The notes under the pieces were generated by a model. It worked only from the letters and a program-made list of their open reading frames with translations, was not told the origin of the DNA and did no database searches. DNA of 64,000 bases, taken from NCBI GenBank assembly GCA_963718895.1, contig CAVRAG010000007.1, forward strand, positions 1 to 64,000. The letters are read 5' to 3'. The translations under genes and the position numbers were made by a program. Positions 1 through 64,000 of the stretch are shown here, piece after piece. This DNA is from an uncultured Nitrososphaerota archaeon (GTDB lineage Archaea; Thermoproteota; Nitrososphaeria; Nitrososphaerales; Gagatemarchaeaceae). Within the stretch, counting starts at the first letter, position 1, and each line of letters begins with the position of its first letter.

Positions 1-304
1 ACGCCGCCCGTGCGGGCGCCATGTCTTCCTCGGTCAGCCCTGTCCCCGCCCTCCTGGTAGTGCATGAGCAGGCAGTATGCACGGTGGTGCCCCTTATCTG
101 TGTTGGGGACCCCCGTAAAGGTGGATCCGTTGGTTGTTTCATCGTTGTTCGATCTCACTTCCGCTCCGTGTTGAGGGCGGTGGACCGCAAGTCGGGGTCG
201 AGGTGGAGCGCCCGCAGCGCAGCGAGGACGAACGACCTCGATGCCGACGAGGATGCGCCGCATACTGGGTCGGCGCGGAGTGAGGGTAAAGATGTTGCGG
301 TTCA

Positions 305-560
305 AGTCATGTGGCGCCTCCGTGAGTGCTCAGGGCCGAAGAGATCAAAGCGTGGCGTGCCGGCGCCCAGCCTTATCTGGGTCCACGGACGAGGGTCCGG
401 CGACATGATGATGGATGGGGTGCCCGGCGTGCGGGCTGGTGATGGGTGCGGCCGCTCATTCTTTCCAGGGCGTCCACCCAGACAGCGGGTGGCGGCAGGG
501 GCCTTATAGGAGCTGACCGCGGGCATCAATTGATGTATGGGCAAGGCACGCACAGCTGGC
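305..560 (-). ncRNA. Candidate bridge/seek RNA of the IS1111-type element
   Basis: Non-coding region 3' of the transposase. Stem 510-520 pairs with 448-457, with an inner CCACCC/GGGTGG hairpin. Loop segments match the element ends and the insertion site (see findings). Ends are approximate. Confidence 0.7.
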
Positions 561-563
561 ATC

Positions 564-1613
564 TCAGGCGGCCTCCCGGACGGGTTGGGGTGGGCTTAGC
601 GCGGCATCACCGAGTTCACGCAGCGTGTGATAGCAGCGGCGCAAGATTTTGCGTTCGACCGCCAGGGTCGGGTTCTTGCCATTGTGGCCGTCGTGCTTGA
701 CCGCCAGCTGGTGGTAGTAGCCGTAATCGGGGGAACCGCGCCGAGCCGCGGACTTGGCCGCCTCGAAGGTGGCCCAACGCAGCTCGGGCGAGCCTTGCCG
801 GGACAGATGCCCGGGTGAGCGTTTGGCATCCGAGGAATACACGGTGACGTCCATGCCCGCGAAGCGCACCAGCTGATCAGAGCTGGAAAACCGGCGCGCG
901 TCACCGATCTCGGCCCAGATGATCGCCGCGCATAACCACCCGATGCCGTAGTGGCGGGCCTGCAGCGCCTGACAGCCCTGCTGGTGTCGGGCGAAGTTCA
1001 CCAATTGTGCTCGCAGCGGCACAATCTCGGCACCCAGCTCATCAATGCGCCGCAGCGCCGTGTCCACATACTGGCGTCCCACCCCCGACAACTCCGCACC
1101 GGCGAGTGCGTCGCGACCCGCCACCGACAGCAATGCGGTGACCGGCGGGCAGCCCTGATGAAACAACTGGGCGTGGATGCGCTGCTGCCAGGCGCGGCGC
1201 TGCTCCATCAGCGCGCAGTACAACCGGCCCAAGGTGCGAACCTCCACCACATGCGCCGGCGGGATCCACGACTCGGGGAACCGGCCCTCCACCAACAGCG
1301 TTCGCAAAAGCCGCGCATCGGCACGGTCGGTCTTGGCGCGCTTCTTGGGCCCCCGCAACCCCGCAATCTCGGCCGGATCCCCCAAATGCGCCACCACCCC
1401 CGCCATGGCCAGCTCCTCGACCACATACCGCCACCCCGTACAGCCCTCCAGCGCAAACTCCGCGTCCCCGCTCGCGCAGTGCTTGCCCAGCCAACCCCGC
1501 AGCGTCTTGCGTGTGGCCGGCCGGATCTCACCGGAGTGCACCAAGCCGTCGTCGTCCACGTAATCGAACGTGATCTGCTTCCGGTGCACGTCAAACCCGC
1601 CTACCATCGTCAT
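564..1613 (-). CDS. IS110-family transposase (DEDD bridge recombinase)
   Basis: MTMVGGFDVH..., ALEGCTG, KRAKTDRADA and a C-terminal YSSD...GHLSRQG motif. GGAGG RBS at 1623-1627 precedes ATG 1613. Confidence 0.95.
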   Translation of the reverse strand: MTMVGGFDVHRKQITFDYVDDDGLVHSGEIRPATRKTLRGWLGKHCASGDAEFALEGCTGWRYVVEELAMAGVVAHLGDPAEIAGLRGPKKRAKTDRADARLLRTLLVEGRFPESWIPPAHVVEVRTLGRLYCALMEQRRAWQQRIHAQLFHQGCPPVTALLSVAGRDALAGAELSGVGRQYVDTALRRIDELGAEIVPLRAQLVNFARHQQGCQALQARHYGIGWLCAAIIWAEIGDARRFSSSDQLVRFAGMDVTVYSSDAKRSPGHLSRQGSPELRWATFEAAKSAARRGSPDYGYYHQLAVKHDGHNGKNPTLAVERKILRRCYHTLRELGDAALSPPQPVREAA

Positions 1614-1799
1614 CAGTGGGACCTCCTCAAGCTCCCGAAAAATTTCTCTGACGCCCATATCAACGAGCGTCTGAGCTGAGGGGGTCCCCATCACATGTCA
1701 TCTTTTCCTTTATCTCTTCGTCATCTCTTCGTCGATGGTTTCATCCGCTATGACGATTGAGGCGACGTTCGATCGACATTTGGGCGCACAATGCAAACC

Positions 1800-2562
1800 A
1801 TGGGTCGCACATTCGAAGATCTGGTGGCCGAGGCCGATTCGGCATCCGTTGACGGCTGGGACTTCTCCTGGCTGGACGGCCGCGCCACCGAGGAACGACC
1901 GTCCTGGGGCTACCAGCGACTGATGAGCCAGCGGTTGGCGACCGCGTCGGCCGCCCTGCGACCTCGATACCGGCGGCGGGGAGGTGCTGGCGGGCGCCGC
2001 GACATTCCCGCCCACGATGGTCGCGACGGAATCGTGGCCGCCCAACGCGGCGCTGGCCACCAAACTCCTGCACCCGCGCGGCGTGGTGGTCGTCGCGACC
2101 CGCGACGAGGCGTGGCTGCCGTTCGCCGACGAGGCGTTCGACCTGGTGACCAGCCGTCACCCGATCGCCGTGCGGTGGGATGAGATCGCCCGGGTGCTGC
2201 GGCCGGGCGGCAGCTACTTCGCGCAGCAGATCGGACCCGCGACGATGTCGGAGCTGGTCGAGTACTTCATCGGACCGCAGCCCGAGAAATGGGCCGAGCT
2301 GTCACCCGGACACCCAGAGCGCGCAGGCACAAGCCGCCGGGCTGCAGATCGTCGACATGCGCATGGAGCGGCTGCGGGCGGAGTTCTTCGACATCGGCGC
2401 CGTCATCTACTTCCTGCGCAAGGTGATTTGGACGGTGCCGGACTTCACGGTGCGAGCGCTATCGCGAACGGCTGCGCGAACTGCACGAGCGCATCGAGGC
2501 CGACGGGCCCTTCGTCGCCCACTCCACGCGGCGTCCTCGTCGAGGCCCGCAAGCCGGGGTGA
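1800..2562 (+). CDS. Class I SAM-dependent methyltransferase (frameshifted in this sequence)
   Basis: MGRTFEDLV...[18 protein letters not shown] motif [12 protein letters not shown] and RVLRPGG are spread over ORFs 1791/1984/2180. Confidence 0.8.
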
Positions 2563-3494
2563 TCAGCCCCTCGTCGCGCAACACGTCCAGCGCGTGCTGC
2601 AGATCGGGCGGGTAGGGGCTGACGATCTCGATCCGCCTGCCGTCGGCCGGATGGGTGAACGCCAGCGAACGCGCATGCAGCCATTGGCGTTCCAGCCCAA
2701 GCTTTTTCGCCAGCTTCGGGTCGGCGCCGTAGGTCGAGGTCGCCGCAGCACGGGTGATGCAGCGCGGCGAAATGCACCCGGATCTGGTGGGTGCGGCCGG
2801 TTTCCAGGTGCACGTCGAGCAGGCTGGCGGCGACGAAGGCTTCGAGGGTGTCGTAGTGGGTGAGGCTGTGCCGGCCGTTCTGTGGTGACCGCGAATTTCC
2901 AGTCGTGGCCGCGGTGCCGCCCGATCGGCGCGTCGATGGTCCCGCTGGACGGATCCGGATGTCCCTGCACCAGCGCGTGATAGCGCTTGTCGACCGTGCG
3001 CTGCTTGAACGCCCGCTTGAGCACGGTGTAGGCGCGCTCGGAGAGCGCCACCACCATCACCCCGGAGGTGCCGACGTCGAGGCGATGCACGATGCCCTGC
3101 CGCTCGTGCACGCCGGAGGTGGTGATCCGGTAACCGGCAGCGGCCAGGCCGCCGAGCACCGTCGGCCCGGTCCAGCCCACCGACGCGTGCGCGGCCACCG
3201 CCGGCCGGCTTGTCGACCGCGACGATGTCGTCGTCGGAGTACAGGATCGTCATGCCCTCGATGTCGACGGGCGTGTTCTCCAGCGGCGCCGGCGCGCTCG
3301 GGCAGCCGCACCTGCAGCCACGCACCCGCGGTCAGGCGGTCGGATTTTCCCGCCTGCACCCCGTCCAGTTCGACGCCGCCGTCTTCGGCCAGCGCCGCCG
3401 CGGCGCTGCGCGACAGCCCCAGCAGCCGCGCCAGCCCGGCGTCGACGCGCATGCCCGCCAGGCCCTCCGGGACGGGCATCGAACGGTCGGTCAT
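2563..3494 (-). CDS. rluD: RluA/RluD-family 23S rRNA pseudouridine synthase (Rv1540-like; frameshifted)
   Basis: S4-like N-terminus ([16 protein letters not shown]), HRLDVGTSG catalytic motif, [12 protein letters not shown] and WLHA; immediately downstream of lspA. Confidence 0.9.
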
Positions 3495-4131
3495 CAGCTG
3501 CTCGGTCGCGCCTTCGGCCGGGCTCATCCGGCTGTCCGCTCGTGCGGCCGTCCGTGCGCCGGCCTACGGTGTCGAAGTCGAAGCCGAAGATCGACAGCAC
3601 GACCAGCAGGATCGCGCCGCCGACCACCGACGGGTCGGCGACGTTGAACACCGGCCACCAGCCGACCGACAAGAAGTCCACGACATGTCCGCGCAGCGGC
3701 CCGGGCGACCGGAAGAAGCGATCGACCAGGTTGCCCATGGCGCCGCCGAGGATCATCCCGAGGCCCGACCGCCCACCAGGGCGACACCAGCCGCCGGCCC
3801 ATCCAGAAGATGCCGACCACCACACCGCGTCGCGATCAGCGTCAGCATCCAGGTGTATCCGGTCGCCATCGAGAACGCCGCGCCCGAATTGCGCACCAAG
3901 GTCCAGGTCACCGTGTCGCCGATGATCGACACCGGCTGGCCGGGCGGCAGCAGTTTGACGGCGAGCACCTTGGTGACGATGTCCAGGGTCAGCACGACCG
4001 CCGCGACCGACAGCAGCAGGCGCAGCCGCCGCGGCGGCCTGCTGCGCGCGGCGTGCTGCGGCGTCCTCGGCGTCCCCAGCCTTGTCGGCCGCGGTCACCG
4101 GCTCGGCCGGTCCTGTTGGTTCCTCCGGCAC
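3494..4131 (-). CDS. lspA: Lipoprotein signal peptidase II (frameshifted)
   Basis: [23 protein letters not shown] and WPVFNVAD motifs; the TGA overlaps the rluD ATG. Confidence 0.93.
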
Positions 4132-4202
4132 TCCCCCATCATCCCCTAATGCGGATGCCGCCTCGCCGGAGCCCGCGCGGCGGCGTGCGCGATGATTCCA
4201 CT

Positions 4203-5141
4203 ATGGGCCGCCTGACCGTCATCGCCACCGGAGGGACGATATCGACCAGCACCGGCGCCGACGGGGTGCGCCGGCCCGCCTACAGCGGGGCGGATCTGCG
4301 GCACCCTTGGCCGGCGGCCTCGACGTCGATGTCGTCGACCTGCTGGCGCTCGACAGCTCGCAGCTGACCCCGGCCGACTGGGATCGGATCGGTGCTGCGG
4401 TGCGCGCCGCGGCCGATGGCGGCGCCGACGGTGTGGTCGTCACCCACGGCACCGACACCATGGAGGAGACGGCGCTGTGGCTGGACCTCACCCATGCGGG
4501 CGCACGTCCCGGTCGTGCTCACCGGCGCCATGCGCAGCGCCGACGCGCCCGACGCCGACGGTCCGGCCAATCTGCGCGACGCGCTGGCGGTGGCGGCCAG
4601 ACCCCGCCGCCCGCGACCTCGGGGTGCTGGTGTGCTTCGCCGGCCGGGTGTTGCAGCCGTTGGGCATGCACAAGGTGGCGACCGAGGACCTGAGCGGCTT
4701 CGCCGGCGAGCTGGTCGGCACGGTGAACGGCGGCGTGACGCTGACGCGGCACCAAGACGCGGCCGTACCTCGGCGAGCTCAGCGCCGCCGACGCGCCGCG
4801 GGTCGACATCGTCGCGGCATACCTCGGGAGTGACGCGGTGGCGCTGGACGCCTGCGTGGCCGCCGGCGCGCGAGCCGTCGTGCTGGAAGCGCTGGGTTCG
4901 GGCAACGCCGGAGACGCGGTGGTCGACGGGGTGCGCCGCCACTGCCGCGACGGGGTGGTGTCGCGGTGTCCACCCGGGTCCCCGGCGGGCGGGTCAGCGC
5001 CGGGTACGGCCCGGCCACGACATGGCGGCCGCCGGCGCGGTGATGGTGCCGAGGCTGCGGCCGCCGCAGGCCCGGGTGCTGGTGATGGCCGCGCTGGCCG
5101 CGGGGCTACCCGTCGCCGACGTCATCGACCGCTGGGGCTGA
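4203..5141 (+). CDS. ansA: L-asparaginase (frameshifted)
   Basis: [33 protein letters not shown] and LGSGN motifs; position between lspA and dinX as in mycobacteria. Confidence 0.92.
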
Positions 5142-6518
5142 GCAGCGCGTCGGCCTGCAGCGCGCCGACGTAGTCGGGCCAGTCCAGGCAGTCGACGCGG
5201 GTTGGCGCCGGTGATGTCGCCGGTGTCGGCGGCGAAACGTCCGCGCCTGGCCCGGGCCCGAACTGCGGGTCTCGAACCGCACGGTCACCACGCCGTGGCC
5301 GGCGCCCTGCACCCAGCCGTGCCCGAGTTCGCGGTGCGCGACATCGTCGCCCACCCGCCACGGCGAGGCCTCCGTCGAGCCGGCGCAAACATGGCCTCGG
5401 TCGCGGTTTCGACGGAGTGCTGCCTGTCGGATTCCGGCATCCGACAGCTCCAAGTCCGGGAACAACGACTCCTGGCGCACGTCGCTCAAGCCCGAAAACC
5501 CCACGCCGAGTAAGGCGAATCGGCCCGATCTCGCGCGGATCGAGCAGCAGCCGGCGGGCCACCGCGATCAGCGCGCCGGCCTCGGTCGTCGCGTAGGGCA
5601 GCGTCGCCGAGCGGGTCAGCGTGCTCATGTCGGATTTCTTCAGCTTCACCGTGACGGTGCGGGCGCCGCGGCCGTCGCGCAGCAGGCGTTGGTGCGCATG
5701 CTCGGCGATCGGGTCGATCGCCTCCCGCAACTGCTCGAGGCTGGTCAGGTCGACGGCGAAGGTGGACTCGGCGCTGATCTGCTTGGCTTCGGCGCGCTCG
5801 GCGACGGGGCGGTCGTCGATACCGCGGGCCAGGCGGTGCAGCGCCGGCCCGACCGTCGCACCCAGGATGTTGGCCGCCTCGGCGTCGGTCAGCGCGGCCA
5901 GCTGCCCGATCGTCTCGATGCCGAGTCGATTCAGCTTCTCCTCGGCGACCGGGCCGATGCCCCACAGCCGCCGCACCGGCAAGCCGCCGAGCAGCGGCTG
6001 TTCTTCGGCGCGCCGGACCACCCGAATGCCGTCGGGTTTGGCCAGACCGGACGCGATCTTGGCGATCTGCTTGCCCGAGCCGGCGCCGACCGAGGCGATC
6101 AGGCCGGTCTCTTCGCGAACCCGTCGCCGCAAGCTCCTCGCAGAACGCCTCGACGTCCTCGGCCGACGCGCCGGCCAGTTGGGGCGGCTCGCCGAACGCC
6201 TCGTCGAAGGAGAGCTGCTCGACGACGGGCACCACGCTGCGCACGGTGTCGAAGACCCGGCGGCTGGCGACCCCGTACACCACGCCGCGCGGCGGCAACA
6301 CCACCGCGGTCACGCCGATCAGCCGGCGGGCCTGATGCATCGGCATGGCCGACCGGGCGCCGAACACCCGCGACTTCGTAGCTGGCGCCGGCCACCACGC
6401 CCCGGCCGCCCAGACCGCCGACCAGCACCGGCCGCCCCCGCAGGGTCGGCCGGGTGAGTTGTTCGACGGACGCGAAGAACGCGTCCATGTCCAGGTGCAG
6501 CACCCAGCGGGACTCCAC
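5106..6518 (-). CDS. dinX: DNA polymerase IV, DinB1/DinX (frameshifted)
   Basis: [32 protein letters not shown] and LWGIGP motifs, plus the mycobacterial C-terminal extension ([11 protein letters not shown]...DDVGDG). Confidence 0.93.
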
Positions 6519-6553
6519 AATCTGCAAATGCTATTGGGCTAACGTCGTTGAGT

Positions 6554-7131
6554 ATGGCGATGAACCTCTGCCACCGGCTGTGCTGCAGCTCGGACCGCTG
6601 GGCCAAGGAGGTCGAAGACCAACTGCTGCCGTGGGTGCTCGCCGACGTGGACCTGGGCGACAACACGCTGGAGATCGGACCGGGCTACGGCGCCAACATC
6701 GCGGGTGCTGGTCGACAAGACGCCGAAGCTACACCGCGGTGGAAATCGACCAGCCCGATGGCGCAGCGGCTGCAGACGGCTCTACGGCGACCGGGCCCGC
6801 ATCATCAACGGCGACGGCACCGACACCGGATTGCCGGACAACGAGTTCAGCTCGGTGGTGTCGCTTCACCATGCTGCACCACGTCCCGACGCGCGGAGCT
6901 GCAGGACCGGCTGTTCGCCGAGGCGTTTCGGGTGCTTCGCCCCGGCGGGGTCTTCGCCGGCAGCGACAGTGTGCCGTCGCTGCATGTTCCGAATCCTGCA
7001 TTTCCGCGACACCTGCAACCCGGTGCCGCCGGAGACGCTGCCGGATCGCTTGCGCGCAGCGGGATTTCACGACGTGGAGGTCGAAGCCGGCACGCGGCAG
7101 GCAGCGCTGGCGCGCGGTCAAGGCCGGCTGA
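6554..7131 (+). CDS. Class I SAM-dependent methyltransferase (frameshifted)
   Basis: TLEIGPGYGA motif I, MLHHVP and RVLRPGGVF. Confidence 0.8.
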
Positions 7132-7631
7132 TGGAAACCGAGACGGGTGACGCGCCGTCGATCGCGATTGGGCGCGGCTGCGCCACCAATGGGGCGAGCG
7201 GCTGGAACCCGGTGAACAGGCCACGGTTCTGGCCTGGGCGTCGTTCACCCTCACGTTCGCCGGGCTGCGCGCGCTCACTCACTGGATCCGCGCCGGCCAC
7301 GGGCCGTCGGGTGGCGGTATTAAGCTGGGCGGCAAGCACTTTCACCACTACAACATCGGTATCGGGATGCTGGCGACGGTGGCCGGCGTGGGTCTGCGCG
7401 GAACAGAAAGGCAACGGCGGCACCCCGCGGCGGCGGTCGCTTTCGGCGCCGCGAACGCGATGATCGTCGACGAGCTGGCCCTGCTGCTAGACCTCAAGGA
7501 CGTCTACTGGGCGCAGGACGGCCGCGAGAGCGTCGACGCCGCGGTCGGCCTCATCGCTACCGGCGCGACCGTCGTTGCCGGCATGCCGTTCTGGCCGCAT
7601 GCCCACCGTGCGCTGCGGTTACGGCCGCTAA
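7131..7631 (+). CDS. Conserved actinobacterial membrane protein (frameshifted; end approximate)
   Basis: Hydrophobic segments with HFHHYNIGI, VDELALLLDLKDVYW and GRESVDA; ATG overlaps the upstream TGA. Confidence 0.6.
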
Positions 7632-7670
7632 GCGACTGGCCGCGAGCGTACGCCAGCGGCGAGAATGCAT

Positions 7671-8770
7671 CAGCCGACGATTTCTCGACCGGTCGCGACT
7701 GCACTTTCGCGGTCGAAACAGGATGCCAGCGGCGCAGTCCGGCTTCGCGGAGTCCGCGCCACGAAGATGCCGGTCGATTGCGCAGCAGTCGGCTGCTCAC
7801 CGAATGATGCGCTAGCCGCTGCGCATCGAGCTCAGCTGCTGCGATCGACTGTTGGTGGCAGCGGAATGCACTCGGTCGGTCCCGTGTGCGCGCCGCCGAA
7901 TTCGACGCCAGCGGCGCCACTGCTGCCACCGCATGTCTGACGGGCCAGCACAGCGCACCCTCGCTGGCGCACCACCATCTGGGTCTGCGCCTGGCAATCG
8001 CCGCCGACCGATGTCGCAGCCTGGCCGTGGTTTCCGCGGCGACCCTGCTGGCCGCACCCGCCAGGCGCCAGTGCTTGCCGCCACCGCTTCGTACTGCGAT
8101 GCGCCGCGGTGCAGCCGCGGTATCGGTGCAACCGTGCGCACCGGCACCACTGGCGGGATGTTGACGGTCAGCGGACGGTGCGGTGCGGCGGGTGCCCGGA
8201 TCGGCCGGCGTCCCGGATCGGCCGGCGACCGGGATCAGGCTCGGGGCCGCTCGGCGCCGGCCTGGTGCTCGGCGCGGCGACCGGTCAACACCGGTGCATC
8301 CGTCGCCGCGGTGACAGGTCGAACGGCGTCGGGAGCGAGTTGCGCGCCGCCGATGGTTCGGCGCCGGCGCTACCGGCGACGGTCGGAACCGCGATAGGGA
8401 GCCTGGCGGCGTCACCGAACCGACACTCGGAGTTCGGCCGGCGACGACTCGCGTTTCTGCTGCTTCGACCCGGCCCAGCCAGAGGACCAGACCGAGCCCG
8501 CGCCGACCTCCCGATCGCGGTCGCGACCGACTGGCCGCGGCCAGCATGGCATTCGTTGCCCTCGACTCGCGGCTTCGCGGTCACAGTCGTCGGCGGGTAA
8601 TCCTCAAATTTGGCGGGCCCGACAGAAGCCGGTCTGTCGACTTCCGGGTCGCCCATCGGCTCAGACGCCGCACGTGGCTGTCAAGTCGTGGCCACCCAAT
8701 CGAGCCACCGGACCGATCTGCCACGGCGGCTACGTCGACACGCTGTCGTGGACGCGGCGCTGGGCAGCCA
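7671..8770 (-). other. Probable Pro-rich, membrane-anchored hypothetical gene, too indel-ridden to reconstruct
   Basis: One hydrophobic segment (GLGLVLWLG) followed by Pro/Ala/Thr-rich stretches in several minus-strand frames; no continuous ORF. Confidence 0.3.
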
Positions 8771-8839
8771 TCGATGGTCGGCGCGTGCTCGGCTGCAGAA
8801 CTCACGGCAGGGACCGTAGCGCACCGAGGCTACGGGCGC

Positions 8840-11800
8840 TCACGCCTTGGCGATGCTCACCCGCACGCCGTCGCCGATCTCCGCCGCCGTCGGCCGGCTC
8901 GCCGAATTCGAAGCTGGTGGCCAGGATTTCCCCGGCGATGAGGTCGCGGTGGGTGCGCGCCCAGTCGGCCCGCTCGGCGGGCACCGACATCACCACGCTG
9001 ATGCGGTCGGAGACGTCCAGCCCGGTCGACTTGCGCAGCTCCTGCAGTTCGCGGATGCGGTCCTTGGCCCAGCCCTCGGCCTCCAGCTCCGGGGTCACCG
9101 TGCCGTCCAGCACCACCAGACCGGCGCCGTCGGGCAGCGCCGCGGTGTACTCCGGGTCGGCGGCCACCAGCCGTGAGCTGTACTCGTCGGGTTGCAGCAC
9201 CGCGGGACCCGCGGTCAGGGTGCCGTCCGGGTTGACGACGCCCTCGCCGGCCTTGACCGCCTTGATGGCGGCCTGCACATCCTTGCCCAGCCGCGGCCCG
9301 GCCACCCGGGCGTTGACGGTGAGCTCGAACCGGCCGTAGGTGTCGATCGCGTCGGTCAGCTCGACGCGCTTGACGTTGAGCTCGTCGGCGATCAGATCGG
9401 CGAACGGCGCCAGTCGCTGCGGATTCTCCACCGCCACAGTCAGTTTCGGCAGCGGCAGGCGCACCCGCAGCTTCTTGGCCTTGCGCAGCGACGACGCGGC
9501 CGAGCACACTTCGCGAACCTGGTCCATCGCGGCGACCAGGTCGGGGTCCGCGGGCAGCACGCCGGCGTCGCGGCCAGTCGGTCAGGTGCACCGAGCGCTC
9601 GCCGGTGAGACCGCGCCAGATGATCTCGGTGATCAACGGCAGCAGCGGCGCGGCCAGCCGCGCGGTCACCTCGAGCACGGTGTGCAGGGTGTCGATCGCG
9701 TCGGCGTCTTCCTCCCAGAACCGCGAACGCGACCGTCGCACATACCAATTCGTCAACGCCTCGGTGAACTGGCGCAGCTGCTCGCAGGCCCCGGAGATGT
9801 CGCAGACCTCCATCGCCGCGGTGAGGTCGTCGCGCAGCACCGCCAGCTTGGCCAGGATGTAGCGGTCCAGCACGTGCGCCGAATCGGTGCGCCAGGTACC
9901 GACTTTCGGCGCGTAGAGGGCCAGGAAGCTGTAGGCGTTCCACAACGGCAGCAGCACCTGGCGCACGCCTTCGCGGATGCCCTGCTCGGTGACGATCAGG
10001 TTGCCGCCGCGCAGGATCGGCGAGGCCATCAGGAACCAGCGCATGGCATCGGAGCCGTCGCGGTCGAACACCTCGCTGACGTCGGGGTAGTTGCGCAGCG
10101 ACTTGCTCATCTTCTGGCCGTCGGAGCCCAGCACGATCCCGTGCGCCACACAGGTTTTGAACGCCGGCCGGTCGAACAGCGCGGTGGCCAGCACGTGCAG
10201 CGTGTAGAACCAGCCGCGGGTCTGGCCGATGTACTCGACGATGAAGTCGCCCGGGTAGTGGCTGTCGAACCAGTCGCGCGTTCTCGAACGGATAGTGCAC
10301 CTGGGCGTACGGCATCGAGCCCGAGTCGAACCACACGTCGAGCACGTCGGGGATGCGCCGCATCGTGCTGATCGCCCGGTCGGGTCGTCGGGGTTGGGCC
10401 GGGTGAGCTCGTCGATGTAGGGCCGGTGCAAATTGTTGGGCCGCACCCCGAAGTCGCGCTCCAGCTCGTCGAGGCTGCCGTAGACGTCGATGCGCGGGTA
10501 GGCCGGGTCGTCGGACTTCCACACCGGAATCGGCGTGCCCCAGTAGCGGTTTCGCGAGATCGACCAGTCGCGGGCACCCTGCAGCCACTTGCCGAACTGG
10601 CCGTCCTTGACGTGTTCGGGATACCAGGTGATCTGCTGGTTGAGTTCGACCATGCGGTCCCGGAATTCGGTGACCTTGACGAACCACGACGACACCGCCC
10701 GGTAGATCAGCGGATTGCGGCACCGCCAGCAGTGCGGGTAGGGGTGGTCGTAGGTCTCGTGGCGGATCAGCACCGCACCGTTCGCCGCGGCCGGACCGCT
10801 GCTGGTTCTTCAGGTCGCGGATGATCTGCGGGTTGGCGTCGAAGACGTGCTGCCCCTGGTAATCCGGGACGGTGGCGTCGAAACGGCCCTTGGAATCGAC
10901 CGGGGTGACCGGCACGATGCCGACCTTGTCGGCGGTCGCCATGTCGTCCTCGCCGTAGGCCGGCGCCATGTGCACGATCCCGGTGCCGTCCTCGGTGGTC
11001 ACGAAGTCGCCCGGCAGCACCTGAAACGCGTTGGGCGAGTCCATGAAATACGGGAACGGCGGCAGGTACCGCGTGCCCAGCAGGTCGGCGCCGCGGTAGG
11101 TGCCCAGCACTTCGGGCTCTTCGCCGCAGTTCGCGGGCGTAGGCGGCCAGCCGCGGCCTCGGCCAGCACGAACGCGGTGCTCGCCGGCCCTGCACCTGCA
11201 CGTAGGTGACGTCCGGGTTGACGGCGACCGCCAGGTTCGACGGCAGGGTCCACGGCGTCGTCGTCCACACCAGCAGGTGCGCACCCGGCCAAGTTCGCCA
11301 CCTCCGACCACCTTGAATCCCACCGTGAGGGCCGGGTCCTGCCGGCTCTGGTAGACGTCGTCGTCCATCCGCAGTTCGTGGTTGGACAGCGGGGTTTCGT
11401 CGCGCCAGCAGTACGGCAGCACCCGGTAGCCCTCGTAGGCCAGGCCCTTGTCCCACAGCTGCTTGAACGCCCAGATCACCGACTCCATGTAGGGCAGATC
11501 GAGCGTCTTGTAGTCGTTGTCGAAGTCGACCCAGCGCGCCTGGCGGGTCACATAGGCCCGCCATTCGTCGGTGTAGCGCAACACCGATTCGCGGCAGGCG
11601 TCGTTGAACGCGGCGATGCCCATCGCGTCGATCTGGGATTTGTCGGTGATGCCCAGCTGGCGCTCGACTTCGAGTTCGGCCGGCAGCCCGTGGGTGTCCC
11701 AGCCGAAGCGGCGCTCCACCTTGTAGCCGCGCATGGTGCGGTACCGCGGGACGATGTCCTTGACGTAGCCGGTGAGCAGGTGCCCGTAGTGCGGCAGGCC

Positions 11801-11987
11801 GTTGGCGAACGGCGGGCCGTCGTAGAACACGTATTCCGGGGCGCCGTCGCGGCGGGCGATGCTGGCCCGGAAGGTGTCGTCGCGGGCCCAGTAGTCGAGG
11901 ACCTCGAGCTCCAGCGCCGGCAAGTCGGGTGCCCGCCGGCCGGCTTCGGATAGGCCTTGAGTCGGCTCACCGGTGTCGGTCGGTCAC
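8840..11987 (-). CDS. ileS: Isoleucyl-tRNA synthetase, IleRS2/actinobacterial type (frameshifted)
   Basis: [14 protein letters not shown] (HIGH), [39 protein letters not shown] and KMSKS. GTG start at 11987 with an AGGAG RBS. Confidence 0.97.
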
Positions 11988-12024
11988 GGTGCGCGTCGTC
12001 TCCTGTGCCCATGTGCCGATGCTC

Positions 12025-12196
12025 AGGCACGGGGACGACGACGCGCTGGTGCGCGAGCGCCGCGGTACCACCCCGCTTGCCGCGCTCACGCGTGGCCGCT
12101 CGATTGTGGCTGTGACGGGCCTACCCGTTCGGTTCTACTGGGCCAGGTTGCCGGCTGTTCTTCCGAAGGCTCCCCGGTGATGGCCGGATCGATGCC
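12025..12196 (-). promoter_or_regulatory. Translational T-box riboswitch (Ile) of ileS
   Basis: Ultrashort stem I CCGGCC-ATC-ACCGG with the Ile specifier AUC (12179-12181), AGTA/GAA S-turn stem II, T-box GGGTGGTACCGCG (12061-12073) and antisequestrator CGTCCCCG. Confidence 0.95.
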
Positions 12197-12326
12197 GTTG
12201 GATCGATTCTACGGACCGCCGCAAATCCGCTGCTCCAACTCCAAGGGGCTACCTCGCCTCAGGTCAAGCCTGCGGCCGGGTAGCCCCTTGGAGCGTCGAT
12301 TGCTCGCTGTCCATCGACTTGGCCGT

Positions 12327-12566
12327 TCAGGCCTGGACTTCGAGCACACCGACCCGCCACAGCGCCGCGTACACGTGGCGCACCGGAATGCTCAGCAAAC
12401 GAGCGGCGCCGTCCACCAGCGGGTCGCCGCCGAAGAAGGCTGGCTGTCGACCCGGCGCATCGCCTTCTTGGGCGCGGGGGTCTGCGATCGGGGTCGCGTC
12501 GCGCACCACCCTCAGCTTGCGGGCGGGCGCTACGGTCACCACTTCGTCGTACAGAACTGCGGTCAT
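12327..12566 (-). CDS. Rv1535-like small protein
   Basis: 79 aa with DPLVDGAARLLSIPVRHVYAALWRVGVLEV; lies upstream of ileS and downstream of an M-box; AGGAG RBS. Confidence 0.85.
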   Translation of the reverse strand: MTAVLYDEVVTVAPARKLRVVRDATPIADPRAQEGDAPGRQPAFFGGDPLVDGAARLLSIPVRHVYAALWRVGVLEVQA

Positions 12567-12692
12567 GATCGTCTCCTAGACGGAATCTAGACGGAAGTCA
12601 AAACGAGCACTGACTGGACTGACGTGTCCCGTCCCGTACGTGGTTCCGATCCGAGAACGCTTGACCCGTAAGCCGATTAGCGTTGCGACGAC

Positions 12693-12773
12693 TCAGCGAA
12701 GAGCGTCGCGCCGGAGGCCGGATCGGGACGAAACACAGCCCGGACTTCGATCCGGACTATCACTGGAACTCAT
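12693..12773 (-). CDS. Putative 26-aa uORF in the M-box leader (MSSSDSPDRSPGCVSSRSGLRRDALR)
   Basis: Strong SD GAGGAGGTGA about 7 nt before ATG 12773; in-frame TGA at 12693-12695. Confidence 0.5.
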   Translation of the reverse strand: MSSSDSPDRSPGCVSSRSGLRRDALR

Positions 12774-12870
12774 ACGTCCCTCACCTCCTCACGGTCACGA
12801 CGCATGCGGTTGTCCGCACCGATCTACGCGCAGCAAAGGAGTACAGAAACCCGACGACCGTCGGAGATCC

Positions 12871-13035
12871 GCACCCCTCTCGTCAGAGCTTTGGCACCAC
12901 ACGACGTGTCCGGTATCCGGAAGCCACCTGGGCTCAACCCTTAAGCCGGGAGGAGCTGTCCTGACCCGGGGCGTCTTTCGACGTTCGGGGTCAGTGGCCT
13001 GTATTCGTGTAGACGCCTCACCTAACGAGGTGCTT
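12871..13035 (-). promoter_or_regulatory. M-box (ykoK) Mg2+ riboswitch
   Basis: CTCGTTAGGTGAGGC...ACAGGCCACTGACCCC-GAACGTCGAAAGACG...GGCTTAAGG...GTGCCAAAGCTCTGACGAG follows the M-box consensus. Confidence 0.92.
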
Positions 13036-13044
13036 ACCCGACCG

Positions 13045-13073
13045 ATAATGCACGACACCACTGACACGGTCAA
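13045..13073 (-). promoter_or_regulatory. SigA-type promoter for the M-box/Rv1535-like transcript
   Basis: TTGACC-17 nt-CATTAT, about 10 nt upstream of the M-box. Confidence 0.6.
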
Positions 13074-13210
13074 ATTCCTGGACCCGGTGTTTCCGAATCT
13101 TTACGAAATCCTTCACCTGGGCGCACACAGGTAGTCACCAGCTTCGGTGCCGCGCGACCTGGACGAACGCTCATCCGCGCGACATCTCCAAGAGACGAAG
13201 CCGCGGGTGC

Positions 13211-14339
13211 TCACCTCTCGACCAGGCCCTCGAGCCTCCCGATGGTGTCGATGAACTCCTCGACCATGTCGAGCACCACCGCGCGCGTCGGCCGGACCCG
13301 GTCGAGCGAGCCGACCACCTGGCCGACGAAGTAGGTCGCCAGCTCGCGGGCCTTGGCGCCCGGGTGGCCGGCCGCCTGGTTGATGCGCACCTGCGGCTCG
13401 CCGACCAGCGCGGTCTGCAGCGGCATGCCGAGAGGGCTGGGGGTGTCCGGGCCGCTCCCATTCGTCGGTCCAGGCCGTGCGCAGCATCCGCGCCGGCTTG
13501 CCGGTCATCGACCGGGACCGCACGGTGTCCGAGGAGCTGGCGGCCAAGAACTTGTCCTTGACCACCGGCACCGTCTCGGCTTCTTCGGTGGTCAGCCAGA
13601 CCGACCCGCACCACACGCCCTCGGCGCCCAGTGCCAGGGCCGCGGCGATCTGGCGGCCGCGGGCGATGCCGCCGGCGGCCAGCACCGGGACCGGCGCCAC
13701 CGCGTCGACGACTTCGGGGACCAGGACCATGGTCGCCACCTCGCCGGTGTGGCCGCCGGCCTCGGTGCCCTGCGCGACGATCAGGTCGACGCCGGCCGCC
13801 GCGTGCCGCCGCGCGTGCTCGCGTGGTGCCGGCCAGCGCGGCCACCAGCACGTCGTGGTCGTGGGCGCGCTCGACGAGGTCGGCCGGCGGCGGCCCGAGC
13901 GCACTGGCGATCAGCCGGATGTCGTGGGCGAAGGCAACTTCGAGCAGCGGCTCGTAGCCCTTGGGCGAGATGTTGAGCCCGCCGGACGCCCGCACGCGGC
14001 TCGCTCGGCGGGCGCCGCGATGCCGTAGCGGACCAGCAGGTCGTCGACGAACGCGCGGTGCTCCTCGGGCAGCAGTTCGCGGGCCTGCTTCGCGTCGATC
14101 CCGCCCTGTTCGGCGCCGACGTACTTGGGCGGCAACAGCAGATCGACCCCATACGGCTTGCCGCCGGTCTGCTCCTCGATCCAGGTCAGTTCGCTCTCCA
14201 GCCGCTTGGGGCTGTGCGCGACGGCGCCGAGGACCCCGAATCCGCCCGCGTTGGTCACCGCGGCGACCACGTCGCGGCAGTGGCTGAACGCGCAGATCGG
14301 GAACTCAACGCCGAGCATTTCGGCGACTCTGGTTCGCAT
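13211..14339 (-). CDS. Nitronate monooxygenase / FabK-like flavoprotein (Rv1533-like; frameshifted)
   Basis: PICAFSHCRDVVAAVTNAGGFGVLG, VAQGTEAGGHTG and VLAAGGIARG motifs. Confidence 0.88.
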
Positions 14340-14356
14340 TGCCACGACGCTAGGAG

Positions 14357-14999
14357 CTAGTTGATTCGATCATGGTCAATCGCCGACGACTGACGCTCGC
14401 GAGCGCGACTCAGCGAAGGCGAAGGCGGGCGGCCGTCCGGCGGCCAGCTCGACACGCCTTCCTCCAGCGGGACCTCGAGGCTGTGCAGAATCGAGGCGAC
14501 CATGCGCCACGCGCCGATCGCGGTGACGAGTTCGAGGAGAACCGTTGTGTCGCCTCGCAGTTCGCGTTCGCAGGCGGCCCAGCTCTGCGGCACTGACCGC
14601 GCCGTCGCGCACCACGTCGTCGGTGGCCGCCAGCACTGCGCGCTCGACGGGCCCGAACCCGTCATGCGACTCGCCAATCGCGCACGCCGAGCAGGTCGTC
14701 GGCGCGTCACGCCCAGTCTCGGACGCGACGCGCCAGTGCTGCGTCCACTCGTAATCGCAGGCGGTGAGCCAGCCGATCCGCATGATCACCAGTTCGCGCA
14801 ACCGCGGGTCGAGGGAGCCGTGCCAGAGCATGGTGGCGAGCAGGTCGTTGATGGCGCGCGCCAGCGGCGGATGGTTCAGCAGCACCTGGAAGATGCTGAG
14901 CTCGGCCATGTAGTCGGGCACAGCCGCTTCGTCCGCGGCGGCCTTGGCCTCGTCGACCGGCAGCAGGGGCACTCGGGCTGGCTTCTTGGGCGGGGTCAT
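14357..14999 (-). CDS. Carboxymuconolactone decarboxylase/AhpD-family protein (Rv1531-like; frameshifted)
   Basis: LDPRLRELVIMRIGWLTACDYEWTQHW and ERAVLAATD motifs. Confidence 0.85.
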
Positions 15000-15953
15000 G
15001 GCGGACACTCCGTCTACTGGCGGGACACCTGCGCGTTCACCGGTCATGGTAGTCAGCAACTCCAGGGCGGCCGACGAACATGCGCATCCCGACAGCTAAT
15101 CGGCCGGATAACGCCCCACCGCCCGACGCCGAGCGAAAGCCGAGCGAAAAGCCAGGAGAGCCAAGACGAAACCCTGGACGCCGGCGACCGGCGGCGGCCA
15201 CGGCCGCAGTCGGCTCAGCAAGCATCCGATACGGCGTGGCACCGGGTCAGCGGGCCCACCCTCCGGTACCCTGCAACGCCCGTCTCAACTTGCAATGATA
15301 AGAAATTGTTCATTTTCACACGCGGTTCCGTAATGCGCCCTAACATGGCGCGATTGGGCATCTGCGATGCGACGTTTCGACGCATCTATTTTTCCGGCTG
15401 CCTGAACCTTTCTCGGGGTTAGGCTTATTCGCTGCTCGATGGTCGGCCGATCGTTAGCAAGCCTACGCTTCTGCCCCCCTCCTCCCCGTTACACGACGTC
15501 GGCCCGCATACGGGCCACCGTGAGTCGTCGGTCCCCCGGCTGCGCTTTCGCCCAGCGGGGCGAAAAGATCAGCACGATGCGAACATCCCGGACGCCGTTG
15601 GCACACAACGCCTCTAGCTGCGGCTATAACATCACCGTAACGCGAAGGTCACGATCTGAACCTCTTGAGTGTTGGATCAGTCACACTTCGAAAGCCACTC
15701 CCACGCATGGGAACCGTGTTAATTTTTTTTGTACGTACGCCCGATTTTTCCACGTGCTTCGAGCTAAGCCGCTACGCTCCTGAACGGGTAACTACTTAAG
15801 TTTCGTTCGATAGGGGGGTCGTGGGGTTTTCGCGCGGGGTGCGGGGCACTTCGCAGCTTCGGACAGAAAAACTCGGCGATATTTCTCGAAGCCCTGATAA
15901 GAGCTTCCAGCAGTGATATGAACTTGTGCATAGGCAAGGAGAGGTGAAGGCGA

Positions 15954-18900
15954 GTGGATAGGGCAGGAGCGACTCCGGTAGCTGTCATCGGGATGGCATG
16001 CCGGCTGCCGGGAGGCATCAACTCCCCTGACCTCTTTTGGGAAGCGTTGCTGCGGGGGGATGACCTTGTCAAGGAAGTTCCCGGCGACCGTTGGGATGTC
16101 GACTACTACTACGACCCCGAGCCGGGTGTTCCCGGGCGGTCCGTCTGCAAGTGGGGCGCGTTCCTGAACGACGTGGGCGACTTCGACCCCGAGTTCTTCG
16201 GCATCACCGAAAAAGAAGCCACGGCGATGGACCCCCAGCACCGGCTGCTCATGGAAACCGCCTGGGAGGCCATGGAACACGCCGGTCTCACCAAGGACAC
16301 CATCGACAAGCAGACCGGCGTCTTCGTCGGATTGAATTACGGCGACTACCAATTCGTGCACGCCGCCACCGACGCCTTCGACGGGCCGTACGGAAATCCC
16401 GGCACGATCTCCTGCATGGCGTCTGGGCGGATCTCCTACGCGCTCGGGCTTCATGGCCCCGCGTCCACCGTGGACACCGCTTGCTCCTCGGGTCTGTTCG
16501 CCATCCACCAGGCCTGCCGCAGCCTGAACGACGGCGAAAGCGAGCTGGCGTTCGCCGGCGGCGTCAACGTGATGATGGAGCCGCGCAGGTCGGCCTCGGC
16601 GTCGGCGGGCGGCATGCTGTCGGGCACCGGACACTGCTTTGCGTTCGACGTCAAGGCCGACGGCTTCGTGTCCGGCGAGGGCTGCGTGGTGCTGCTGCTC
16701 AAGCGCCTGCCGGATGCGCAGCGGGACGGCGACCGGATCCTGGGTGTGATCCGCGCCACGGCCGCCAACCAGGACGGCCACACCATGAACATCGCGATGC
16801 CCTCGGGCGAGGCGCAGGCCGCGGTGTACCGCGCGGCGCTCGCCGCGGCGGGCGTGGACGCCGGGACCGTCGGGATGGTCGAGGCGCACGGCACCGGCAC
16901 ACCGGTCGGTGACCCGATCGAATTCTCGAGCCTCGCCGAGGTGTACGGCATCGGCAATCCCTGCGTGCTCGGGGCTTCGAAGACCAACTTCGGGCACACC
17001 CAGGCCGCCGCCGGTGCGCTCGGGATGATGAAGGCGGTCTTGTCCGTCCAGCACGGTGTGGTCCCCAAGAACCTTCACTTCGAGGCCCTGCCCGACGAGA
17101 TGGCCCGGATTGAGACCGGACTGTTCGTGCCGCAGGACACCACGCCGTGGCCGCTGGGCGGCGGTCAGCCCCGGCGTGCGGCGGTGTCGGCGTACGGCAT
17201 CTCCGGAACGAACGTGCACGCCATCATCGAGCAGGCCCCGGTGCCCCTTTCCCGCAACGGCGCGGCCGACCTGCCGAGCCGCGACGGCGAAGATGCTGTT
17301 CCCGCTGTCGTCGACGTCGGCCGAGGGACTGCGCGACACCGCCGGGCGACTGGCCGACTGGGTCGAGGCGCAGGGGTGCAAGCTGGCGACGCCAGACCTC
17401 GCCTACACGCTCGCTCGCCGGCGCGGACACCGGTCGGTGCGGACGACGGTGTTGGCCGGCAACAACGCAGAGCTGGTTGCGGCGCTGCGAGAGGTCGCCA
17501 ACGGGGACGCTCTCTACCAGGAAGTGGTCGGCCAGGAGGAACGGGGCCCGGTTTGGGTGTTCTCCGGCCAGGGATCGCAGTGGGCCGCGATGGGCGCGGA
17601 CCTGCTGGCCAACGAACCCGCGTTCGCCGCGGCCATCGCCCGGCTCGAGCCGCTGATCGCCACGGAGTCCGGCTTTTCGGTGACCGAGGCGCTGACCGCT
17701 GCCGAGAAGGTGACCGGCATCGACCGGGTGCAGCCGACCATCTTCGCCATGCAGGTCGCGCTGGGGGCCACGATGAAGTCCTACGGGGTCCGGCCGGGCG
17801 CCGTCATCGGCCACTCGATGGGTGAGGCCGCCGCCGCGGTGGTCGCGGGAGCGCTTTCGCTCGAGGACGGTGTGCGCGTCATCTGCCGCCGCTCGAGACT
17901 CATGACCAAGATCGCCGGATCCGGCGCGATGGCGTCGGTGGAATTGCCCGCCCAGCAGGTGCTCTCCGAGCTGATGGCCCGCGGTGTCGACGACGCCGTG
18001 GTCGCGGTGGTGGCGTCTCCGCAGTCCACCGTGATCGGCGGTGCGACCGAGACGGTCCGCGAGCTGGTTGCGGCGTGGGAGCAGCGCGAGGTGATGGCCC
18101 GCGAGGTGGCCGTCGACGTGGCATCGCACTCGCCGCAGGTCGATCCGATCCTCGACGAGCTGTACGACGTGCTGGCGGAGATCGAGCCGCTGACCCCGGA
18201 GATTCCGTACTATTCGGCCACCTCGTTCGACCCGCGCGAGGAGCCGTACTGCGACGCCAACTACTGGGTGGACAACCTGCGCCACACGGTTCGGTTCTCC
18301 GCCGCGGTGCAGGCGGCGCTGGAAGACGGCTACCGGGTGTTCGGTGAGCTGTCACCGCACCCGCTGCTGACCCTGGCAGTCGACCAGACCGCCCGCAGCC
18401 TCGACATGACGGTGGCGGCCCTTGCCGCCATGCGCCGCGAGCAGCCGCTGCCCGACGGGATGCGCGGCTTGCTGGGCGACCTGTTCGCCACCGGTGCCAC
18501 GGTCGACTTCTCCGTGCTCTACCCCAGCGGGCACCTCGTCGACGCTCCGCTGGCGTCCTGGACCCACCGGACCTTGCTGTTGAGCCGCGAAGGGCACAGC
18601 TCGGGCGCGCTGCGTACCAGCGTCGCGGTGCACCCGCTGCATGGGTCAGCACGTGCGCCTGCCCGAGGAGCCGGAACGCCACGTCTGGCAGGCCGAGATC
18701 GGCACCGCGACGCTGCCCTGGCTGGCCGATCACCAGGTCCACGGCACGGCCGCCCTTCCGGGGGCCGCCTACTGCGAGATGGCGCTGGCCGCGGCCCGCA
18801 CCGTCTTCGGCGAGGCGTCCGGGGTTCGCGATGTCCGCTTCGAGCAGATGCTGCTTCTGGATGACGAGACCCAGATCAGCCTCACCGCCACCGAGGAGGT

Positions 18901-19182
18901 GCCGGGCACCCTCACCTTTGCGGTGGAGACCAACCAGGACGGGGTGCAGGCACGCCGCGCTTCGCGCGGTCCTGCACGCCCTGGAGAAGGACGCTGCGGA
19001 AGACAACCAGCCCCCCACCCACGACCTCGAGGCGCTGCTGGCCGCGCACCCCAGCCGCATCGAAGGCTCCGACCTTCGAGACGCCCTGGACATGTGCGGG
19101 ATTCAGTACGGTCCGGCCTTCACGGGCCTGGCCGCCGCGCACACCGCCGAAGAAACCGGCACCTCGGTGCTGGCCGAGATCG
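15954..19182 (+). CDS. pks5: Mas/Pks5-like type I polyketide synthase, KS-AT-DH part only (truncated at the junction; frameshifted)
   Basis: KS motifs DTACSSG, HGTGT and KTNFGH; AT motifs GHSMG and VASHS (Mas-like); DH motif [14 protein letters not shown]. Position and orientation relative to ileS match pks5 synteny. ER/KR/ACP are absent because the sequence switches. Confidence 0.85.
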
Positions 19183-19190
19183 TTGAACCT
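19175..19190. other. Junction between mycobacterial and archaeal sequence
   Basis: PKS homology stops at SVLAEI(V). From there the DNA is the 3' part of an opposite-strand gene with archaeal codon usage, and both genes lack their natural ends. Confidence 0.9.
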
Positions 19191-19683
19191 CGGGCTGGGC
19201 TGGATACTCGTCGGTCCTGGTCTCCTGACGCGGCGACCAAGGCGAGGGCATTACCGGGACCTGATACGGAACTGACTTGTCGACGGGCGCTTTCAGTCCG
19301 GGATGCGGTTCTAGCCTCTTGTCCTGCTTTGCCTTCGCCGAAGGTCCACTGGCGGACAGCGGCTGTCCCGCGCCCTGTGGCACGCCCTCCATCATCTCAA
19401 CCCTTTCTCGGCTGTACTCCCGGACTGGCCCCTCCATCTCGAGCAGCTCCTGCCTCCTTATGCCGTCCAGCCCCTTTGCCACGAGCCCGTAGCCAAGGGC
19501 CGCCATGACGCCGAGGAAGACCGCTTCGAGAGCCGCGTCCTCGAGCAAGGCGTTCGTGTTGACGGTCGTGGTGACGACCTTCTGCAGGGTGCTTACGATC
19601 AGGTAGGCTTCATAGAACGCTACTATCAGTAGGACGATTCCGATGACCGCGGCGCCGGTCCCAAAGACGAGTAGCCTCCGCAA
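19183..19683 (-). CDS. Two-TM membrane protein with Pro/Gln-rich tail (3' end lost at the junction)
   Basis: Two hydrophobic helices in ORF 19120..19683; TATA-like TTTAATATA at about 19725-19733. Confidence 0.65.
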
Positions 19684-19787
19684 TTGCCATAATCGCCAGA
19701 TTATCAGGGCGCCTATTCGGCCGCTATATTAAATCTCTCTCCAGATTGGAGCCTAGACGGGGGGATGCACCGTCCCGGCGGCTCGCT

Positions 19788-20027
19788 CTAGCGCTTTCTG
19801 CGAACTACCAGGAACGCTGCGAAGAGCACCAGGGCAAGGAAGGCTCCTTCGACCGTCAGGTACATGAAGGCGCCAGAGCTGCCGAGGATGCTGCTCACGG
19901 TGTTCAACTCCGTCACCAGCTGGTAGAGGAGGTAGGAGAACGAGATGCTGAATCCCACGACCACGGTCACGACCGCGGCCGAGATTATCTTCATCATGTC
20001 AGTGGCCCGGAGGCGCAGGCTGAACAT
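19788..20027 (-). CDS. Small two-TM membrane protein (paralog of 20118..20390)
   Basis: 79 aa; KIISAAVVTVVVGFSISFSYLLYQ. Confidence 0.7.
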   Translation of the reverse strand: MFSLRLRATDMMKIISAAVVTVVVGFSISFSYLLYQLVTELNTVSSILGSSGAFMYLTVEGAFLALVLFAAFLVVRRKR

Positions 20028-20117
20028 GGACGCGGGGACGCCTAGGGCGGTAGTTAAGTGTTTAGAACTTACATGAAGTATATAAGGTCAAATGGTGTGG
20101 ACTCTGACCGGCCTTCA

Positions 20118-20390
20118 TCAGTCTACTTCGATGAAGTCGACTTCGACCGTGGGGTGCCGCAGGGCGGAGGTGAAGACATAAGCCCCTCCGTAGAGCATCA
20201 GGACGAAGAACGCGGCCAGCAGGGAGATGTACTCGTACCCGGTGAAGGAAGAGCTCAGGTTGACCGACGTGCTGACAAGGGAGAACGACTGGTAGATCAG
20301 GTATCCGAAGGAGACGCCGAACGCGACGACCACGAGTATCAGCGCCGCTGAGATCAGCTTTACTATGAGCCTCGGTCTCCTGAAATACAT
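20118..20390 (-). CDS. Small two-TM membrane protein (paralog of 19788..20027)
   Basis: 90 aa; KLISAALILVVVAFGVSFGYLIYQ; TATA-like TATAAATA about 27 nt upstream (leaderless). Confidence 0.7.
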   Translation of the reverse strand: MYFRRPRLIVKLISAALILVVVAFGVSFGYLIYQSFSLVSTSVNLSSSFTGYEYISLLAAFFVLMLYGGAYVFTSALRHPTVEVDFIEVD

Positions 20391-20506
20391 AAACGCAATA
20401 AGAGCGGCAAAAACTCTATTTATACCTGAGCTGTCATTCGCACGGCACTTGTGGACAAAGCTTTATGTAATATCTAACTCTGTGCGCCAACCTGAGGAGT
20501 AAAACA

Positions 20507-21373
20507 ATGTCTCGGCGCCCAGCGGTCGAACCGACACCGACAAAACCTTTTAAGTCGAATCGGCCGCAAGCCCAGTACGAGGCCGCCAGACGTTCTATGA
20601 CAGGAAAAGGACAGTCATCCATCCCAGACCATGCTCCAGTTCAAATGGGGATGTCGGATTTCGGGCTGATGGGCATCGGGTACATACTCGGCGGAGGGTT
20701 CCCCACCAACAGCGTCTACCTCCTCACCGGCGACCCGGGCACCTTCTACGCGACCTTCGCCCAGCAGGCGCTGTACAACGCCGCCAAGCAGAAGACCAAG
20801 GTCGTCTATTACATTTCAGAGTCCACGAGCGACGACATAATCCAGGACATGAACACGTTCAAGTGGGACCTGTCCGAGGCCATGGACGACGGGACCTGGG
20901 TCTTCTCCCGCGTCCTCCCGCCGCAGCTAAAGTCCGTAGCCAACAACACCCCGGAGGACCCGAGGGAGCAGAGGATCGACCTGCCCCCGAACTCGCTCCA
21001 CGCGCTCCGGGACGACTTCCTCCAGAAGCTCAACGAGGGAAGGTGGTCCGCCCTCTCGCTCTCCTACCTCATGAAGAGCTACCACGAAGACGAGATAACA
21101 GACCTCATCATGTTCATGGTCAGCGCCGCCCACAACCTCGGCGGCGTCCACTTCATCCTCCTGCCCAAGGGCATCCACGACGAGAGCAAGGTGGCCTACA
21201 TCAAGAGCCTCGTCGACGGGGTGCTCTCCTTCAAGTTCGCCCAGGGGTTCGAGCAGGCGGAGGGGGAGATCGACATCGAGAAGCTCCGGAGGGTCATCCC
21301 GAAGGTGAAGATCATCCGCCACGCGGTCCAGGACAACGGATTAGCTATTGAGACGACCGCAAGGGTCGGATAA
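20507..21373 (+). CDS. KaiC/RAD55-like RecA-superfamily protein with degenerate Walker motifs (start uncertain)
   Basis: GGGFPTNSVYLLTGDPGTFYATFAQQALYNAAK, SLVDGVLSF, IEKLRR and the C-terminal GLAIET follow the KaiC-domain pattern. Confidence 0.85.
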   Translation: MSRRPAVEPTPTKPFKSNRPQAQYEAARRSMTGKGQSSIPDHAPVQMGMSDFGLMGIGYILGGGFPTNSVYLLTGDPGTFYATFAQQALYNAAKQKTKVVYYISESTSDDIIQDMNTFKWDLSEAMDDGTWVFSRVLPPQLKSVANNTPEDPREQRIDLPPNSLHALRDDFLQKLNEGRWSALSLSYLMKSYHEDEITDLIMFMVSAAHNLGGVHFILLPKGIHDESKVAYIKSLVDGVLSFKFAQGFEQAEGEIDIEKLRRVIPKVKIIRHAVQDNGLAIETTARVG

Positions 21374-21596
21374 GGCTAAATTTCTCACGAAACTCGGCGA
21401 TAACATAGCAGTCCGTACGCTGACACTATGTGTAGTCCAAACCTATAAAAGCAACTCATTGGACGGGACATTCGGGCGTGCTCGATTTGAAGATTGGAGC
21501 TGCACGGACGTGACAGGCTGTATTGTCACGCGTCTGTTCGCTGCCGGTTTCCCAGGACACTCCGTCGCCCACAACGAAGGAGCGTGGAGCTAGGCC

Positions 21597-21884
21597 ATGT
21601 CGCTCGGGGGTTCGATGATGATGGGGATGTCGCCTGGAGAGTTCGTCGAGACCATCGAGTCGAAGGGCATCCGCGGTCCCAGCCTGTCTTCGCTCATCAG
21701 GACGGCGTTGAACGACCTTCTTGGCGAGATCTCTGCAACGGCTTCGCTGGCCTACGTAGGCGACGCCCAGGACGGGGACATCGCGAGCTTCGCGACGAGG
21801 GCGGACGAGCTGTTCGGCTCGAGCGCGCCGCTGATTTTCAGCCACATAGTCGTGATGGCCGAGAAGAAGGACAAGAACTTCTGA
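21597..21884 (+). CDS. Small helical protein resembling DUF3227/NitrOD5-type KaiC-associated domain
   Basis: IRTALNDLLGE...FATRADELFGSSAPLIFSHIV pattern, recognised by eye. Confidence 0.55.
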   Translation: MSLGGSMMMGMSPGEFVETIESKGIRGPSLSSLIRTALNDLLGEISATASLAYVGDAQDGDIASFATRADELFGSSAPLIFSHIVVMAEKKDKNF

Positions 21885-21943
21885 ACAAGCGAACCCGACC
21901 AACCCTTTAAGCACCTCTCGCAAACCCCGGGGCGAATCCAGCC

Positions 21944-22558
21944 GTGATCATCGGTCCTGCTCTATCCGGCGGTCTACGGCTCGCGCTGGACGGCATCACG
22001 ATACTCTTCATCGTCGCCGCCGTAGTGGTCGGCTACTTCCTGTGGCCCTTCCTGAAGGGCGCGGGCTACGAGCCGGTGCCCGGGAGGATACTCGCCAGGA
22101 TGATAGAGCTCTCCGCGCCGAGGAAGGGGCAGAGGGTCTACGACCTCGGCTCGGGGTTCGGCCGGATCATCATCAGGGTCGCCCAGGAGACGGGCGCGAC
22201 GTGCACCGGGGTCGAGGTCGACCCCACCAAGGTCTGGTGGACCCGCAGGGTCATCCGCAGCAAGGGCCTGGGCGGGCAGGTCGACGTCGTGAAGTCGAAC
22301 CTGCTCGACGCGGACATCTCCCAGGCGGACTTTGTCTTCACGTTCCTCTGGGAGGGCATAATGCAGAAGGTCGCCGAGAAGGCCGTCAAGGAGATGAAGC
22401 CCGGTGCCATGATCGTCTCGTACTACCACAAGATTCTCGGGTGGAAGCCGGAGAAGGAAGACGCGAAGAACCGGATATACCTGTACAGGATACCGGAAGG
22501 AAGCACCATCCCATCTTTTGGTGATTCGAATGACCGTCCCGCCATGGGTGATACCTAG
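21944..22558 (+). CDS. Membrane-anchored class I methyltransferase (FAM173/DOT1-like)
   Basis: N-terminal TM helix, YEPVP, VYDLGSGFGRII, GVEVD and EMKPGAMIVS. Confidence 0.85.
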   Translation: MIIGPALSGGLRLALDGITILFIVAAVVVGYFLWPFLKGAGYEPVPGRILARMIELSAPRKGQRVYDLGSGFGRIIIRVAQETGATCTGVEVDPTKVWWTRRVIRSKGLGGQVDVVKSNLLDADISQADFVFTFLWEGIMQKVAEKAVKEMKPGAMIVSYYHKILGWKPEKEDAKNRIYLYRIPEGSTIPSFGDSNDRPAMGDT

Positions 22559-23046
22559 GTAGCCGGAGGCGCTGCGCTGGACTTCGAGGTATCGTCTTCT
22601 TTCACGAGGAAACCCGTTCGCGCCTTCGGGTCGAAAACAAGTTGAAAGCCGTTGTCCTCCAGAAAATCTGTTCCGATTATGCTTGGTATGTGCTGTATCT
22701 CATCCATTGATTTCACATCCATTTTTGTCGGGACCAGAACATCAACATTGACCCCGATGGGGCAGATCATGTTGTCTACGTCTCTGAAAGTCATTGTGGA
22801 GCTTTCGAGCGTGCGCCGAAAGAATTTGTATCCTGCCAAGGAGACGATGTTTCCCTTTTGCCAGTTGCGAAGGGGTAGGGAAAAGGCCAAGGCATCTCTT
22901 GGCGATATTGTAGTGTACGGACTGCGCGTGTCAATCAAAGCCTTCGCGGGTCGGAATACACGAAACGACTCTATCTGAAGGAAAAATGGAACGAAGGCCA
23001 AATACCTCTCGGTAATGAATTGCTCTATAATGAGAGGTATTCGCAA
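22555..23046 (-). CDS. Retropepsin-like (clan AA) aspartic protease-fold protein; DTG motif reads DTR
   Basis: ALIDTRSPYTTIS and C-terminal SIIGTDFL. Confidence 0.75.
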   Translation of the reverse strand: MRIPLIIEQFITERYLAFVPFFLQIESFRVFRPAKALIDTRSPYTTISPRDALAFSLPLRNWQKGNIVSLAGYKFFRRTLESSTMTFRDVDNMICPIGVNVDVLVPTKMDVKSMDEIQHIPSIIGTDFLEDNGFQLVFDPKARTGFLVKEDDTSKSSAAPPAT

Positions 23047-23056
23047 TCTAGGTCCA

Positions 23057-23329
23057 CTATAGAATGAACGAGAGACCCTTTGGAGGTATGGAGTCCAGAA
23101 CGAAAAAGAGCGGATTCTCGTCCTTCTTCTTCACTTCTTCCAGAACCGCTTCGAGACTCTTGCCCGAGGCAATGACTTTTTCGTCCTTTACGACGAATAC
23201 TTGCCCCTCATATTGTGCGCGAAGTTCCTCATGATGGACTCTAATCCATTCGTTATCCTTGTGTGCCTCTTCAAGCGCTTTTGAAACATCCGCGCTATTG
23301 CCCATCTTTCTCATCCTGTTATCGCCCAT
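23057..23329 (-). CDS. DUF5678-like small protein
   Basis: NEWIRVHHEELRAQYEGQVFVVKDEKVIASGKSLEAVLEE; ends 10 nt before the protease gene. Confidence 0.75.
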   Translation of the reverse strand: MGDNRMRKMGNSADVSKALEEAHKDNEWIRVHHEELRAQYEGQVFVVKDEKVIASGKSLEAVLEEVKKKDENPLFFVLDSIPPKGLSFIL

Positions 23330-23371
23330 CTCCAAGTGATACTCCTATCACAAGTTATTAAGCCATATGCA

Positions 23372-23520
23372 TTATCTTCCATTGTCAATCTGGTTTATAC
23401 TCGGCTTAGGTTTCTTTGTTTTGGCTGATCCATCGGTGTCCACCCATAGGATGATCGCCTCCGCTACCGCGTCGGTAAGACTCCCCTTCTTCCCACCGAA
23501 TCTCTCCACGGGATACTCAA
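23372..23520 (-). pseudogene. Remnant of an archaeal ribbon-helix-helix-type small protein
   Basis: ERFGGKKGSLTDAVAEAIILW pattern; no convincing N-terminus. Confidence 0.4.
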
Positions 23521-23652
23521 GTCGGCGACCCATTGACGAGTTAGCATCACCCAATGTTGGACAGCCCTTCACATCGCCGGAACATTGGACAGAGCCGGGA
23601 AAGAGACGAGCAACGGCTATAAGCCTCCTCTGCGGCCTCGTCCCGATTCTAT

Positions 23653-24039
23653 ATGGTAGCAGAAAAGACTCTCAGATTCCAGGGGAAGAGCAGGGACCTG
23701 GACCAGCTGGCGCAGCAGATTGAGCAGCAGCTGCAGACGGAGGGTTACAAGACGCAATCGACCAAGGCGCCGCTGGGGAACATCATCCAGGCCCAGAAGG
23801 CCGGGATCGCCCGCGACCTCATCGCGGCAGATAGAGCGTTCACCATAATGGTCTCCGGACAGCCCGACGACTTCACCGTTCACATAGGCATAGGCAAGTG
23901 GGTCCAGAACCTCGCCGTGACGGCCGCGGAGGTGCTCCTTCTATCGGTCCTCTTCCTCCCGCTCGACGTCCCCGAGATGCTCTGGACGGTCCACGTCGAG
24001 AATGGCATAGCCAAGCAGATCGCCCAGATAGTCGGCTAG
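23653..24039 (+). CDS. Conserved hypothetical protein (128 aa); its 3' end is duplicated at 30629
   Basis: Clean ORF with host-like codon usage; TATAAG about 30 nt upstream. Confidence 0.8.
   Translation: MVAEKTLRFQGKSRDLDQLAQQIEQQLQTEGYKTQSTKAPLGNIIQAQKAGIARDLIAADRAFTIMVSGQPDDFTVHIGIGKWVQNLAVTAAEVLLLSVLFLPLDVPEMLWTVHVENGIAKQIAQIVG
23974..24039 (+). repeat. Direct repeat, copy 1 (3' end of the 128-aa gene)
   Basis: 59/66 identical to 30629-30694; weaker similarity continues about 45 nt past the stop codon. Confidence 0.9.
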
Positions 24040-24252
24040 GCTGCCGGTGGCCGGTGACTCTGTGAGGGATGGGGTCCGCGCGGGGGCCGTAAGGTTTGGA
24101 TGAGAATCCCTACCTGCAGGAACGGCGTGTCAAAAGCACATAGAGACATCTCTTGGCGAACAGGGCAATCAAACTCGAGCCCGGCGGGAATCGAAGCGAA
24201 AACGCAGCTAGAAGTGGTCCTGAATGGTGGGAATCGCTTCAATTTCTTATCT

Positions 24253-24600
24253 TCAGTGAAGCCACTTTATGGTCAACCCGGCGATATCGTGAAAGTGTGG
24301 ATCATCGGTGTAGCAAGGAACACCAAGGACCTTGGCGGTAGATGCAATCAAGCTATCGGCAAACGGTATCCCGTACCCGTGCTTGATGATTACAGCCTGA
24401 ATGGCGACCTCTTTGTCTACGTCTACGAATCGCAAGTCCTTTGCTAGGGAATTCGCTCGGACCTCAGACTATCTAGGATAGACAAGAGTCTCCTCGGCGA
24501 ATTCGATTCTGAGGCTTTTCGCAGAGGGGAAGGATTTGCGCATATGTACGACTGTTTGATGTGCAACAAACACCTCTTGCGCTTTGGGCTCTGGGCTTGA
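24253..24600 (-). pseudogene. VapC/PIN toxin remnant
   Basis: C-terminal IPFADSLIASTA...YTDDPHF; upstream part broken by stops or indels. Confidence 0.7.
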
Positions 24601-24630
24601 CCGACCCATAGAACTACGCGTATTTCGAGT

Positions 24631-24852
24631 TTAGGGCTGCCGAAGTACAGGCTTGGGCTTCTTTGAAGGGCGGTCGTCAAGTTCTCGCTCTAACCTTTGC
24701 AGGTAGTGCGGAATCAAGACTTCAGCACTTCCTATCGGCATGGAGTCCGGCTCGCTCAGCAGGTCGATGAGGACGCCACTATCAGGAGGGAGTTTCTTCC
24801 GCAGCTGCTCTTTGAATGAGCGAACGTCGATGCATTCTTCGTTCTTTAGCAC
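24631..24852 (-). CDS. Small hypothetical protein (73 aa)
   Basis: GGAGG upstream; KLPPDS...LLSEPD pattern resembles small archaeal accessory proteins (recollection only). Confidence 0.5.
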   Translation of the reverse strand: MLKNEECIDVRSFKEQLRKKLPPDSGVLIDLLSEPDSMPIGSAEVLIPHYLQRLERELDDRPSKKPKPVLRQP

Positions 24853-24888
24853 AATCCTCGACCTCCTCGTAATACCTCGAGGTGATTC

Positions 24889-25562
24889 TTAACGTGAGTC
24901 TGCCTTTGGCCGAAAACGCCTACCGAGCTTGAAAAACGCAATCCAGAATACGAGGAAGACAATAGCCTGCAGCAGGTAGAGGACATAGGCCGAAACTGCC
25001 AAGGCAACGAGGAGATTGTAGCTCGCGTGGATGATTACCGCCGCCAGGAAGAGCAGCAGGAATCGTCTTGAAATCGAGCCGCCGGCAATTGCTGACGAAG
25101 AGATACCTGTGGCCACAGCGTGAACAGGTGTTTCATCAAGCAAGGAGAGTGGAAAGGAGAAAACCCCTCCGGCAGGTCCTTCAACCATCGTTCGAACGGC
25201 ATGCAGAAGCTCCCGGTGAGCATGCCCATCTGCGCGCTCGAGAATGAGAGGTTGCTTTCCGACGAAGACTTCGCACGCCTGTTCATTGGAATCAAGAGGA
25301 GCATCAAAAAGCCAAACTTCGCGCTCTCCTCCACAACGGGACCCAGAGTGAAGGAGTAGACGACGAGACTAATGTGGAGAGAGCTCGCCAGTTGTGTATT
25401 CACGTAACCCCCAGTGAAGGTGTTGGCGATCAGCCCTGCTATCAGGGCGACCATAAGACCGGCAACGGCCCGAATACCACGCCTCGAAGAGACGAAGAGA
25501 TAGAGAACCTGAACCATCAGAACGGCGAAGATCACTAGAATCTCGTCGTCTTGTGGCGACAT
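24889..25562 (-). CDS. PrsW-family intramembrane glutamic/metalloprotease (one frameshift near 25200)
   Basis: GPVVEESAKF, HAVATG and IIHASYN motifs with multiple TM helices. Confidence 0.75.
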
Positions 25563-25640
25563 GCGGCTTTGCTCCCTCCTGATCTGGGTTATCCTGTGAG
25601 TACTGATAAACTGGGAAACCAAACTTCGAGTGAAGCTGAG

Positions 25641-25900
25641 ATGAGCGACGAGTTTCCTCTTGAGGCTGGGCTCGTGGAGGAGAGGAGATGCAGCTTCTGC
25701 AAGAAGACTCGGGAATGTAAATCGACCAGATGGGACAGCTCCCTGCACATGTGGCCCTGCAATGAGTGCCGAAATGAACTTAAGGTCGCGGTCATCCGGA
25801 ATCTCGCTCCGATTCAGAGGAGAAAGGCGCCTGAGCGCGCACTTCGGTGGGTGGGCGGCGCGCGCCCGTTTGACCACCGCATCAAGTCATTAGGGAAGGG
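25641..25900 (+). CDS. Possible small Zn-finger protein (end uncertain)
   Basis: CSFC...CNEC after ATG 25641; the frame runs on into the opposite-strand ATPase gene. Confidence 0.3.
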
Positions 25901-25921
25901 CGCCTATATAGGGACAGCCGC

Positions 25922-27091
25922 CTATATTTCCGCCATTGGCTTGAATCGTCTGTTCAGCCAGTCCGCGAATACAGCATCCGTAATCCTGTACTGCCCCTTC
26001 ATCGGCCGCTCAATCACACCGTAATTCATCAAGCTTGTGAGGGTCTTTGATATGTTGAAGATTGGTTTTCTGACCTCCCTTGCGACTTCGCTGGGCTGAA
26101 TCTTTCCGGTAGCCAGGGCAACCAAGATTTCACGCTCTAATGGCGTGAACATGCTGAAGTAACTGTCGAACTCCCCGTCAAGCCCTAGAACCATGTCCTC
26201 GTATGCCCTCCCGACTCCTTCCTCCGTGAGCGAGCCTCCTTCCCCTACGGAGAGGTAAAGCTCCAAGCCCAGCCGTTGGACATAGTCTGGATATCCACCC
26301 GATAGATCTACTATCTTCCCAAGGACGGGACCTGTTATCCGCATCTTGGCAGCGGCAAACCTGGATTCCAAGAAGGCACTTACGACTGCCTTTTCGAGCG
26401 TCTTGATGGGAATCTCAACAAGCTGTCTGTAGAAAGGAGATCGGCGGTCGTAGACCAGGTTGCGCATCACAGTAGTTGCCGAGCCGGCCAGAACGTAGCA
26501 TACCCTCTTCTGCGACTGAACAACTGTGCGAATCCTCTTCAGTGTATCGTCCCCCCACCTGATGACATCTTGGAATTCGTCGAGCATGATTACGAAGAAG
26601 ACGTCCTTCTCTTCAGCCAGCGACTCTACATACTTCAGTGCATTCTCGATCAGAACGTCCTCTTCCGTGTCCTTGTCTCGCAGACTCAGGGAGAACTCGG
26701 CGAATTTCACTTCGCTGACTCGTTCAGCGGCGGACCTGGCTGCCGCGCTGATTGCCTTCGCCAGACGCTTGAGGTACGCCTTGTCGCCAGTCTTTCGGAC
26801 GTAGCCGTCTATTGCTCCGTCCACAAGCACTTTCGCAAGGCGGCTCTTTGCTGCGATTCCAAAGCAGTTCACGATTACAGGAACAAGCCTCGCGTTCGGC
26901 TTGAGCCTCAGTTCGAGGTTCTCCAAGACGGATGTCTTCCCCGTTCTTCTTAATCCGATCAGCGCTGAGTTACTCGAAGAGCCTTTTGTGACAGCCTCAA
27001 CAAGCGACAAAAGGCGTCGAAGTTCCTCCTGTCTGTCAACGAAATACTCCCCGGTGACGGGTCTACCGACGATAAAGGGAGGTTCTTGCAA
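25922..27091 (-). CDS. Archaeal ATPase (ATPase_2/STAND-like) with C-terminal winged helix
   Basis: FVDRQEE, Walker A GLRRTGKT, Walker B IMLDEFQ, LAGS sensor, SGGYP and a wHTH (PSEVAREV...ISKTLTSL...GQYRITD). Confidence 0.9.
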   Translation of the reverse strand: MQEPPFIVGRPVTGEYFVDRQEELRRLLSLVEAVTKGSSSNSALIGLRRTGKTSVLENLELRLKPNARLVPVIVNCFGIAAKSRLAKVLVDGAIDGYVRKTGDKAYLKRLAKAISAAARSAAERVSEVKFAEFSLSLRDKDTEEDVLIENALKYVESLAEEKDVFFVIMLDEFQDVIRWGDDTLKRIRTVVQSQKRVCYVLAGSATTVMRNLVYDRRSPFYRQLVEIPIKTLEKAVVSAFLESRFAAAKMRITGPVLGKIVDLSGGYPDYVQRLGLELYLSVGEGGSLTEEGVGRAYEDMVLGLDGEFDSYFSMFTPLEREILVALATGKIQPSEVAREVRKPIFNISKTLTSLMNYGVIERPMKGQYRITDAVFADWLNRRFKPMAEI

Positions 27092-27820
27092 GATTTTTCA
27101 CTTTCTTGGCCTATAGGAGGGCCTGCCTATATAGGCGCTGCTGCCTATACGCTCTTCGGACCTCCTGATTACTTCACTGGCGCCTGCCACAGTCAAGGAA
27201 GACCTTTCACGATGCGGGATGTAATGGTGGGGTCGCTTATCTCCTCACAGGCTCTCGGATTTGCCAGAACACTTGCTTCTCCCGAGACACCAACCACCAA
27301 GATGCCCGTAATGCTCCTGCACGCCTCGTCAGAGTGGAAGAGGCTCCCTGCGTCAACCACGACCGCTTCGACGTGCTCCAAGCGGACCCAGTGGTCCTTG
27401 GCAACTAGAGCGACAACATAATGATACTCCGCCAAGTTCCCCTCCCACATCGACCTCTTTCCCGCAGCATCGAGGATGTCTGACCTAACTCTCTCTCGGA
27501 ATGTGTCCGGGGATGCTGATGATCGTCGTCCCAAACAGTATTTCGATCTGTTGCCCGGGGAGTCGCTTCCAGAGCTGAACGAAACCAAACGCTGTGCCGA
27601 TTGTCTGAACCTGACTCGAACGAGGATCGAAATCAGAAGTTTGGCGCTTTTGGTCGAGTGCTGCGTGAGATCCTGAGCTTCTGCTAGGCCTGTCCCGCTC
27701 TGCTCACCAAACACTCTGGCTTGCTTTCCCTATGCCCTGCGCACTCTGGGCCACAGCTCGTCCATCGTGCCCCTTGCCCAGGTCAGCAGGCCGGTAACTT
27801 GATGCGGCTCTTCCTTTCCC

Positions 27821-27976
27821 CTAGTACTGGAAGGTTACCAGACCTGCAGCCTTCAGGAGGCCCAGATGATAGGCTACCAGGTTCTCGTAAGCCTGCTGCA
27901 GTTCAGGACCTTTCAGCGCTTTCTTCTGTTCAGCCAATTCGTGGCGGAGAGCAGCACACAGGTGTATTGACCCCAT
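27821..27976 (-). pseudogene. Winged-HTH (ArsR-like) fragment
   Basis: Short frame reading LVAYHLGLLKAAGLV followed by a stop. Confidence 0.3.
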
Positions 27977-28014
27977 TCTGATTACTCGACCTGAACGCCT
28001 TCTACCGGTAGGTG

Positions 28015-28440
28015 CTAGTCAAAGGCAATGACCTTGGCGCCGAGTTCCTTCCAGTCAGATACGTTGTCAGTGAGGATGGTATCCAATCCAGCCTTCTGCA
28101 TCTTGAGCCAAATCATCGCATCGCCCGAATCGTATCCCTTTGAGATCATCGAGTACAGGCTGCCGACGTCTTCTGAGGAGAATTCAGGCGACACTACGTC
28201 GATTTCCAGGCCCGTGAGGAGTTGTGGGAACCTCTCCCTTATCCGTTGTAGCATCTTTGCCCTTGCTACGTTTCCGGACCCCTTGGCGCGGTCAATCTCG
28301 TCTTCCATCACCTTGGTGAACTCGAAGACGATGAGGTCGATCGTCGAGAGCCTGTCTCCGTTTTCTACGATTGCATGCAGCTTCCTGATTCCCGCAAAGA
28401 ACGCCGAAGTATCAACGATTACCGGAGGCTTCGCTGCCAT
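28015..28440 (-). CDS. vapC: PIN-domain (VapC) toxin
   Basis: VIVDTSAF, DAMIW and ILTDN; overlaps the antitoxin gene. Confidence 0.85.
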   Translation of the reverse strand: MAAKPPVIVDTSAFFAGIRKLHAIVENGDRLSTIDLIVFEFTKVMEDEIDRAKGSGNVARAKMLQRIRERFPQLLTGLEIDVVSPEFSSEDVGSLYSMISKGYDSGDAMIWLKMQKAGLDTILTDNVSDWKELGAKVIAFD

Positions 28441-28747
28441 CTATGTGGTCCAACCTCCTCTTGATTTTCCTCGCGACTGCTTGGTCTATCTTCTCAGACG
28501 ACACATCTGAAAGGCCGGCGCCGGCTATAAGCGCCTCCCACTCGGTTAGCGCCACTTGCTTCTTCTTCGACTCGAGCTGGTGTAGGAGCTTGGCAATGCT
28601 CTCCGCAATCTCGGTATCGGGAGCAATGATCGCCGAATCAGTTGAGGCGATTATCACTACCTTGCTCCCTGCCTTGAAGCTCACTGTGCTAGGGATTGTC
28701 ACCCTCCTCTTTGCGTCCATTCTCCTCTCTGTGACACTGATCGCCAT
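28412..28747 (-). CDS. vapB: AbrB/MazE/SpoVT-fold antitoxin
   Basis: RMDAKRRVTIP...KAGSKV; upstream of the PIN gene. Confidence 0.8.
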   Translation of the reverse strand: MAISVTERRMDAKRRVTIPSTVSFKAGSKVVIIASTDSAIIAPDTEIAESIAKLLHQLESKKKQVALTEWEALIAGAGLSDVSSEKIDQAVARKIKRRLDHIDGSEASGNR

Positions 28748-28808
28748 GCGCGGTTTTTCCCACTGTTAGCGAGCCATAGGTGGGATTTAAGCGTTTTCAA
28801 ATTTCCCA

Positions 28809-29060
28809 CCCAGTGGAACGTCGCGGAAATGCCCAGAGTGCGGGAACACGGTAACGAAAGATCTCAGCGTCGGGGTCCACAACTCCCCTGGTTGCGATTC
28901 GGTCCTCGATCGGGACGTCAACCCTGCAAGGAACATCTTGCAGGCTGGTCTGGAACTGGCCCGTGCGGAGGCCGCGCCTCTACCTGTCCAGCGCAGGAGG
29001 ATAGGCAAGCTTGGCCGACGAAGCAAGAAGCCCACAGTCTTCAGACGTGGGTGGGTTCAC
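28809..29060 (+). mobile_element. tnpB: IS200/IS605 remnant: TnpB C-terminus plus right end / omegaRNA scaffold
   Basis: Frame reads PSGTSRKCPECG...KDLSV...LDRDVNPARNIL (Zn finger plus RuvC-III, decayed). It ends in GAAGCCCAC...GTGGGT-GGGTTCAC, a typical hairpin right end. Confidence 0.85.
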
Positions 29061-29190
29061 AGAGCTGGAAGGAATACGCGAAGGTGAGCTGATCGAGATA
29101 GAGGTCCGCAAGGCGGAGAGAGATTGGTTCGGGAGCTTGAAGGGCGTCGGACACTTCGCGAAGGGAGACGAGCTGGACACTCATGACTAG
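29061..29190 (+). pseudogene. 3' part of an AbrB antitoxin gene interrupted by the TnpB element
   Basis: Collinear 130-nt near-copy of 30925-31054, starting directly after TTCAC. Confidence 0.88.
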
Positions 29191-29234
29191 GTCGCTCGGC
29201 GAATCGTTCCTTCCTCCCGCGGAGCATGAGGTCA

Positions 29235-29813
29235 TCAGCCGCGCAGTGCCTTCCTGAACCTAAGGACGAAGGCGTTTGGGTATCTCGCCAGATACCCCTC
29301 CAACACATCCCTGTCTGCCTTCTTCGCCACATCTCTTAGGACGTCGCTGCCTGGACTTTCCCCGAAGTAGACGAGGTCGATCAGTGTCTTCTCGAGGTCT
29401 GAGATGGGGACATGGAACTCCCCGTATGGCAGGTAGTCGTAGCCGAAGAAGTAGCGCGGGGCTATCCTGTGGACCGCCACACTCTGCCCCATGACCTCCC
29501 TCACGCCAGGTTTCGCCATCGCGCAGGTCACGGTGACGACGTTCGTCTCCTGCTCCCAGAGGTTGCGGAGGCTGAGCGCATCCTGCAGACCAATGTATGC
29601 TGGTTTTAGCGCGAAGACGCTGACGACGGGGTCCCGATGGACGCTGTACCAACCGCGGGCGATCCTGGTCAACTCGCCGCTCAGGGCCAGGTTGTGGAGC
29701 ATCAGGTGTGCATATCCCCGGTCTCCCGTGATTAGCTCGGCGTCTCGGGCCCTGAATGCTGGGGTCGACCGGGCAAAGCGCCTCAGCTCGTCTATGTGGA
29801 TCTTCTTGCCCAT
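29235..29813 (-). CDS. abiEi: AbiEi-like type IV TA antitoxin / transcriptional regulator
   Basis: wHTH ending LTRIARGWY, then PAYIGLQDAL and SDLEKTLID. Confidence 0.82.
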   Translation of the reverse strand: MGKKIHIDELRRFARSTPAFRARDAELITGDRGYAHLMLHNLALSGELTRIARGWYSVHRDPVVSVFALKPAYIGLQDALSLRNLWEQETNVVTVTCAMAKPGVREVMGQSVAVHRIAPRYFFGYDYLPYGEFHVPISDLEKTLIDLVYFGESPGSDVLRDVAKKADRDVLEGYLARYPNAFVLRFRKALRG

Positions 29814-30451
29814 CTCCTTATCCCTCCGAGCATCTCCTCCGCCGAAGGCGCGACGCCCGCAATCACCGTCGCGTTCAGCTGGTCCTCGTCCACCGGTTTG
29901 TGGTATTCCGCGACCATTCTCTGGACGACCACCAGAATCCTGCTCCGGTCCTCCGCGAGGTTCAGAAGGAAGAAGATGTCGTACAAGTCCCTCACTTTCC
30001 TCCTCGAAGAGTAGGCGAGTGCCTTTTCGATGATCAGGTCCTCCGGCGAGAGCGTCCTCACCAGCATGAGGCTCCCATCCAGCATCTCGTAAGGCCTGAC
30101 CACGCTCCCTGGTGGCTTCCCGAGAGCCGCCTCGAAGCTTACGACGGAGCCGTCCATCTGGTACTTGCCAAAGACAGTGTTGCGCGTGACCTTGAACTTC
30201 AGCTCCTTCAATCCCTTGGCGACTAGGCCGCCCCTGAACCTGCGCGTCGCGTCGCCTTCACGCGCAGGAAGGTAGACGTCGACGTCCTCCGAGAACCTGC
30301 CTCCGCCGTAGCACCTCCAGATGGACGTCCCTCCGTGCAATACGCAATCCGGGAACGCGTCATAGGCCTCCGCTACAAGCATGTCCTGTGCCAAGGCTAC
30401 GGACCTGTGTCCCCTTCTCTTCAGTCTGGTGCCAAGGGGCGTGCTTCTCAT
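29792..30451 (-). CDS. abiEii: AbiEii/AbiGii nucleotidyltransferase toxin
   Basis: LHGGTS...RFSEDVD, EK and RDLYD motifs. Confidence 0.9.
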   Translation of the reverse strand: MRSTPLGTRLKRRGHRSVALAQDMLVAEAYDAFPDCVLHGGTSIWRCYGGGRFSEDVDVYLPAREGDATRRFRGGLVAKGLKELKFKVTRNTVFGKYQMDGSVVSFEAALGKPPGSVVRPYEMLDGSLMLVRTLSPEDLIIEKALAYSSRRKVRDLYDIFFLLNLAEDRSRILVVVQRMVAEYHKPVDEDQLNATVIAGVAPSAEEMLGGIRRWARRST

Positions 30452-30467
30452 ATGACCAATGCGTCTT

Positions 30468-30487
30468 AATTATAGTTATATATAATT
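30468..30487. promoter_or_regulatory. Palindromic operator/TATA region of the abiE operon
   Basis: AATTATA-N6-TATAATT, 17-36 nt upstream of the abiEii ATG. Confidence 0.5.
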
Positions 30488-30628
30488 CAGATTGACTGGG
30501 TTGGCGCTTTGCCTACCACCTACCTAGAATTCCCAGCCCTGCTGCGCCTCGCGCCGAGGCCCATTACCTCATTACGAAGGCGCGCCCTGTAGGACCTGGA
30601 GACCTCTATCGTAGTGGTCGGAATCTCG

Positions 30629-30694
30629 GAGATGCTCTGGACCGTCCACGTAGAGAACGGGATAGCCAAGGAGATCACTCAGATAGTCGGCTAG
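30629..30694 (+). repeat. Direct repeat, copy 2 (orphan 3' end of the 128-aa gene)
   Basis: Encodes EMLWTVHVENGIAKEITQIVG*; 59/66 identical to 23974-24039. Confidence 0.9.
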
Positions 30695-30853
30695 GCCGTC
30701 GATGGCCGGCGGTCTCGGGAGGTACCGGTCCGCGGGGCGGGCTCTTCTTCACCATAGACGGTCATGAAGCGAGTGCGACCATCGTCCTGTTATACTTGGT
30801 ATATTATAAAAAGACATAAGTAGTAGAACAGACCAACACCGAACGAGCGAATC

Positions 30854-31054
30854 ATGACCAAGGCACTCGTGAAATCCAGACGGGTCGGCGGCTCCATCGT
30901 GATTAGCATCCCCAAGGAAGTGACCGAGCTAGAAGGTATACGCGAAGGCGAGCTGATTGAGATAGACGTCCACAAGGCGAGGAGAGATTGGTTCGGGAGC
31001 TTGAAGGGCGTCGGACACTTCGCAAAGGAAGACGAGCTGGACACTCATGACTAG
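30854..31054 (+). CDS. vapB: AbrB/MazE-fold antitoxin
   Basis: SRRVGGSIVISIPKEV...GIREGELIEI. Confidence 0.9.
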   Translation: MTKALVKSRRVGGSIVISIPKEVTELEGIREGELIEIDVHKARRDWFGSLKGVGHFAKEDELDTHD

Positions 31055-31436
31055 GTACGTGGTCGATTCCTGGGCGTGGATGGAGTATCTGGAGGGAAGC
31101 AAACCGGGCGAGAAAGTGAGGCTTCGGATAGCTGACCGCGGGAACGAGATATTCACGCACGTCGTCTCCGTGGCCGAGATTGTCTCCAAGGTTCGGAGAA
31201 AGGAGAGAGACACGGAAGCCGCGTGGAACGCGATCACCAGCAACTCGAAGATGTTCCAAATCGACGAAATTGCGTCGAGAGACGCGGGTCTCCTTCATGC
31301 CGCCATAAGGTCAAAGAACTCTAACTTTGGTTTGGCCGACGCGTTCGTCCTGTCGGCCGCGCGGAAGGTGGGCGGAAAGGTGTTGACGGGAGACCCCGAC
31401 TTCAGGGGCCTTGAAGACGTCGTGATGATAGTTTGA
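31047..31436 (+). CDS. vapC: PIN-domain VapC toxin
   Basis: YVVDSWAWMEY, AEI, GLADAFV and LTGDPDF. Confidence 0.92.
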   Translation: MTRYVVDSWAWMEYLEGSKPGEKVRLRIADRGNEIFTHVVSVAEIVSKVRRKERDTEAAWNAITSNSKMFQIDEIASRDAGLLHAAIRSKNSNFGLADAFVLSAARKVGGKVLTGDPDFRGLEDVVMIV

Positions 31437-31504
31437 GGTTGCTCGGTAAGTCGTTACCTCCATGCAGGCAGTCATCAGCGGCGCGCAGATTTGAAGGCCG
31501 TCCG

Positions 31505-31936
31505 CTACTTGTCATCCAACGCCTCAAAGTATCCCCTCCCGACCACGTCCAACGAGCGGCCTCCGAAGCTCCTTTCGTCGTAGGTCGCGAGGCTTCGGAT
31601 TCTCATACTCTCCGCGAGAACCATCGTTGTACTGTCGGTCAGGCTCAGAAGCTCAGCCTCGAGGAATAAACCCATGGCCCGGGTTCCGGTCTTTTCATCA
31701 ACGAAGATCTCGGTGATACCCGACGCCTTGACAAACGCAGATAGTGCTCGCTCCGTCATTCGCCCTAGTCTGGACCCGAACAACACTGTCGACTCGACGA
31801 ACACGAAGCTGGACGTGAAGGGTCGGCTCCATCTGCCTTTCAGAAGGTAGTAGAAGAGCGCAAGAGAGTCAGGGTGGTGGTCCTCGCGCTCGTCGTGGAG
31901 GGCCTCGAAGACCTATGTGTCGACCAGAACGGTCAA
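31505..31936 (-). pseudogene. PIN-domain toxin with an in-frame TAG at codon 8
   Basis: TTG start gives MTVLVDT*VFEAL..., continuing in frame to LSLTDS...LATYDERSF; TAG at 31913-31915. Confidence 0.8.
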
Positions 31937-32196
31937 TGATTTTCCTGCTCACGAGGCGCTCGCGCTACCTCGTCGTCGACGTTCTCCGAGATATTCCCGC
32001 CGGCCGAAGCAGTGTGCCTCAAGGTTTCTCTGAGCGCGGCGAGATTTCCTACGAACTTCTCATCCTGCTCCTCTGCAGCTGTGACCGCGATCCGTAATGC
32101 CTCGGCCATGGACTGCACGTTAAGCCGCTTGGCGAGAATGCTAAGGCGCTCCTTGTCGGACTTGGAGACCCTTATCGTGGTGCTCAATGCAGACAT
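31933..32196 (-). CDS. RHH-type antitoxin
   Basis: STTIRVSKSDKERL...SMAEAL; its stop overlaps the PIN start. Confidence 0.8.
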   Translation of the reverse strand: MSALSTTIRVSKSDKERLSILAKRLNVQSMAEALRIAVTAAEEQDEKFVGNLAALRETLRHTASAGGNISENVDDEVARAPREQENH

Positions 32197-32271
32197 GTAG
32201 ATATTACACAAGCAGACATTTAAGCCCTATACTGGCAACGTTCATTAGCCGGTGAAAGTCTGCGGATGTTC

Positions 32272-32580
32272 ATGACGAGCATCCTCGCCCCGGACGCCTC
32301 CCTGACGTTCCTGGCCGCCATACTAGTGCCGCTCATCCTGGGATTCCTTGTGGGGATAATCGGCAAGGCCGCGATTCGCATCGGGGTCGCAATCGCCATA
32401 ATAATCATAATCCTAATCGCGCTCGGATTCTTGACACCCAACCAAGTGCTCCAGCCCCTGGTGCAGCTGATAAGGAGCGGACCCAGCCTGACGACCAAGG
32501 TCAGCCAGATCGCAGGATATCTGCCCTACTCCTCGATAACCTTCATCGTAGGGTTCGTAATCGGGTTCTTCAAGGGCTGA
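32272..32580 (+). CDS. Small membrane protein (FUN14-like pattern)
   Basis: LGFLVGIIGKAAIR...GFVIGFFKG. Confidence 0.7.
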   Translation: MTSILAPDASLTFLAAILVPLILGFLVGIIGKAAIRIGVAIAIIIIILIALGFLTPNQVLQPLVQLIRSGPSLTTKVSQIAGYLPYSSITFIVGFVIGFFKG

Positions 32581-32582
32581 GT

Positions 32583-32846
32583 CTAGAGCAGCCAGTCCTT
32601 CGGTGGGCCGTTCCCGCCGGCGCAGTGCACCTCGCCCGATACCCTGCGGATGAACGAGGGGCAGGCGAAGCAGACGAGGAAGTTCACCTCGCTCTTGACG
32701 ATGGGGCAGTCGACCGCCTCCTTCTTCATCCTGGATATCATCTTGGGGCTCGCGCCGCCCTTGAGCTCCGCGCTCACCACCTTCGGTACCTTGTGGGGTT
32801 TCTGCGACTGGTAGATCTTCACGACGAACTTGGTGTCAGTGGACAA
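32583..32846 (-). CDS. Small Cys-containing conserved archaeal protein
   Basis: 87 aa from TTG; EAVDCP...VCFACPSF...VHC. Confidence 0.7.
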   Translation of the reverse strand: MSTDTKFVVKIYQSQKPHKVPKVVSAELKGGASPKMISRMKKEAVDCPIVKSEVNFLVCFACPSFIRRVSGEVHCAGGNGPPKDWLL

Positions 32847-32892
32847 GCTGGGGGGTGCCCTCACGTGAGGGATAAAAGACTTGGTGACGGGC

Positions 32893-33696
32893 CTAGATGG
32901 GTAGCCCTGCCGACTGCGAGCCTGATGCCTCCGCTTCCGCCGCCTCCTGAGCCCGGGAGCCATGCCGGAGGACGTTGTTCATGGTATCGCGGCCGTCCCG
33001 CCAGGCGGCCTTCTCCGAGTCCGTCGCCCTTCCGACAACGATCTCACAGAAGCCGTTTCCGAGCGCGAAGCACCTGCTCTCGTACACGTAGTGCTGGAAC
33101 CCGAAGACGGCGTCGGCTATGCCCTTGCAGACTCCCATTATGAAGCGGCAGCTGTCGGTCCGCTCGGCGCTCGGGTTTCTGGTCGCGCAGAAGACGCAGT
33201 CATGCACCCTGACCATGACCCTGGACCCCTTCGTTAAATCTCCAGAGAGGGAGAACTTCCCCCATCCGGCCGACTGGCCTAGGTGCTCGAAGTACGACGC
33301 GAGATGGTCTGGATCGTCCGTGACCAATCGGTAGTCGAGGGCCGTGGCCCGCCCGTAGGAATAGCCCATCTCAAGGAGGAGTGGCGATGCGTCCTTCATG
33401 AAGTAGGCGAGAAGGTCCTGCTCGATGAGCGCCCATGCACGAGCGTTGAGTATGAAGACGCGCCTGTTGGTGGGCGTGAACAGTACGGCGCCCTTCTGCT
33501 CGTCCCACCTGTAGAGCTCGCCCGGGCTTCCTGGCGGACGCCAGGGATGCCTACCCGGCACGGGGCTTCCGGCAAGGTTGCCAGCGACCATTCGCTCGAT
33601 GAGCTCGCTCGGGGAGACACCTTGGTCGGCGGCAATCCTGCTCAGTCTGTCGCGCTCCGCCTCCTCGAGCTCGATGGCGAGCGAGACCCGTGCCAT
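32893..33696 (-). CDS. RHH (CopG) + V4R domain protein
   Basis: N-terminal RHH (RLSRIAADQGVSPSELIE); V4R motifs GWGKF, CRFIMG and ESRCFALGNGFCEI. Confidence 0.85.
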   Translation of the reverse strand: MARVSLAIELEEAERDRLSRIAADQGVSPSELIERMVAGNLAGSPVPGRHPWRPPGSPGELYRWDEQKGAVLFTPTNRRVFILNARAWALIEQDLLAYFMKDASPLLLEMGYSYGRATALDYRLVTDDPDHLASYFEHLGQSAGWGKFSLSGDLTKGSRVMVRVHDCVFCATRNPSAERTDSCRFIMGVCKGIADAVFGFQHYVYESRCFALGNGFCEIVVGRATDSEKAAWRDGRDTMNNVLRHGSRAQEAAEAEASGSQSAGLPI

Positions 33697-33828
33697 TTCT
33701 CGACCTTGAGGTCCTCCTCTAATTGCCGTAACGTTTGCACATGAGCTCCAAAGGTGTTCTTTCTGCGTTCTTGTGGCACATCCGAACACAGCAGAACACA
33801 TTTATTCAAGAAGGCGCCAAGTGGATTC

Positions 33829-34350
33829 ATGCGAAAGAGCGTCACCAGGACGCTTAGAATCGACGAGGTCCTCGACAGGTCAATCCAGCGGATAGCCACC
33901 GACGAGAACCTGACTGTCAACTCCCTCGTTAACAGGACCCTCACGAAGATGATCGAGTGGGATCGGCCTGCGGAGAAGGTCGGGTTCGTCTCCGCGTCAC
34001 CGACCCTCATGGGCAGGCTGCTCTCCGAGAGGGACGGCGAAGCTAGCGAGGAGCTGGGGCGCTGGGCGGCTCGGGAGGTCTTCCTGCCCTTCATACAGTA
34101 CCTCTTCGGTGAGGTCTCCGTCACGACTGTACTCCTCTACTTCAAGAGAGCTTCAGGATACGGACAGTTCGCCTTCGACGAGACCGGCGACTCGGGCAAG
34201 CGCATCCTCATCCTGAAGCAGTCCCTCGGTCCGAATTGGACGCTCTACTATGATGGAGTCATGAAGGAGATATTCAATGAGACGATGGGAAAGGAGCTCG
34301 CCACGGAGTGCACGAGTGATATGCTCGTCGGAAAACTGGCCACCTCCTGA
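33829..34350 (+). CDS. RHH + V4R/HNOX-like ligand-binding regulator
   Basis: VTRTLRIDE...NLTVNSLVNRTL...EWD, then EELGRW and LGPNWT. Confidence 0.7.
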   Translation: MRKSVTRTLRIDEVLDRSIQRIATDENLTVNSLVNRTLTKMIEWDRPAEKVGFVSASPTLMGRLLSERDGEASEELGRWAAREVFLPFIQYLFGEVSVTTVLLYFKRASGYGQFAFDETGDSGKRILILKQSLGPNWTLYYDGVMKEIFNETMGKELATECTSDMLVGKLATS

Positions 34351-34353
34351 GGG

Positions 34354-34860
34354 TCAGGAGACGAACGTGGTCGACGGAAAGACGACAACGTCGTGTATCC
34401 GGAAGAGCTCAGCCAAATCCGGAAGCGGCAGGGAGGGAAGACCTCTGTTCCTGAAGCAGCAGACGACGGTCAACTCCTTGTGCTGGTTGATGTTCCTCTC
34501 GGCGCCCATCACGCGGCCGAAGGACCCGTAGCAGAGGTGGGCCCAGTCCCCGATCCAGAGCCATTCGTCGAAGCCACCTGAGATGAATCGGTCCCTCGCA
34601 TCGTCAAAGAGCCCGATGAAGTTCTGCAGGGAATCGGAACCGCTCTTCATGAGCACTCGTGCGTCCGCGACCAGGGTCTCCGCGCTCCGCGACAACCTCT
34701 TCTTGTCCTTGGCAGGATCCGCGCTCAGGACGCTCAGGAAATCCGTGCGGCGATCGCAGGCTTGAAGATAGGGCTGAAGCAGTCTGAAACGCTCGTTCTC
34801 ACTTGCGTACAGCAGGAGAACGTGCGCCCTGTGCGCACCCGGTGACTTGGCGCGAGGCAC
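34354..34860 (-). CDS. MEDS-domain sensor protein
   Basis: HVLLLYASENE...PYL at the N-terminus and TVVCCF...IHDVV at the C-terminus. Confidence 0.65.
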   Translation of the reverse strand: MPRAKSPGAHRAHVLLLYASENERFRLLQPYLQACDRRTDFLSVLSADPAKDKKRLSRSAETLVADARVLMKSGSDSLQNFIGLFDDARDRFISGGFDEWLWIGDWAHLCYGSFGRVMGAERNINQHKELTVVCCFRNRGLPSLPLPDLAELFRIHDVVVFPSTTFVS

Positions 34861-34934
34861 TCTCTCATAATCGTGTGACCTAGCTTTTCAACCTATGCCA
34901 TCGCCCAGACCACGGTGAGATGCGATAGCGCAAT

Positions 34935-35336
34935 TCATCTCGAAGGTTTGGTCTCGGAGGGGCTAAGGCTGATCGAGAGGACCGCATTCATCTGGGGCAT
35001 CCCCTTCATCCGACCTAGGAAACCCACAAGCGAGTATCCGATGAGTCCGTACTCCTTCCGGAAGATGTCGAGGATCATGTCACGCTCCGTCCCCTCGAGA
35101 ACCCTCGCATAGCCCTGCATCCACGGGCTGGCCCATTTGCCGCTCCTGTCGCACTCGATAACCCGGACGTTGGGGTTTGATCGCACCCGCTTCACCTTCC
35201 AGGAGTCGGGGTCGGTACGGACGTAGACCAGACCATCGTGCTCTAGCGAATTCAGCAGCGTCTGCTTCGCCTCCCCGCTGTCGGTGTATGATTCCATGAT
35301 GATGTATCCGCGTCTTGATAGTTGTGCGGTCACCAT
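34935..35336 (-). CDS. PPOX-class (putatively F420-dependent) split-barrel oxidoreductase
   Basis: YVRTDPDSWKVKRVRSNPNVRV...GYARVL...KEYG. Confidence 0.8.
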   Translation of the reverse strand: MVTAQLSRRGYIIMESYTDSGEAKQTLLNSLEHDGLVYVRTDPDSWKVKRVRSNPNVRVIECDRSGKWASPWMQGYARVLEGTERDMILDIFRKEYGLIGYSLVGFLGRMKGMPQMNAVLSISLSPSETKPSR

Positions 35337-35394
35337 GGTCCGTCACCGCTTCAGCCCCAGCGCGCACGCTGCAGCCCGCATCATGACTGTGCCT

Positions 35395-35673
35395 TCACGG
35401 ACTGGTTCCCCAGTCCATTCCCACCCGTCTCCAACCTCTCCTAAACCCCCAGACGACCCACATCAGCCCGATCAGCAAACCCACTACGAGCAGCGAGGCC
35501 AACGTGACCACTATGTTCTGAAACAGGCTGAAGCGGCCTGACCAGAGGAGGGTGTAGGCTAGGATGAAGACCAGCCAGGCTATGGCGCCGAGGATCGAGG
35601 CCACGATGGGGGCGAGCGGGCCCCTGTAGTTTCCTGGCCTGGAGCTCTCCGGCGAGGCTTGGGAACCAGACAT
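35395..35673 (-). CDS. Small two-TM membrane protein
   Basis: IAWLVFILAYTLLWSGRFSLFQNIVV. Confidence 0.7.
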   Translation of the reverse strand: MSGSQASPESSRPGNYRGPLAPIVASILGAIAWLVFILAYTLLWSGRFSLFQNIVVTLASLLVVGLLIGLMWVVWGFRRGWRRVGMDWGTSP

Positions 35674-36015
35674 GAGAACGACGACCCCCGGGTCGTATTA
35701 AAACGGCGGACACGATTCTCGGAATTGAGAAACATGTCACGGTTCCTCAACGTCGCAGCGGGCACCCGCGGGTCTCGATCGCCAGGAAGCGGGCACGCGG
35801 CGCACACGGCGAGCGTGGATGAGGAGACCGAAACTCTCGCAGCTCGTTACGCCCTAGGCGGAGGCGTTTCAGACCCGCCGTCCAGTCCCGGCACCGGATC
35901 GGTCGAGAGGGTGGTGGTAACATAGGGAGGCGCGCTTGACCTGTACTCTCCCTACATAGGGTAGTTTCAGTTCACGTTTATAGTGGAGGGTCGGCGGCGT
36001 TCCCTGTGTAAGAGG

Positions 36016-37325
36016 ATGACAGAACATTCGTCTAGAAGATTCATGTTTAGTCTGATAATCGGCCTGCTCTTGGCTGTGACCTGCGTCCCATTCGTTCAGC
36101 GCGCCCTGCGGCGGCGAGCACTCAGACGACCAGCGGGATAATCATACCTCTGTACGTCTACCCTGGGTCCGTCTGGACCACCCTGCTCCAGGAGAAGCAG
36201 GCCAACCCCACCGTCCCGATGACGGTCATCATCAACCCCGGAGACGGCCCCGGCGTGAAGCTCAGCTCAACCTACGCCACATGGGTGGTCAACCTGCGTG
36301 CAGCCGGGATCAACGTCCTTGGCTACGTCTACACCAGCTTCGGCGCGAGGAGCGCAAGCTCGATAAAGACCGACATCGCGACATACAAGAGCTGGTATGG
36401 CATCAACGGCATCTTCGTCGACGAGATGTCGAACAAGGTGGGATATGAGTCGTACTACACCGCCCTCACCGCCTACGCTCACTCCGAGGGCTTCCCACTC
36501 GTGGTCGGGAACCCGGGGACCTCGGTCCCTCGTCCTTCTTCGGGACGACCGACGTGGTGCTCGCCTTCGAGAACCCGGCCCTCCCCACTATGTCTACGCG
36601 ACCACGACGGCGGGCCAGCCCAAGAGCGAGTTCGCGGTCGTTTCATACGCAATCCCGTCCCTCTCGATGTCCTCCGTCAGCATGATGGCCAACTACGCCT
36701 CCTACATCTATGTGACCAACGGGATCAACCCCGACCCGTACACGGCCCTCCCGTCCTACTCTCGACACTGGTCTCTGACGTGAAGACGTTCCTCTCGACG
36801 ACCACCCCCCTCACGGTCCAGGCGGCCGACGTCAATGGGAAGGCTGTGACCGGACTCTGGACGACGGTGAGCCTGAACGGCAACGTGGTCGACGAGGGCT
36901 ACACGCCGCTCTCCTTCCTGGGCACGACGGGCGACAAATACGCCGTCTCCGTCCCCAGCTTCCAGAGCTCAACTTCAAGCACTGGCAGGACGGGAGCACG
37001 ACCCCAACGAAGACGGTCACCCTTTCGGCGTCGACGGCGCTCACCGCGACGTTCTCCGTCGCCTACTCGATCACGGTCAAGTCGGTGACCTCCTCGGGCG
37101 CGGCGCTCACAGGAATGCGGGTCTACGTCAAGTCTGGCGGGAACACCCTCGACGCCCACGTTCACCCCCACGACCTACTCGGGGACCCCCGGAGTGGTGT
37201 ACACGGTCTGCGTCAACAACTACCAGAACCTCGTCTTCAGCCACTGGGACGACGGGACCACGAGCTCCTGCAGGACGCTCACGCTCTCCGAGAACGTCCA
37301 GCTGACGGCAACCTACAACACCTGA
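36016..37325 (+). CDS. Secreted Spherulin-4 (GH135) protein with C-terminal Ig-like repeats (frameshifted)
   Basis: Signal peptide, IIIPLYVYP, IINPGDGPG, VLGYVYT, GIFVDEM, VGNPGT, AFE and PYTALPSY; GYTP/FSHW repeats. Confidence 0.85.
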
Positions 37326-37389
37326 CGCGGGTCACCCCCTTTCGACTCAGGGACAAGCTTGACCAGCCGATCCAGGGACCGCGCTCCGC

Positions 37390-40360
37390 CTAGCCCGAGG
37401 AGCACCCGTTGGTGCACGTGTACCACACGTCGAGGCTGCTCCCGGCAACGACCTGGATAGGGTCGGTCCGCGTTGCCGTCGCCCCAATGGTCGAAGATGA
37501 CGTCGTGGGTCGAACCGTGGCAGCTGTCGCAGTCGTCAGCTCGAAGGATGTAGGTGGCGCCTGAAGTGAGGCCGGGGAACGTGTACCCGTCCTCGTTGGA
37601 GAACCCGTCGCGGATCAAACATGCCTCCCGAGCTGTAGACGCGAAGTACATCGTCGCTCTCGGGCCCGTCCCGGCCGCGCAGACGGTGGCGAAGCAGGGG
37701 CTCCAGTAGGACGCCGGCACCCTGTGGGCGTAGACCGTTATCGTGGACACGCCGCCGTTGTTGCAGTCGTAGACCGCCGTGAAGGACTGGTTGCCGCTGA
37801 CCGGCGTGAATTGCACGGGCACGTCGGAGTCCGTGCTGGACCAGTTGCTGAAGGTACAGCTCCCTCCCGCGGAGGCCGGACCCATAGGACTGGCCCACGG
37901 TCGTCGGGAAAGTCACGGCCGTCGACCCCGTCGCAACCGTGGTCCCTGCGGAGTCGAGGAGGGCAATCGGGTAGCCGGAGATGGTCCTTCCGTCCTGGTC
38001 GACGGAGACTACGGTGACGTCGGAGGTGCAAGAGTACGTGGCCGTGAAGGTGACCGCCGCGCTCGTCGCGGTGAACGGACGCGGGTCGGTCGTGACGCCG
38101 TCGGACCACCTGCTGAAGGTGCAGCTGCCGTAGCTCTCAGCTAGCACGCTGTACGCCTGTCCCACTGTCGTGGGGAAGGTCGTGGGGGTGAACCCCGAAG
38201 CGACGGCCGTTCCGCCCGAGTCGTAGAGGGCCGCGTAGTAGCCGCTGATCGTCGCCCCGGCCTGGTTGACCGAGTCGATGGTTGCGGTGGATTTCGTCGT
38301 CCGCAGCTGTAGTCGGCCGTGAGAGAAGCCGGGGCGGTCGCGGCCGTGAAGGTGCGAGGGTCGCTGGTCACCCCGTAAGACCAGTTGCTGAAGGTGCAAC
38401 TGCCGTAGCTCTCCACTCGCACTCCGTAGGTCTGGCCGACGGTGGTGGTGAATGCGGCGGGCGTGTACCCTTCACGACGATGGTCCCGTCCGAGGCGTAG
38501 AGAACGGCACGATAGCCGGTTACGGCCGCGCCGTTCTGGTCGACCGAGTCGACCGTGACGCTCGAACTCACCGTGCCGCAGTCGTAGACCGCTGTGATCT
38601 GCGTGTTGCTCGATATAGAGATCGGTCGTTGGGCCGATGTGCTGCTCGTGTCCGCCCAGCGGGCGAAGCCGCAGCTTCCATAGCTTTCGGCCTGGACGAT
38701 GTACGATTGCCCGTCGTCCAGGGTGAAGGTGGCAGGCGTGTAGCCCCTCGAGACCAGGACGTGGGCGGAGCTGTACAGGACAGCCTCGTAGCCCGTTATC
38801 GTCTGGCCCCCGGTGTTCTGGCTGTCCACCGTCAGCGACGACGTGGTCGTCTGAGATGACGGGTTCAGGGCGTAGATTGTGGCGTTCGCTGCTGCGAAGA
38901 GGAGGCCGTCGCCGGCCGACGGGGTCGTGAAGTGTTCGACGGTGCCCAGTGACGTGCTGTAGAGGAGAGAGCCTGTCTGCGGGTCGAGGGCGTACAGCTT
39001 CCCTCCGGGGACGGACCGTCCAGACGGCTCCGGCGGCTATTATCGGGGGACCGGCGAAGAGCCCCGTGTAGTTCCAGAGCGAGGTAAAGGTCGGATGTGC
39101 CCCCGGATGGAGTTGGAGCGCATCGAGCCCTCCGCCGCACGGTACGTAGATGACGCCGTTGGCGAACGACGTGGCGCCCCAGGCGCCGTAGGGCCACGGG
39201 GCGTTGACCGCACCGCAAACCGGCGCGCTGAAGAGCTGGCCACCTATCCCGCCGAGGTCGGAGGCGTTCAACAGGTAGCCGGTGTTGTACTTGCCCATGG
39301 TGAAGACGAGGTTTCCCGGCAGCAAGGTCGCGCCGGTGTTCCCGAGGTCGAGGTCGTTGGTGTTGGTGTACTGCCAGTTCGTCTGGGCGAAGTAGTTCGC
39401 CGAAGTGTCGACGAAGGAGAGGTGCGGGGTGAGCTTGATCACGGCGTTGCCGAGGTCGAACGTCTGGTTGTCGCTGTCTCCGGTCACCATGTACACGCTT
39501 CCCGACGCTTCCACCGAGACCCCTTCGGGGGCCCAGACGTCGCCCTCGGGCCTGGACGGAACGTTGTACGCGGACTGCTCGCCGGCCCCAGTGGATGACA
39601 TCGCGATGTCCCACCCCGTCGGGCCCTGCGTGAAGCACTCCCACGAGAAGCCCCCGAACGGGACGTACACGAGCCGTCCGCGAGTGCGAGCGCGCCCGTT
39701 CCTCCTGGGGGAGGTAGTTGAATCCCTGGGCGGCTATGGTGGACCGCCAAACCTGCTGCCCGGTGTTCAGGTCGAGCCGAAGAGGATGTAGCCGCTGTTG
39801 CTGACCAGCGCGGCGGCGTCGATCGTGCCCGACGCGGGGTCGATGACCGGGGTCCCGGTGATGCCGATCGTGGGCTTGATGTCGGGCCCGTTCTGGTTGT
39901 TGTTGCAGGCGTAGGGCGGCTCCACGCTGTCGGCGGGGGTGCCGAGATTCGTCGACCAGGCGATCGCGCCGGTCGCCGCGGTCAGCGCGTAAACGTTGTC
40001 GTCCTCGGTCGCCACGTAGACATAGCCGCCGTAGTAGAGAGGCTCCGCGTAGACCGCGCCGACGACCGTCGCCTCCCAGCTGGCCGACGGCGATGAGATT
40101 GCGGGGAGGGAAGCCGGGTACCCATCGGGAGTATTGTCGTAGTGATAGGTGGTCCACCCGTCGCTCGAGGTCGCGGCGCCGGAGGTCGTCAGGTTCGAGA
40201 CCGTCGCACCCTGCGAAGGTCCGGTGTCGGGAGTCTGTCCGCGGCCGGACGCTGCGAGCGCGGCGGGGAGGAGCGAAGGCACGAGGAGCAGGATGGCAGT
40301 CAGGGCGACGACGGCTAGCCCGTAGCTATGGCGGCGATGGAGAGAACGCGCTGACGGCAC
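37390..40360 (-). CDS. Secreted PQQ-like beta-propeller protein with about 4 disulfide Ig-like repeats (frameshifted)
   Basis: WTTYHYDN, VYAEPL, GITGTPVID, DLDLG and HFTTP; repeats of GY/FTPxTF...ESYGSCxFxxW...YxC. Confidence 0.8.
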
Positions 40361-41255
40361 CTTTAACGAACAGACGCCGGGCGGGCGAACTTGAGCCTAG
40401 CGGTGGATTCTTCTGTAGATAGCTCAGGCGGAGTCCCTTCGGTGCGCGTGTACCCTGCGTCGCGGTAGGGGGTCGCGGCCGAGAACGCGAGACGGTCGTG
40501 GTGAAGAATGAGGGCACGGACCAGTACGGGTGGGGCGAGACCGCGTTGGTCAGGTAGACGTAGCGGGCGTAGTGGGTGATAGAGCTCAACGTCGCGAGGC
40601 TCGGAGATGAGACGCCGTACGATATGACAGCGAAGTCATCTCGCGTCTGGCCCATTGAGCACGAGCTGAGCCTGGAGGTCGTCGGCAGGCCGGACCGCTC
40701 GTAGATCACCAGGATGCTGACTGTGCCGACGTATGAGATGGGCACGCAGGTGCCGGGGTTGCCGACGACCGTCGCCAGTCCCAGAGACTTCGCATAGCTC
40801 GTCAGCGAAGCGTAGTAGGACTCGTGTCCGACCGTGCTGGGCATCTGGTCGAGGAAGATTCCGTTCACGCCGTACAGGCTCTTGAACTTGGCAATGTCGG
40901 CCCTCACGGAGCTGGCGCTCCTGGCCCCGTAGTCTGTGTAGACGTAGCCGACGACGGTTATGCCCACCGACATCAATCTGTTGATCCACGTGGCGTAGTT
41001 GGACTCGCGGGAGACGCCGGGACCGTTGCCCGGGTTCACTACGGCGATTACCGGCACATGCGGGTTGGCCAGCTTGTCTTGAATCACCACGTTCCAGGAT
41101 GAACTGGGATAGGAGTAGAGCGGTATGATTAGGCCCCCGGGGTTATAGTTCTGGGTCGATGCTGAAGCGGAGGACAGCGCCGGGACCCCGACCAGCAGCA
41201 GTAGTGCCAGCACGAGCAGATAGTGGAACGTTCTGTTAGAAGAAGATGGAAACAT
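40326..41255 (-). CDS. Secreted Spherulin-4 (GH135) protein (3' end uncertain)
   Basis: LIIPLYSYP, VVNPGNGPG, VVGYVYT, GIFLDQM, VGNPGT, IYE and PYWSVPSF. Confidence 0.88.
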   Translation of the reverse strand: MFPSSSNRTFHYLLVLALLLLVGVPALSSASASTQNYNPGGLIIPLYSYPSSSWNVVIQDKLANPHVPVIAVVNPGNGPGVSRESNYATWINRLMSVGITVVGYVYTDYGARSASSVRADIAKFKSLYGVNGIFLDQMPSTVGHESYYASLTSYAKSLGLATVVGNPGTCVPISYVGTVSILVIYERSGLPTTSRLSSCSMGQTRDDFAVISYGVSSPSLATLSSITHYARYVYLTNAVSPHPYWSVPSFFTTTVSRSRPRPPTATQGTRAPKGLRLSYLQKNPPLGSSSPARRLFVKGAVSAFSPSPP

Positions 41256-41501
41256 ATCCTCGTCTCGGGCTTCAACAGAATTGACTATAAAATTCATGTG
41301 AAGGCAGATTACGTAGCGCGTCGACTTCGGACGCGGACATCCGGCTAAGCGTTCGCCTGGCGGCGTCCCGCCCAGTCGCTTCGCCGTCTCCGCGCGCCTC
41401 GGACGCTTTCCATCTTAGCGATCGCGGGAGGCTAGGGTGCCGCTGCAGCCTCCTGAGGCGCCCCTCGTAACGATTCACTGTAACACAATTACGCAAGTCA
41501 G

Positions 41502-42743
41502 ATGAACAGAGTGGAGCCCGGTTCAGCAGAGTGGTACGGAGTGCAGGTGGTTCGAAGCCGCCGGCGGGGACTGGCCTATGTTGCCGCAGTCGCCTTCACG
41601 GCGGTGGTTCTCGCGGCAACGCTCTATCAATCGCTGACGTCCGCCGTCGCCGGGCAATCGAGCGGCAGTGAATCGAGTCTACCGGGGCTGACCTCCCCTA
41701 GGTCGACCGGTACGCTCACCACGGCGCTCACCTCGGTCTCCACCCGGGCTTCGGGTTCGACCACGGCAGTCCCGTCCATCCTGGCAGTGAACCAGGAGAG
41801 GTCGGGTCTTGTCGCGTCAGACTCCCTGACCACAGGAGGGACGGGCCAGTGGATATTCTACGGCAGCGCGCCGGTTGAAGGCGGGATCGGAACGTACAGC
41901 GAGAACGGAAGCGGCCTCTATCTCGGGGTACTCGCCCGCACCGCCGGCACATACGCGGGGTTCTACGCGAGAATGTCCGTGAACGCGGATGTCTTCAATG
42001 CTGTCATCTCTCTTCCTGTGAACAGGACCGCAGGCGACGTCAGGTTCAACACGGGCCTCTACGTCCAGACGGGGGGCCCCGGCGTCACATATGTCACCTG
42101 TGACGCGGGAGTGAATTCGAGGGGCTACTCCTGGGTCGTCGACAGGGCCGTGGGGGACGCGAAGCAGGCGGAGACGATTACTCCTCTATGGTTCGAAGCG
42201 AATCAAGACCAGCCGCTCACCAGGGACTGCACCATAGTGACGAACGGACAGAACCTCCTCGAGGTCTATCTCGACCACAAGCTCGTCTACTCCAACTCCT
42301 CCATGGACCTGGGATACCAGTATCCCCTGAGCGCCCGGGTCGAGGTGCAGTCCAACGACAACTCGACGATGCGCTTCGGCCGATACTCGGACTTCTACGC
42401 GGCGACGTCCGACAACGTCACAGTGACCCACGCGCCGGTGGGAGCGGTCGTTGAGCTCGTCAGTCCGTCGGGCCGAGTCTACTTCAGCAAGACCGCGGGG
42501 GCGTCAGGGACAGTCCAGATCGGCCTGGCGGCGTTCGCGATGCCGCTGATCGCCTATGTGCGCGTGGTCTACCTTGGACGCACGCTCGCGACGAGCCGGC
42601 AGCCGGCGGAGGTATGGGGAGGCGATGCCTACACGTTCGGCCCGCTGGGTGTCGTGGCCCTCCACCGGTCAGGGCGCGGCCCCGAAGCCGATCCTAGGGC
42701 AGCCGCACGGGCTCCGCAGAGCTGGAGGAAGAGATCCCCTTAG
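41502..42743 (+). CDS. Membrane-anchored extracellular beta-rich (lectin/ConA-like?) protein
   Basis: N-terminal TM helix, Ser/Thr linker and aromatic-rich beta-strand pattern; the fold is an inference. Confidence 0.6.
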   Translation: MNRVEPGSAEWYGVQVVRSRRRGLAYVAAVAFTAVVLAATLYQSLTSAVAGQSSGSESSLPGLTSPRSTGTLTTALTSVSTRASGSTTAVPSILAVNQERSGLVASDSLTTGGTGQWIFYGSAPVEGGIGTYSENGSGLYLGVLARTAGTYAGFYARMSVNADVFNAVISLPVNRTAGDVRFNTGLYVQTGGPGVTYVTCDAGVNSRGYSWVVDRAVGDAKQAETITPLWFEANQDQPLTRDCTIVTNGQNLLEVYLDHKLVYSNSSMDLGYQYPLSARVEVQSNDNSTMRFGRYSDFYAATSDNVTVTHAPVGAVVELVSPSGRVYFSKTAGASGTVQIGLAAFAMPLIAYVRVVYLGRTLATSRQPAEVWGGDAYTFGPLGVVALHRSGRGPEADPRAAARAPQSWRKRSP

Positions 42744-44242
42744 CGGTCCCGTTGACGACGTACGCGTAAAGTGATCGTGTCGTCGATCGGCGACCAGGTT
42801 GATCGCCTGGTTGCTGGTCCCGTTCGCCCACGACGAGAACGTGTAGGTCTTGAAGCTCTGCATGACGATGGTGTAGTTGACCGTACGGGTCGCGACCCAG
42901 GTGAACGGGGTGTACCCCCCGGCGACCATCGTGCCGTTCGTCCACACGGTCGTCCAGATTCCGACGACCGGGATGTTGTTCGTCTCGTTCGTGAGCACCG
43001 TCACCACCGAGGCGTTCGAGCTCGACGTGCTCGAATACGCGACGAGGGTCGTGGCCTGCTTGGGCGAGAGGCTGACCGTCCGCGCCTTGCTCCCGCCGCT
43101 CCAGTGGTCGAAGACGTACCCCCCGTCGTCCCTCACGGTGACCGTGACCTTCGACCCTGAGATGACCTGGAACGTGGCCGGGGCATGGGCCGTGGTGCTC
43201 GTCCCGTCCGGCTGGACGACCGTCACCTGGAATCCCCGGTCCACGGAGGTCCCGTTCGGCGTCAGCGTCTCCACGGTCACGGGGACCAGGGACGAGAGCT
43301 CCGAGGCGAGCTGGTCGAAGTAAGGGGGGAGCGACCCGTAGGGAAAAGGCCTGACCCCGTTCGTGATGAAGAGCGACCCGACGTAGTCGGAGGCCGCTGC
43401 GACGTAGTAGGGATTCGATCGAGGTCTGGTCATAGACGAGAACGCGAAGTTGCTCTTGGTGTAGTTCGAGTGCCATCCCCCACGTATCGAGAGCGCGGGG
43501 AGGTGGGAGTTCTCGAAGTAGCCGATTGTCGTGACGGACCCCATGAAGTAGTAGGGGATGTCAGTACCCGAGTTCCCGAAGTCGGTGGTGTAGCCGAGGG
43601 ACTTGATGTAGGCCGTGAGCGCGGAGTAGTAGGCGGGGATGTACGCACTGGTCGAGCTGTACTCCAGGTTGTACATCTGGTCGAGGTAGATCCCGCTGAC
43701 GCTGTACCACCTGTGCCATGCCAGTATATCGCCCTCGACGGAGGGGACTGGTCTGTCCCCCCACCCCGTGGGGACGTACCCTAGGACCACGACCCCCGCC
43801 GACCGCATCTCGACCAGGCCGGCGCCGTAGGTCGAGTTAGCCACGGGTCTGGGTCCGCCGGACGGGTTGGCCACCACGGTGATCGCGAGGCGGGGTGCGC
43901 GGCCTTCTCCGCGATAATCTGACCCATCTCTGTTAGCGAGTAGTTCGTGAACATAGGGATGATCACCCCCGTCCCGAGCTGCGGGGTGCTGGACGAGCCG
44001 TTGCTCGTCTGGGTGGAGTGGCTCTGGGACCCCGAGGATTGCGTCGAGACGGTCTGGGTCGGCGGCGACCCTCCCTGGCTGGAATGGGAAGAGACCGTGA
44101 CGCCAGTGTCCGAGACGGTCGAGCTCGGCTGCGGGGACGGACCGAAGGCCGAGGTGCTGGAGAGGACGAGGACCGCGATCACCGCCACGGCCAGGGAAGC
44201 CTGGACTGCCCTGTTCCTGAGAGGCCCGGGGACGGTCTTCAT
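42740..44242 (-). CDS. Membrane-anchored Spherulin-4 (GH135) protein with Ig-like repeats (frameshifted)
   Basis: VIIPMF, VANPSGGP, VLGYVPT, GIYLDQM, GYFEN and PYGSLPPYF; FDHW/GYTP repeats. Confidence 0.85.
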
Positions 44243-44284
44243 ACGGCCTTGCCACCCATTGCAGCTGCGGGTGCCGACCGCCAC

Positions 44285-45941
44285 CTACTTGCTCGTATCC
44301 AGACCATAGACCGTCTCACCTGCCGCACAGACTATCAGCCCGTCGGCCACAGAGGGCGTAGCGAAGTGGTCGGGCGAGCCCAGGGCCACCTTCGTGACCA
44401 GTTTCCCTGTCTGCGGGTTCAGCGCGTAGAGGGTACCGTTGGAGATGTCGAAGGTCCAGACGGCCCCCCCTGCGACGATGGGGGGCCCGGCGAAGCCCCC
44501 GCTGAAGTTCCAGAGTGAGGTGAAGGTCGGGTCTGCGCCGGCCTTGATCGAAAGCGCGCGCAGGCCGTTGGCGCAGGGCACGTAGACGACGCCCGAAGCG
44601 TACGCGGTCGAACCCCAGGCGCCCGAGGGACAGACCTGCGAGGAGAAGAGCTCACCCCCGACTCCGCCCAGATTCGAGGAGTTGAGCAGGTAGCCCACGC
44701 CCTCCTTCCCGATAGAGAAGAACTAGGTTGCCCGGAAGCAGAGTCGCCCCCGTAGTGCCGAGGTCCATGTCGTTCGCGTTGAGGTAGGTGTAGTTCGCGT
44801 CGCCGAAGTACCCGACGACCTTGAGGTCAGGCGTGAACTTGATCACGGCGTCGGAATAGTCGAACGGAGGAGACGTCTGCTGGCTGTCTGACGTCACGAC
44901 GTAGAGGAACCCCGAGCCATCGACGGAGATCCCCTCCGGAGCCCAGATGTCTGCCTCGACCGTCGCTGGGACTTCGTAGCTGTGCTGAGTGCCGTTGCCG
45001 TTCGCGGAGACGCCGACTATCCAGCCGTGTGGCGGGACACAGGCCCAGGAGAACCCGCCGAAGGGGACGTAGACGAAGCCGTCCGTGAGCGTCAACGCAG
45101 CCCTCTGTTCCTCCCCTGTGGACACGAACCCCGAGGGCGAGATGGGCATGGACCAGCGGATGGCCCCCGTGTTGGTGTCCACCGCGTACAGCTCGTAGCT
45201 GGGCCCGGCGACCATCGCCACGACGTAGAGCGTCCCAGTGGAGGAGTCGATCACCGGCGTTCCCGTAATCCCGATGGTGGGGACGATGTCAGGGCCGTGG
45301 CCGCCGCACTCGAGAGGGGGGACGGTGGCGCTGACCGCTGACCCTAGGTGCCTGGTCCACTGGAGAGCCCCGGTTGCCGCAGAGAACGAGTACTCGGTGT
45401 CGTTCTCGGTCACGACGAAGACAGAGCCGTCGAACGAGAGAGGCTCCGCGTAGACCTGACCGTCGACTTGTGCCTTCCATGCGACTGAGAGCGAGGTCAG
45501 CGTCGGGACCGAGGTGTCGTACCCGTCCCTGGCATTGCTACCATGATAGGTGAGCCAGTATCCGGCCGCGGAGGTCGAGGTGGACGACGTGCTCGTGGTG
45601 CTGGTCGTCGTCGAGGTCGTGCTCGTCGTACTTGTCTCACTCGTCGTGCTAGTTGCGCTAGTAGTGCTAATAGTGCTCGTTACGCTAGTCGTGCTGGTTG
45701 TCCTAGTGGTCGATGTCGTGGATGTCGTGGAGGACTGGATGATCGTCGAGGTTACGTTAGATTCCTGGCTCGATGTCCCGATGGACGAGGTGCTAGAGGT
45801 CGTCGGTGCCGAACCTTGCACGTTGCTCGAGAACTCCGATGATGCGATGACCACGACCGAGAGCACGACCAGAATCGAGACCCCGAGCGCGACGATGTAA
45901 CCCCTCTTCCGTCTGCGCAGGGCTCTATCCCTATCCTCCAT
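44285..45941 (-). CDS. Membrane-anchored PQQ-like beta-propeller protein with Ser/Thr stalk (one frameshift)
   Basis: TM helix, S/T tract, WLTYHGSNARDG, VYAEPL, GITGTPVID, DMDLG and HFATP; paralog of 37390..40360. Confidence 0.85.
45570..45810 (-). repeat. Low-complexity Ser/Thr-coding tract
   Basis: Imperfect 9-nt units encoding TST/TTS. Confidence 0.8.
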
Positions 45942-46122
45942 CGCAGGCGTACCCTGTCTGAGCCTACCTGCGTTGTGTAAGCTTCCTCGGGTAGAATCAT
46001 CCATAATCGGGCGACGGGAAGGCCGGTAGCCTCTGCCGCCATCGTGATGTTCTAGCTAGAAATATTCTGGTCGAATCGGGTCAAGCCATAAATATCACAG
46101 GTGGTCCTTTTTCCCGTGTACC

Positions 46123-46648
46123 ATGGCTCGGGACCTTCGGGATGTCGTCAACAAGATCATGGTCGCGATGAGCGACAGCGAGCCGACCTCTGAGGAGATC
46201 GCGGGGCTCGCTTCTGACCTCGCAACGTTCTTCGACGCGTCCATCGTCCTCGTCTATCTCGGTTCCATGCCGATGACGATCCCTTCGAGCGAGGGTCCCA
46301 TCGGCCACACGGAGATCGCCGCGGCCGTGGAAGCGGTCGACGAGAAGGGAAGGAAGACGCTTGACAGGATGGCGGAGGATCCTGACAGCTCACGGCGTCC
46401 CCGTCAAGTCGCGCGTCGTGCTGGGGGAAAGGGGGCACGCCATAAAGGAGATAATCGAGCAGGAGAAGTGCGACCTGGTGGTCCTTCCCCATTGGCAGTC
46501 GGGCGCGGCCCAGAGGTTCCTCCGGGTCTTCTCTCCCAGCGTCCTCGAGGACGCGACCTGTCCCGTGTTGGTGCTAAAGGGCAGCAGGTGGCTTACCGAA
46601 TCAAGGGCGCCGAGGGAGGGGCCGGCAAGCCCGGCGCAGGGAAGTTGA
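46123..46648 (+). CDS. Universal stress protein (UspA family; one frameshift)
   Basis: KIMVAMSDSE, CDLVVL and SVLEDATCPVLVLK. Confidence 0.85.
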
Positions 46649-46655
46649 CCATCCG

Positions 46656-47080
46656 CTAGGCCCTGCCGCGCTGTTCGTCGACCACGCGGCCAGCGGGGGC
46701 GGGCTTCCTCCCCTCCTGGACCAGCGTGAGGAGCGGGATGGCGAGCGGGACCAAGATGAGGGCCTGCTGGACGCCGTACTTCCTCCGATAGACGTTCCCG
46801 TGGGCCAGTTCGAACGCGACCTCTTCCTTCGCGCTCCCCCTCATGGCTATGGAGACAGAGTAGGCGAGAAGCGGAATATAGTTGAGGCCAAGCAGAATGA
46901 GGTAGGCCCCTATGGAAGTGGTCTCGGCGGTGCGCTGATGGACGAAGAGGAGGAACGCGAGGCCGAGGACGCCCAGAAAGAAGACCCCGAACCCGAACTC
47001 CAGCAGGTCCTGCGCCGCCCGCGGTAGACGATGTCGATCGCGGCCAGCTTCCTGATGTTGATGAACCGCTCGGTCTCCAC
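46656..47080 (-). CDS. Membrane protein (one frameshift)
   Basis: INIRKLAAIDI...EFGFGV...GLNYIPL...RKYGVQQ. Confidence 0.65.
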
Positions 47081-47134
47081 GGTGGCGACGCCGCGGCTGG
47101 AGATTTAACGATGGCGGACGGTCCTCGCCCCGCG

Positions 47135-47518
47135 TCACATCTTCCCTGAGATCTCCCGGACCGCCCCGGCGAGCTTCTTGTCACCGGCGAGGTCGGAGTA
47201 GTAGGCGAGAATCTCCAGCTGCTTCTTCATCTCCTTCTGGGAGGCGCCCTTGAGCTTCGCGAGCTCAGTTCGGCCTTTGTTCGAGATGACATAGCGCCTT
47301 GTGGTTCCGGCCGCAGGTGGCAGCTCGACGATGAGGTCTCCCTTCCTCAGCTCCGCGACCATGAAGTAGATGGATCCCGGTCCGGGCTTCCACGCGCCCT
47401 CGCTGGAGCGCCTGATCTGCTCCTGAAGCTCCGACCCCGAGAGCGAGGACTCCGAGAGCAGCTGGAGGGCTATCAGCTTGAGGAGCCCCCTCGGCGCGCT
47501 GGCCATGGGAAGCCTCAC
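47135..47518 (-). CDS. PadR-family transcriptional regulator
   Basis: RGLLK...WKPGPGSIY...RRYVISNKG. Confidence 0.9.
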   Translation of the reverse strand: MRLPMASAPRGLLKLIALQLLSESSLSGSELQEQIRRSSEGAWKPGPGSIYFMVAELRKGDLIVELPPAAGTTRRYVISNKGRTELAKLKGASQKEMKKQLEILAYYSDLAGDKKLAGAVREISGKM

Positions 47519-47620
47519 CCCTTCGTCGGGTTATATGCGAGCCGGTGCGTCGGGGCCAGCATCAAGCAATCACGGGAGCCCTGCTCTTTTATTACGGACG
47601 AATCCCCGCAGTGGGCGAGC

Positions 47621-48582
47621 TTGGTCAACCACTGCATCTCCCACGTCAAGGACGCGGACGGGCTCTGTTCCGCGGCGCTCACGCTGGCCGCGAAGGGAGG
47701 GACGTTCAGCCTGACCGACTACGACCAGCTCATAGCAGAGCTCGACACGATTCCCAAAGAGGCCACAGAGCTCGTGCTCTGCGACCTCGGCACCGACCCG
47801 TCGCGCTTCCCTGATTTCAGGAACAGGATAGGCGAGCTGACCAAGGAGCTACAGGTCACGTACATCGACCACCACTACCTCTCGCCCGAGATGAAGGCGG
47901 AGCTCGCAGACGCTCGGCATCCACATCGTCCACGACGTCGACGAGTGCTCGAGCATGCTCACCTACTCCACGTTCAAGCCGCTGCTCGCCACTCCGTCGA
48001 AGTATCTCGCGCTCTTCGGCGCGGTAACCGACTACCTCGACTCTTCGCCGCTCGCCGGCAAGATGATGGAGAGGTTCGACCGCCAGTTCGTGCTCCTCGA
48101 GGCGACGCTCCTCTCCTACGCGATATCAAACAAGGGGCAGGGACACGGAATACCTGGAGAGGGCTGGTCAGGGCCCTCTCGAGGATGGAGATCCCGCACA
48201 CCATCAGGGGCGTCAGCGAGGCCGCCCTGAGGCAGGCAGAGACCGTGAGGAAGCTCTCCGGCGAGGTCGGCACGAAGGGCACGGCGCTGGGGAGGCTGGC
48301 CTACATGGAGACCGAGCAGAGCAGCACCGGGAACGTCGCGAAGCTGCTTCTCGGCGCGTTCAACGTCCAGGTCGGCGTCTCCTACAGGGCAAAGGCCGAC
48401 GGAGGGTCGAGATGAGCCTGAGGTGCACCTCCGAGTGCAAGGTCCACCTCGGTCAGACCATAGGCGAGATTGCTGGAAGGCACGGCGGGAACGGCGGTGG
48501 CCACGCAGAGGCCGCGGGCTGCACCGTGAAGAGCGCCGAGGTCCTGCCGGTGCTCCGCGAGCTCGAGGCGCAGCTCGCCTAG
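47621..48582 (+). CDS. DHH/DHHA1-family phosphoesterase (frameshifted)
   Basis: SHVKDADGLCS, LCDLG, YIDHH, SLR and GGGHAEAAG. Confidence 0.88.
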
Positions 48583-49262
48583 GCCACGCAGAAGATCGTG
48601 ATCGACCCGCCGAGCTGCCTCTGCCTGAGGTCGACGCTAGAGAAGCGCGTGCCAAGGAGCGCGGAGAGGAAGCCGTTCTTCATCGTGAGCAGGTAGGTGT
48701 CGTAGAGCGAAGCAAAACCAAAACCCAGCCTGCCGCCGGTGATCGCCCCTATCACAGGGACTCCGACCCTGATATACGCCCCGAGCAGGACCGCCTTCGG
48801 GAAGGAGTCGGGTTTTCCCAGGTCGCACAGAGCGAACCGCCCGCCCTCTGCCGTCACCCTCCTCACCTCGCCCACCGCGACGAGGAGGTCCTGCGAATCC
48901 CTCAGCGAGAAGCCGGCGACCACAGCGCCGAACGCTCCGTCGCGGAAGGGCAGCGCCTCGAAGGTCGCTTGCACCATGAGTTCACCACCAGCGACCAGCA
49001 GCATCCTCCTCGAGGCGTCGACCAGAACTGGCGTGCCCCCTTTCCCCGACACGACCCTCGCCAATGTCCCAGGGCCGGACCCGAGGTCGAGGACGAGGCT
49101 CGCCCCGGCTACCGCGAATCCGCCACCTCTTCCCGCATCCTCGCATCCGAGAAGAGCGCGATCCGACTTGAGCCGGTCTCGTAGATGGGGATGATCGCTT
49201 CCAGCGAATCCACGACGTGTCCCCACTTGGACTGCAGCCCGGGCCTTCGCGGACGCGACCAT
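48579..49262 (-). CDS. UbiE/MenG-family methyltransferase (frameshifted)
   Basis: VLDLGSGPG, FEALPFRDGAF, GFSLRD and DLGKP. Confidence 0.82.
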   Translation of the reverse strand: MVASAKARAAVQVGTRRGFAGSDHPHLRDRLKSDRALLGCEDAGRGGGFAVAGASLVLDLGSGPGTLARVVSGKGGTPVLVDASRRMLLVAGGELMVQATFEALPFRDGAFGAVVAGFSLRDSQDLLVAVGEVRRVTAEGGRFALCDLGKPDSFPKAVLLGAYIRVGVPVIGAITGGRLGFGFASLYDTYLLTMKNGFLSALLGTRFSSVDLRQRQLGGSITIFCVA

Positions 49263-49848
49263 CGCCCGCGACGCTTCGACTGCACTTGTAAGCGTTGGGC
49301 TGACGGGTTTGAGGTTAAGCGAAGGTTCCGATTGCAGGCGAGCGCGGGGGAACCGAGATCGGCGGTGACGTTCGTTGTCGGCGCGGCCCTCCTCGTCATG
49401 GTGGGGCTGCCCTCAATCTTTCTCTTGGTCTTCGCGGTGCGGAAGGTCCAAAAAAAGAGCCGGCGAAGAGCTGACCGAGCGATACGTTCGGCCGATCGAG
49501 GTCCTGAGCCTGACCGAGGTGCCCTGTTGGCGACTAGTGCCATGACCCGTTCCGACGTGACGCCCGGCGTGGTCCCAATCCCCTCGACACAAGCGACCCC
49601 CGCGGCCTGAAAGTAGAGAAGAATCTCTGAGATGCCCGCGTCGTCACTCTCGCGGAGAGGCCGTCCCGCGTCCCGCAGCCGACCGAGGCTGGGCGCCGCG
49701 AGTTTTCGCTTTAAACGTTTGGAGGATGGCGCTGGTAGTGCCTCATCATCGGGTGTTTCTGAGGGCGCCTCACTTCCGGTAAGTCGATGGAACTGTTGCA
49801 AAGCGAATTGGCGAAAGGAATTAGGCGTAGTTCCTAAGTCTGGATAGT

Positions 49849-50094
49849 GTGAACAAGACCGAAAAACTTGCGCTCATTGTAGCACTGGCTTTGGTCGCAA
49901 TTTTCGTTCCCGTCATACCCGTGAAAGTGGTCACAAATGTACCCCTTTGGTGCGAGCTGGTAACCGATGTGTGTGCTACTCAGGGCAACGGCAATAATCA
50001 AACTTACAACGGATTCCTTTCATTGACAGCATATCTCATCAGATTCGGCGGAGCATTCTTCTTTGGTCAAGGGTATCATTTCCTGCCATTTTAG
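49849..50094 (+). CDS. Small membrane protein, low GC
   Basis: 81-aa ORF with a TM helix and two Cys, in an AT-richer patch. Confidence 0.5.
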   Translation: MNKTEKLALIVALALVAIFVPVIPVKVVTNVPLWCELVTDVCATQGNGNNQTYNGFLSLTAYLIRFGGAFFFGQGYHFLPF

Positions 50095-50264
50095 CGTCAT
50101 AGTCCGATGCGGGGCAGTTCTTCAATGATCCACTGATGGGACAATACCCAATCAATGGGAAACTTGAGAGACTGCTCAAAGAGAAGGCGAATTCGGATGC
50201 AAATCACCCGCAATGAAGCGCGGCCAGAAATCTCCCGAAGATGAAGCACCATCATGGCGCCGAC

Positions 50265-51191
50265 CTAGGCCAGCGTCAGAGTCTTCTCGTCTATCTTGAG
50301 CCCGAGCGCCAGCGAGTTCTCTTCGACCTGCTCTGGCGTGGAGGCCCCGACGATGGCGCTCGTCACGACAGAGTCCCGGACTAGCCACGCCAGGGCCAAC
50401 TGACGCAGGGAAACCCCCGCCCTTGCTGCGACGGCCGCGAGCCCCTCGACCCGCTCGAGCTCTCCCCCAGCCTTGACGGCCTCCCAGTAGTCCTGGACCG
50501 CGGCCCCGCGGCTCCCGGGGGGCGGGGCCGTCTGCCCTTGGCTGTACTTGCCGGTGAGGAGCCCGCCGGCGAGCGGGCTGTAGGCGAGCACCGCGATGTT
50601 CTCCTGGCGGCAGTAGGGGAGGAGTGCGGCCTCGGCTTCCCGCCTGAGCATGTTGTACTCGGGCTGGACTGCGACCGGCTTCTCGAGCCCGAGCGATTCG
50701 CAGATCCCGTCGACCTCCCTGAGCTGGTCAGCCGAGAAGTTAGAGCAGGCAACGTACCTCACCTTCTCCTCCTTCACGAGGTTGTCCATGGTTGTCAGCG
50801 TCTCCTCCAGGCTGGTCTCGGGGTCGAACCTGTGGAGGTAGAGGATGTCGACGTAGTCCGTCTGGAGCCGACGCAGGCTGTCGTTGAGCTGCCAGATGAT
50901 GTGCTTGCGCGACAAGCCCGTCGAGTTGGGCTTCGCTTCGTCGAGCGTGAGCCCGACCTTCGTGGCCACGATCAGGTCCTCCCTGTTCCCGCGGATTGCC
51001 CTGCCGATGAGCTCCTCCGAGCGCCCTCCGGTGTAGATGTTCGCCGTGTCGATGATGTTGACGCCGAGGTCGACCGCTTTGCCGATGATGCGCATTGTCG
51101 TCTCCTCGTCGACCTGAGCGCCGAAGTTGTTCGTGCCGAGGCAGAGCCTCGAGACCTTTACGCCTGCCCGGCCGAGACGCCTGTATTCCAT
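50265..51191 (-). CDS. Aldo/keto reductase
   Basis: LCLGT, IDTANIY, ATK, SLRRLQTDYVD, HRFD and YSPLAGGLLTGKY. Confidence 0.95.
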   Translation of the reverse strand: MEYRRLGRAGVKVSRLCLGTNNFGAQVDEETTMRIIGKAVDLGVNIIDTANIYTGGRSEELIGRAIRGNREDLIVATKVGLTLDEAKPNSTGLSRKHIIWQLNDSLRRLQTDYVDILYLHRFDPETSLEETLTTMDNLVKEEKVRYVACSNFSADQLREVDGICESLGLEKPVAVQPEYNMLRREAEAALLPYCRQENIAVLAYSPLAGGLLTGKYSQGQTAPPPGSRGAAVQDYWEAVKAGGELERVEGLAAVAARAGVSLRQLALAWLVRDSVVTSAIVGASTPEQVEENSLALGLKIDEKTLTLA

Positions 51192-51238
51192 TAGCCTCCG
51201 TTCTGAGAGGTCTTAGTAAAGTTCTAGCCCGAGCAGCC

Positions 51239-52201
51239 TCAGAGAAGAAAGGACTTGTCGGTCTGGGTCGCCCCGGAGAAAGCCTCCCGGAGCGCTCTGG
51301 CGGCATCGCTCCTCCCCTTCGCGCCGAAAGGCAGCGTGAAGAAGCCGTGTATGGTGCCGTCGTAGCGTAGGACCTGGACCGGGACGCCGGCGTCCTTCAG
51401 CCGCGCCCCGTAGGCCTCGCCCTCGTCCCTGAGGGGGTCGTACTCGGCGGTGAGGACGATCGCGGGGGGAAGCCCGGTCAGGACCTTCGCCCTTAGGGGA
51501 GACGCGTATCCGTTCTCTCCTTCGCTCGGCGAGATCAGGTAGTGGTTCCAGAACCACATCATCTCCTCGGTCGCCAGCCCGTATCCCTCCCCGCAGGTCA
51601 GGTAGGACTTTGTGTCGAAGGAGTGGTCCGCGACCGGGTACACCAGGACCTGGAAGGCTATCGAGGGGCCCCTGCGGTCCCGTGCCATGAGGCAGACCAC
51701 CGCGGCGAGGTTGCCGCCAGCGCTGTCGCCAGCGACCGCTATCCGCGTGGGGTCGACGTCGAGCTGGGCGGAGTTCTCCGCGACCCAGAGGAGCGAGGCG
51801 TAGGCGTCCTCGATAGCTGCCGGGAACTTGCTCTCGGGCGCGAGTCTGTACCCAACCGAGACGACGACGCACCCCGCCGCGCTAGCGAGGGTCGCGCACG
51901 TGCGGGCGATGTCGGGCTCGTCGTGGCTGCCGAGGACCCACCCGCCTCCGTGAAAGTAAATCAAGACTGGAAGGCTCGCCCACTCCCTCGCCGCGGGCGT
52001 GAAGACGCGGACCGGGATCAGCCCTGCGGGTCCCGGGAAGGTGAGGTCCCTCGTCTGCACCCCCGCCGGCGGCTCCCACGGGAACATGTTCTCGTAGACC
52101 TTCGAGACGTCCCGGGCGCCCTGCGGCGTGAGGCCGGCGAGGGGAGGGGTGTTCACCTCGGCGACCCGCCGGAGGAACTCCTTCGAGCTCTGGTCGAGCA
52201 T
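51239..52201 (-). CDS. Alpha/beta hydrolase, HSL-family (family IV) esterase
   Basis: HGGGW, YRLAPE, GDSAGG, DPLRDEG and HGF. Confidence 0.95.
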   Translation of the reverse strand: MLDQSSKEFLRRVAEVNTPPLAGLTPQGARDVSKVYENMFPWEPPAGVQTRDLTFPGPAGLIPVRVFTPAAREWASLPVLIYFHGGGWVLGSHDEPDIARTCATLASAAGCVVVSVGYRLAPESKFPAAIEDAYASLLWVAENSAQLDVDPTRIAVAGDSAGGNLAAVVCLMARDRRGPSIAFQVLVYPVADHSFDTKSYLTCGEGYGLATEEMMWFWNHYLISPSEGENGYASPLRAKVLTGLPPAIVLTAEYDPLRDEGEAYGARLKDAGVPVQVLRYDGTIHGFFTLPFGAKGRSDAARALREAFSGATQTDKSFLL

Positions 52202-52207
52202 CGATGA

Positions 52208-53249
52208 TCAGGCCCCGGACGCGGCCACACCGGACGTGACGCGGCGCTCGACGACGATGTCGGCGGTCTTCTCCTTGAAGTGGCATGCGACCAGGTGCCC
52301 CGGGGTGACCTCCTCGAGGGGCGGGTCGACCTTGGTGCAAACGTCCTCCATGTAGGGGCACCTTGGGTTGAACCTGCAGCCCGTCGGCGGGTTGATCGCG
52401 CTTGCGACCTCGCCCTTGATCTCGATGTTCAGTAGGTTCCTCTTCCACGGGTTGGCGACGGGCGCGGCGCTCATCAGCGTGATGGTGTAGGGGTGCCTGG
52501 GCCCCGCCATGACCGTCTTGGTGGGGCCGTACTCTACGAGGTGCCCGGCGTACATCACGGCGACGACGTCGGAGAGGTACTGGGCGACCGCGATGTTGTG
52601 GGTGATCAGCATGTAGGAGAGGCCGAACTGGTTCTGCAGCTCGATCAGGAGCCGCAGTATCTGTGCCTGGACAGAGGCGTCGAGGGCGCTGGTCGGCTCG
52701 TCGAGTATCAGGAGCTGCGGCGAGGGGGCTATGGCGCCGCGCTATTGCGACCCTCTGCCTCTGGCCTCCGCTGAGCTGCTTGGGGATGCGGTAGGCCTGC
52801 TCCTCCGAGAGGCCCACGGCGGACAGGCTCCGGGAGACCCTCTCTTCGATGGCCCGCCGGTCCCCGCCGAGCAGACCCCGGACCGGCTCGCCGACGGTGT
52901 CGGCTATGGTCTTCCTCGGGTCGAGGGACGAGTCCGGGTCCTGGAAGACTATCTGGACCTTCTTGTAGACCTCCTTGCGACCAATCTTCGCCATGTCCTG
53001 TCCGTCGAGAAGGATCTCGCCCGAGGTCGGCTCGATAAGCTGCGCCACGGTCCTCGCCAGGGTGGTCTTACCGCACCCTGATTCCCCCACGATGGCGACC
53101 GTCTTGCCCCTCGGGATGCTGATCGAGACCCCGTCGACCGCCTTCACGACCCTGCGCTCGGCCTTGCTGAATGGGTTGAGGCTACGCCTGAGCGGGTAGT
53201 ACTTCTTCAGGTCCCTGGTGACCAGGACGTCTTTGGTCTCATTCGCCAT
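52208..53249 (-). CDS. oppF: Oligopeptide/dipeptide ABC transporter ATPase, OppF/DppF-like (one frameshift)
   Basis: GESGCGKT, LSGGQRQR, ITHN, HPYT and GCRFNPRC. Confidence 0.92.
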
Positions 53250-54300
53250 ATAGAAAACACGATACCTTGTGTCCTGGGCTGACCTCGAGCAGCTTCGGCG
53301 CCTTGCCCCTGCAGATGTCCATGGCGGAGGGGCACCTTTCCGCGTAGCGGCATCCCGGGGGCGGGTGGACCAGGTCGGGGACCGAACCCGGTATGGGCAT
53401 GAGCTTGGTGTCGTCCTTGGACCCGGTGGGGATGCACGAGAGCAGCCCCTTGGTGTAGGGATGGAGCGGCTTGGAGAAGAGGTCGAAGACCCCGGCGTCC
53501 TCGACGACGTCGCCCGCGTACATCACGACCACCCTGTCGGCGACCTGGCTCGCCACGGCCAGGTCGTGCGTGATCAGCATTATGCTGGTGTTCACCTCGG
53601 TGATCAGCTCCTTCATCAGCTTCAGGACCTGCGCCTGGGTCGTCACGTCGAGCGCCGTCGTCGGCTCGTCGGCGACGAGGAGCTTTGGGCGCTGCGAGAG
53701 CGCCATGGCTATCATAACCCTCTGGCGCATGCCCCCGGAGAGCTCGAACGGGTACCTGTCGAGGACCTGCTCCGGGTCGGCTATCCTCACAAGCTTCAGG
53801 GCCTCCACCGCCTCGGCCCTGAGCTCGGGGGTGAGCTTCCTCTTGGGGCGGACCACCTTGGGCGCGCCCTTCGCGTCCTTCTTGTGGAGCTCCTGTATCG
53901 CCTCGGGGTCGGAGACGTCCAGGCCGGCGGACCTGCTCTCCCGGATCAGGATCGCCTCGGCCATCTGTGAGCCCACCTTGTAGACCGGGTTCAGGCTGGT
54001 GAGCGGCTCCTGGAAGATCATGGCGATCTCGGTCCCCCTGTAGCTTCTGAGGTGCTTCGGGTCGAGCTTGACCAGGTCGGTCCCCTTGTAGACTATCGAG
54101 CCCCCGAGGACCTTCGCCGGAGGGCTCTGGAGGAGGCCTATCATCGAGAGCGCCAGGGTGGACTTGCCGCACCCGGACTCGCCGACGACGGCCAGGAACT
54201 CCCTCTCGCCGATGTCGAGGTCGATGCCGTTGAGCGCGACGAGCCTCCACTCGTGGAACTCGTAGGCTATCTTCAGGTCGTCGATCTTGATGAGGCTCAT
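53239..54300 (-). CDS. oppD: Oligopeptide/dipeptide ABC transporter ATPase, OppD/DppD-like
   Basis: GESGCGKS, MIFQEP, LSGGMRQR, DEPTTALD and HPYT. Confidence 0.95.
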   Translation of the reverse strand: MSLIKIDDLKIAYEFHEWRLVALNGIDLDIGEREFLAVVGESGCGKSTLALSMIGLLQSPPAKVLGGSIVYKGTDLVKLDPKHLRSYRGTEIAMIFQEPLTSLNPVYKVGSQMAEAILIRESRSAGLDVSDPEAIQELHKKDAKGAPKVVRPKRKLTPELRAEAVEALKLVRIADPEQVLDRYPFELSGGMRQRVMIAMALSQRPKLLVADEPTTALDVTTQAQVLKLMKELITEVNTSIMLITHDLAVASQVADRVVVMYAGDVVEDAGVFDLFSKPLHPYTKGLLSCIPTGSKDDTKLMPIPGSVPDLVHPPPGCRYAERCPSAMDICRGKAPKLLEVSPGHKVSCFLYGE

Positions 54301-55214
54301 GCCGAGCTCTCCTCCAGCGCGTCGCGGAAGCCGTCCCCGAAGACGCTGAACCCGACGACGGCCATGGCGATGGTGAGGCCGGGGATCACCGGCAGCCAGG
54401 GCGCGGAGATCAGGTAGTCCTGGTAGTTGCTGACCATGTACCCCCAGTCGGGCGCGGGAGGAGGGATCGAGAGGCCGAGGTAGCTCAGGCCCGAGTAGAC
54501 GAGGACGACCGTGCCGAGGTCTAGGGTCGCGTAGACCACCAGGGTGAGGAAGATGTTGGGGATGACGTGGCGGACGACTATCCTGAAGGTCCCGAACCCG
54601 GAGGTCTTTGCGGCCTCGATGTAGTTCTGGTGGGCGACCTTGAGCGTCTCGCCCCGTGAGAGGCGGGCGTAGGCGGGCCACCAGACCATCATGAGCGCGA
54701 ACGCCATGGTGAGGATCCCCGGTCCGAGCCTCGAGACGATGGCGATGGCGAGGATGAGGGCGGGTATTGCGAAGAAGATGTCCGTGACCCTCATCAGGGC
54801 CTCATCGAAGAGCCCTCCCCGGAACCCCGCGAAGCACCCGACGGCGATGCCCACGATGAGGGCCACGCCGACGACCGCGAACCCGATCGAGAACCCGTTG
54901 GGGGTCGCGGCGATGATCCTGCTGAAGACGTCCCTCCCCAGCTGGTCGGTCCCGAAGAGGTACTTCGCCGAGGGTCCCAGGAGAGGCGGCCCCACCGGCT
55001 CGATGGGGTTGTAGGGGGTTATCTGGATGTGGAGGAGCTGGGTCACCTCGACGACCAGGGCGACGACCACGAAGGCCATGATGATCGCGCCGCCGATCAT
55101 CATCTCCTTGTTCCTGCGCAACCGGACTCCGCCGGTGATGAAGCCGAGGCGTCCGACGTTCTTCCGGACCGGCCTGTTCGGCTTGACCGGTTCTGGGGGT
55201 TCCTGGGTCGCCAT
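54297..55214 (-). CDS. oppC: ABC permease, OppC/DppC-like
   Basis: FGTDQLGRDVFSR, YIEAAK (EAA) and PPAPDWG. Confidence 0.95.
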   Translation of the reverse strand: MATQEPPEPVKPNRPVRKNVGRLGFITGGVRLRRNKEMMIGGAIIMAFVVVALVVEVTQLLHIQITPYNPIEPVGPPLLGPSAKYLFGTDQLGRDVFSRIIAATPNGFSIGFAVVGVALIVGIAVGCFAGFRGGLFDEALMRVTDIFFAIPALILAIAIVSRLGPGILTMAFALMMVWWPAYARLSRGETLKVAHQNYIEAAKTSGFGTFRIVVRHVIPNIFLTLVVYATLDLGTVVLVYSGLSYLGLSIPPPAPDWGYMVSNYQDYLISAPWLPVIPGLTIAMAVVGFSVFGDGFRDALEESSA

Positions 55215-55215
55215 T

Positions 55216-56235
55216 TTAGCTGTACCTGATCTGGGGGTCCACGACGACGTACAGGATGTCAGCGGAGAGGTTCGTAAGCACGATGAGCGAGGCGAATATC
55301 AGCGTGGTCGCGAGTATCCCGGGGTAGTCCGAGGCCAGCAGCGCCTGGACGACGTACTGTCCCATACCCGGATAGGCGAAGATGTTCTCCACGAAGACCG
55401 TCCCGGTCAGGAGGTAGGTCACCACGAGTGAGGAGACCGTGACGACGGGTATCAGCCCGTTCCGCAGGCCGTGGCTCAGGAAGACGGTTCTCTCGTCCAC
55501 TCCCTTGGCGCGGGCCGTCCGGATGAAGTTTGAGTGCATCACGTCGAGCACCGAGGCTCTGAGTATTCTGGTCACCACGCCGAAGGTGGTCACGGCGAGG
55601 GTGAGGCTCGGGAGGATGACGTGGATGAGGGCGCTCCTCAGGTAGGCAAAGTTCCCCTCGATCAGCGAGTCCAGCATGGGTATCCCCGTGATCGCGTGCG
55701 GGGCGATAATCGAGACGTCCGCGGCGCCACCGCTCGGGAGCAAGTGGAGATAGTAGACGAGGATTATCAGCAGCACCAGCCCGATGAAGAATGGGGGAGA
55801 GGAGTATCCGGCGAGGTAGAACCCCCGGATGCCTGCGTCGAGGGGCTTCTTGTGGTAGAACGAGGCAAGGATACCGAAGGCGATCCCCATCAGCAGAGTC
55901 AGGATGATCCCGAAGAACGCTATCTGGAGCGTGTACGGCAGCGTCTGCTGGATGACCGTGATGACGGGGGTGAACCCGCGGGACGGCGAGACCCCGAGGT
56001 TCCCCTGGGATAGCCCGAGCACATAGTAGTAGAACTGGGTGTAGATGGGCGCGTCCAGGTGGTACTTGGCCACGTAGAGCTTGACCAGGTTGGGGTGGAG
56101 AGCCGCGGACTTGCCGAGCCACGCGTAGATCGGGTTCCCGAAGCTGTGCGAGATGGTGAACGTTATCACCAGCACACCTAGGAGGACAAATATCGCGAGA
56201 AGCAGACGGCGAGCGATATAACGCCCTATATCCAC
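55216..56235 (-). CDS. oppB: ABC permease, OppB/DppB-like
   Basis: YIARRL, GNLG, FIRTARAKG, VENIFAYPGMG and VDPQIR; GTG start 56235. Confidence 0.95.
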   Translation of the reverse strand: MDIGRYIARRLLLAIFVLLGVLVITFTISHSFGNPIYAWLGKSAALHPNLVKLYVAKYHLDAPIYTQFYYYVLGLSQGNLGVSPSRGFTPVITVIQQTLPYTLQIAFFGIILTLLMGIAFGILASFYHKKPLDAGIRGFYLAGYSSPPFFIGLVLLIILVYYLHLLPSGGAADVSIIAPHAITGIPMLDSLIEGNFAYLRSALIHVILPSLTLAVTTFGVVTRILRASVLDVMHSNFIRTARAKGVDERTVFLSHGLRNGLIPVVTVSSLVVTYLLTGTVFVENIFAYPGMGQYVVQALLASDYPGILATTLIFASLIVLTNLSADILYVVVDPQIRYS

Positions 56236-56431
56236 GGGGCTAAAGTTGCGTTCTGAGTTATTTATCGATATTGGTGCAAATTTAAACTCGCGCGGGACCC
56301 CGCAGACGCCTGCGAAATCTCCTCTGGGGGTGAGCGGACCGGACCCAAGCTGGGTCGCCGGAGGTCTGGACTCGCGCCTCGGAAGGCGCTGCAAATCTTA
56401 TAACGAGTCGGCCCCTATGCTCGAGTGACAA

Positions 56432-57193
56432 ATGGGATCGAGCCTGCAGGACAAGGTCACGATAGTGACGGGAGCGGCCTCCGGCATAGGGAGGGGCTCA
56501 GCCATGGTCTTCGCGGCCAACGGGGCGAAGGTCGTGGTGGCGGACATAGACGAGGAAGGAGGAAAGAAGACGGTCGAGGAGATAGGAAGGCGCGGCGGGA
56601 CGGCGATCTTCGTGAGGACGGACGTCTCCAGCGCCTCGGACGCCAAGAACTGCGTCGAGAGGGCCGTGAAGGAGTACGGGAGGCTCGATTGTCTCTTCAG
56701 CAACGCCGGCTTCAACCCCACGGGCACCGTCGTCGACACGACGGAGGAGCTCTGGGACCGGCTCATCGATGTGAACCTTAAGGGCATGTTCCTGATGTGC
56801 AAGTACTCTATCCCCGAGATGAAAAAGGCCGGAAGGGGCTCGATCGTCTGCACCGCGAGCGTCGACGGAGTCATCGCCATAAGGAACGAGGCCGCCTACA
56901 TCGCCTCCAAGGGCGGGATCATCTCGCTGGTGAAGGCTATGGCCCTGGACCACGCCCCGGACAACGTCAGGGTCAACTGCATCCTCCCCGGTGCCATCAG
57001 GACCGCGCTCTACGAGAAGTTCATCCGGGAGAATCCGGGCATAGAGGACCAAGCGAAGGAGCACGCAATGGGGAGGATAGGCGAGCCGGAGGAGGTCGGA
57101 GAGGTCGCGATGTTCCTCCTCTCGGACGCTCCCAGCTTCGTAACCGGGGCGATTATCCCCGTGGACGGGGGATACTCGGCGGTCAAGACCTGA
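56432..57193 (+). CDS. Classical short-chain dehydrogenase/reductase
   Basis: TGAASGIG, NAG, YIASK and VDGG. Confidence 0.95.
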   Translation: MGSSLQDKVTIVTGAASGIGRGSAMVFAANGAKVVVADIDEEGGKKTVEEIGRRGGTAIFVRTDVSSASDAKNCVERAVKEYGRLDCLFSNAGFNPTGTVVDTTEELWDRLIDVNLKGMFLMCKYSIPEMKKAGRGSIVCTASVDGVIAIRNEAAYIASKGGIISLVKAMALDHAPDNVRVNCILPGAIRTALYEKFIRENPGIEDQAKEHAMGRIGEPEEVGEVAMFLLSDAPSFVTGAIIPVDGGYSAVKT

Positions 57194-57232
57194 CCGGCCG
57201 CATGCACGCCCAGAGGCAGGCGCCGGGGACGC

Positions 57233-58411
57233 TCAGACGATGCTTCCGAGCCCCTTGTAGCTCGTGCCTCCCGCGGGCAGTCGGTCGAACCTAGACATAG
57301 AAAACTCCGACCTGTCGAAGGTGGGAGAGTCGGCGCCCCCCAGCATCTCCGTGACCATCAGGCCGAACGCGGGGCACATTTTGAAGCCGTGTCCGCTCAG
57401 CCCGACGCACGCGTACACGCCAGGGAAGCCCAGGCCGGCGAGGCTGTCCACCACGGGCAGTTCGTCGGGGGTCGTGTCGTACATCCCGTAGTATGTGCTG
57501 TGGACGGTGCCTTCCTTCATGGGCGGAATCCTTTCCATCATCGACTCGGAGAACCTCGAGACGTAATCGTCCGGGGCCTCCCTGGGGCAGTCCTCGGGCG
57601 CTACCGAGACCTTGTCGAGCTCGGCGTCGATGCTCCCCCCGTAGAGTAGCGACCGGCCCTCGGGCTTGTAGTAGGCCTTCTTGGCATAGTCTGATACTAT
57701 CACCTTGGGGCCGAGATACCTTTCCGGCCTGCGGTAAACGACGATCGGGTGGGGGACGACCCTTAGCGGAGGCCGGATCTCGACCGGGACATCGCTCCGG
57801 GAGAGGATGTCGTTGGTCCAGATGTTGGTGCAGAGTACCACCCTGGAAAACTCGAGCCTCCTCCCGTCCCCGAGAAGGAGAGAGGTCGCGCTCCGCGAAT
57901 TCTCGATTCGCTCCACGCGGGTGTTAACAAGAACGCGGGCGCCCAGGGACTCAGCCATCGAAGAGTATGTCCTAGCAGTCGAGACCGGGTCGGCGTAGCC
58001 GCTCTCGGGCTCGTACACGAAGTGGTCGACATCGTCGACCTGTAGCTCTGGGAATTGGCGGGCAGCGTCGTTCCTGTCGAGGACCTCCTCCGCGACGCCC
58101 ACGGACCTAAGCATCGAGACGTTCGCCTGCGCCGCGGGCCAGTGCTCCTCCGGGACGAGGAACAGCATGCCCGACCTGACGAACCCCGCGCCGTCCATGC
58201 CTCGGAGCACCCCGAGCGAGTAGAGCGCCATCCTTGCCAGGGTCTCGTTGCTGTAGTGGGTCCTGACGTTCGCGGTCGAGCGGCTCGTCATCCCTCCCCC
58301 GATCTGGTCCATCTCGATGAGGGTCACTGGGTGCCCGGCCTTGGCGAGGTGGTACGCGACGCTCGACCCCGTCGACCCTGCGCCGACCACTGCGACGTCC
58401 TCGGTCTTCAA
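57233..58411 (-). CDS. FAD-dependent oxidoreductase, DAO/sarcosine oxidase beta-like
   Basis: VVGAGSTG, YDTTPD and GLSGHGFK. Confidence 0.92.
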   Translation of the reverse strand: MKTEDVAVVGAGSTGSSVAYHLAKAGHPVTLIEMDQIGGGMTSRSTANVRTHYSNETLARMALYSLGVLRGMDGAGFVRSGMLFLVPEEHWPAAQANVSMLRSVGVAEEVLDRNDAARQFPELQVDDVDHFVYEPESGYADPVSTARTYSSMAESLGARVLVNTRVERIENSRSATSLLLGDGRRLEFSRVVLCTNIWTNDILSRSDVPVEIRPPLRVVPHPIVVYRRPERYLGPKVIVSDYAKKAYYKPEGRSLLYGGSIDAELDKVSVAPEDCPREAPDDYVSRFSESMMERIPPMKEGTVHSTYYGMYDTTPDELPVVDSLAGLGFPGVYACVGLSGHGFKMCPAFGLMVTEMLGGADSPTFDRSEFSMSRFDRLPAGGTSYKGLGSIV

Positions 58412-58524
58412 ACGCCCGTCGGGGCCACTGGGCGGATATGAGTTTTTGGAAGCAGCTCCGCGTCAGATCCGCGGGGAACGTCGGGCGATAAGGCTTAAGT
58501 AAAAAACAGAGCCGGCAACCGTCG

Positions 58525-60588
58525 TTGTCGGAATTCAAGCACCTGTTCACGCCGATAGAGATCGGTCCCATCACGCTCAGGAACCGGATCTACATGACTC
58601 CGCACGCCACGATGTTCACGTCTGACGCCCGGGACAACCTTCCGGGAGAAACCATAGCGACCTACCTCGCCGAGAGGGCAAAGGGCGGCGCGGCCCTCGT
58701 CGAGGTCTCGATGGCGATCATCGGTCAGGAGGTCGGGCAGACCTCGCCCGACACGGACGCCCACTTCAGCCCGCTCGCCGGCGGCCACCCCATGACGCTG
58801 ACGGGGCGGTGGCCCCTGAGGGCTAACGATCCCCGCATCGTCGACGGCTACTCGCGAATGGCCAGGGCGGTGCACGACCACGGTGGCAGGTGCTTCATCG
58901 AGCTGGCCTCTGGTGGGACGAATGTCGGGAACGAAAAAGGGGTCTCGCGTTTCCCTTGGCCCTCGCACCCCCTGCACGTGCTCCCCTTCACGCCCATGGA
59001 GCTCACCGACGAGGAGATCGAGGGCCAGGTCGCGGCCTACGGGAGCGCCGCGGCGCTGGTCAAGAAGTCGGGGCTCGACGGAGTCGACATCCACGGGACC
59101 CACGGGGCGATAGTCTCCGAGTTCCTCTCGGCCGTCATGAACCAGAGGAAGGACAGGTGGGGCGGCCCGCTCGAGAACAGGATGAGGTTCCTCGAAGAGG
59201 TCATCAAGAGCATCAGGGAGAACGTTGGCACCGATATCGCCGTCGGCATGCGCCTCATGGGAGACGAGAGGTTCGAGGGAGGGAACGGTCCCGCCGAGGC
59301 GGCCGAGATGGTCAGGCGTCTCGACGGCAAGCTCGACTGGGTGACCGCCGACAGGGGCTACTCCCCCCAGCAGGAGGACTGGCAGGCCGTCCCGATGTAC
59401 GTGGAGAGCGGCTACAACCTAAGGATAACGAACCCGGTCAAGCAGGCAGCGAAGAAGACGAAGGTGGGCGTGGTAGGGAAGTACGTCGACCCGGTCTACG
59501 CCGAGCACCTCCTGGCCACCGGCGAGGCGGACATGGTCGCCATGACGAGGGCGCTCATCGCCGACCCTGAGCTGCCCAACAAGGCGCTGCAGGGCCGGGT
59601 GAACGAGATACGCCCCTGCATCGGCGTGCTCCAGGAGTGCTGGGGACGGATGATAAGGGGCCTGCCGATCTCCTGCACGGTCAACCCGGCCGCCGGCAGG
59701 GAGAAGGAGTGGGGTATGGGGACGGAGACGGCGCCCTCCCGTCCGAAGAAGGTCCTCGTGATCGGAGGGGGGCCCGCCGGGCTGGAGGTAGCGAGGGTGC
59801 TAGCCGAACGCGGCCACAAGCCGGTGATCTACGAGAGGTCCAGGAACCTGGGAGGCCAGCTCCTCACGGCGGCGAAGCTGCCCGGTAGGGAGAACCTCCG
59901 GGCCATAGTCCAGTGGCAGATAGAGCGCATCTCGGAGATGGGGGTCGAGGTGAGGTTCGGCATGGAGGTCTCCGCCGACACGGCCGTGGTCGACTTCATC
60001 CTCGAGGAGGAGAGGCCCGACGCGGTCGTGATCTCGACGGGCTCGTCCCCGATACGGACGGGATTCCAGCCCTACACGATGCACGAGGTACGAGGCTGGG
60101 ACCAGCCGGTCGTCTCGACCGATCGGGACATCTGGGAAGGGAGGGTCAAGGCGGGAAAGAAGGTCATCATCGCGGACACGCTTAGCTTCGTGGAGGCGCC
60201 CGGACTGGGCGAGCACCTGGCCCGCCAGGGGAGCGACGTGGAGGTAGTGACGCCCCTCGCCAACATCGCCATGGAGGCTAACCTCTACAACCACTGGGAC
60301 CACATGCTGCCGAGGGTCTTCTCGTCGGGCGTCAGGGTCTCACCCTTCAACTGGGTGAGGAAGGTCGAAGGGAACAGGGTCACGCTCTACAACATCCACA
60401 CCCCCAGGACAGAGCGCGTGGAGGAGGTCGACAACCTGGTCCTCATCACCGGCAGCATTCAGAACGACTCGCTGTCCGCCGCGTTCAGAGGCCGCGCCGA
60501 GGTCCACGTCATCGGCGACGCCAGAATAGGAGGGGCGAGGATCGGGAACGCCATGTACGATGCCGGGAAGCTCGCGAGAGAGCTCTGA
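58525..60588 (+). CDS. OYE/FadH-like FMN + FAD NADH:flavin oxidoreductase
   Basis: LFTPIEIG...LRNR, RAKGG, HGTHG, RKDRWGG.LENR, RALIADP, GGGPAG and IGDA. Confidence 0.93.
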   Translation: MSEFKHLFTPIEIGPITLRNRIYMTPHATMFTSDARDNLPGETIATYLAERAKGGAALVEVSMAIIGQEVGQTSPDTDAHFSPLAGGHPMTLTGRWPLRANDPRIVDGYSRMARAVHDHGGRCFIELASGGTNVGNEKGVSRFPWPSHPLHVLPFTPMELTDEEIEGQVAAYGSAAALVKKSGLDGVDIHGTHGAIVSEFLSAVMNQRKDRWGGPLENRMRFLEEVIKSIRENVGTDIAVGMRLMGDERFEGGNGPAEAAEMVRRLDGKLDWVTADRGYSPQQEDWQAVPMYVESGYNLRITNPVKQAAKKTKVGVVGKYVDPVYAEHLLATGEADMVAMTRALIADPELPNKALQGRVNEIRPCIGVLQECWGRMIRGLPISCTVNPAAGREKEWGMGTETAPSRPKKVLVIGGGPAGLEVARVLAERGHKPVIYERSRNLGGQLLTAAKLPGRENLRAIVQWQIERISEMGVEVRFGMEVSADTAVVDFILEEERPDAVVISTGSSPIRTGFQPYTMHEVRGWDQPVVSTDRDIWEGRVKAGKKVIIADTLSFVEAPGLGEHLARQGSDVEVVTPLANIAMEANLYNHWDHMLPRVFSSGVRVSPFNWVRKVEGNRVTLYNIHTPRTERVEEVDNLVLITGSIQNDSLSAAFRGRAEVHVIGDARIGGARIGNAMYDAGKLAREL

Positions 60589-60640
60589 CTAGAAAGTACC
60601 GAAAGGGAAGGGGAGGGCGGCGGAGGGCCGCCCGATTCGC

Positions 60641-62557
60641 TTATCCGAACGTCACTGTGTTGAAGATGGGCTCCGTCGACTCTCCGGTCCAGACCGGATC
60701 GACATAGAAGTGGCTGACGACTCCCGCCTTCCATACGAGTGACCCTCCGTAGGGCAGCCACAGGCTGAAGGTCCCCAGCCATGCGTAAGGTGCCTGCTGG
60801 TAGATCACCTTCTGGGCTGCGGCACAGAGCGACTGTATCGTCGAGATGACGCTCGTCGAGGTGAAGGCGTTCACGCAGGCCTGGACTGTTGGGTTCGAGT
60901 ATCCGGGCCAGTTGCCCCAGAGGGAAGTGTTGCTCACGAATGTCACCCAGTAGTCTGCGGGGGTCAGTGTGGCAGGACCCCAGCCGAAGCCGGAGTTCAC
61001 GAATGCCAGCTGCCCTATCTGGGACGCGTCCGCCACGTTGGTGGAGTAGGTACCGTAGGGCACGTAGTAGGCGGAGGTGGACTGGACCTGGATGTTCACG
61101 TTGATGCCTATCTGGGCCAGGTCGGACTTCACGACAGCCACTGCGCTCGAGCAGTCCTGGCAGCCTGACTGGATGTCCAAGGTGAAGGCAGGGAAGTTCG
61201 CCGTGTTGATGCTTGCGTTGGCCAGTATCTGCTTCGCCATGGCTATGTTGTACTGGTACGCCGTGTAGTTGCCCAGGTCATAGAACTGGGACCAAGCCGG
61301 GTACTCCGGACCGACGTAGGGCTTGAGCTCGCCCTGGTATGCGGTGTCGGAGAGCTGCGTGTAGTTGATCGCATGGACTATGGCCTGCCTCACCGCCGTG
61401 ATGTTCGTGGGATAGATGTTCGGGTTGAGGCCTATCAGCGCGACCTCTCCGTTCCACGGAGGCTGGGTGAGGTACTGGTACTGCGAGTTCCCGGTCACCG
61501 AGGACCAGTCGCTCGCCTGGATCTCGGAGATCTGCGCCGCACCGGTGCTCAGGTCGGTGAACCTGGAGAGGTCGTCGGCCTTGACCTGGACGATCACATT
61601 GGCTGCGTGGCCTGGGTCCAGGAGTGGCTGGGCCTTGATCTGGCTCGCCGTGAGGGTACTGCCCCAGTAGGACGAGCTCTGCGCGAACTGCACGTAGGCG
61701 TTGTCGGACTCTCCGGTCACGACGTAGGGCCCGGTGCCGGGTATCGGGCTTAGGTTGAAGTTCTGGTTGAACTGGGTCGGAGTGCCGAACCCGCCGTTCT
61801 GGAGCAGGTAGTTCACGTCGTACATCAGACCGTCATAGACGACCAGGGCGCCTGGGAACCAAAGGAACGGGCTCTGAAGGTGGAAGACTATCTGGGTCGA
61901 GTTGGTGACGTATATCGGCCAGTTCTGGTTCTCCATCATGGCGAGGACCTGCGAGCTCGGGCTGTTCAGTCCGCTCGAGGTCAGGGTCGCTATCGTCGAC
62001 GGGCCGAAGTTGACGTTCGTCATGTTGAAGAAGTCATAGGACTCCATCCAGGTGGAGCTGTTTCCCGAGAGGTAGTAGAAGCCGTACTCCTCCGCCCACA
62101 CGTTGTAGGCGTTGAACGAGTCGCCGTTCGAGAACTTGATGTCCGGCCTCAGGTTGAACGTGTAGGTCTTCCCGTCGGTGGAGACCGTCCAGCCGCTGGC
62201 GAGGCCGGGGAGATACTGTATGGTCCCGGTCTGCTGCTCTGCCGTCTCGTTGGCAAAGACCAGAGGCTGGTACACGGTGTACGTCAGCCAGTTGGGCCAC
62301 GGTAGCTCGGAGAGCGCGTAGAGCTGGTTCAGGTTATCGATCGGCCACGATGAGGCGTCGATGGTAAGGGTCTGAACTGAAGACTGCGAGGAGGTCGCCG
62401 AGGAGCTTGTAGTCTGCGTGGTGGAACTCGAAGAAAGTGTGGAGTAGTACACCACCCCTGCGGCAGCAGCGATCACGAGTACGATTACGATAGCTATACT
62501 TACCGTCCTTGTTATTGCGGTTGATTGCCGTCTGAACAAGTGCCGGTCCCTGTGCAC
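60641..62557 (-). CDS. Family 5 ABC substrate-binding protein (archaeal type, N-terminal TM + Ser/Thr linker)
   Basis: PGLASGWTVS.DG..YTFNLR, PGTGPY, VRQAI and AQIGINV. Confidence 0.92.
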   Translation of the reverse strand: MHRDRHLFRRQSTAITRTVSIAIVIVLVIAAAAGVVYYSTLSSSSTTQTTSSSATSSQSSVQTLTIDASSWPIDNLNQLYALSELPWPNWLTYTVYQPLVFANETAEQQTGTIQYLPGLASGWTVSTDGKTYTFNLRPDIKFSNGDSFNAYNVWAEEYGFYYLSGNSSTWMESYDFFNMTNVNFGPSTIATLTSSGLNSPSSQVLAMMENQNWPIYVTNSTQIVFHLQSPFLWFPGALVVYDGLMYDVNYLLQNGGFGTPTQFNQNFNLSPIPGTGPYVVTGESDNAYVQFAQSSSYWGSTLTASQIKAQPLLDPGHAANVIVQVKADDLSRFTDLSTGAAQISEIQASDWSSVTGNSQYQYLTQPPWNGEVALIGLNPNIYPTNITAVRQAIVHAINYTQLSDTAYQGELKPYVGPEYPAWSQFYDLGNYTAYQYNIAMAKQILANASINTANFPAFTLDIQSGCQDCSSAVAVVKSDLAQIGINVNIQVQSTSAYYVPYGTYSTNVADASQIGQLAFVNSGFGWGPATLTPADYWVTFVSNTSLWGNWPGYSNPTVQACVNAFTSTSVISTIQSLCAAAQKVIYQQAPYAWLGTFSLWLPYGGSLVWKAGVVSHFYVDPVWTGESTEPIFNTVTFG

Positions 62558-62870
62558 GTTACAGGATATTTAAGTTTTGAGTAGATTGTTCCTCCAATTT
62601 TTGCTGCTTTATCTAGGCTCTTCCCCGGGCAACCCGGACCTGGTTCGTCTGCCTCTCCGAGAAGAGGACCACCTGATTGGGGGCAGGGGTCAAGGACGGA
62701 TTTCCCCCCACCGAGGTCGCAGAAAAGCACCTTGCACTTCCATCAAAGAGCGCCTCGTTAGGGTCCACGCGAGGGACATAGGGGTGAGGAAGGAACCGAC
62801 GATACAGAGGGAAGGTCCGGAGGATCCGTAGAATGGAGGATGTGCGCCCCTCCCCGAGGAAGGGGGCACT

Positions 62871-64000
62871 CTACTGGCCGTTGACGAACTGGACTGTGTT
62901 GAAGATCGCCGTCGAGGACTGGCCGCTGAAGACCGGGTCTCCCAGGAAGCTCTTGACGATCTGGTTGTTGAAGACGATCGATCCGCCACCGAAGAACAGC
63001 TTTACGCTGCCCAGCCAGACGTAGGGCACATCGTGGGCGACCTGCGCCTGCGCTGCCGTGCACGCTGTCGTGATCGTGGAGGCAGGAGATCCGTTCGTGA
63101 GGTCGTTGACGCACGTCTGGACTATCGGGTTGGAGTAGATTGCGTAGTTGTTGGCCGACGTCGAGTTGCTCACCCATGTCAGCCATGAGTCTGCAGGGGT
63201 GGGCTCGTCGGGAGCGAAGGTCGCCGACCCGAACCACATTATCTGGGCGATGGTCTGGGACTCGTTGACCTCCTGCTGGTATGTTCCTGCGCCGGCGACG
63301 AGCGGGGGCGCGTACTGCGACGGAGGTGTCACCTCGATGTTCACCGGGATTCCGATTGCCGAGAGGTCATTCTGGACCACCTGTGCGGTGGTCAGGCAGA
63401 CCCCGCACCCCTGGAGGATGCGGAATTCGAGTGGCTGGAGACTCGCGGTATTCACGCCGCTGGCCGTGAGATCCGCTTTGGCTGTCGCCAGGTTGTAGCT
63501 GTAAGGAGGTATGTTCCCGAGGTCGTAGAGCTGCGTGTAGGGCGGATATCCTGGCCCCATCATTGGGTTCACTCCACCTCCCTGCTGGCCGAGGAACGCC
63601 TTGTTCGAGACGTCGGTGTAGTTGATCGCGTTCGCGATCGCCTGGCGGAAGAGGGTGATGTTGGTCGGGTAGCGCTGGGTGTTCAGTGCGATTGCGACTA
63701 TGTTGGCAGCCGTGCTGGGCTGGGTGAAGTACGAGAACTTCGCGTTGTTGATGATGTTCGACCAGTCAGCCTGGAGGATCGGCGCGATGTCCGCTCCGCC
63801 CGAGGTCAGGTCCGTGTACCTTGCCAGGTCGTCGGTCTTGGTCGTGATCACGACGTTCTTGACGTGTCCCGGGTCCATGTACGGGTTCGCCGCTATCTGT
63901 GCCGCAGTCCAGCCCTTTGCCCAGTATGTGGGGTTCTGCGTGAACTGCACGTAGGAGTTCACGGCGACGTTGGTGACCGTGTAGGGGCCCGTACCGGGGA
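62871..64000 (-). CDS. Second family 5 substrate-binding protein (5' part outside the window)
   Basis: Paralogous to 60641..62557 (GTGPY, DPGH, DDL.R.TDL, YPTNIT and IFNTV). Confidence 0.92.
   Translation of the reverse strand, partial: PGTGPYTVTNVAVNSYVQFTQNPTYWAKGWTAAQIAANPYMDPGHVKNVVITTKTDDLARYTDLTSGGADIAPILQADWSNIINNAKFSYFTQPSTAANIVAIALNTQRYPTNITLFRQAIANAINYTDVSNKAFLGQQGGGVNPMMGPGYPPYTQLYDLGNIPPYSYNLATAKADLTASGVNTASLQPLEFRILQGCGVCLTTAQVVQNDLSAIGIPVNIEVTPPSQYAPPLVAGAGTYQQEVNESQTIAQIMWFGSATFAPDEPTPADSWLTWVSNSTSANNYAIYSNPIVQTCVNDLTNGSPASTITTACTAAQAQVAHDVPYVWLGSVKLFFGGGSIVFNNQIVKSFLGDPVFSGQSSTAIFNTVQFVNGQ

Follow-up and report, generated by a model that had tools for sequence, protein, structure and literature searches.

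The closest described systems are the seekRNA elements of the IS1111 group, such as ISEc11, ISPa11, ISKpn4 and ISPst6 (Siddiquee et al. 2024, PMC11187229), and IS621 (Durrant et al. 2024, PMC11208160; Hiraizumi et al. 2024, PMC11208158). In the parts of these sources drawn on here, IS1111 elements are described as having subterminal inverted repeats of 7–17 bp with terminal extensions (PMC11208160, PMC11187229), a short left and a long right end, and a protein of about 330–350 aa; natural retargeting through RNA changes is described for ISEc11 versus ISXne4 (PMC11187229). Bridge/seekRNA recombinases are programmable genome-engineering tools in development, and most work has concerned a few proteobacterial elements.

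The window (the whole stretch of DNA analyzed, 64,000 nucleotides) carries a related locus on its minus strand, which is read here, with a probability of roughly 0.8, as an IS1111-group element with an AG core and a two-loop guide RNA aimed at Shine-Dalgarno-like sites. As in the seekRNA elements, in the portions of PMC11187229 used, there is a DEDD recombinase of the 330–350 aa class, subterminal repeats with extensions, and a long non-coding region 3′ of the gene, in which a top-strand segment stands 5′ of a bottom-strand segment, their matches overlapping in the target; natural retargeting by RNA changes is also common to both, here as suggested by the sequences. Unlike the seekRNA elements described in those portions, the host group is Actinomycetota, the target is Shine-Dalgarno-like rather than REP, attC or transposon ends, one half-guide is fixed while the other varies even among copies 95–99% alike, and the guide RNA is followed on its 3′ side by a further conserved hairpin.

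The locus resembles IS621, in the sections of PMC11208160 that bear on it, in having two loops, each with a bottom-strand guide for the left half plus core and a top-strand guide for the right half, and a dinucleotide core, here CT on the strand opposite the gene. It differs from IS621 as described there in that the RNA lies in the right rather than the left end and the element is reversed relative to the core, the subterminal repeats are long, the left-target (3+2) and right-donor (1+4) guides are shorter, and the donor loop, as predicted by RNAalifold, seems to be a junction that also bears the target arm instead of a separate stem-loop. If the opposite strand is read, the core CT and the IS621 guide order would result, which agrees with the published reversal of order in IS1111 elements.

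Recombinase, ends and core of the element

The features that define the element are as follows.

95..1701, minus strand: insertion sequence proper; homology with 54 full-length relatives stops at the same junctions
564..1613, minus strand: recombinase gene, 349 aa, start ATG at 1613
1680..1690, minus strand: left subterminal inverted repeat TGGGGACCCCC, directly visible in the sequence
104..114, minus strand: right subterminal inverted repeat GGGGGTCCCCA, directly visible in the sequence
93..94, minus strand: right copy of the core AG, from empty sites; the left copy is at 1702-1703

By its domains and ends, positions 95-1701 can be identified as an intact IS1111-group element of the IS110 family. 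The gene, preceded by a Shine-Dalgarno sequence GAGGAGG at 1628-1622, encodes an N-terminal RuvC-like DEDD domain (PF01548, E 1.8e-8) and a C-terminal Tnp domain (PF02371, E 9.4e-16), and the whole protein scores 154.1 bits against a cut-off of 140 with the equivalog model NF033542 ('IS110 family RNA-guided transposase'). These matches, the repeats and the intact frame bear out the earlier note, which had proposed an intact IS1111-type recombinase element. Residues D8, E56, D96 and D99 align on the GID, IEA and KTDxxDA motifs of the IS621 and ISCro4 transposases, and S261 aligns with the Ser of IS621 YESG, the following residue being D, not G; the S-S/D pattern around this Ser is retained in most relatives. 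The D, E, D, D and Ser of catalysis thus align with IS621, to which the protein as a whole gives a weak sequence match only (E 3.4e-7).

The subterminal repeats are perfect over 11 bp and flanked by terminal extensions, within the range described for IS1111 elements: an 11-nt extension ATGACATGTGA (1701-1691) precedes the left repeat, and a 9-nt extension ACACAGATA (103-95) follows the right one. Size and layout also agree: the protein has 349 aa, and the non-coding stretch downstream of the gene (95-563, 468-469 nt) is longer than the upstream one (1614-1701, 88 nt). Counted with one flanking AG copy (93-94 or 1702-1703), the insert 95..1701 measures 1609 bp. The supplementary tables of PMC11208160, queried for Rhodococcus and Mycobacterium names in search of a published element name, returned one unrelated row only.

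For comparison, 80 relatives were taken of at least 215, and 54 homologous elements were compared. A copy 77% alike is carried on pRHL2 of Rhodococcus jostii RHA1. The 54 full-length relatives share their junctions, where GAAAG (left) and AAGG (right) lie outside the ends assigned in the earlier note. Ten distinct uninterrupted copies, from five genomes, of a repeat that hosts four homologous insertions read ..GATTGAAAGGGGG.., and the occupied copies read ..GATTGAAAG/ATGACATG....CAGATAAG/GGGG.. (slashes mark the junctions); the uninterrupted orthologue of a second occupied site reads ..CACGAAAGGACGACG.. In these relatives' sites (not the window's own), empty and occupied forms differ by the element plus an AAG overlap, with no long target duplication. 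The repeat at the ends is AAG, of which the variant lineages L045/L047 and L081 share AG only; L006 is an exception, with ACG in place of AAG on the right. The uninterrupted sites establish the dinucleotide AG (CT on the opposite strand), and not GAT, as the shared core.

The earlier note had described the same element with a GAT core, a circle junction CAACACA-GAT-GACATG and an empty target AAGGAAAA-GAT-AAGGGG, in which CATGTC would read the right donor and CCTAT the right target. GAT does stand at both element ends (1702-1700 and 98-96), and CATGTC, which 215 of 5000 mononucleotide shuffles of 300-563 contain as well, is the exact complement of GACATG. However, GAT is absent from both sets of uninterrupted targets, and with GAAAG and AAGG bordering the element at all 54 junctions, a GAT core would require every target to have GAAAGATAAGG; moreover, CATGTC is constant where the donor reads GAAATG, GAGATG or GACATA, and the CCTAT positions give no clear own-flank signal. 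Since the uninterrupted sites have the core AG, the empty target does not read GGAAAAGATAAGGGG, an outcome that the earlier note had itself named as speaking against this detail. The GAT repeat is a coincidence: one copy arises where the core G meets the AT of the left end, the other lies within the right end. The GAT-core version, on which a circle junction would read ..ACACAGATGACATG.., is therefore judged very improbable. With the AG core, the rebuilt junction of the earlier note is wrong, and the predicted circle junction would run from the right end ..CAGATA through AG to ATGACATG.. of the left end.

The window's own empty site was not found: none of 60 genomes taken as relatives matched window 1-2600, an exact 35-nt flank word had no match in metagenome contigs, and in three genomes with an orthologous left-flank gene (83–84% alike) the DNA beyond the gene differs.

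Proposed guide region and its two loops

The recombinase is most likely steered by an RNA from the downstream non-coding region, as the covariation below suggests. The features of this region are the following.

351..557, minus strand: bridge/seekRNA-like region, closed by an outer stem (550-538 with 369-356) around the target arm, a small hairpin and the donor loop
448..520, minus strand: target-loop arm with a closing stem (520-510 with 457-448) and, at its far end, a hairpin CCACCC/GGGUGG (492-474)
436-422, minus strand: small hairpin, predicted by RNAalifold
497..503, minus strand: right-target guide GGCCCCU, a hypervariable segment of 7–8 nt that covaries with its own right flank
460..466, minus strand: left-target guide G-GAAAG; 465-461 equal the left target plus core, followed by A460
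371..379, minus strand: left-donor guide CAGAUAAG (379-372) plus G371; the exact 8-mer equals the left donor (element right end) plus core
407..411, minus strand: UCAUC, tentatively proposed as the right-donor guide; complement of core G followed by the left end's ATGA

The earlier note had expected target-reading and donor-reading loops in this region, and this is supported, the former lying at about 520-448 and the latter at about 417-371. It had also proposed the stem 520-510 with 457-448, which is present and is predicted by RNAalifold on 35 homologues. That alignment yields 46 pairs, of which only 4 have changes on both sides because the stems are so conserved; nucleotide diversity of the RNA region is 0.017 outside the guide, and that of the coding sequence 0.036. 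Folded as a single sequence, the region does not outdo its shuffled versions (z -0.36), 71 of 200 of which fold as well. No RNA family of Rfam 15 (4227 covariance models, window 1-2400) matches this region, the sole hit being one to CRISPR-DR29 within the coding sequence, at chance level (22 bits where the threshold is 39; E 0.16). From the sequences we infer the RNA nature of the guide, its start and end, a circular intermediate and the activity of this copy.

In the target loop, GGCCCCU (503-497) would pair with the top strand, over the core AG and 5–6 bases rightward; its GCCCCU (502-497) is complementary to core plus right target AGGGGC (window 94..89). This segment is the most variable part of the RNA region (diversity 0.22), and it was compared with the flanks in 42 unique guide/site pairs (28 guides, 39 sites). 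Contiguous complementarity to the own flank averages 5.24 bases versus 3.38 (sd 0.16) after shuffling, a value reached in 0 of 20000 shuffles of the 42 pairs, and the excess is unchanged with one pair per guide. At guide positions 4-7 the own-flank match is 0.90, 0.64, 0.79 and 0.67 versus 0.49, 0.38, 0.33 and 0.33 all-against-all; at positions 9-12, the CCTAT stretch that the earlier note had taken for the right-target reader, there is no clear own-flank excess (0.14–0.36 own versus 0.18–0.32 for unrelated flanks). Eight more pairs outside this set match over 9, 6, 8, 7, 7, 4, 4 and 6 bases. The window and L007 are one guide base apart (G versus C), and their targets differ likewise (AGGGGC versus AGGGGG); as an exception, the L036 guide base mismatches the core. 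At least 6 contiguous complementary bases are found in 21 of the 42 pairs, and at most 4, little more than the common AGG, in 19. This actinobacterial family, with dozens of natural variants that have the same protein and donor ends and different right-target guides, is a data set on the number of guide bases that count and on the degree of mismatch tolerated.

The conserved GAAAG (465-461) has the same sequence as the core together with the three bases on its left, and so would pair with the bottom strand. It equals the conserved left target, and both change together in four lineages: L045/L047 (GAGAG), L053/L055 (AAAAG), L075/L076 (CAAAG) and L081 (AAUAC). The outermost left-guide base is mismatched in the window (flank GAAAAG, RNA GGAAAG), as also in L006, L043 and L067; the orthologous L003 flank reads GGAAAG. 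The non-coding region therefore matches both target strands, with the top-strand match 5′ of the bottom-strand match, the order given for IS1111 elements in the part of PMC11187229 consulted. By these two sets of changes, guide-flank covariation can be regarded as established, and the test for covariation of loop segments with targets that the earlier note had called for is strongly positive.

An IS1111-type protein that itself recognizes a Shine-Dalgarno-like DNA motif, the non-coding complementarity being incidental, would account for the nearly invariant left half and first three right-half bases of the target, and for the 19 pairs that match little past this invariant part. It fits poorly with the variable target half tracking the variable RNA segment and with left-flank variants mirrored in the RNA, and RNA guidance has been experimentally demonstrated in four IS1111 elements, as described in the relevant part of PMC11187229; it is therefore regarded as improbable, if a little less so than the GAT core. 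Guidance by an RNA remains the preferred reading.

The donor loop would have the same build as the target loop, with CAGAUAAG (379-372), equal to the right end plus core, as the bottom-strand guide, and UCAUC facing core G plus ATGA of the left end. The exact 8-mer CAGAUAAG turns up in 4 of 5000 shuffles. Its core base follows the change AAG to AAC in L081, and the base after it is U in L053/L055, whose right target begins with T. The 5′ base of UCAUC reads U in the window family, C in L081 and G in L075/L076, facing donor bases A, G and C, and its 3′ base changes with the core in L081. In the RNAalifold prediction, the overlapping CAUCA is paired with an upstream UGAUG, and L081 keeps this pairing too. 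From these three lineages, UCAUC (411-407) is more likely the right-donor guide than CAUGUC (407-402), the earlier note's candidate, which is rejected because it shows no covariation. The 5′ linker (~537-525), another candidate donor guide, was also discarded: it varies, and parts of it are missing, in relatives whose donor ends have not changed.

A460 equals the first base of the right donor and G371 that of the right target. Each would match the right half of the other partner, and in this they resemble the guide-adjacent handshake bases of IS621 (described in part of Hiraizumi et al. 2024, PMC11208158), with one changed lineage, L053/L055, behind the comparison.

The words picked out by the earlier note do lie on the minus strand where it placed them: CATGTC at 407-402, ACCCAGAT at 382-375 and GGAAAGAAT at 466-458. 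Each such match alone is weak, as at least 7/8 of ACACAGAT occurs in 275 and at least 7/9 of GGAAAAGAT in 439 of the same 5000 shuffles of 300-563. The places given for the left-target segment GGAAAGAAT and the left-donor segment ACCCAGAT are right, although they had been matched through a GAT core; once the core is corrected to AG, both match better, the former as GAAAG (left target plus core) and the latter as CAGAUAAG (left donor plus core).

Target sites and mobility

The right flank of the element is as follows.

1..92, minus strand: right target flank; GGGCACC, then GTG at 82-80 opening the downstream gene

The gene downstream of the element has 126 codons in the orthologous locus L003. 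Among 44 unique right flanks, 26 have a start codon 5–21 nt downstream that opens at least 60 codons, versus 267 of 980 random positions. The target GAAAG/Gnnnn resembles a Shine-Dalgarno site; it consists of the Shine-Dalgarno core plus part of one gene's spacer, with about 4 bases after GAAAG/G set by each lineage. After insertion, the element's last A plus the core would restore AAGG before the downstream gene.

The mycobacterial elements IS900, IS901 and IS902 belong to the IS110 group, lack long subterminal repeats, and insert in one orientation beside ribosome-binding sites, ahead of start codons. A literature search for IS900 together with bridge RNA found no paper. The reading given here would explain mechanistically the position of some IS110-family elements immediately before start codons in mycobacteria and their relatives, and the corrected ends and core permit exact calling of elements and empty sites in Mycobacterium, Rhodococcus and soil genomes.

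The window copy differs from L003 at 1 of 1606 bases, at an orthologous site whose genome flanks are 91–92% alike; such identity despite flanks about 9% different points to recent movement. It could also be supposed that the anatomy is as described and the copy is resting or dead in this genome, as there is a single copy in the assembly, the left flank has one A more than the guide expects, and a consensus scan gave no promoter-like site. Against this, the copy has an intact frame, with its catalytic residues, its two ends and the four guide segments all preserved, the near-identity to L003 suggests recent movement, and the assembly is only 80.5% complete; a resting copy is accordingly considered unlikely, with perhaps one chance in several.

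Conserved hairpin and transcript data

A second structured feature lies 3′ of the guide-RNA region.

161..276, minus strand: long conserved hairpin with an apical core at about 236-202, from covariation and a covariance model

In this hairpin, 10 of 19 predicted pairs have changed on both sides, and the covariance model hit scores 110.4 bits. It lies inside the ends of every element copy examined. The same hairpin was found in 28 of 151 sampled Actinomycetes genomes, and of 27 loci from across the class, 20 lack any detectable IS110-type gene within 1.5 kb, so that it was rejected as a part of IS110-type elements only. The neighbors of the class-wide hairpins are mixed, among them two integrases, an ISL3 transposase, a DnaB-like protein, DUF4192 and HTH_31. 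Like ISPpu9, an IS110-family element that carries the small-RNA gene ssr9 as a passenger (Pares-Guillen et al. 2025, PMC12288879), the element has a separate structured module 3′ of the recombinase gene that is also found alone; unlike ssr9 as described there, the predicted hairpin has an unrelated sequence and is inside the ends of every copy examined. It may represent a new non-coding motif of mobile DNA.

A wider interpretation, offered tentatively and held to be possible rather than probable, is that the family is a natural library of retargeted bridge RNAs. One half-guide would be fixed on the Shine-Dalgarno core, and the other 4–5 nt, hypervariable under diversifying selection, would aim each lineage at a different gene's ribosome-binding site, with the last base and core rebuilding AAGG; the hairpin would be an independent structured module (RNA or single-stranded DNA) of actinomycete mobile DNA, either riding as ssr9 does in ISPpu9 or supplying outward expression or processing.

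Consensus scans of 1-1800 gave 0 promoter-like and 0 terminator-like sites, so two promoter candidates found by eye, both below the scan threshold, are only conjecture: one spans the predicted circle junction (TTTACG, 17 nt, TAAGAT), and the other precedes the hairpin 161-276 (TTTACC, 17 nt, CAGTAT). Sixteen RNA-library runs contain 6–20% of the element's words. In four soil or permafrost metatranscriptomes, contigs cover 181-240 and 361-438, which attests to presence only (DNA is possible) and carries no information on strand, ends or level. In three of these metatranscriptomes, summed contig depth is highest at 181-240; in the fourth, which includes a 76-nt contig identical to 363-438, it is highest at 361-420.

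An insertion sequence of the IS1111 group

A single insertion sequence lies on the minus strand at window positions 95–1701, with one copy in the window's own assembly. Its coding and end features are as follows:

564–1694, minus: longest frame, with PF01548 and PF02371 domains
1628–1622, minus: GAGGAGG, followed by ATG at 1613, opening the 349-aa recombinase
1680–1690 and 104–114, minus: perfect subterminal inverted repeats of 11 bases; the terminal extensions outside them measure 11 and 9 nt

The 349-aa protein is recognized by NCBIfam NF033542, 'IS110 family RNA-guided transposase', at 154.1 bits (cut-off 140). A comparison with solved structures gave the transposases of ISCro4 (E 8e-8) and IS621 (E 3.4e-7) as its only matches, and D8, E56, D96, D99 and S261 align with their GID, IEA, KTDxxDA and YESG motifs. 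The non-coding ends measure 88 nt on the left and 469 nt on the right. Such recombinase, end and non-coding features are listed as traits of the IS1111 group by Siddiquee et al. (PMC11187229) and Durrant et al. (PMC11208160). The element is well preserved and otherwise ordinary for this recently understood kind within the IS110 family. Soil metatranscriptome contigs cover 181–240 and 361–438, although contigs prove neither transcription nor RNA ends; no promoter or terminator passed a consensus scan.

A scan of species-representative genomes gave at least 215 relatives of the protein, of which the best 80 were fetched. Their sources include soil Actinomycetota bins, Mycobacterium and Rhodococcus, and 54 of the 80 contain a complete element, both ends included (48 distinct); several subfamilies with different guides coexist in one genome. 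Three rearranged copies were observed: in L004 (4010–4806) the right end is fused to a second, partial element, L056 (3108–3548) has an internal piece inverted, and L159 (RHA1, 1638–2016) has a duplication of ~100 nt in the non-coding region. Six assemblies that bear the names of different Mycobacterium species (L032–L035, L070 and L071) have the same element with flanks identical over ~6 kb, which could come from a plasmid or island common to them or from cross-contamination.

As to the surroundings, none of the 60 genomes compared as relatives of the 3.1-Mb, 80.5%-complete assembly matches window 1–2600, and genomes of 4.5–8.7 Mb, reached via the element's relatives, have the flanking gene at 83–91% identity; the contig may be foreign to its bin, or the relatives compared may be distant ones. 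Beside the element's left end, overlapping plus-strand frames at 1791–2183 and 1984–2562 look like one frame-shifted gene, and homopolymer differences from the orthologous locus L003, where for example the left junction has AAAG and the window AAAAG, point to assembly errors of the frame-shift kind.

Element ends, core and uninterrupted sites

In nearly all of the 54 full relatives, homology extends 3 nt on the left and 4 nt on the right past the ends drawn in the earlier note, the left flank being ..GAAAG and the right flank AAGG... Four elements (L007, L009, L029 and L067) are all inserted in one repeated sequence, which was found uninterrupted in ten distinct copies from five genomes (eleven rows, two overlapping at one place), all reading ..GATTGAAAGGGGG... 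Occupied copies read ..GATTGAAAG / ATGACATG.. and ..CAGATAAG / GGGG.., a slash standing at the junction, and what insertion adds is thus the element together with an overlap of AAG. The L034 site in Mycobacterium gives an independent second case: its uninterrupted orthologue (72–78% alike) is ..CACGAAAGGACGACG.., short of the prediction by one G. L045/L047 have GAGAG as left flank, and the L081 junctions are AATAC / and GATAAC /; by these variants, donor and target have just two bases in common. By these comparisons the core is AG, with CT on the opposite strand, CT being the core of IS621. The earlier note had instead taken GAT as the core; its presence at both ends is coincidental, the core G being followed by AT of the left end in one case and GAT lying within the right end in the other. 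As a result the note mispredicted the empty allele and, of the four guides, two; the uninterrupted sites of relatives show the AAG overlap rather than the GAT allele. The empty site of the window is predicted to be ..AAAGGAAA(A)G / GGGCACC.., not ..GGAAAAGATAAGGGG..; a search of the 60 relative genomes, metagenome contigs and genomes with the orthologous flank gene did not recover it.

The repeat with four insertions, seen also at L092–L105, ends ..GTGCGGGAAAACCGCACGCACGGATTGAAAGGGGGATGGGGAAACGG.. and has several copies per Mycobacterium genome; it may be one end of a different mobile element.

Promoter-like arrangements spanning the junction have been described for circular forms of IS110-family elements. 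In the predicted circle junction (119–93 joined to 1701–1696, with the AG core), TTTACG, 17 nt and TAAGAT would span the junction, a weak arrangement of this kind by eye (8 of 12); joining the ends at GAT instead would make the second hexamer TGACAT.

Proposed guide segments in the predicted non-coding RNA

Every word that the earlier note had placed in the non-coding RNA is found at its position, and its stem of 520–510 with 457–448 appears likewise in the consensus fold predicted from 35 homologues. On the window sequence alone, however, these word matches are near chance: CATGTC occurred in 215 of 5000 shuffles, ACACAGAT at 7 or more of 8 bases in 275 of 5000, and GGAAAAGAT at 7 or more of 9 in 439 of 5000; the fold of the single sequence was also no better than shuffles. 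The question was therefore settled by comparison with relatives, in which the covariation test requested in the earlier note came out clearly positive; that note had located the right RNA and the right loops. The guides are placed as follows:

503–497, minus: GGCCCCU, right-target guide, against AGGGGCA
465–461, minus: GAAAG, left-target guide on the 3' side of the loop, equal to left target plus core
411–407, minus: UCAUC, proposed right-donor guide, directly 5' of CAUGUC, complement of core G plus ATGA
379–372, minus: CAGAUAAG, left-donor guide, exactly right end plus core

In the alignment of non-coding regions, the arm 520–448 is almost invariant except for one stretch directly 5' of the distal hairpin. 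The 14 nt ending at the U before this hairpin were compared, as reverse complement, with the own right flank from the core A in 42 unique guide/site pairs (28 guides, 39 sites), leaving out L004 (rearranged right flank), L046 (anchor indel), L051 (no anchor) and copies with <12 nt of flank. The mean contiguous match was 5.24 in own pairs and 3.38 in shuffled pairs (sd 0.16, maximum 4.19), and matches at positions 4–10 were 3.86 and 2.27, respectively, the own values being reached in 0 of 20000 shuffles in both cases; the result was unchanged with one pair per guide. The signal lies at positions 4–7 (own 0.90, 0.64, 0.79 and 0.67; all-against-all 0.49, 0.38, 0.33 and 0.33) and is absent by position 9. 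Contiguous matches reached at least 6 bases in 21 of the 42 pairs and at most 4 in 19; eight elements outside this set gave 9, 6, 8, 7, 7, 4, 4 and 6. The near-identical L007 differs from the window by one guide base, C for G, and its target has G for C.

The left-target guide co-changes with the flank in four lineages, becoming GAGAG in L045/L047, AAAAG in L053/L055, CAAAG in L075/L076 and AAUAC in L081; its outermost base is mismatched in the window (an extra A, absent from the orthologous L003), L006, L043 and L067. The same order, with the top-strand match 5' and the bottom-strand match 3', and the same target overlap are described for ISEc11, ISPa11 and ISKpn4 in PMC11187229.

For the donor loop, CAGAUAAG arose in 4 of 5000 shuffles, and L081 has GATAAC at the junction and GAUAAC in the RNA. 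CAUGUC, formerly proposed as the right-donor guide, stays constant although the donor is GAAATG (L014, L015, L018), GAGATG (L053, L055, L073) or GACATA (L062). The 5' base of UCAUC varies with the donor, being U for donor A, C for donor G and G for donor C (window family, L081 and L075/L076), and its 3' base tracks the core change of L081. Because UCAUC co-changes with donor and core and CAUGUC does not, the right-donor guide is placed, with less confidence, at UCAUC. The overlapping CAUCA was paired with an upstream UGAUG by RNAalifold, and this pairing is kept in L081. The otherwise invariant UGAUG (530–526, pairing with CAUCA 413–409, minus strand) lies upstream of the target arm and equals donor GATG; it becomes CAUG in L081, where the donor is CATG. 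It may mask the right-donor guide or form a further contact. In addition, each bottom-strand guide is followed by a base identical to the one that opens the right half of the other partner (A460, donor A; G371, target G), and G371 is U in L053/L055, whose targets begin with T; on the basis of this one changed lineage, the arrangement recalls the IS621 handshake guides (PMC11208158).

Among eight copies at least 95% alike, nucleotide diversity was 0.22 in the 14-nt guide stretch, 0.017 in the remaining RNA region, 0.036 in the coding sequence and 0.10 in the spacer 255–350. The window copy and L003 occupy orthologous sites and differ at 1 of 1606 bases, yet identity between the flanks is 91% over 797 nt and 92% over 95 nt; this fits a recent arrival in each of the two genomes, directed to the one site by the guide. 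Of 44 unique right flanks, 26 have a start codon 5–21 nt downstream with an open frame of at least 60 codons, vs 267 of 980 random positions, and in the window GTG (82–80) comes after AAGGGGCACCACC. The target GAAAGG appears to resemble the actinobacterial Shine-Dalgarno core, of which the right junction would retain AAGG. A literature search of limited scope found no paper linking actinobacterial IS110-family elements, ribosome-binding sites and bridge RNAs.

A hairpin module within the right end

161–276, minus: long hairpin within the element's right end, with an almost invariant apical part of ~35 nt

The stem varies in sequence and keeps its pairing, 10 of 19 predicted pairs being changed on both sides across 21 instances. 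The hairpin has no match in Rfam 15. It also occurs in elements whose recombinase is only 29–36% alike (8 of 19 rows) and, with no IS110-type gene nearby, on plasmids of Streptomyces, Nocardiopsis, Pseudonocardia and Streptosporangium. A covariance model found it in 28 of 151 Actinomycetes genomes sampled across the class (2 of the 28 flagged unpublished and used for no other result); for 27 loci, an IS110-type gene lies upstream on the same strand in 3, on the other strand in 4 and nowhere within 1.5 kb in 20, and the neighbours are of kinds typical of mobile DNA, although mixed. Of known cases in which an IS110-family element carries a separate module, ISPpu9/ssr9 (PMC12288879) comes closest. 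Further hairpin loci are L086, L087, L089, L109–L115 and L160–L187; on plasmids and chromosomes the hairpin also lies far from IS110-type genes, and a conserved RAGnnUG lies directly 5' of the hairpin stem.

Follow-up and report, generated by a model that had tools for sequence, protein, structure and literature searches.

At positions 36016-46004 of the window (the whole stretch of 64,000 nucleotides that was analysed), six neighbouring genes encode surface proteins, namely three Spherulin4/GH135 proteins, two propellers and one ConA-like jelly-roll protein (Table 1). We consider this locus to be, on balance, probably an accessory cell-surface arm of a Pel/galactosaminogalactan (GAG)-like exopolysaccharide system of Nitrososphaeria. 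The GH135 clades and the ConA-fold family of the locus sit in or beside a conserved PelF-type cluster in relatives, and since the same enzymes lie there inside a polymer-making gene cluster, trimming and holding of the organism's own matrix is the most likely function. An earlier note on this DNA had offered either binding and degradation of foreign biofilm or remodelling of the cell's own matrix; co-occurrence and linkage with PelF speak for the latter, whereas the preference for foreign biofilm is now less supported.

Synthase-dependent exopolysaccharide systems usually come with a hydrolase or lyase of their own, and Sph3 is reportedly required for GAG synthesis. In the system proposed here, the PelF-type synthase would make an alpha-1,4-linked polymer that is rich in GalNAc and perhaps deacetylated in part. 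Cleavage would fall to the GH135 enzymes on the outer side of the membrane, in the manner of Sph3 acting on fungal GAG and the PelA hydrolase domain acting on Pel, and would release, size or clear the nascent chain. At the cell surface, the ConA-fold protein and the propellers may serve to bind or organise this polymer, with the B-repeat-like domains as possible stalks or extra binding modules.

Table 1. Genes of the surface-protein locus, with positions in the window and predicted architecture
Gene	Position	Strand	Product	Architecture
Sph_A	36016..37325	+	long-form GH135, ~436 aa	N-terminal anchor, Spherulin4 barrel, two C-terminal B-repeat-like beta-sandwich domains
PQQ1	37390..40360 (3' end uncertain, 37313-37392)	-	propeller, ~990 aa	N-terminal anchor, 8-bladed PQQ-type-repeat propeller, ~four B-repeat-like domains, Cys-rich C-terminal domain
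Sph_B	40326..41297	-	short-form GH135	signal/anchor and barrel only
Lec	41502..42743	+	ConA-fold protein (AlphaFold model, structural matches)	TM helix 22-46, Ser/Thr-rich linker, ConA-like jelly roll ~101-306, C-terminal beta-sandwich ~305-381
Sph_C	42669..44284	-	long-form GH135, ~538 aa	anchor, Ser/Thr linker, barrel, two B-repeat-like domains
PQQ2	44285..46004	-	propeller, ~570 aa	anchor, ~100-aa Ser/Thr-rich stalk, 8-bladed propeller

The surface-protein locus

The SSU and LSU rRNA of the genome fit archaeal Rfam models, which confirms the archaeal origin that the earlier note had proposed; the nearest named relatives are Nitrososphaerales and Gagatemarchaeum MAGs, and the genome is 80.5% complete. 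Near-identical DNA was recovered from public runs of peat and soil metagenomes. Pfam and structural matches agree with the six genes and the domain calls of that note (GH135, PQQ-type propeller, lectin-like fold). Its start of the locus stands about as given, while the end lies at 46004 when the last gene is started from its first ATG, 45941 being the second ATG. All six proteins had also been called exported or anchored, and indeed each begins with a basic stretch and then a hydrophobic segment, whose best 17-residue Kyte-Doolittle mean is 2.2-3.2; in four of them a Ser/Thr-rich linker comes next. From these features, all six are predicted to be N-terminally membrane-anchored.

The synthesis genes reported as missing from the window are likewise missing in our analysis of its archaeal part, where neither a glycosyltransferase nor a deacetylase was found. 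At 51.9-64 kb there are ABC genes of Dpp/Opp type, which belong to the peptide class and are separated from the locus by unrelated genes. A KaiC-like gene at 20471-21370 was considered as the orthologue of the KaiC-like gene linked to the clusters of relatives and was rejected, as the best match to the latter is G000:C1:388-1737 (35% identity).

The Sph_B ORF 40329-41297 matched the Spherulin4 profile PF12138 with an E-value of 2.1e-40 (profile positions 2-237 of 239) and aligned with the Sph3 structure PDB 5c5g (E 4.4e-13). In this alignment the Asp and Glu of 5c5g, 56 residues apart, correspond to D150 and E200 of Sph_B, the predicted nucleophile and acid/base of the retaining mechanism, and both residues of Sph_B are invariant in alignments A1 (36 sequences) and A2 (17 sequences). 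The 56-residue spacing fits Asp166 as the Sph3 Asp, a number reportedly given in Bamford 2015. In PMC12054363 the pair is given as 'Asp196/Glu222'. Directly after the catalytic Asp, Sph_B and Sph_C have Gln where Sph3 has Glu, at a position that varies among homologues.

For Sph_A and Sph_C, frame changes make the PF12138 matches partial: E was 1.4e-24 for Sph_A ORF 36219-37085 and 1.6e-33 for the longer open frame 36051-37085, and 1.3e-22 for Sph_C ORF 42672-44255, which also matched Flg_new_2 (E 0.0012). The acid pair is kept in both, as VDEM...FENP in Sph_A (the DE motif and the downstream FEN Glu, in a three-frame reading) and as LDQM...FENS in Sph_C. The latter is 53% identical by tblastn to a 540-aa orthologue (L081:14689-16308), and its start abuts the stop of PQQ2. 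All three are GH135 barrels with the catalytic Asp/Glu pair, for which endo-alpha-1,4-N-acetylgalactosaminidase activity is predicted from sequence.

The Lec ORF 41502-42740 matched no Pfam family and no PDB sequence; Lec proteins of relatives had no NCBIfam match, and the ESM Atlas returned only unnamed clusters (score <= 0.90). In its AlphaFold model (pLDDT 82.5), the jelly roll gave VIA Z 13-16 to many members of the ConA-like fold. The top matches at Z 16.0 (rmsd 3.2, 184 aligned) were a tie of GH16, GH43 C-terminal domain, CBM66 and PL7/PL20 folds, and Foldseek gave probability 1.00 with TM 0.5-0.6 on target. As modelled, Lec is a beta-jelly-roll protein of the ConA-like lectin/glucanase fold, and may be either an enzyme or a binding module. 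Those of its 75 homologues that are named belong to Thaumarchaeota or Nitrososphaerales, and the invariant residues of the family alignment A3 include C243, T247, N248, N251, E281 and Y299.

Both propellers passed PF13360 (PQQ_2, BamB-type repeats), with E 7.3e-08 for PQQ1 (39770-40360) and 3.5e-09 for PQQ2 (44655-46004), whereas PF01011 gave a weak partial match under the cut-off (E 1.2e-4); the PDB sequence matches were confined to one BamB repeat. By tblastn, PQQ1 was matched to an intact 820-aa orthologue in L002, the closest counterpart of the locus, and PQQ2 to orthologue L083:1343-3031 (61-69% identity, two frames). Ser and Thr make up 50% of the first 150 aa of PQQ2. The best VIA matches of a model of this PQQ2 orthologue were YxaL (Z 37.5, rmsd 2.4, 338 aligned) and BamB (Z 35.6), with PQQ-dependent dehydrogenases close behind at Z ~32, so that the fold alone leaves room for a cofactor-binding role.

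It could be asked whether the locus is a unit at all, or a variable region in which six unrelated surface proteins have export in common and no shared substrate. The propeller family is very large, with 2029 matches at E <= 0.001 in the phylum among 8000 candidates scored, and some GH135-propeller adjacency could therefore be incidental. A propeller orthologue was present in just one of 77 GH135 loci from named genomes (tblastn 1e-5; many loci short) and none was seen in class-level PelF loci; the gene order differs from that of L002, and a lower-GC stretch with AbiEii, PIN and ATPase genes precedes the locus. Nevertheless, orthologous pairs recur: three of the five closest propeller orthologues lie within 5 kb of a GH135 gene, the order PQQ2 to Sph_C is found again in G013 at a distance of 1.2 kb, and Sph_B to PQQ1 is common to the window and L002/G002. 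Moreover, of the 13 genomes (among 61) with the Lec family, 12 also have GH135; the distance from Lec to a GH135 gene is at most 5 kb in seven of the 13, and Lec is beside GH135 also in the distant G125 and G172. A chance neighbourhood is thus improbable in our estimate. The clustering of GH135 with its partners, on which the earlier proposal depended, holds in part: Lec travels with GH135 widely, whereas the pairing with propellers recurs only among the closest orthologues, within the genus.

Frame changes and gene integrity

The need to polish frameshifts had been pointed out, and approximately 16 frame changes, all of them indels, were found in the ~10 kb of the locus. Six are located in Sph_A (near 36090, 36535, 36596, 36760, 36960 and 37158), seven in PQQ1 (near 39765, 39690, 39012, 38470, 38300, 37880 and 37440), and one each in Sph_C (near 43900) and PQQ2 (near 44710). 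One more probably affects Sph_B: its ORF is open over 323 aa and homologues terminate at ~260 aa, so the tail past ~40485 is probably out of frame. The two in-frame stops of PQQ1 fall inside a short out-of-frame stretch between two indels, and no nonsense substitution was seen in the locus genes.

Were the frameshifts real, the genes would be pseudogenes left after loss of the synthase. The frequency of frame changes, set against the single one noticed in the flanking archaeal 47-64 kb, and an assembly in which the synthase core was not found would fit such decay. Against it stand the restriction to indels and the fact that frame changes also split genes elsewhere in the window, namely those for IleRS, pseudouridine synthase, asparaginase and an ABC ATPase. 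Furthermore, short-read contigs from three public runs (>= 99% alike, depth 2-4, each covering 8 to 19 of 30 bins) carry indels at the predicted sites: +4 at 36596 and -1 at 37158 in Sph_A, +2 at 39011/39013 and +1 at each of 39673 and 39694 in PQQ1, and indels at 40452, 40481 and 40484 in Sph_B. The frame was restored at all three sites with checked arithmetic (36596, 37158 and 39011/39013). Since all changes are indels and contigs restore the frame at these sites, we attribute the frameshifts to errors in the long-read consensus and take the genes to be probably intact; decay appears very improbable. For annotation, the frameshifts are best handled as assembly errors and not as pseudogenes.

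PelF-type clusters in related genomes

The N-terminal domain of PelF-type GT4 enzymes, PF11997, was used as a proxy for the synthase gene. Among 60 relatives it was present in 13, all of which had PF12138; two relatives, 71% and 54% complete, had GH135 and no PF11997. A second, independent sample of 150 genomes, spread evenly over the class and each at least 80% complete, gave seven with PF11997, the same seven with PF12138, and 143 with neither; the co-occurrence spans 3 families and 6 genera. Across both samples GH135 was thus found in 20 of 20 PelF-type genomes, although this perfect co-occurrence overstates the number of independent events, as related genomes are not independent. The distance between PF11997 and GH135 was at most 7 kb in 11 of 13 relatives and at most 6 kb in six of seven class genomes, and the GH135-PelF gene order was seen directly in L080, L082, L085, L094, L096 and L098-L101.

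The cluster of relatives comprises a PelF-type GT4, a distant PelG-like polytopic membrane protein, a GalE-like epimerase, an ATP-grasp enzyme, a small helical-repeat protein, a PIG-L-family deacetylase and often a second GlmS; WbqC, a KaiC/GvpD-like ATPase and a TFIIB paralogue occur as extra genes. Full-length matches of the GT4 to the NCBIfam model NF038011 PelF scored 122 and 151 bits (cut-off 100). The adjacent PelG-like protein (~550 aa, 9-11 hydrophobic segments) matched PF16933 PelG in five of nine members at E <= 1, the best being 1e-4 and under the Pfam cut-off; no other family recurred in the nine, and 25 of 30 ESM Atlas matches were PelG clusters (score 0.94). The weakness of the PelG match counts against the proposed system. 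No Pfam or NCBIfam match to PelA, PelD, PelB or PelC was found in the clusters scanned, and no Agd3 homologue was identified. Outer-membrane parts of Pel are not expected in archaea. By analogy only, GH135 and the PIG-L-family protein may fill the hydrolase and deacetylase roles.

In a GH135 tree of 23 hand-picked rows, the PelF-cluster copies of G013 and G021 share a clade with Sph_A and Sph_B (SH-aLRT 96), and Sph_C pairs with the propeller-side copy of G013 (L081; support 100), which lies ~27 kb from the PelF of that genome.

A search of the genome for pel-like synthesis genes, suggested in the earlier note, found no PelF core: PF11997 had no match in this 80.5%-complete assembly, and tblastn with the relatives' PelF, PelG-like, ATP-grasp, PIG-L and WbqC proteins gave only a partial generic GT4 match. 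Synthesis genes are also absent from the 13-kb contig of L002. For this organism, therefore, the link to synthesis is by homology only; we read the missing synthase as a gap in the assembly and not as a real loss.

The same observation would suit an attack on foreign polymers, in which secreted GH135 and binding proteins cut fungal GAG or bacterial Pel in peat and soil, either for food (carbon, nitrogen) or for loosening the biofilms of competitors. Six GH135 copies in the genome, several of them anchored or secreted, are more than a processing role needs and fit a degradative, nutritional role too. The extra beta-sandwich domains of the long forms could be binding modules, and the peat and soil from which near-identical DNA was recovered are fungus-rich habitats. 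Such a role has been proposed by Sheridan et al. 2023 (PMC10640624, available text). We nonetheless consider it unlikely, though the strongest of the alternatives. In no sampled genome more than 80.5% complete was GH135 present without a PelF-type gene, and GH135 usually lies close to the synthase gene. Neither a sugar transporter, a GalNAc/GalN kinase, a deacetylase, a deaminase nor any amino-sugar catabolic gene was found at 36-46 kb and in the immediate flanks, and the linkage of hydrolases to uptake or catabolic genes that characterises polysaccharide-utilisation loci is missing there. Moreover, some members of the class with small, low-GC genomes (34-46% GC, 1.5-2.0 Mb) carry the PelF-type cluster too; from genome size and GC we take them to be possible ammonia oxidisers, for which scavenging would seem less likely. 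We therefore retain processing of the organism's own matrix as the preferred function.

Known systems and significance

Sph3 of Aspergillus shares with the archaeal proteins the Pfam family, the barrel, the conserved Asp/Glu pair and the membrane anchor; the archaeal set differs in its host, in the B-repeat-like domains of the long forms and in numbering up to 6 paralogues per genome. In the fungal GAG cluster (uge3, gtb3, agd3, sph3, ega3), sph3 lies beside epimerase and glycosyltransferase genes (PMC7229062, available text), and GH135 of archaeal relatives is similarly encoded beside an epimerase and a glycosyltransferase. The archaeal glycosyltransferase, however, is of PelF type (cytoplasmic GT4) and not Gtb3-type, and no homologue of Agd3 (CE18) or Ega3 (GH114) was identified in the archaea. 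The putative exopolysaccharide operons of bacteria that contain Agd3 have this CE18 protein as their defining feature, usually together with GH114 (Bamford et al. 2020, PMC7229062, available text); the archaeal clusters have no recognised Agd3 and add the ConA-fold protein. The word 'archaea' does not occur in the main text of that paper. It should be mentioned that two actinobacterial loci (L068, L077) have a DUF3492-type GT4 near GH135.

Resemblance to bacterial Pel (PelA-G) lies in the GT4 of archaeal relatives, which passes the NCBI PelF model and adjoins the distant PelG-like protein, in the GalE-like epimerase (some Pel operons have the PelX epimerase), in the deacetylase candidate, and in a hydrolase belonging to an endo-alpha-1,4-galactosaminidase family. 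By contrast, the archaeal hydrolase is GH135 and not the GH166 domain of PelA, the deacetylase candidate is of the PIG-L family and not the CE4-like domain of PelA, PelD/PelE, PelB and PelC are not recognised, and ATP-grasp, WbqC, KaiC/GvpD-like ATPase and TFIIB-paralogue genes are added; the window itself is without the core genes. YxaL (Bacillus) and BamB, the best structural matches to the propeller model, are cofactor-free 8-bladed PQQ-type-repeat propellers, whereas the archaeal ones are predicted to be N-terminally anchored on a Ser/Thr-rich stalk, some with B-repeat tails.

GH135 in Gagatemarchaeaceae is already known: Sheridan et al. 2023 (PMC10640624, available text) described multiple signal-peptide copies and interpreted them as fungal cell-wall degradation. 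These are probably of the same protein family and the same archaeal family as the GH135 of the locus. Among the closest named loci of the latter are Candidatus Gagatemarchaeum stordalenia and peat MAGs of Nitrososphaerales. The earlier note knew of no described archaeal system with such a composition, which needs qualification as far as secreted GH135 is concerned; the available text of PMC10640624 mentions neither linkage to a PelF-type cluster nor a ConA-fold partner or propellers. For GH135 in archaea, the literature matches listed mostly concerned GH13_5 amylase, the only relevant work among them being Sheridan 2023 and a preprint. Judged from literature listings, PelF in Thaumarchaeota or Nitrososphaera has incidental mentions only, and no literature was found for spherulin, archaea and exopolysaccharide together; the papers found on DUF3492 were not relevant.

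The matrix composition of soil and peat Thaumarchaeota is little known, and a PelF-type cluster matching GH135 exactly in the sampled genomes is a concrete candidate for its synthesis, testable with existing Pel/GAG tools such as GalNAc-specific lectins and the Sph3 and PelA hydrolases. The ConA-fold protein and the BamB-like propeller are now named as partner families, and their ligands could be tested. If GH135 serves the organisms' own polymer, these genes are not evidence for archaea feeding on fungal cell walls. The wider proposal, to which we give somewhat less than an even chance, is that Nitrososphaeria, including the small low-GC genomes, make a Pel/GAG-like GalNAc-rich polymer with a PelF/PelG-type synthase, GH135 in place of PelA as the obligatory extracellular hydrolase and a hitherto unnamed ConA-fold family as dedicated matrix partner. 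This would be the first Pel-type matrix system in Archaea, and would bring a third domain, beside bacteria and fungi, into the Pel/GAG family of cationic GalNAc polymers. Those GH135 genes of acid-soil archaea that are in print as 'fungal cell-wall degrading' would then become self-matrix genes, and the window would hold an accessory arm of the system, expanded to three hydrolases and genus-specific propellers.

Gene content and reading frames of the locus

The genome of the window's archaeon (G000) was assembled into 11 contigs totalling 3.13 Mb with completeness of 80.5% and contamination of 5.4%, and its rRNA operon fits archaeal Rfam models. Six genes lie within positions 36016-46004, with models obtained by three-frame reading against intact orthologues. 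All six deduced proteins carry an N-terminal basic stretch and a hydrophobic segment, predicting export or anchoring; in four of them a Ser/Thr-rich linker follows, which is extreme in PQQ2 (50% Ser+Thr across the first 150 residues). Together with the Pfam matches, these segments bear out the earlier note's observation of six surface proteins; the extent it gave stands apart from the end, which varies with the ATG chosen. It should be added that a frameshifted universal stress protein gene adjoins the locus, and that such genes likewise stand beside GH135 copies on contig C1 of the same genome and in the relative G013 (loci L081 and L092).

Coordinates of the locus genes and of further features in the window
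Feature	Position	Strand	Frame changes
M-box riboswitch RF00380	12868-13036	-	
Sph_A (GH135)	36016-37325	+	6
PQQ1 (propeller)	about 37390-40360	-	7
PQQ1 Cys-rich C-terminal domain	37440-37880	-	
Sph_B (GH135)	40326-41297	-	frame open, tail probably shifted
Lec (lectin-like)	41502-42743	+	0
Sph_C (GH135)	42669-44284	-	1
PQQ2 (propeller)	44285-46004	-	1
Universal stress protein	46123-46659		frameshifted

All lesions in the locus genes are indels, and the two in-frame stops of PQQ1 sit inside a short out-of-frame stretch flanked by two of them. The stretch was compared with Logan contigs from three public peat or soil runs, one of which may be the window's own sample, at a depth of 2-4 and with partial coverage of the locus. 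Most of the longer contig pieces listed deviate from the window by three letters or fewer. The contigs differ from it by +4 at 36596, -1 at 37158, +2 at 39011/39013, +1 at 39673, +1 at 39694 and a net change at 40452-40484; at the sites where the arithmetic was checked (36596, 37158 and 39011/39013) the inferred frame transition is exactly restored. This coincidence of contig indels with inferred sites makes a strong case for consensus errors of a long-read assembly as the source of the frameshifts. Genes for IleRS, a pseudouridine synthase, an asparaginase and an ABC ATPase are likewise split elsewhere in the window; at the locus itself the error density is locally high. One X1 contig record connects positions 44007 and 39106 with 7 extra letters between, though no joint was reported, and may be a chimera of paralogous parts.

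The remainder of the window is heterogeneous. Positions 1-20000 (65-74% GC vs 54-66% elsewhere) carry bacterial-type genes, namely an IS110 transposase, lipoprotein signal peptidase II, DinB, the frameshifted IleRS and a type-I PKS (KS-AT-DH), along with an M-box magnesium riboswitch (154.7 bits); this part has the appearance of a chimeric junction or a contaminant where contig C7 begins, a recent transfer being less likely. Positions 20000-36000, of lower GC (54-60%), encode a KaiC-like ATPase, an archaeal ATPase_2, an AbiEii toxin, a PIN domain and numerous ORFs that match no family; lying immediately upstream of the locus, this stretch is probably a variable region or defence island. Finally, a Dpp/Opp-type ABC set at 51885-64000 comprises two ATPases (a frame change interrupts one of them), two permeases and two family-5 solute-binding proteins, neighboured by an aldo-keto reductase, an esterase, an SDR and flavoenzymes; it appears unrelated to the locus.

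GH135 enzymes, propellers and the lectin-like protein

Sph_A, Sph_B and Sph_C match Pfam Spherulin4 (PF12138), the family of the GH135 enzyme Sph3, with E values of 1e-22 to 2e-40, and Sph_B aligns with the Sph3 structure 5c5g at 4.4e-13. D150 and E200 of Sph_B align with the acid pair of Sph3, show no variation across two alignments of 36 and 17 homologues, and are kept in Sph_A and Sph_C. The residue after the catalytic Asp, a position that varies among homologues, is Glu in Sph3 but Gln in Sph_B and Sph_C. Sph_B represents a short form of about 260 aa, whereas the long form (Sph_A and Sph_C) has two C-terminal beta-sandwich domains weakly matching a divergent InlB B-repeat family. The closest homologues belong to MAGs of Nitrososphaerales, Gagatemarchaeum, Nitrosotalea and Nitrososphaera; soil Actinomycetota and Chloroflexota come next. 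There are six GH135 copies in the genome, three in the window and one each on contigs C1, C4 and C8.

PQQ1 and PQQ2 match the BamB-type PQQ_2 repeat family, and a third propeller is encoded on C8. The intact orthologue L083:1343-3031, 61-69% identical to PQQ2, was modelled (pLDDT 80.5), giving an anchor helix that leads through a disordered stalk to a propeller. YxaL comes closest to it in structure (Z 37.5, rmsd 2.4, 338 aligned), then BamB (Z 35.6), and PQQ dehydrogenases score only slightly lower at Z of about 32; the sole match in a PDB sequence search was one BamB repeat. PQQ1 has in addition a Cys-rich C-terminal domain, which matched no Pfam family and has counterparts of 59-79% identity in two other thaumarchaeal loci (L017 and L013).

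Lec matched no family in the Pfam search and nothing among PDB sequences. In its model (pLDDT 82.5), a TM helix and a linker precede a ConA-like jelly roll (about 101-306), after which comes another beta-sandwich. The predicted jelly-roll fold is clear; structural matches at Z 13-16 are tied among GH16 enzymes, GH43 C-terminal domains, CBM66, PL7/PL20 lyases and lectins, so that Lec may either bind or cleave its ligand. Residues invariant in its family alignment include N248, N251, E281 and Y299. Among its 75 homologues, those named belong to Thaumarchaeota or Nitrososphaerales; in some, FN3 or cadherin-like domains form part of the protein.

Linkage of GH135 to a PelF-type synthesis cluster in related genomes

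The window's set of long GH135, short GH135, propeller with B-repeats and Lec is repeated in locus L002, whose 13-kb contig holds no synthesis gene. Other relatives have their GH135 genes inside a polysaccharide-synthesis cluster. In G013 it runs from a TFIIB paralogue through long GH135, ATP-grasp, a 551-aa membrane protein, NAD-dependent epimerase, GT4 with DUF3492, a small helical-repeat protein, GlmS, KaiC/GvpD-like ATPase, response regulator, Lec, PIG-L deacetylase and WbqC to a histidine kinase; about 15 kb past it, a Sph_C-type GH135 adjoins a PQQ2-type propeller, as in the window. The cluster GT4 passes the NCBI PelF model over its full length (122 and 151 bits vs a cut-off of 100), and the epimerase is GalE-like, under the equivalog cut-off. 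The membrane protein, with 9-11 hydrophobic segments, matches PF16933 below cut-off in five of nine members (E up to 1, best 1e-4), and 25 of its 30 ESM Atlas matches fall in PelG clusters (score 0.94); judged by sequence, it is a putative distant relative of PelG. TFIIB paralogue, KaiC/GvpD-like ATPase, ATP-grasp enzyme (NCBIfam 'carbamoyl phosphate synthase-like protein', 321 bits) and WbqC recur in loci L079, L080, L082, L085, L094 and L096, suggesting regulation dedicated to the cluster and a polymer with a non-sugar substituent.

Among 61 genomes (60 relatives and G000), PF12138 was found in 16 and PF11997, the N-terminal domain of PelF-type GT4, in 13, all 13 of which also bear PF12138. 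The distance between the two is 2-7 kb in 11 of these genomes, and the other two have them on separate short contigs. An even draw of 150 genomes from the class, each at least 80% complete, gave PF11997 in seven, PF12138 in exactly the same seven and neither in 143; the seven span three families and six genera, with a distance of 2-6 kb in six. Six of these class loci, upon inspection, share a core of small helical protein, PelF-type GT4, epimerase and PelG-like protein alongside at least one GH135; ATP-grasp was detected in three of the six, and GlmS, KaiC-like, PIG-L, WbqC and TFIIB are variable. The coupling is unbroken in every sampled genome more than 80.5% complete, although such counts overstate the number of events, related genomes being non-independent.

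Lec was found in 13 of the 61 genomes (G000 counted), 12 of them with GH135, and in seven genomes no more than 5 kb separates it from a GH135 gene; it adjoins GH135 again in two distant class-sample genomes (L095 and L097). Three of the five closest propeller orthologues (49-55% identity) are within 5 kb of GH135 (G002, G013 and G017), that of G021 is 18 kb from GH135 and 5 kb from Lec, and that of G009 is unlinked, as are all 12 more distant matches outside the window; no propeller was seen in the inspected class-level PelF loci. Lec thus accompanies GH135 broadly, and the propeller does so at genus level. In a quick maximum-likelihood tree built from 23 GH135 rows of our choice, Sph_A and Sph_B group with the PelF-cluster copies of G013 and G021 (SH-aLRT 96), and Sph_C pairs with the propeller-side copy of G013 (support 100).

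Own matrix or foreign polysaccharide

The earlier note put binding or degradation of foreign biofilm first and remodelling of the cell's own matrix second; the PelF coupling lends better support to the latter. Sheridan et al. 2023 (PMC10640624) describe several GH135 genes with signal peptides in Gagatemarchaeaceae and infer that the ancestor of Gagatemarchaeum gained GH135; they interpret both in terms of fungal cell-wall degradation. A role in scavenging foreign GAG or Pel would agree with the high GH135 copy number in G000 and with its missing synthase core, since PelF-type, PelG-like, ATP-grasp, PIG-L and WbqC genes were looked for in this 80.5% complete assembly and none was found. We nevertheless regard it as the less likely reading, as GH135 is strictly coupled to the synthase across genomes and no uptake or catabolic genes stand beside the locus; a dual role is conceivable. 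The three GH135-bearing genomes without PF11997, G000, G015 (71% complete) and G022 (54%), are the least complete ones, and we therefore think that the core is absent from the assembly rather than from the organism. The GH135 copy on C1 is near a GT4 54% identical to a similarly placed GT4 in G013. The missing core could lie beyond the end of C1; this contig starts 388 bases upstream of a KaiC-like gene (G000:C1:388-1737), 35% identical to the one after GlmS in the relatives' clusters.

Bacterial operons in which a cytoplasmic glycosyltransferase is joined by a multi-spanning membrane protein and enzymes of the GAG type, in some Actinobacteria with Spherulin-4 genes, were described by Bamford et al. 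2020 (PMC7229062), in whose main text the word 'archaea' is absent. No publication on a PelF-type system in Thaumarchaeota was found in our literature search, with subscription journals mostly outside its coverage.

On the basis of the enzyme family with its catalytic residues, the export or anchoring segments, and the relatives' linkage and co-occurrence with a PelF-type cluster, we lean towards the locus being the accessory arm, the only one visible here, of an archaeal variant of Pel/GAG-type systems. The polymer would be GalNAc-rich and alpha-1,4-linked, given the specificity of characterised GH135 enzymes and the PelF/Pel chemistry outlined in PMC12054363 and PMC9135694; its processing by the GH135 enzymes would take place outside the membrane, with Lec and the propellers as probable polymer-binding proteins.
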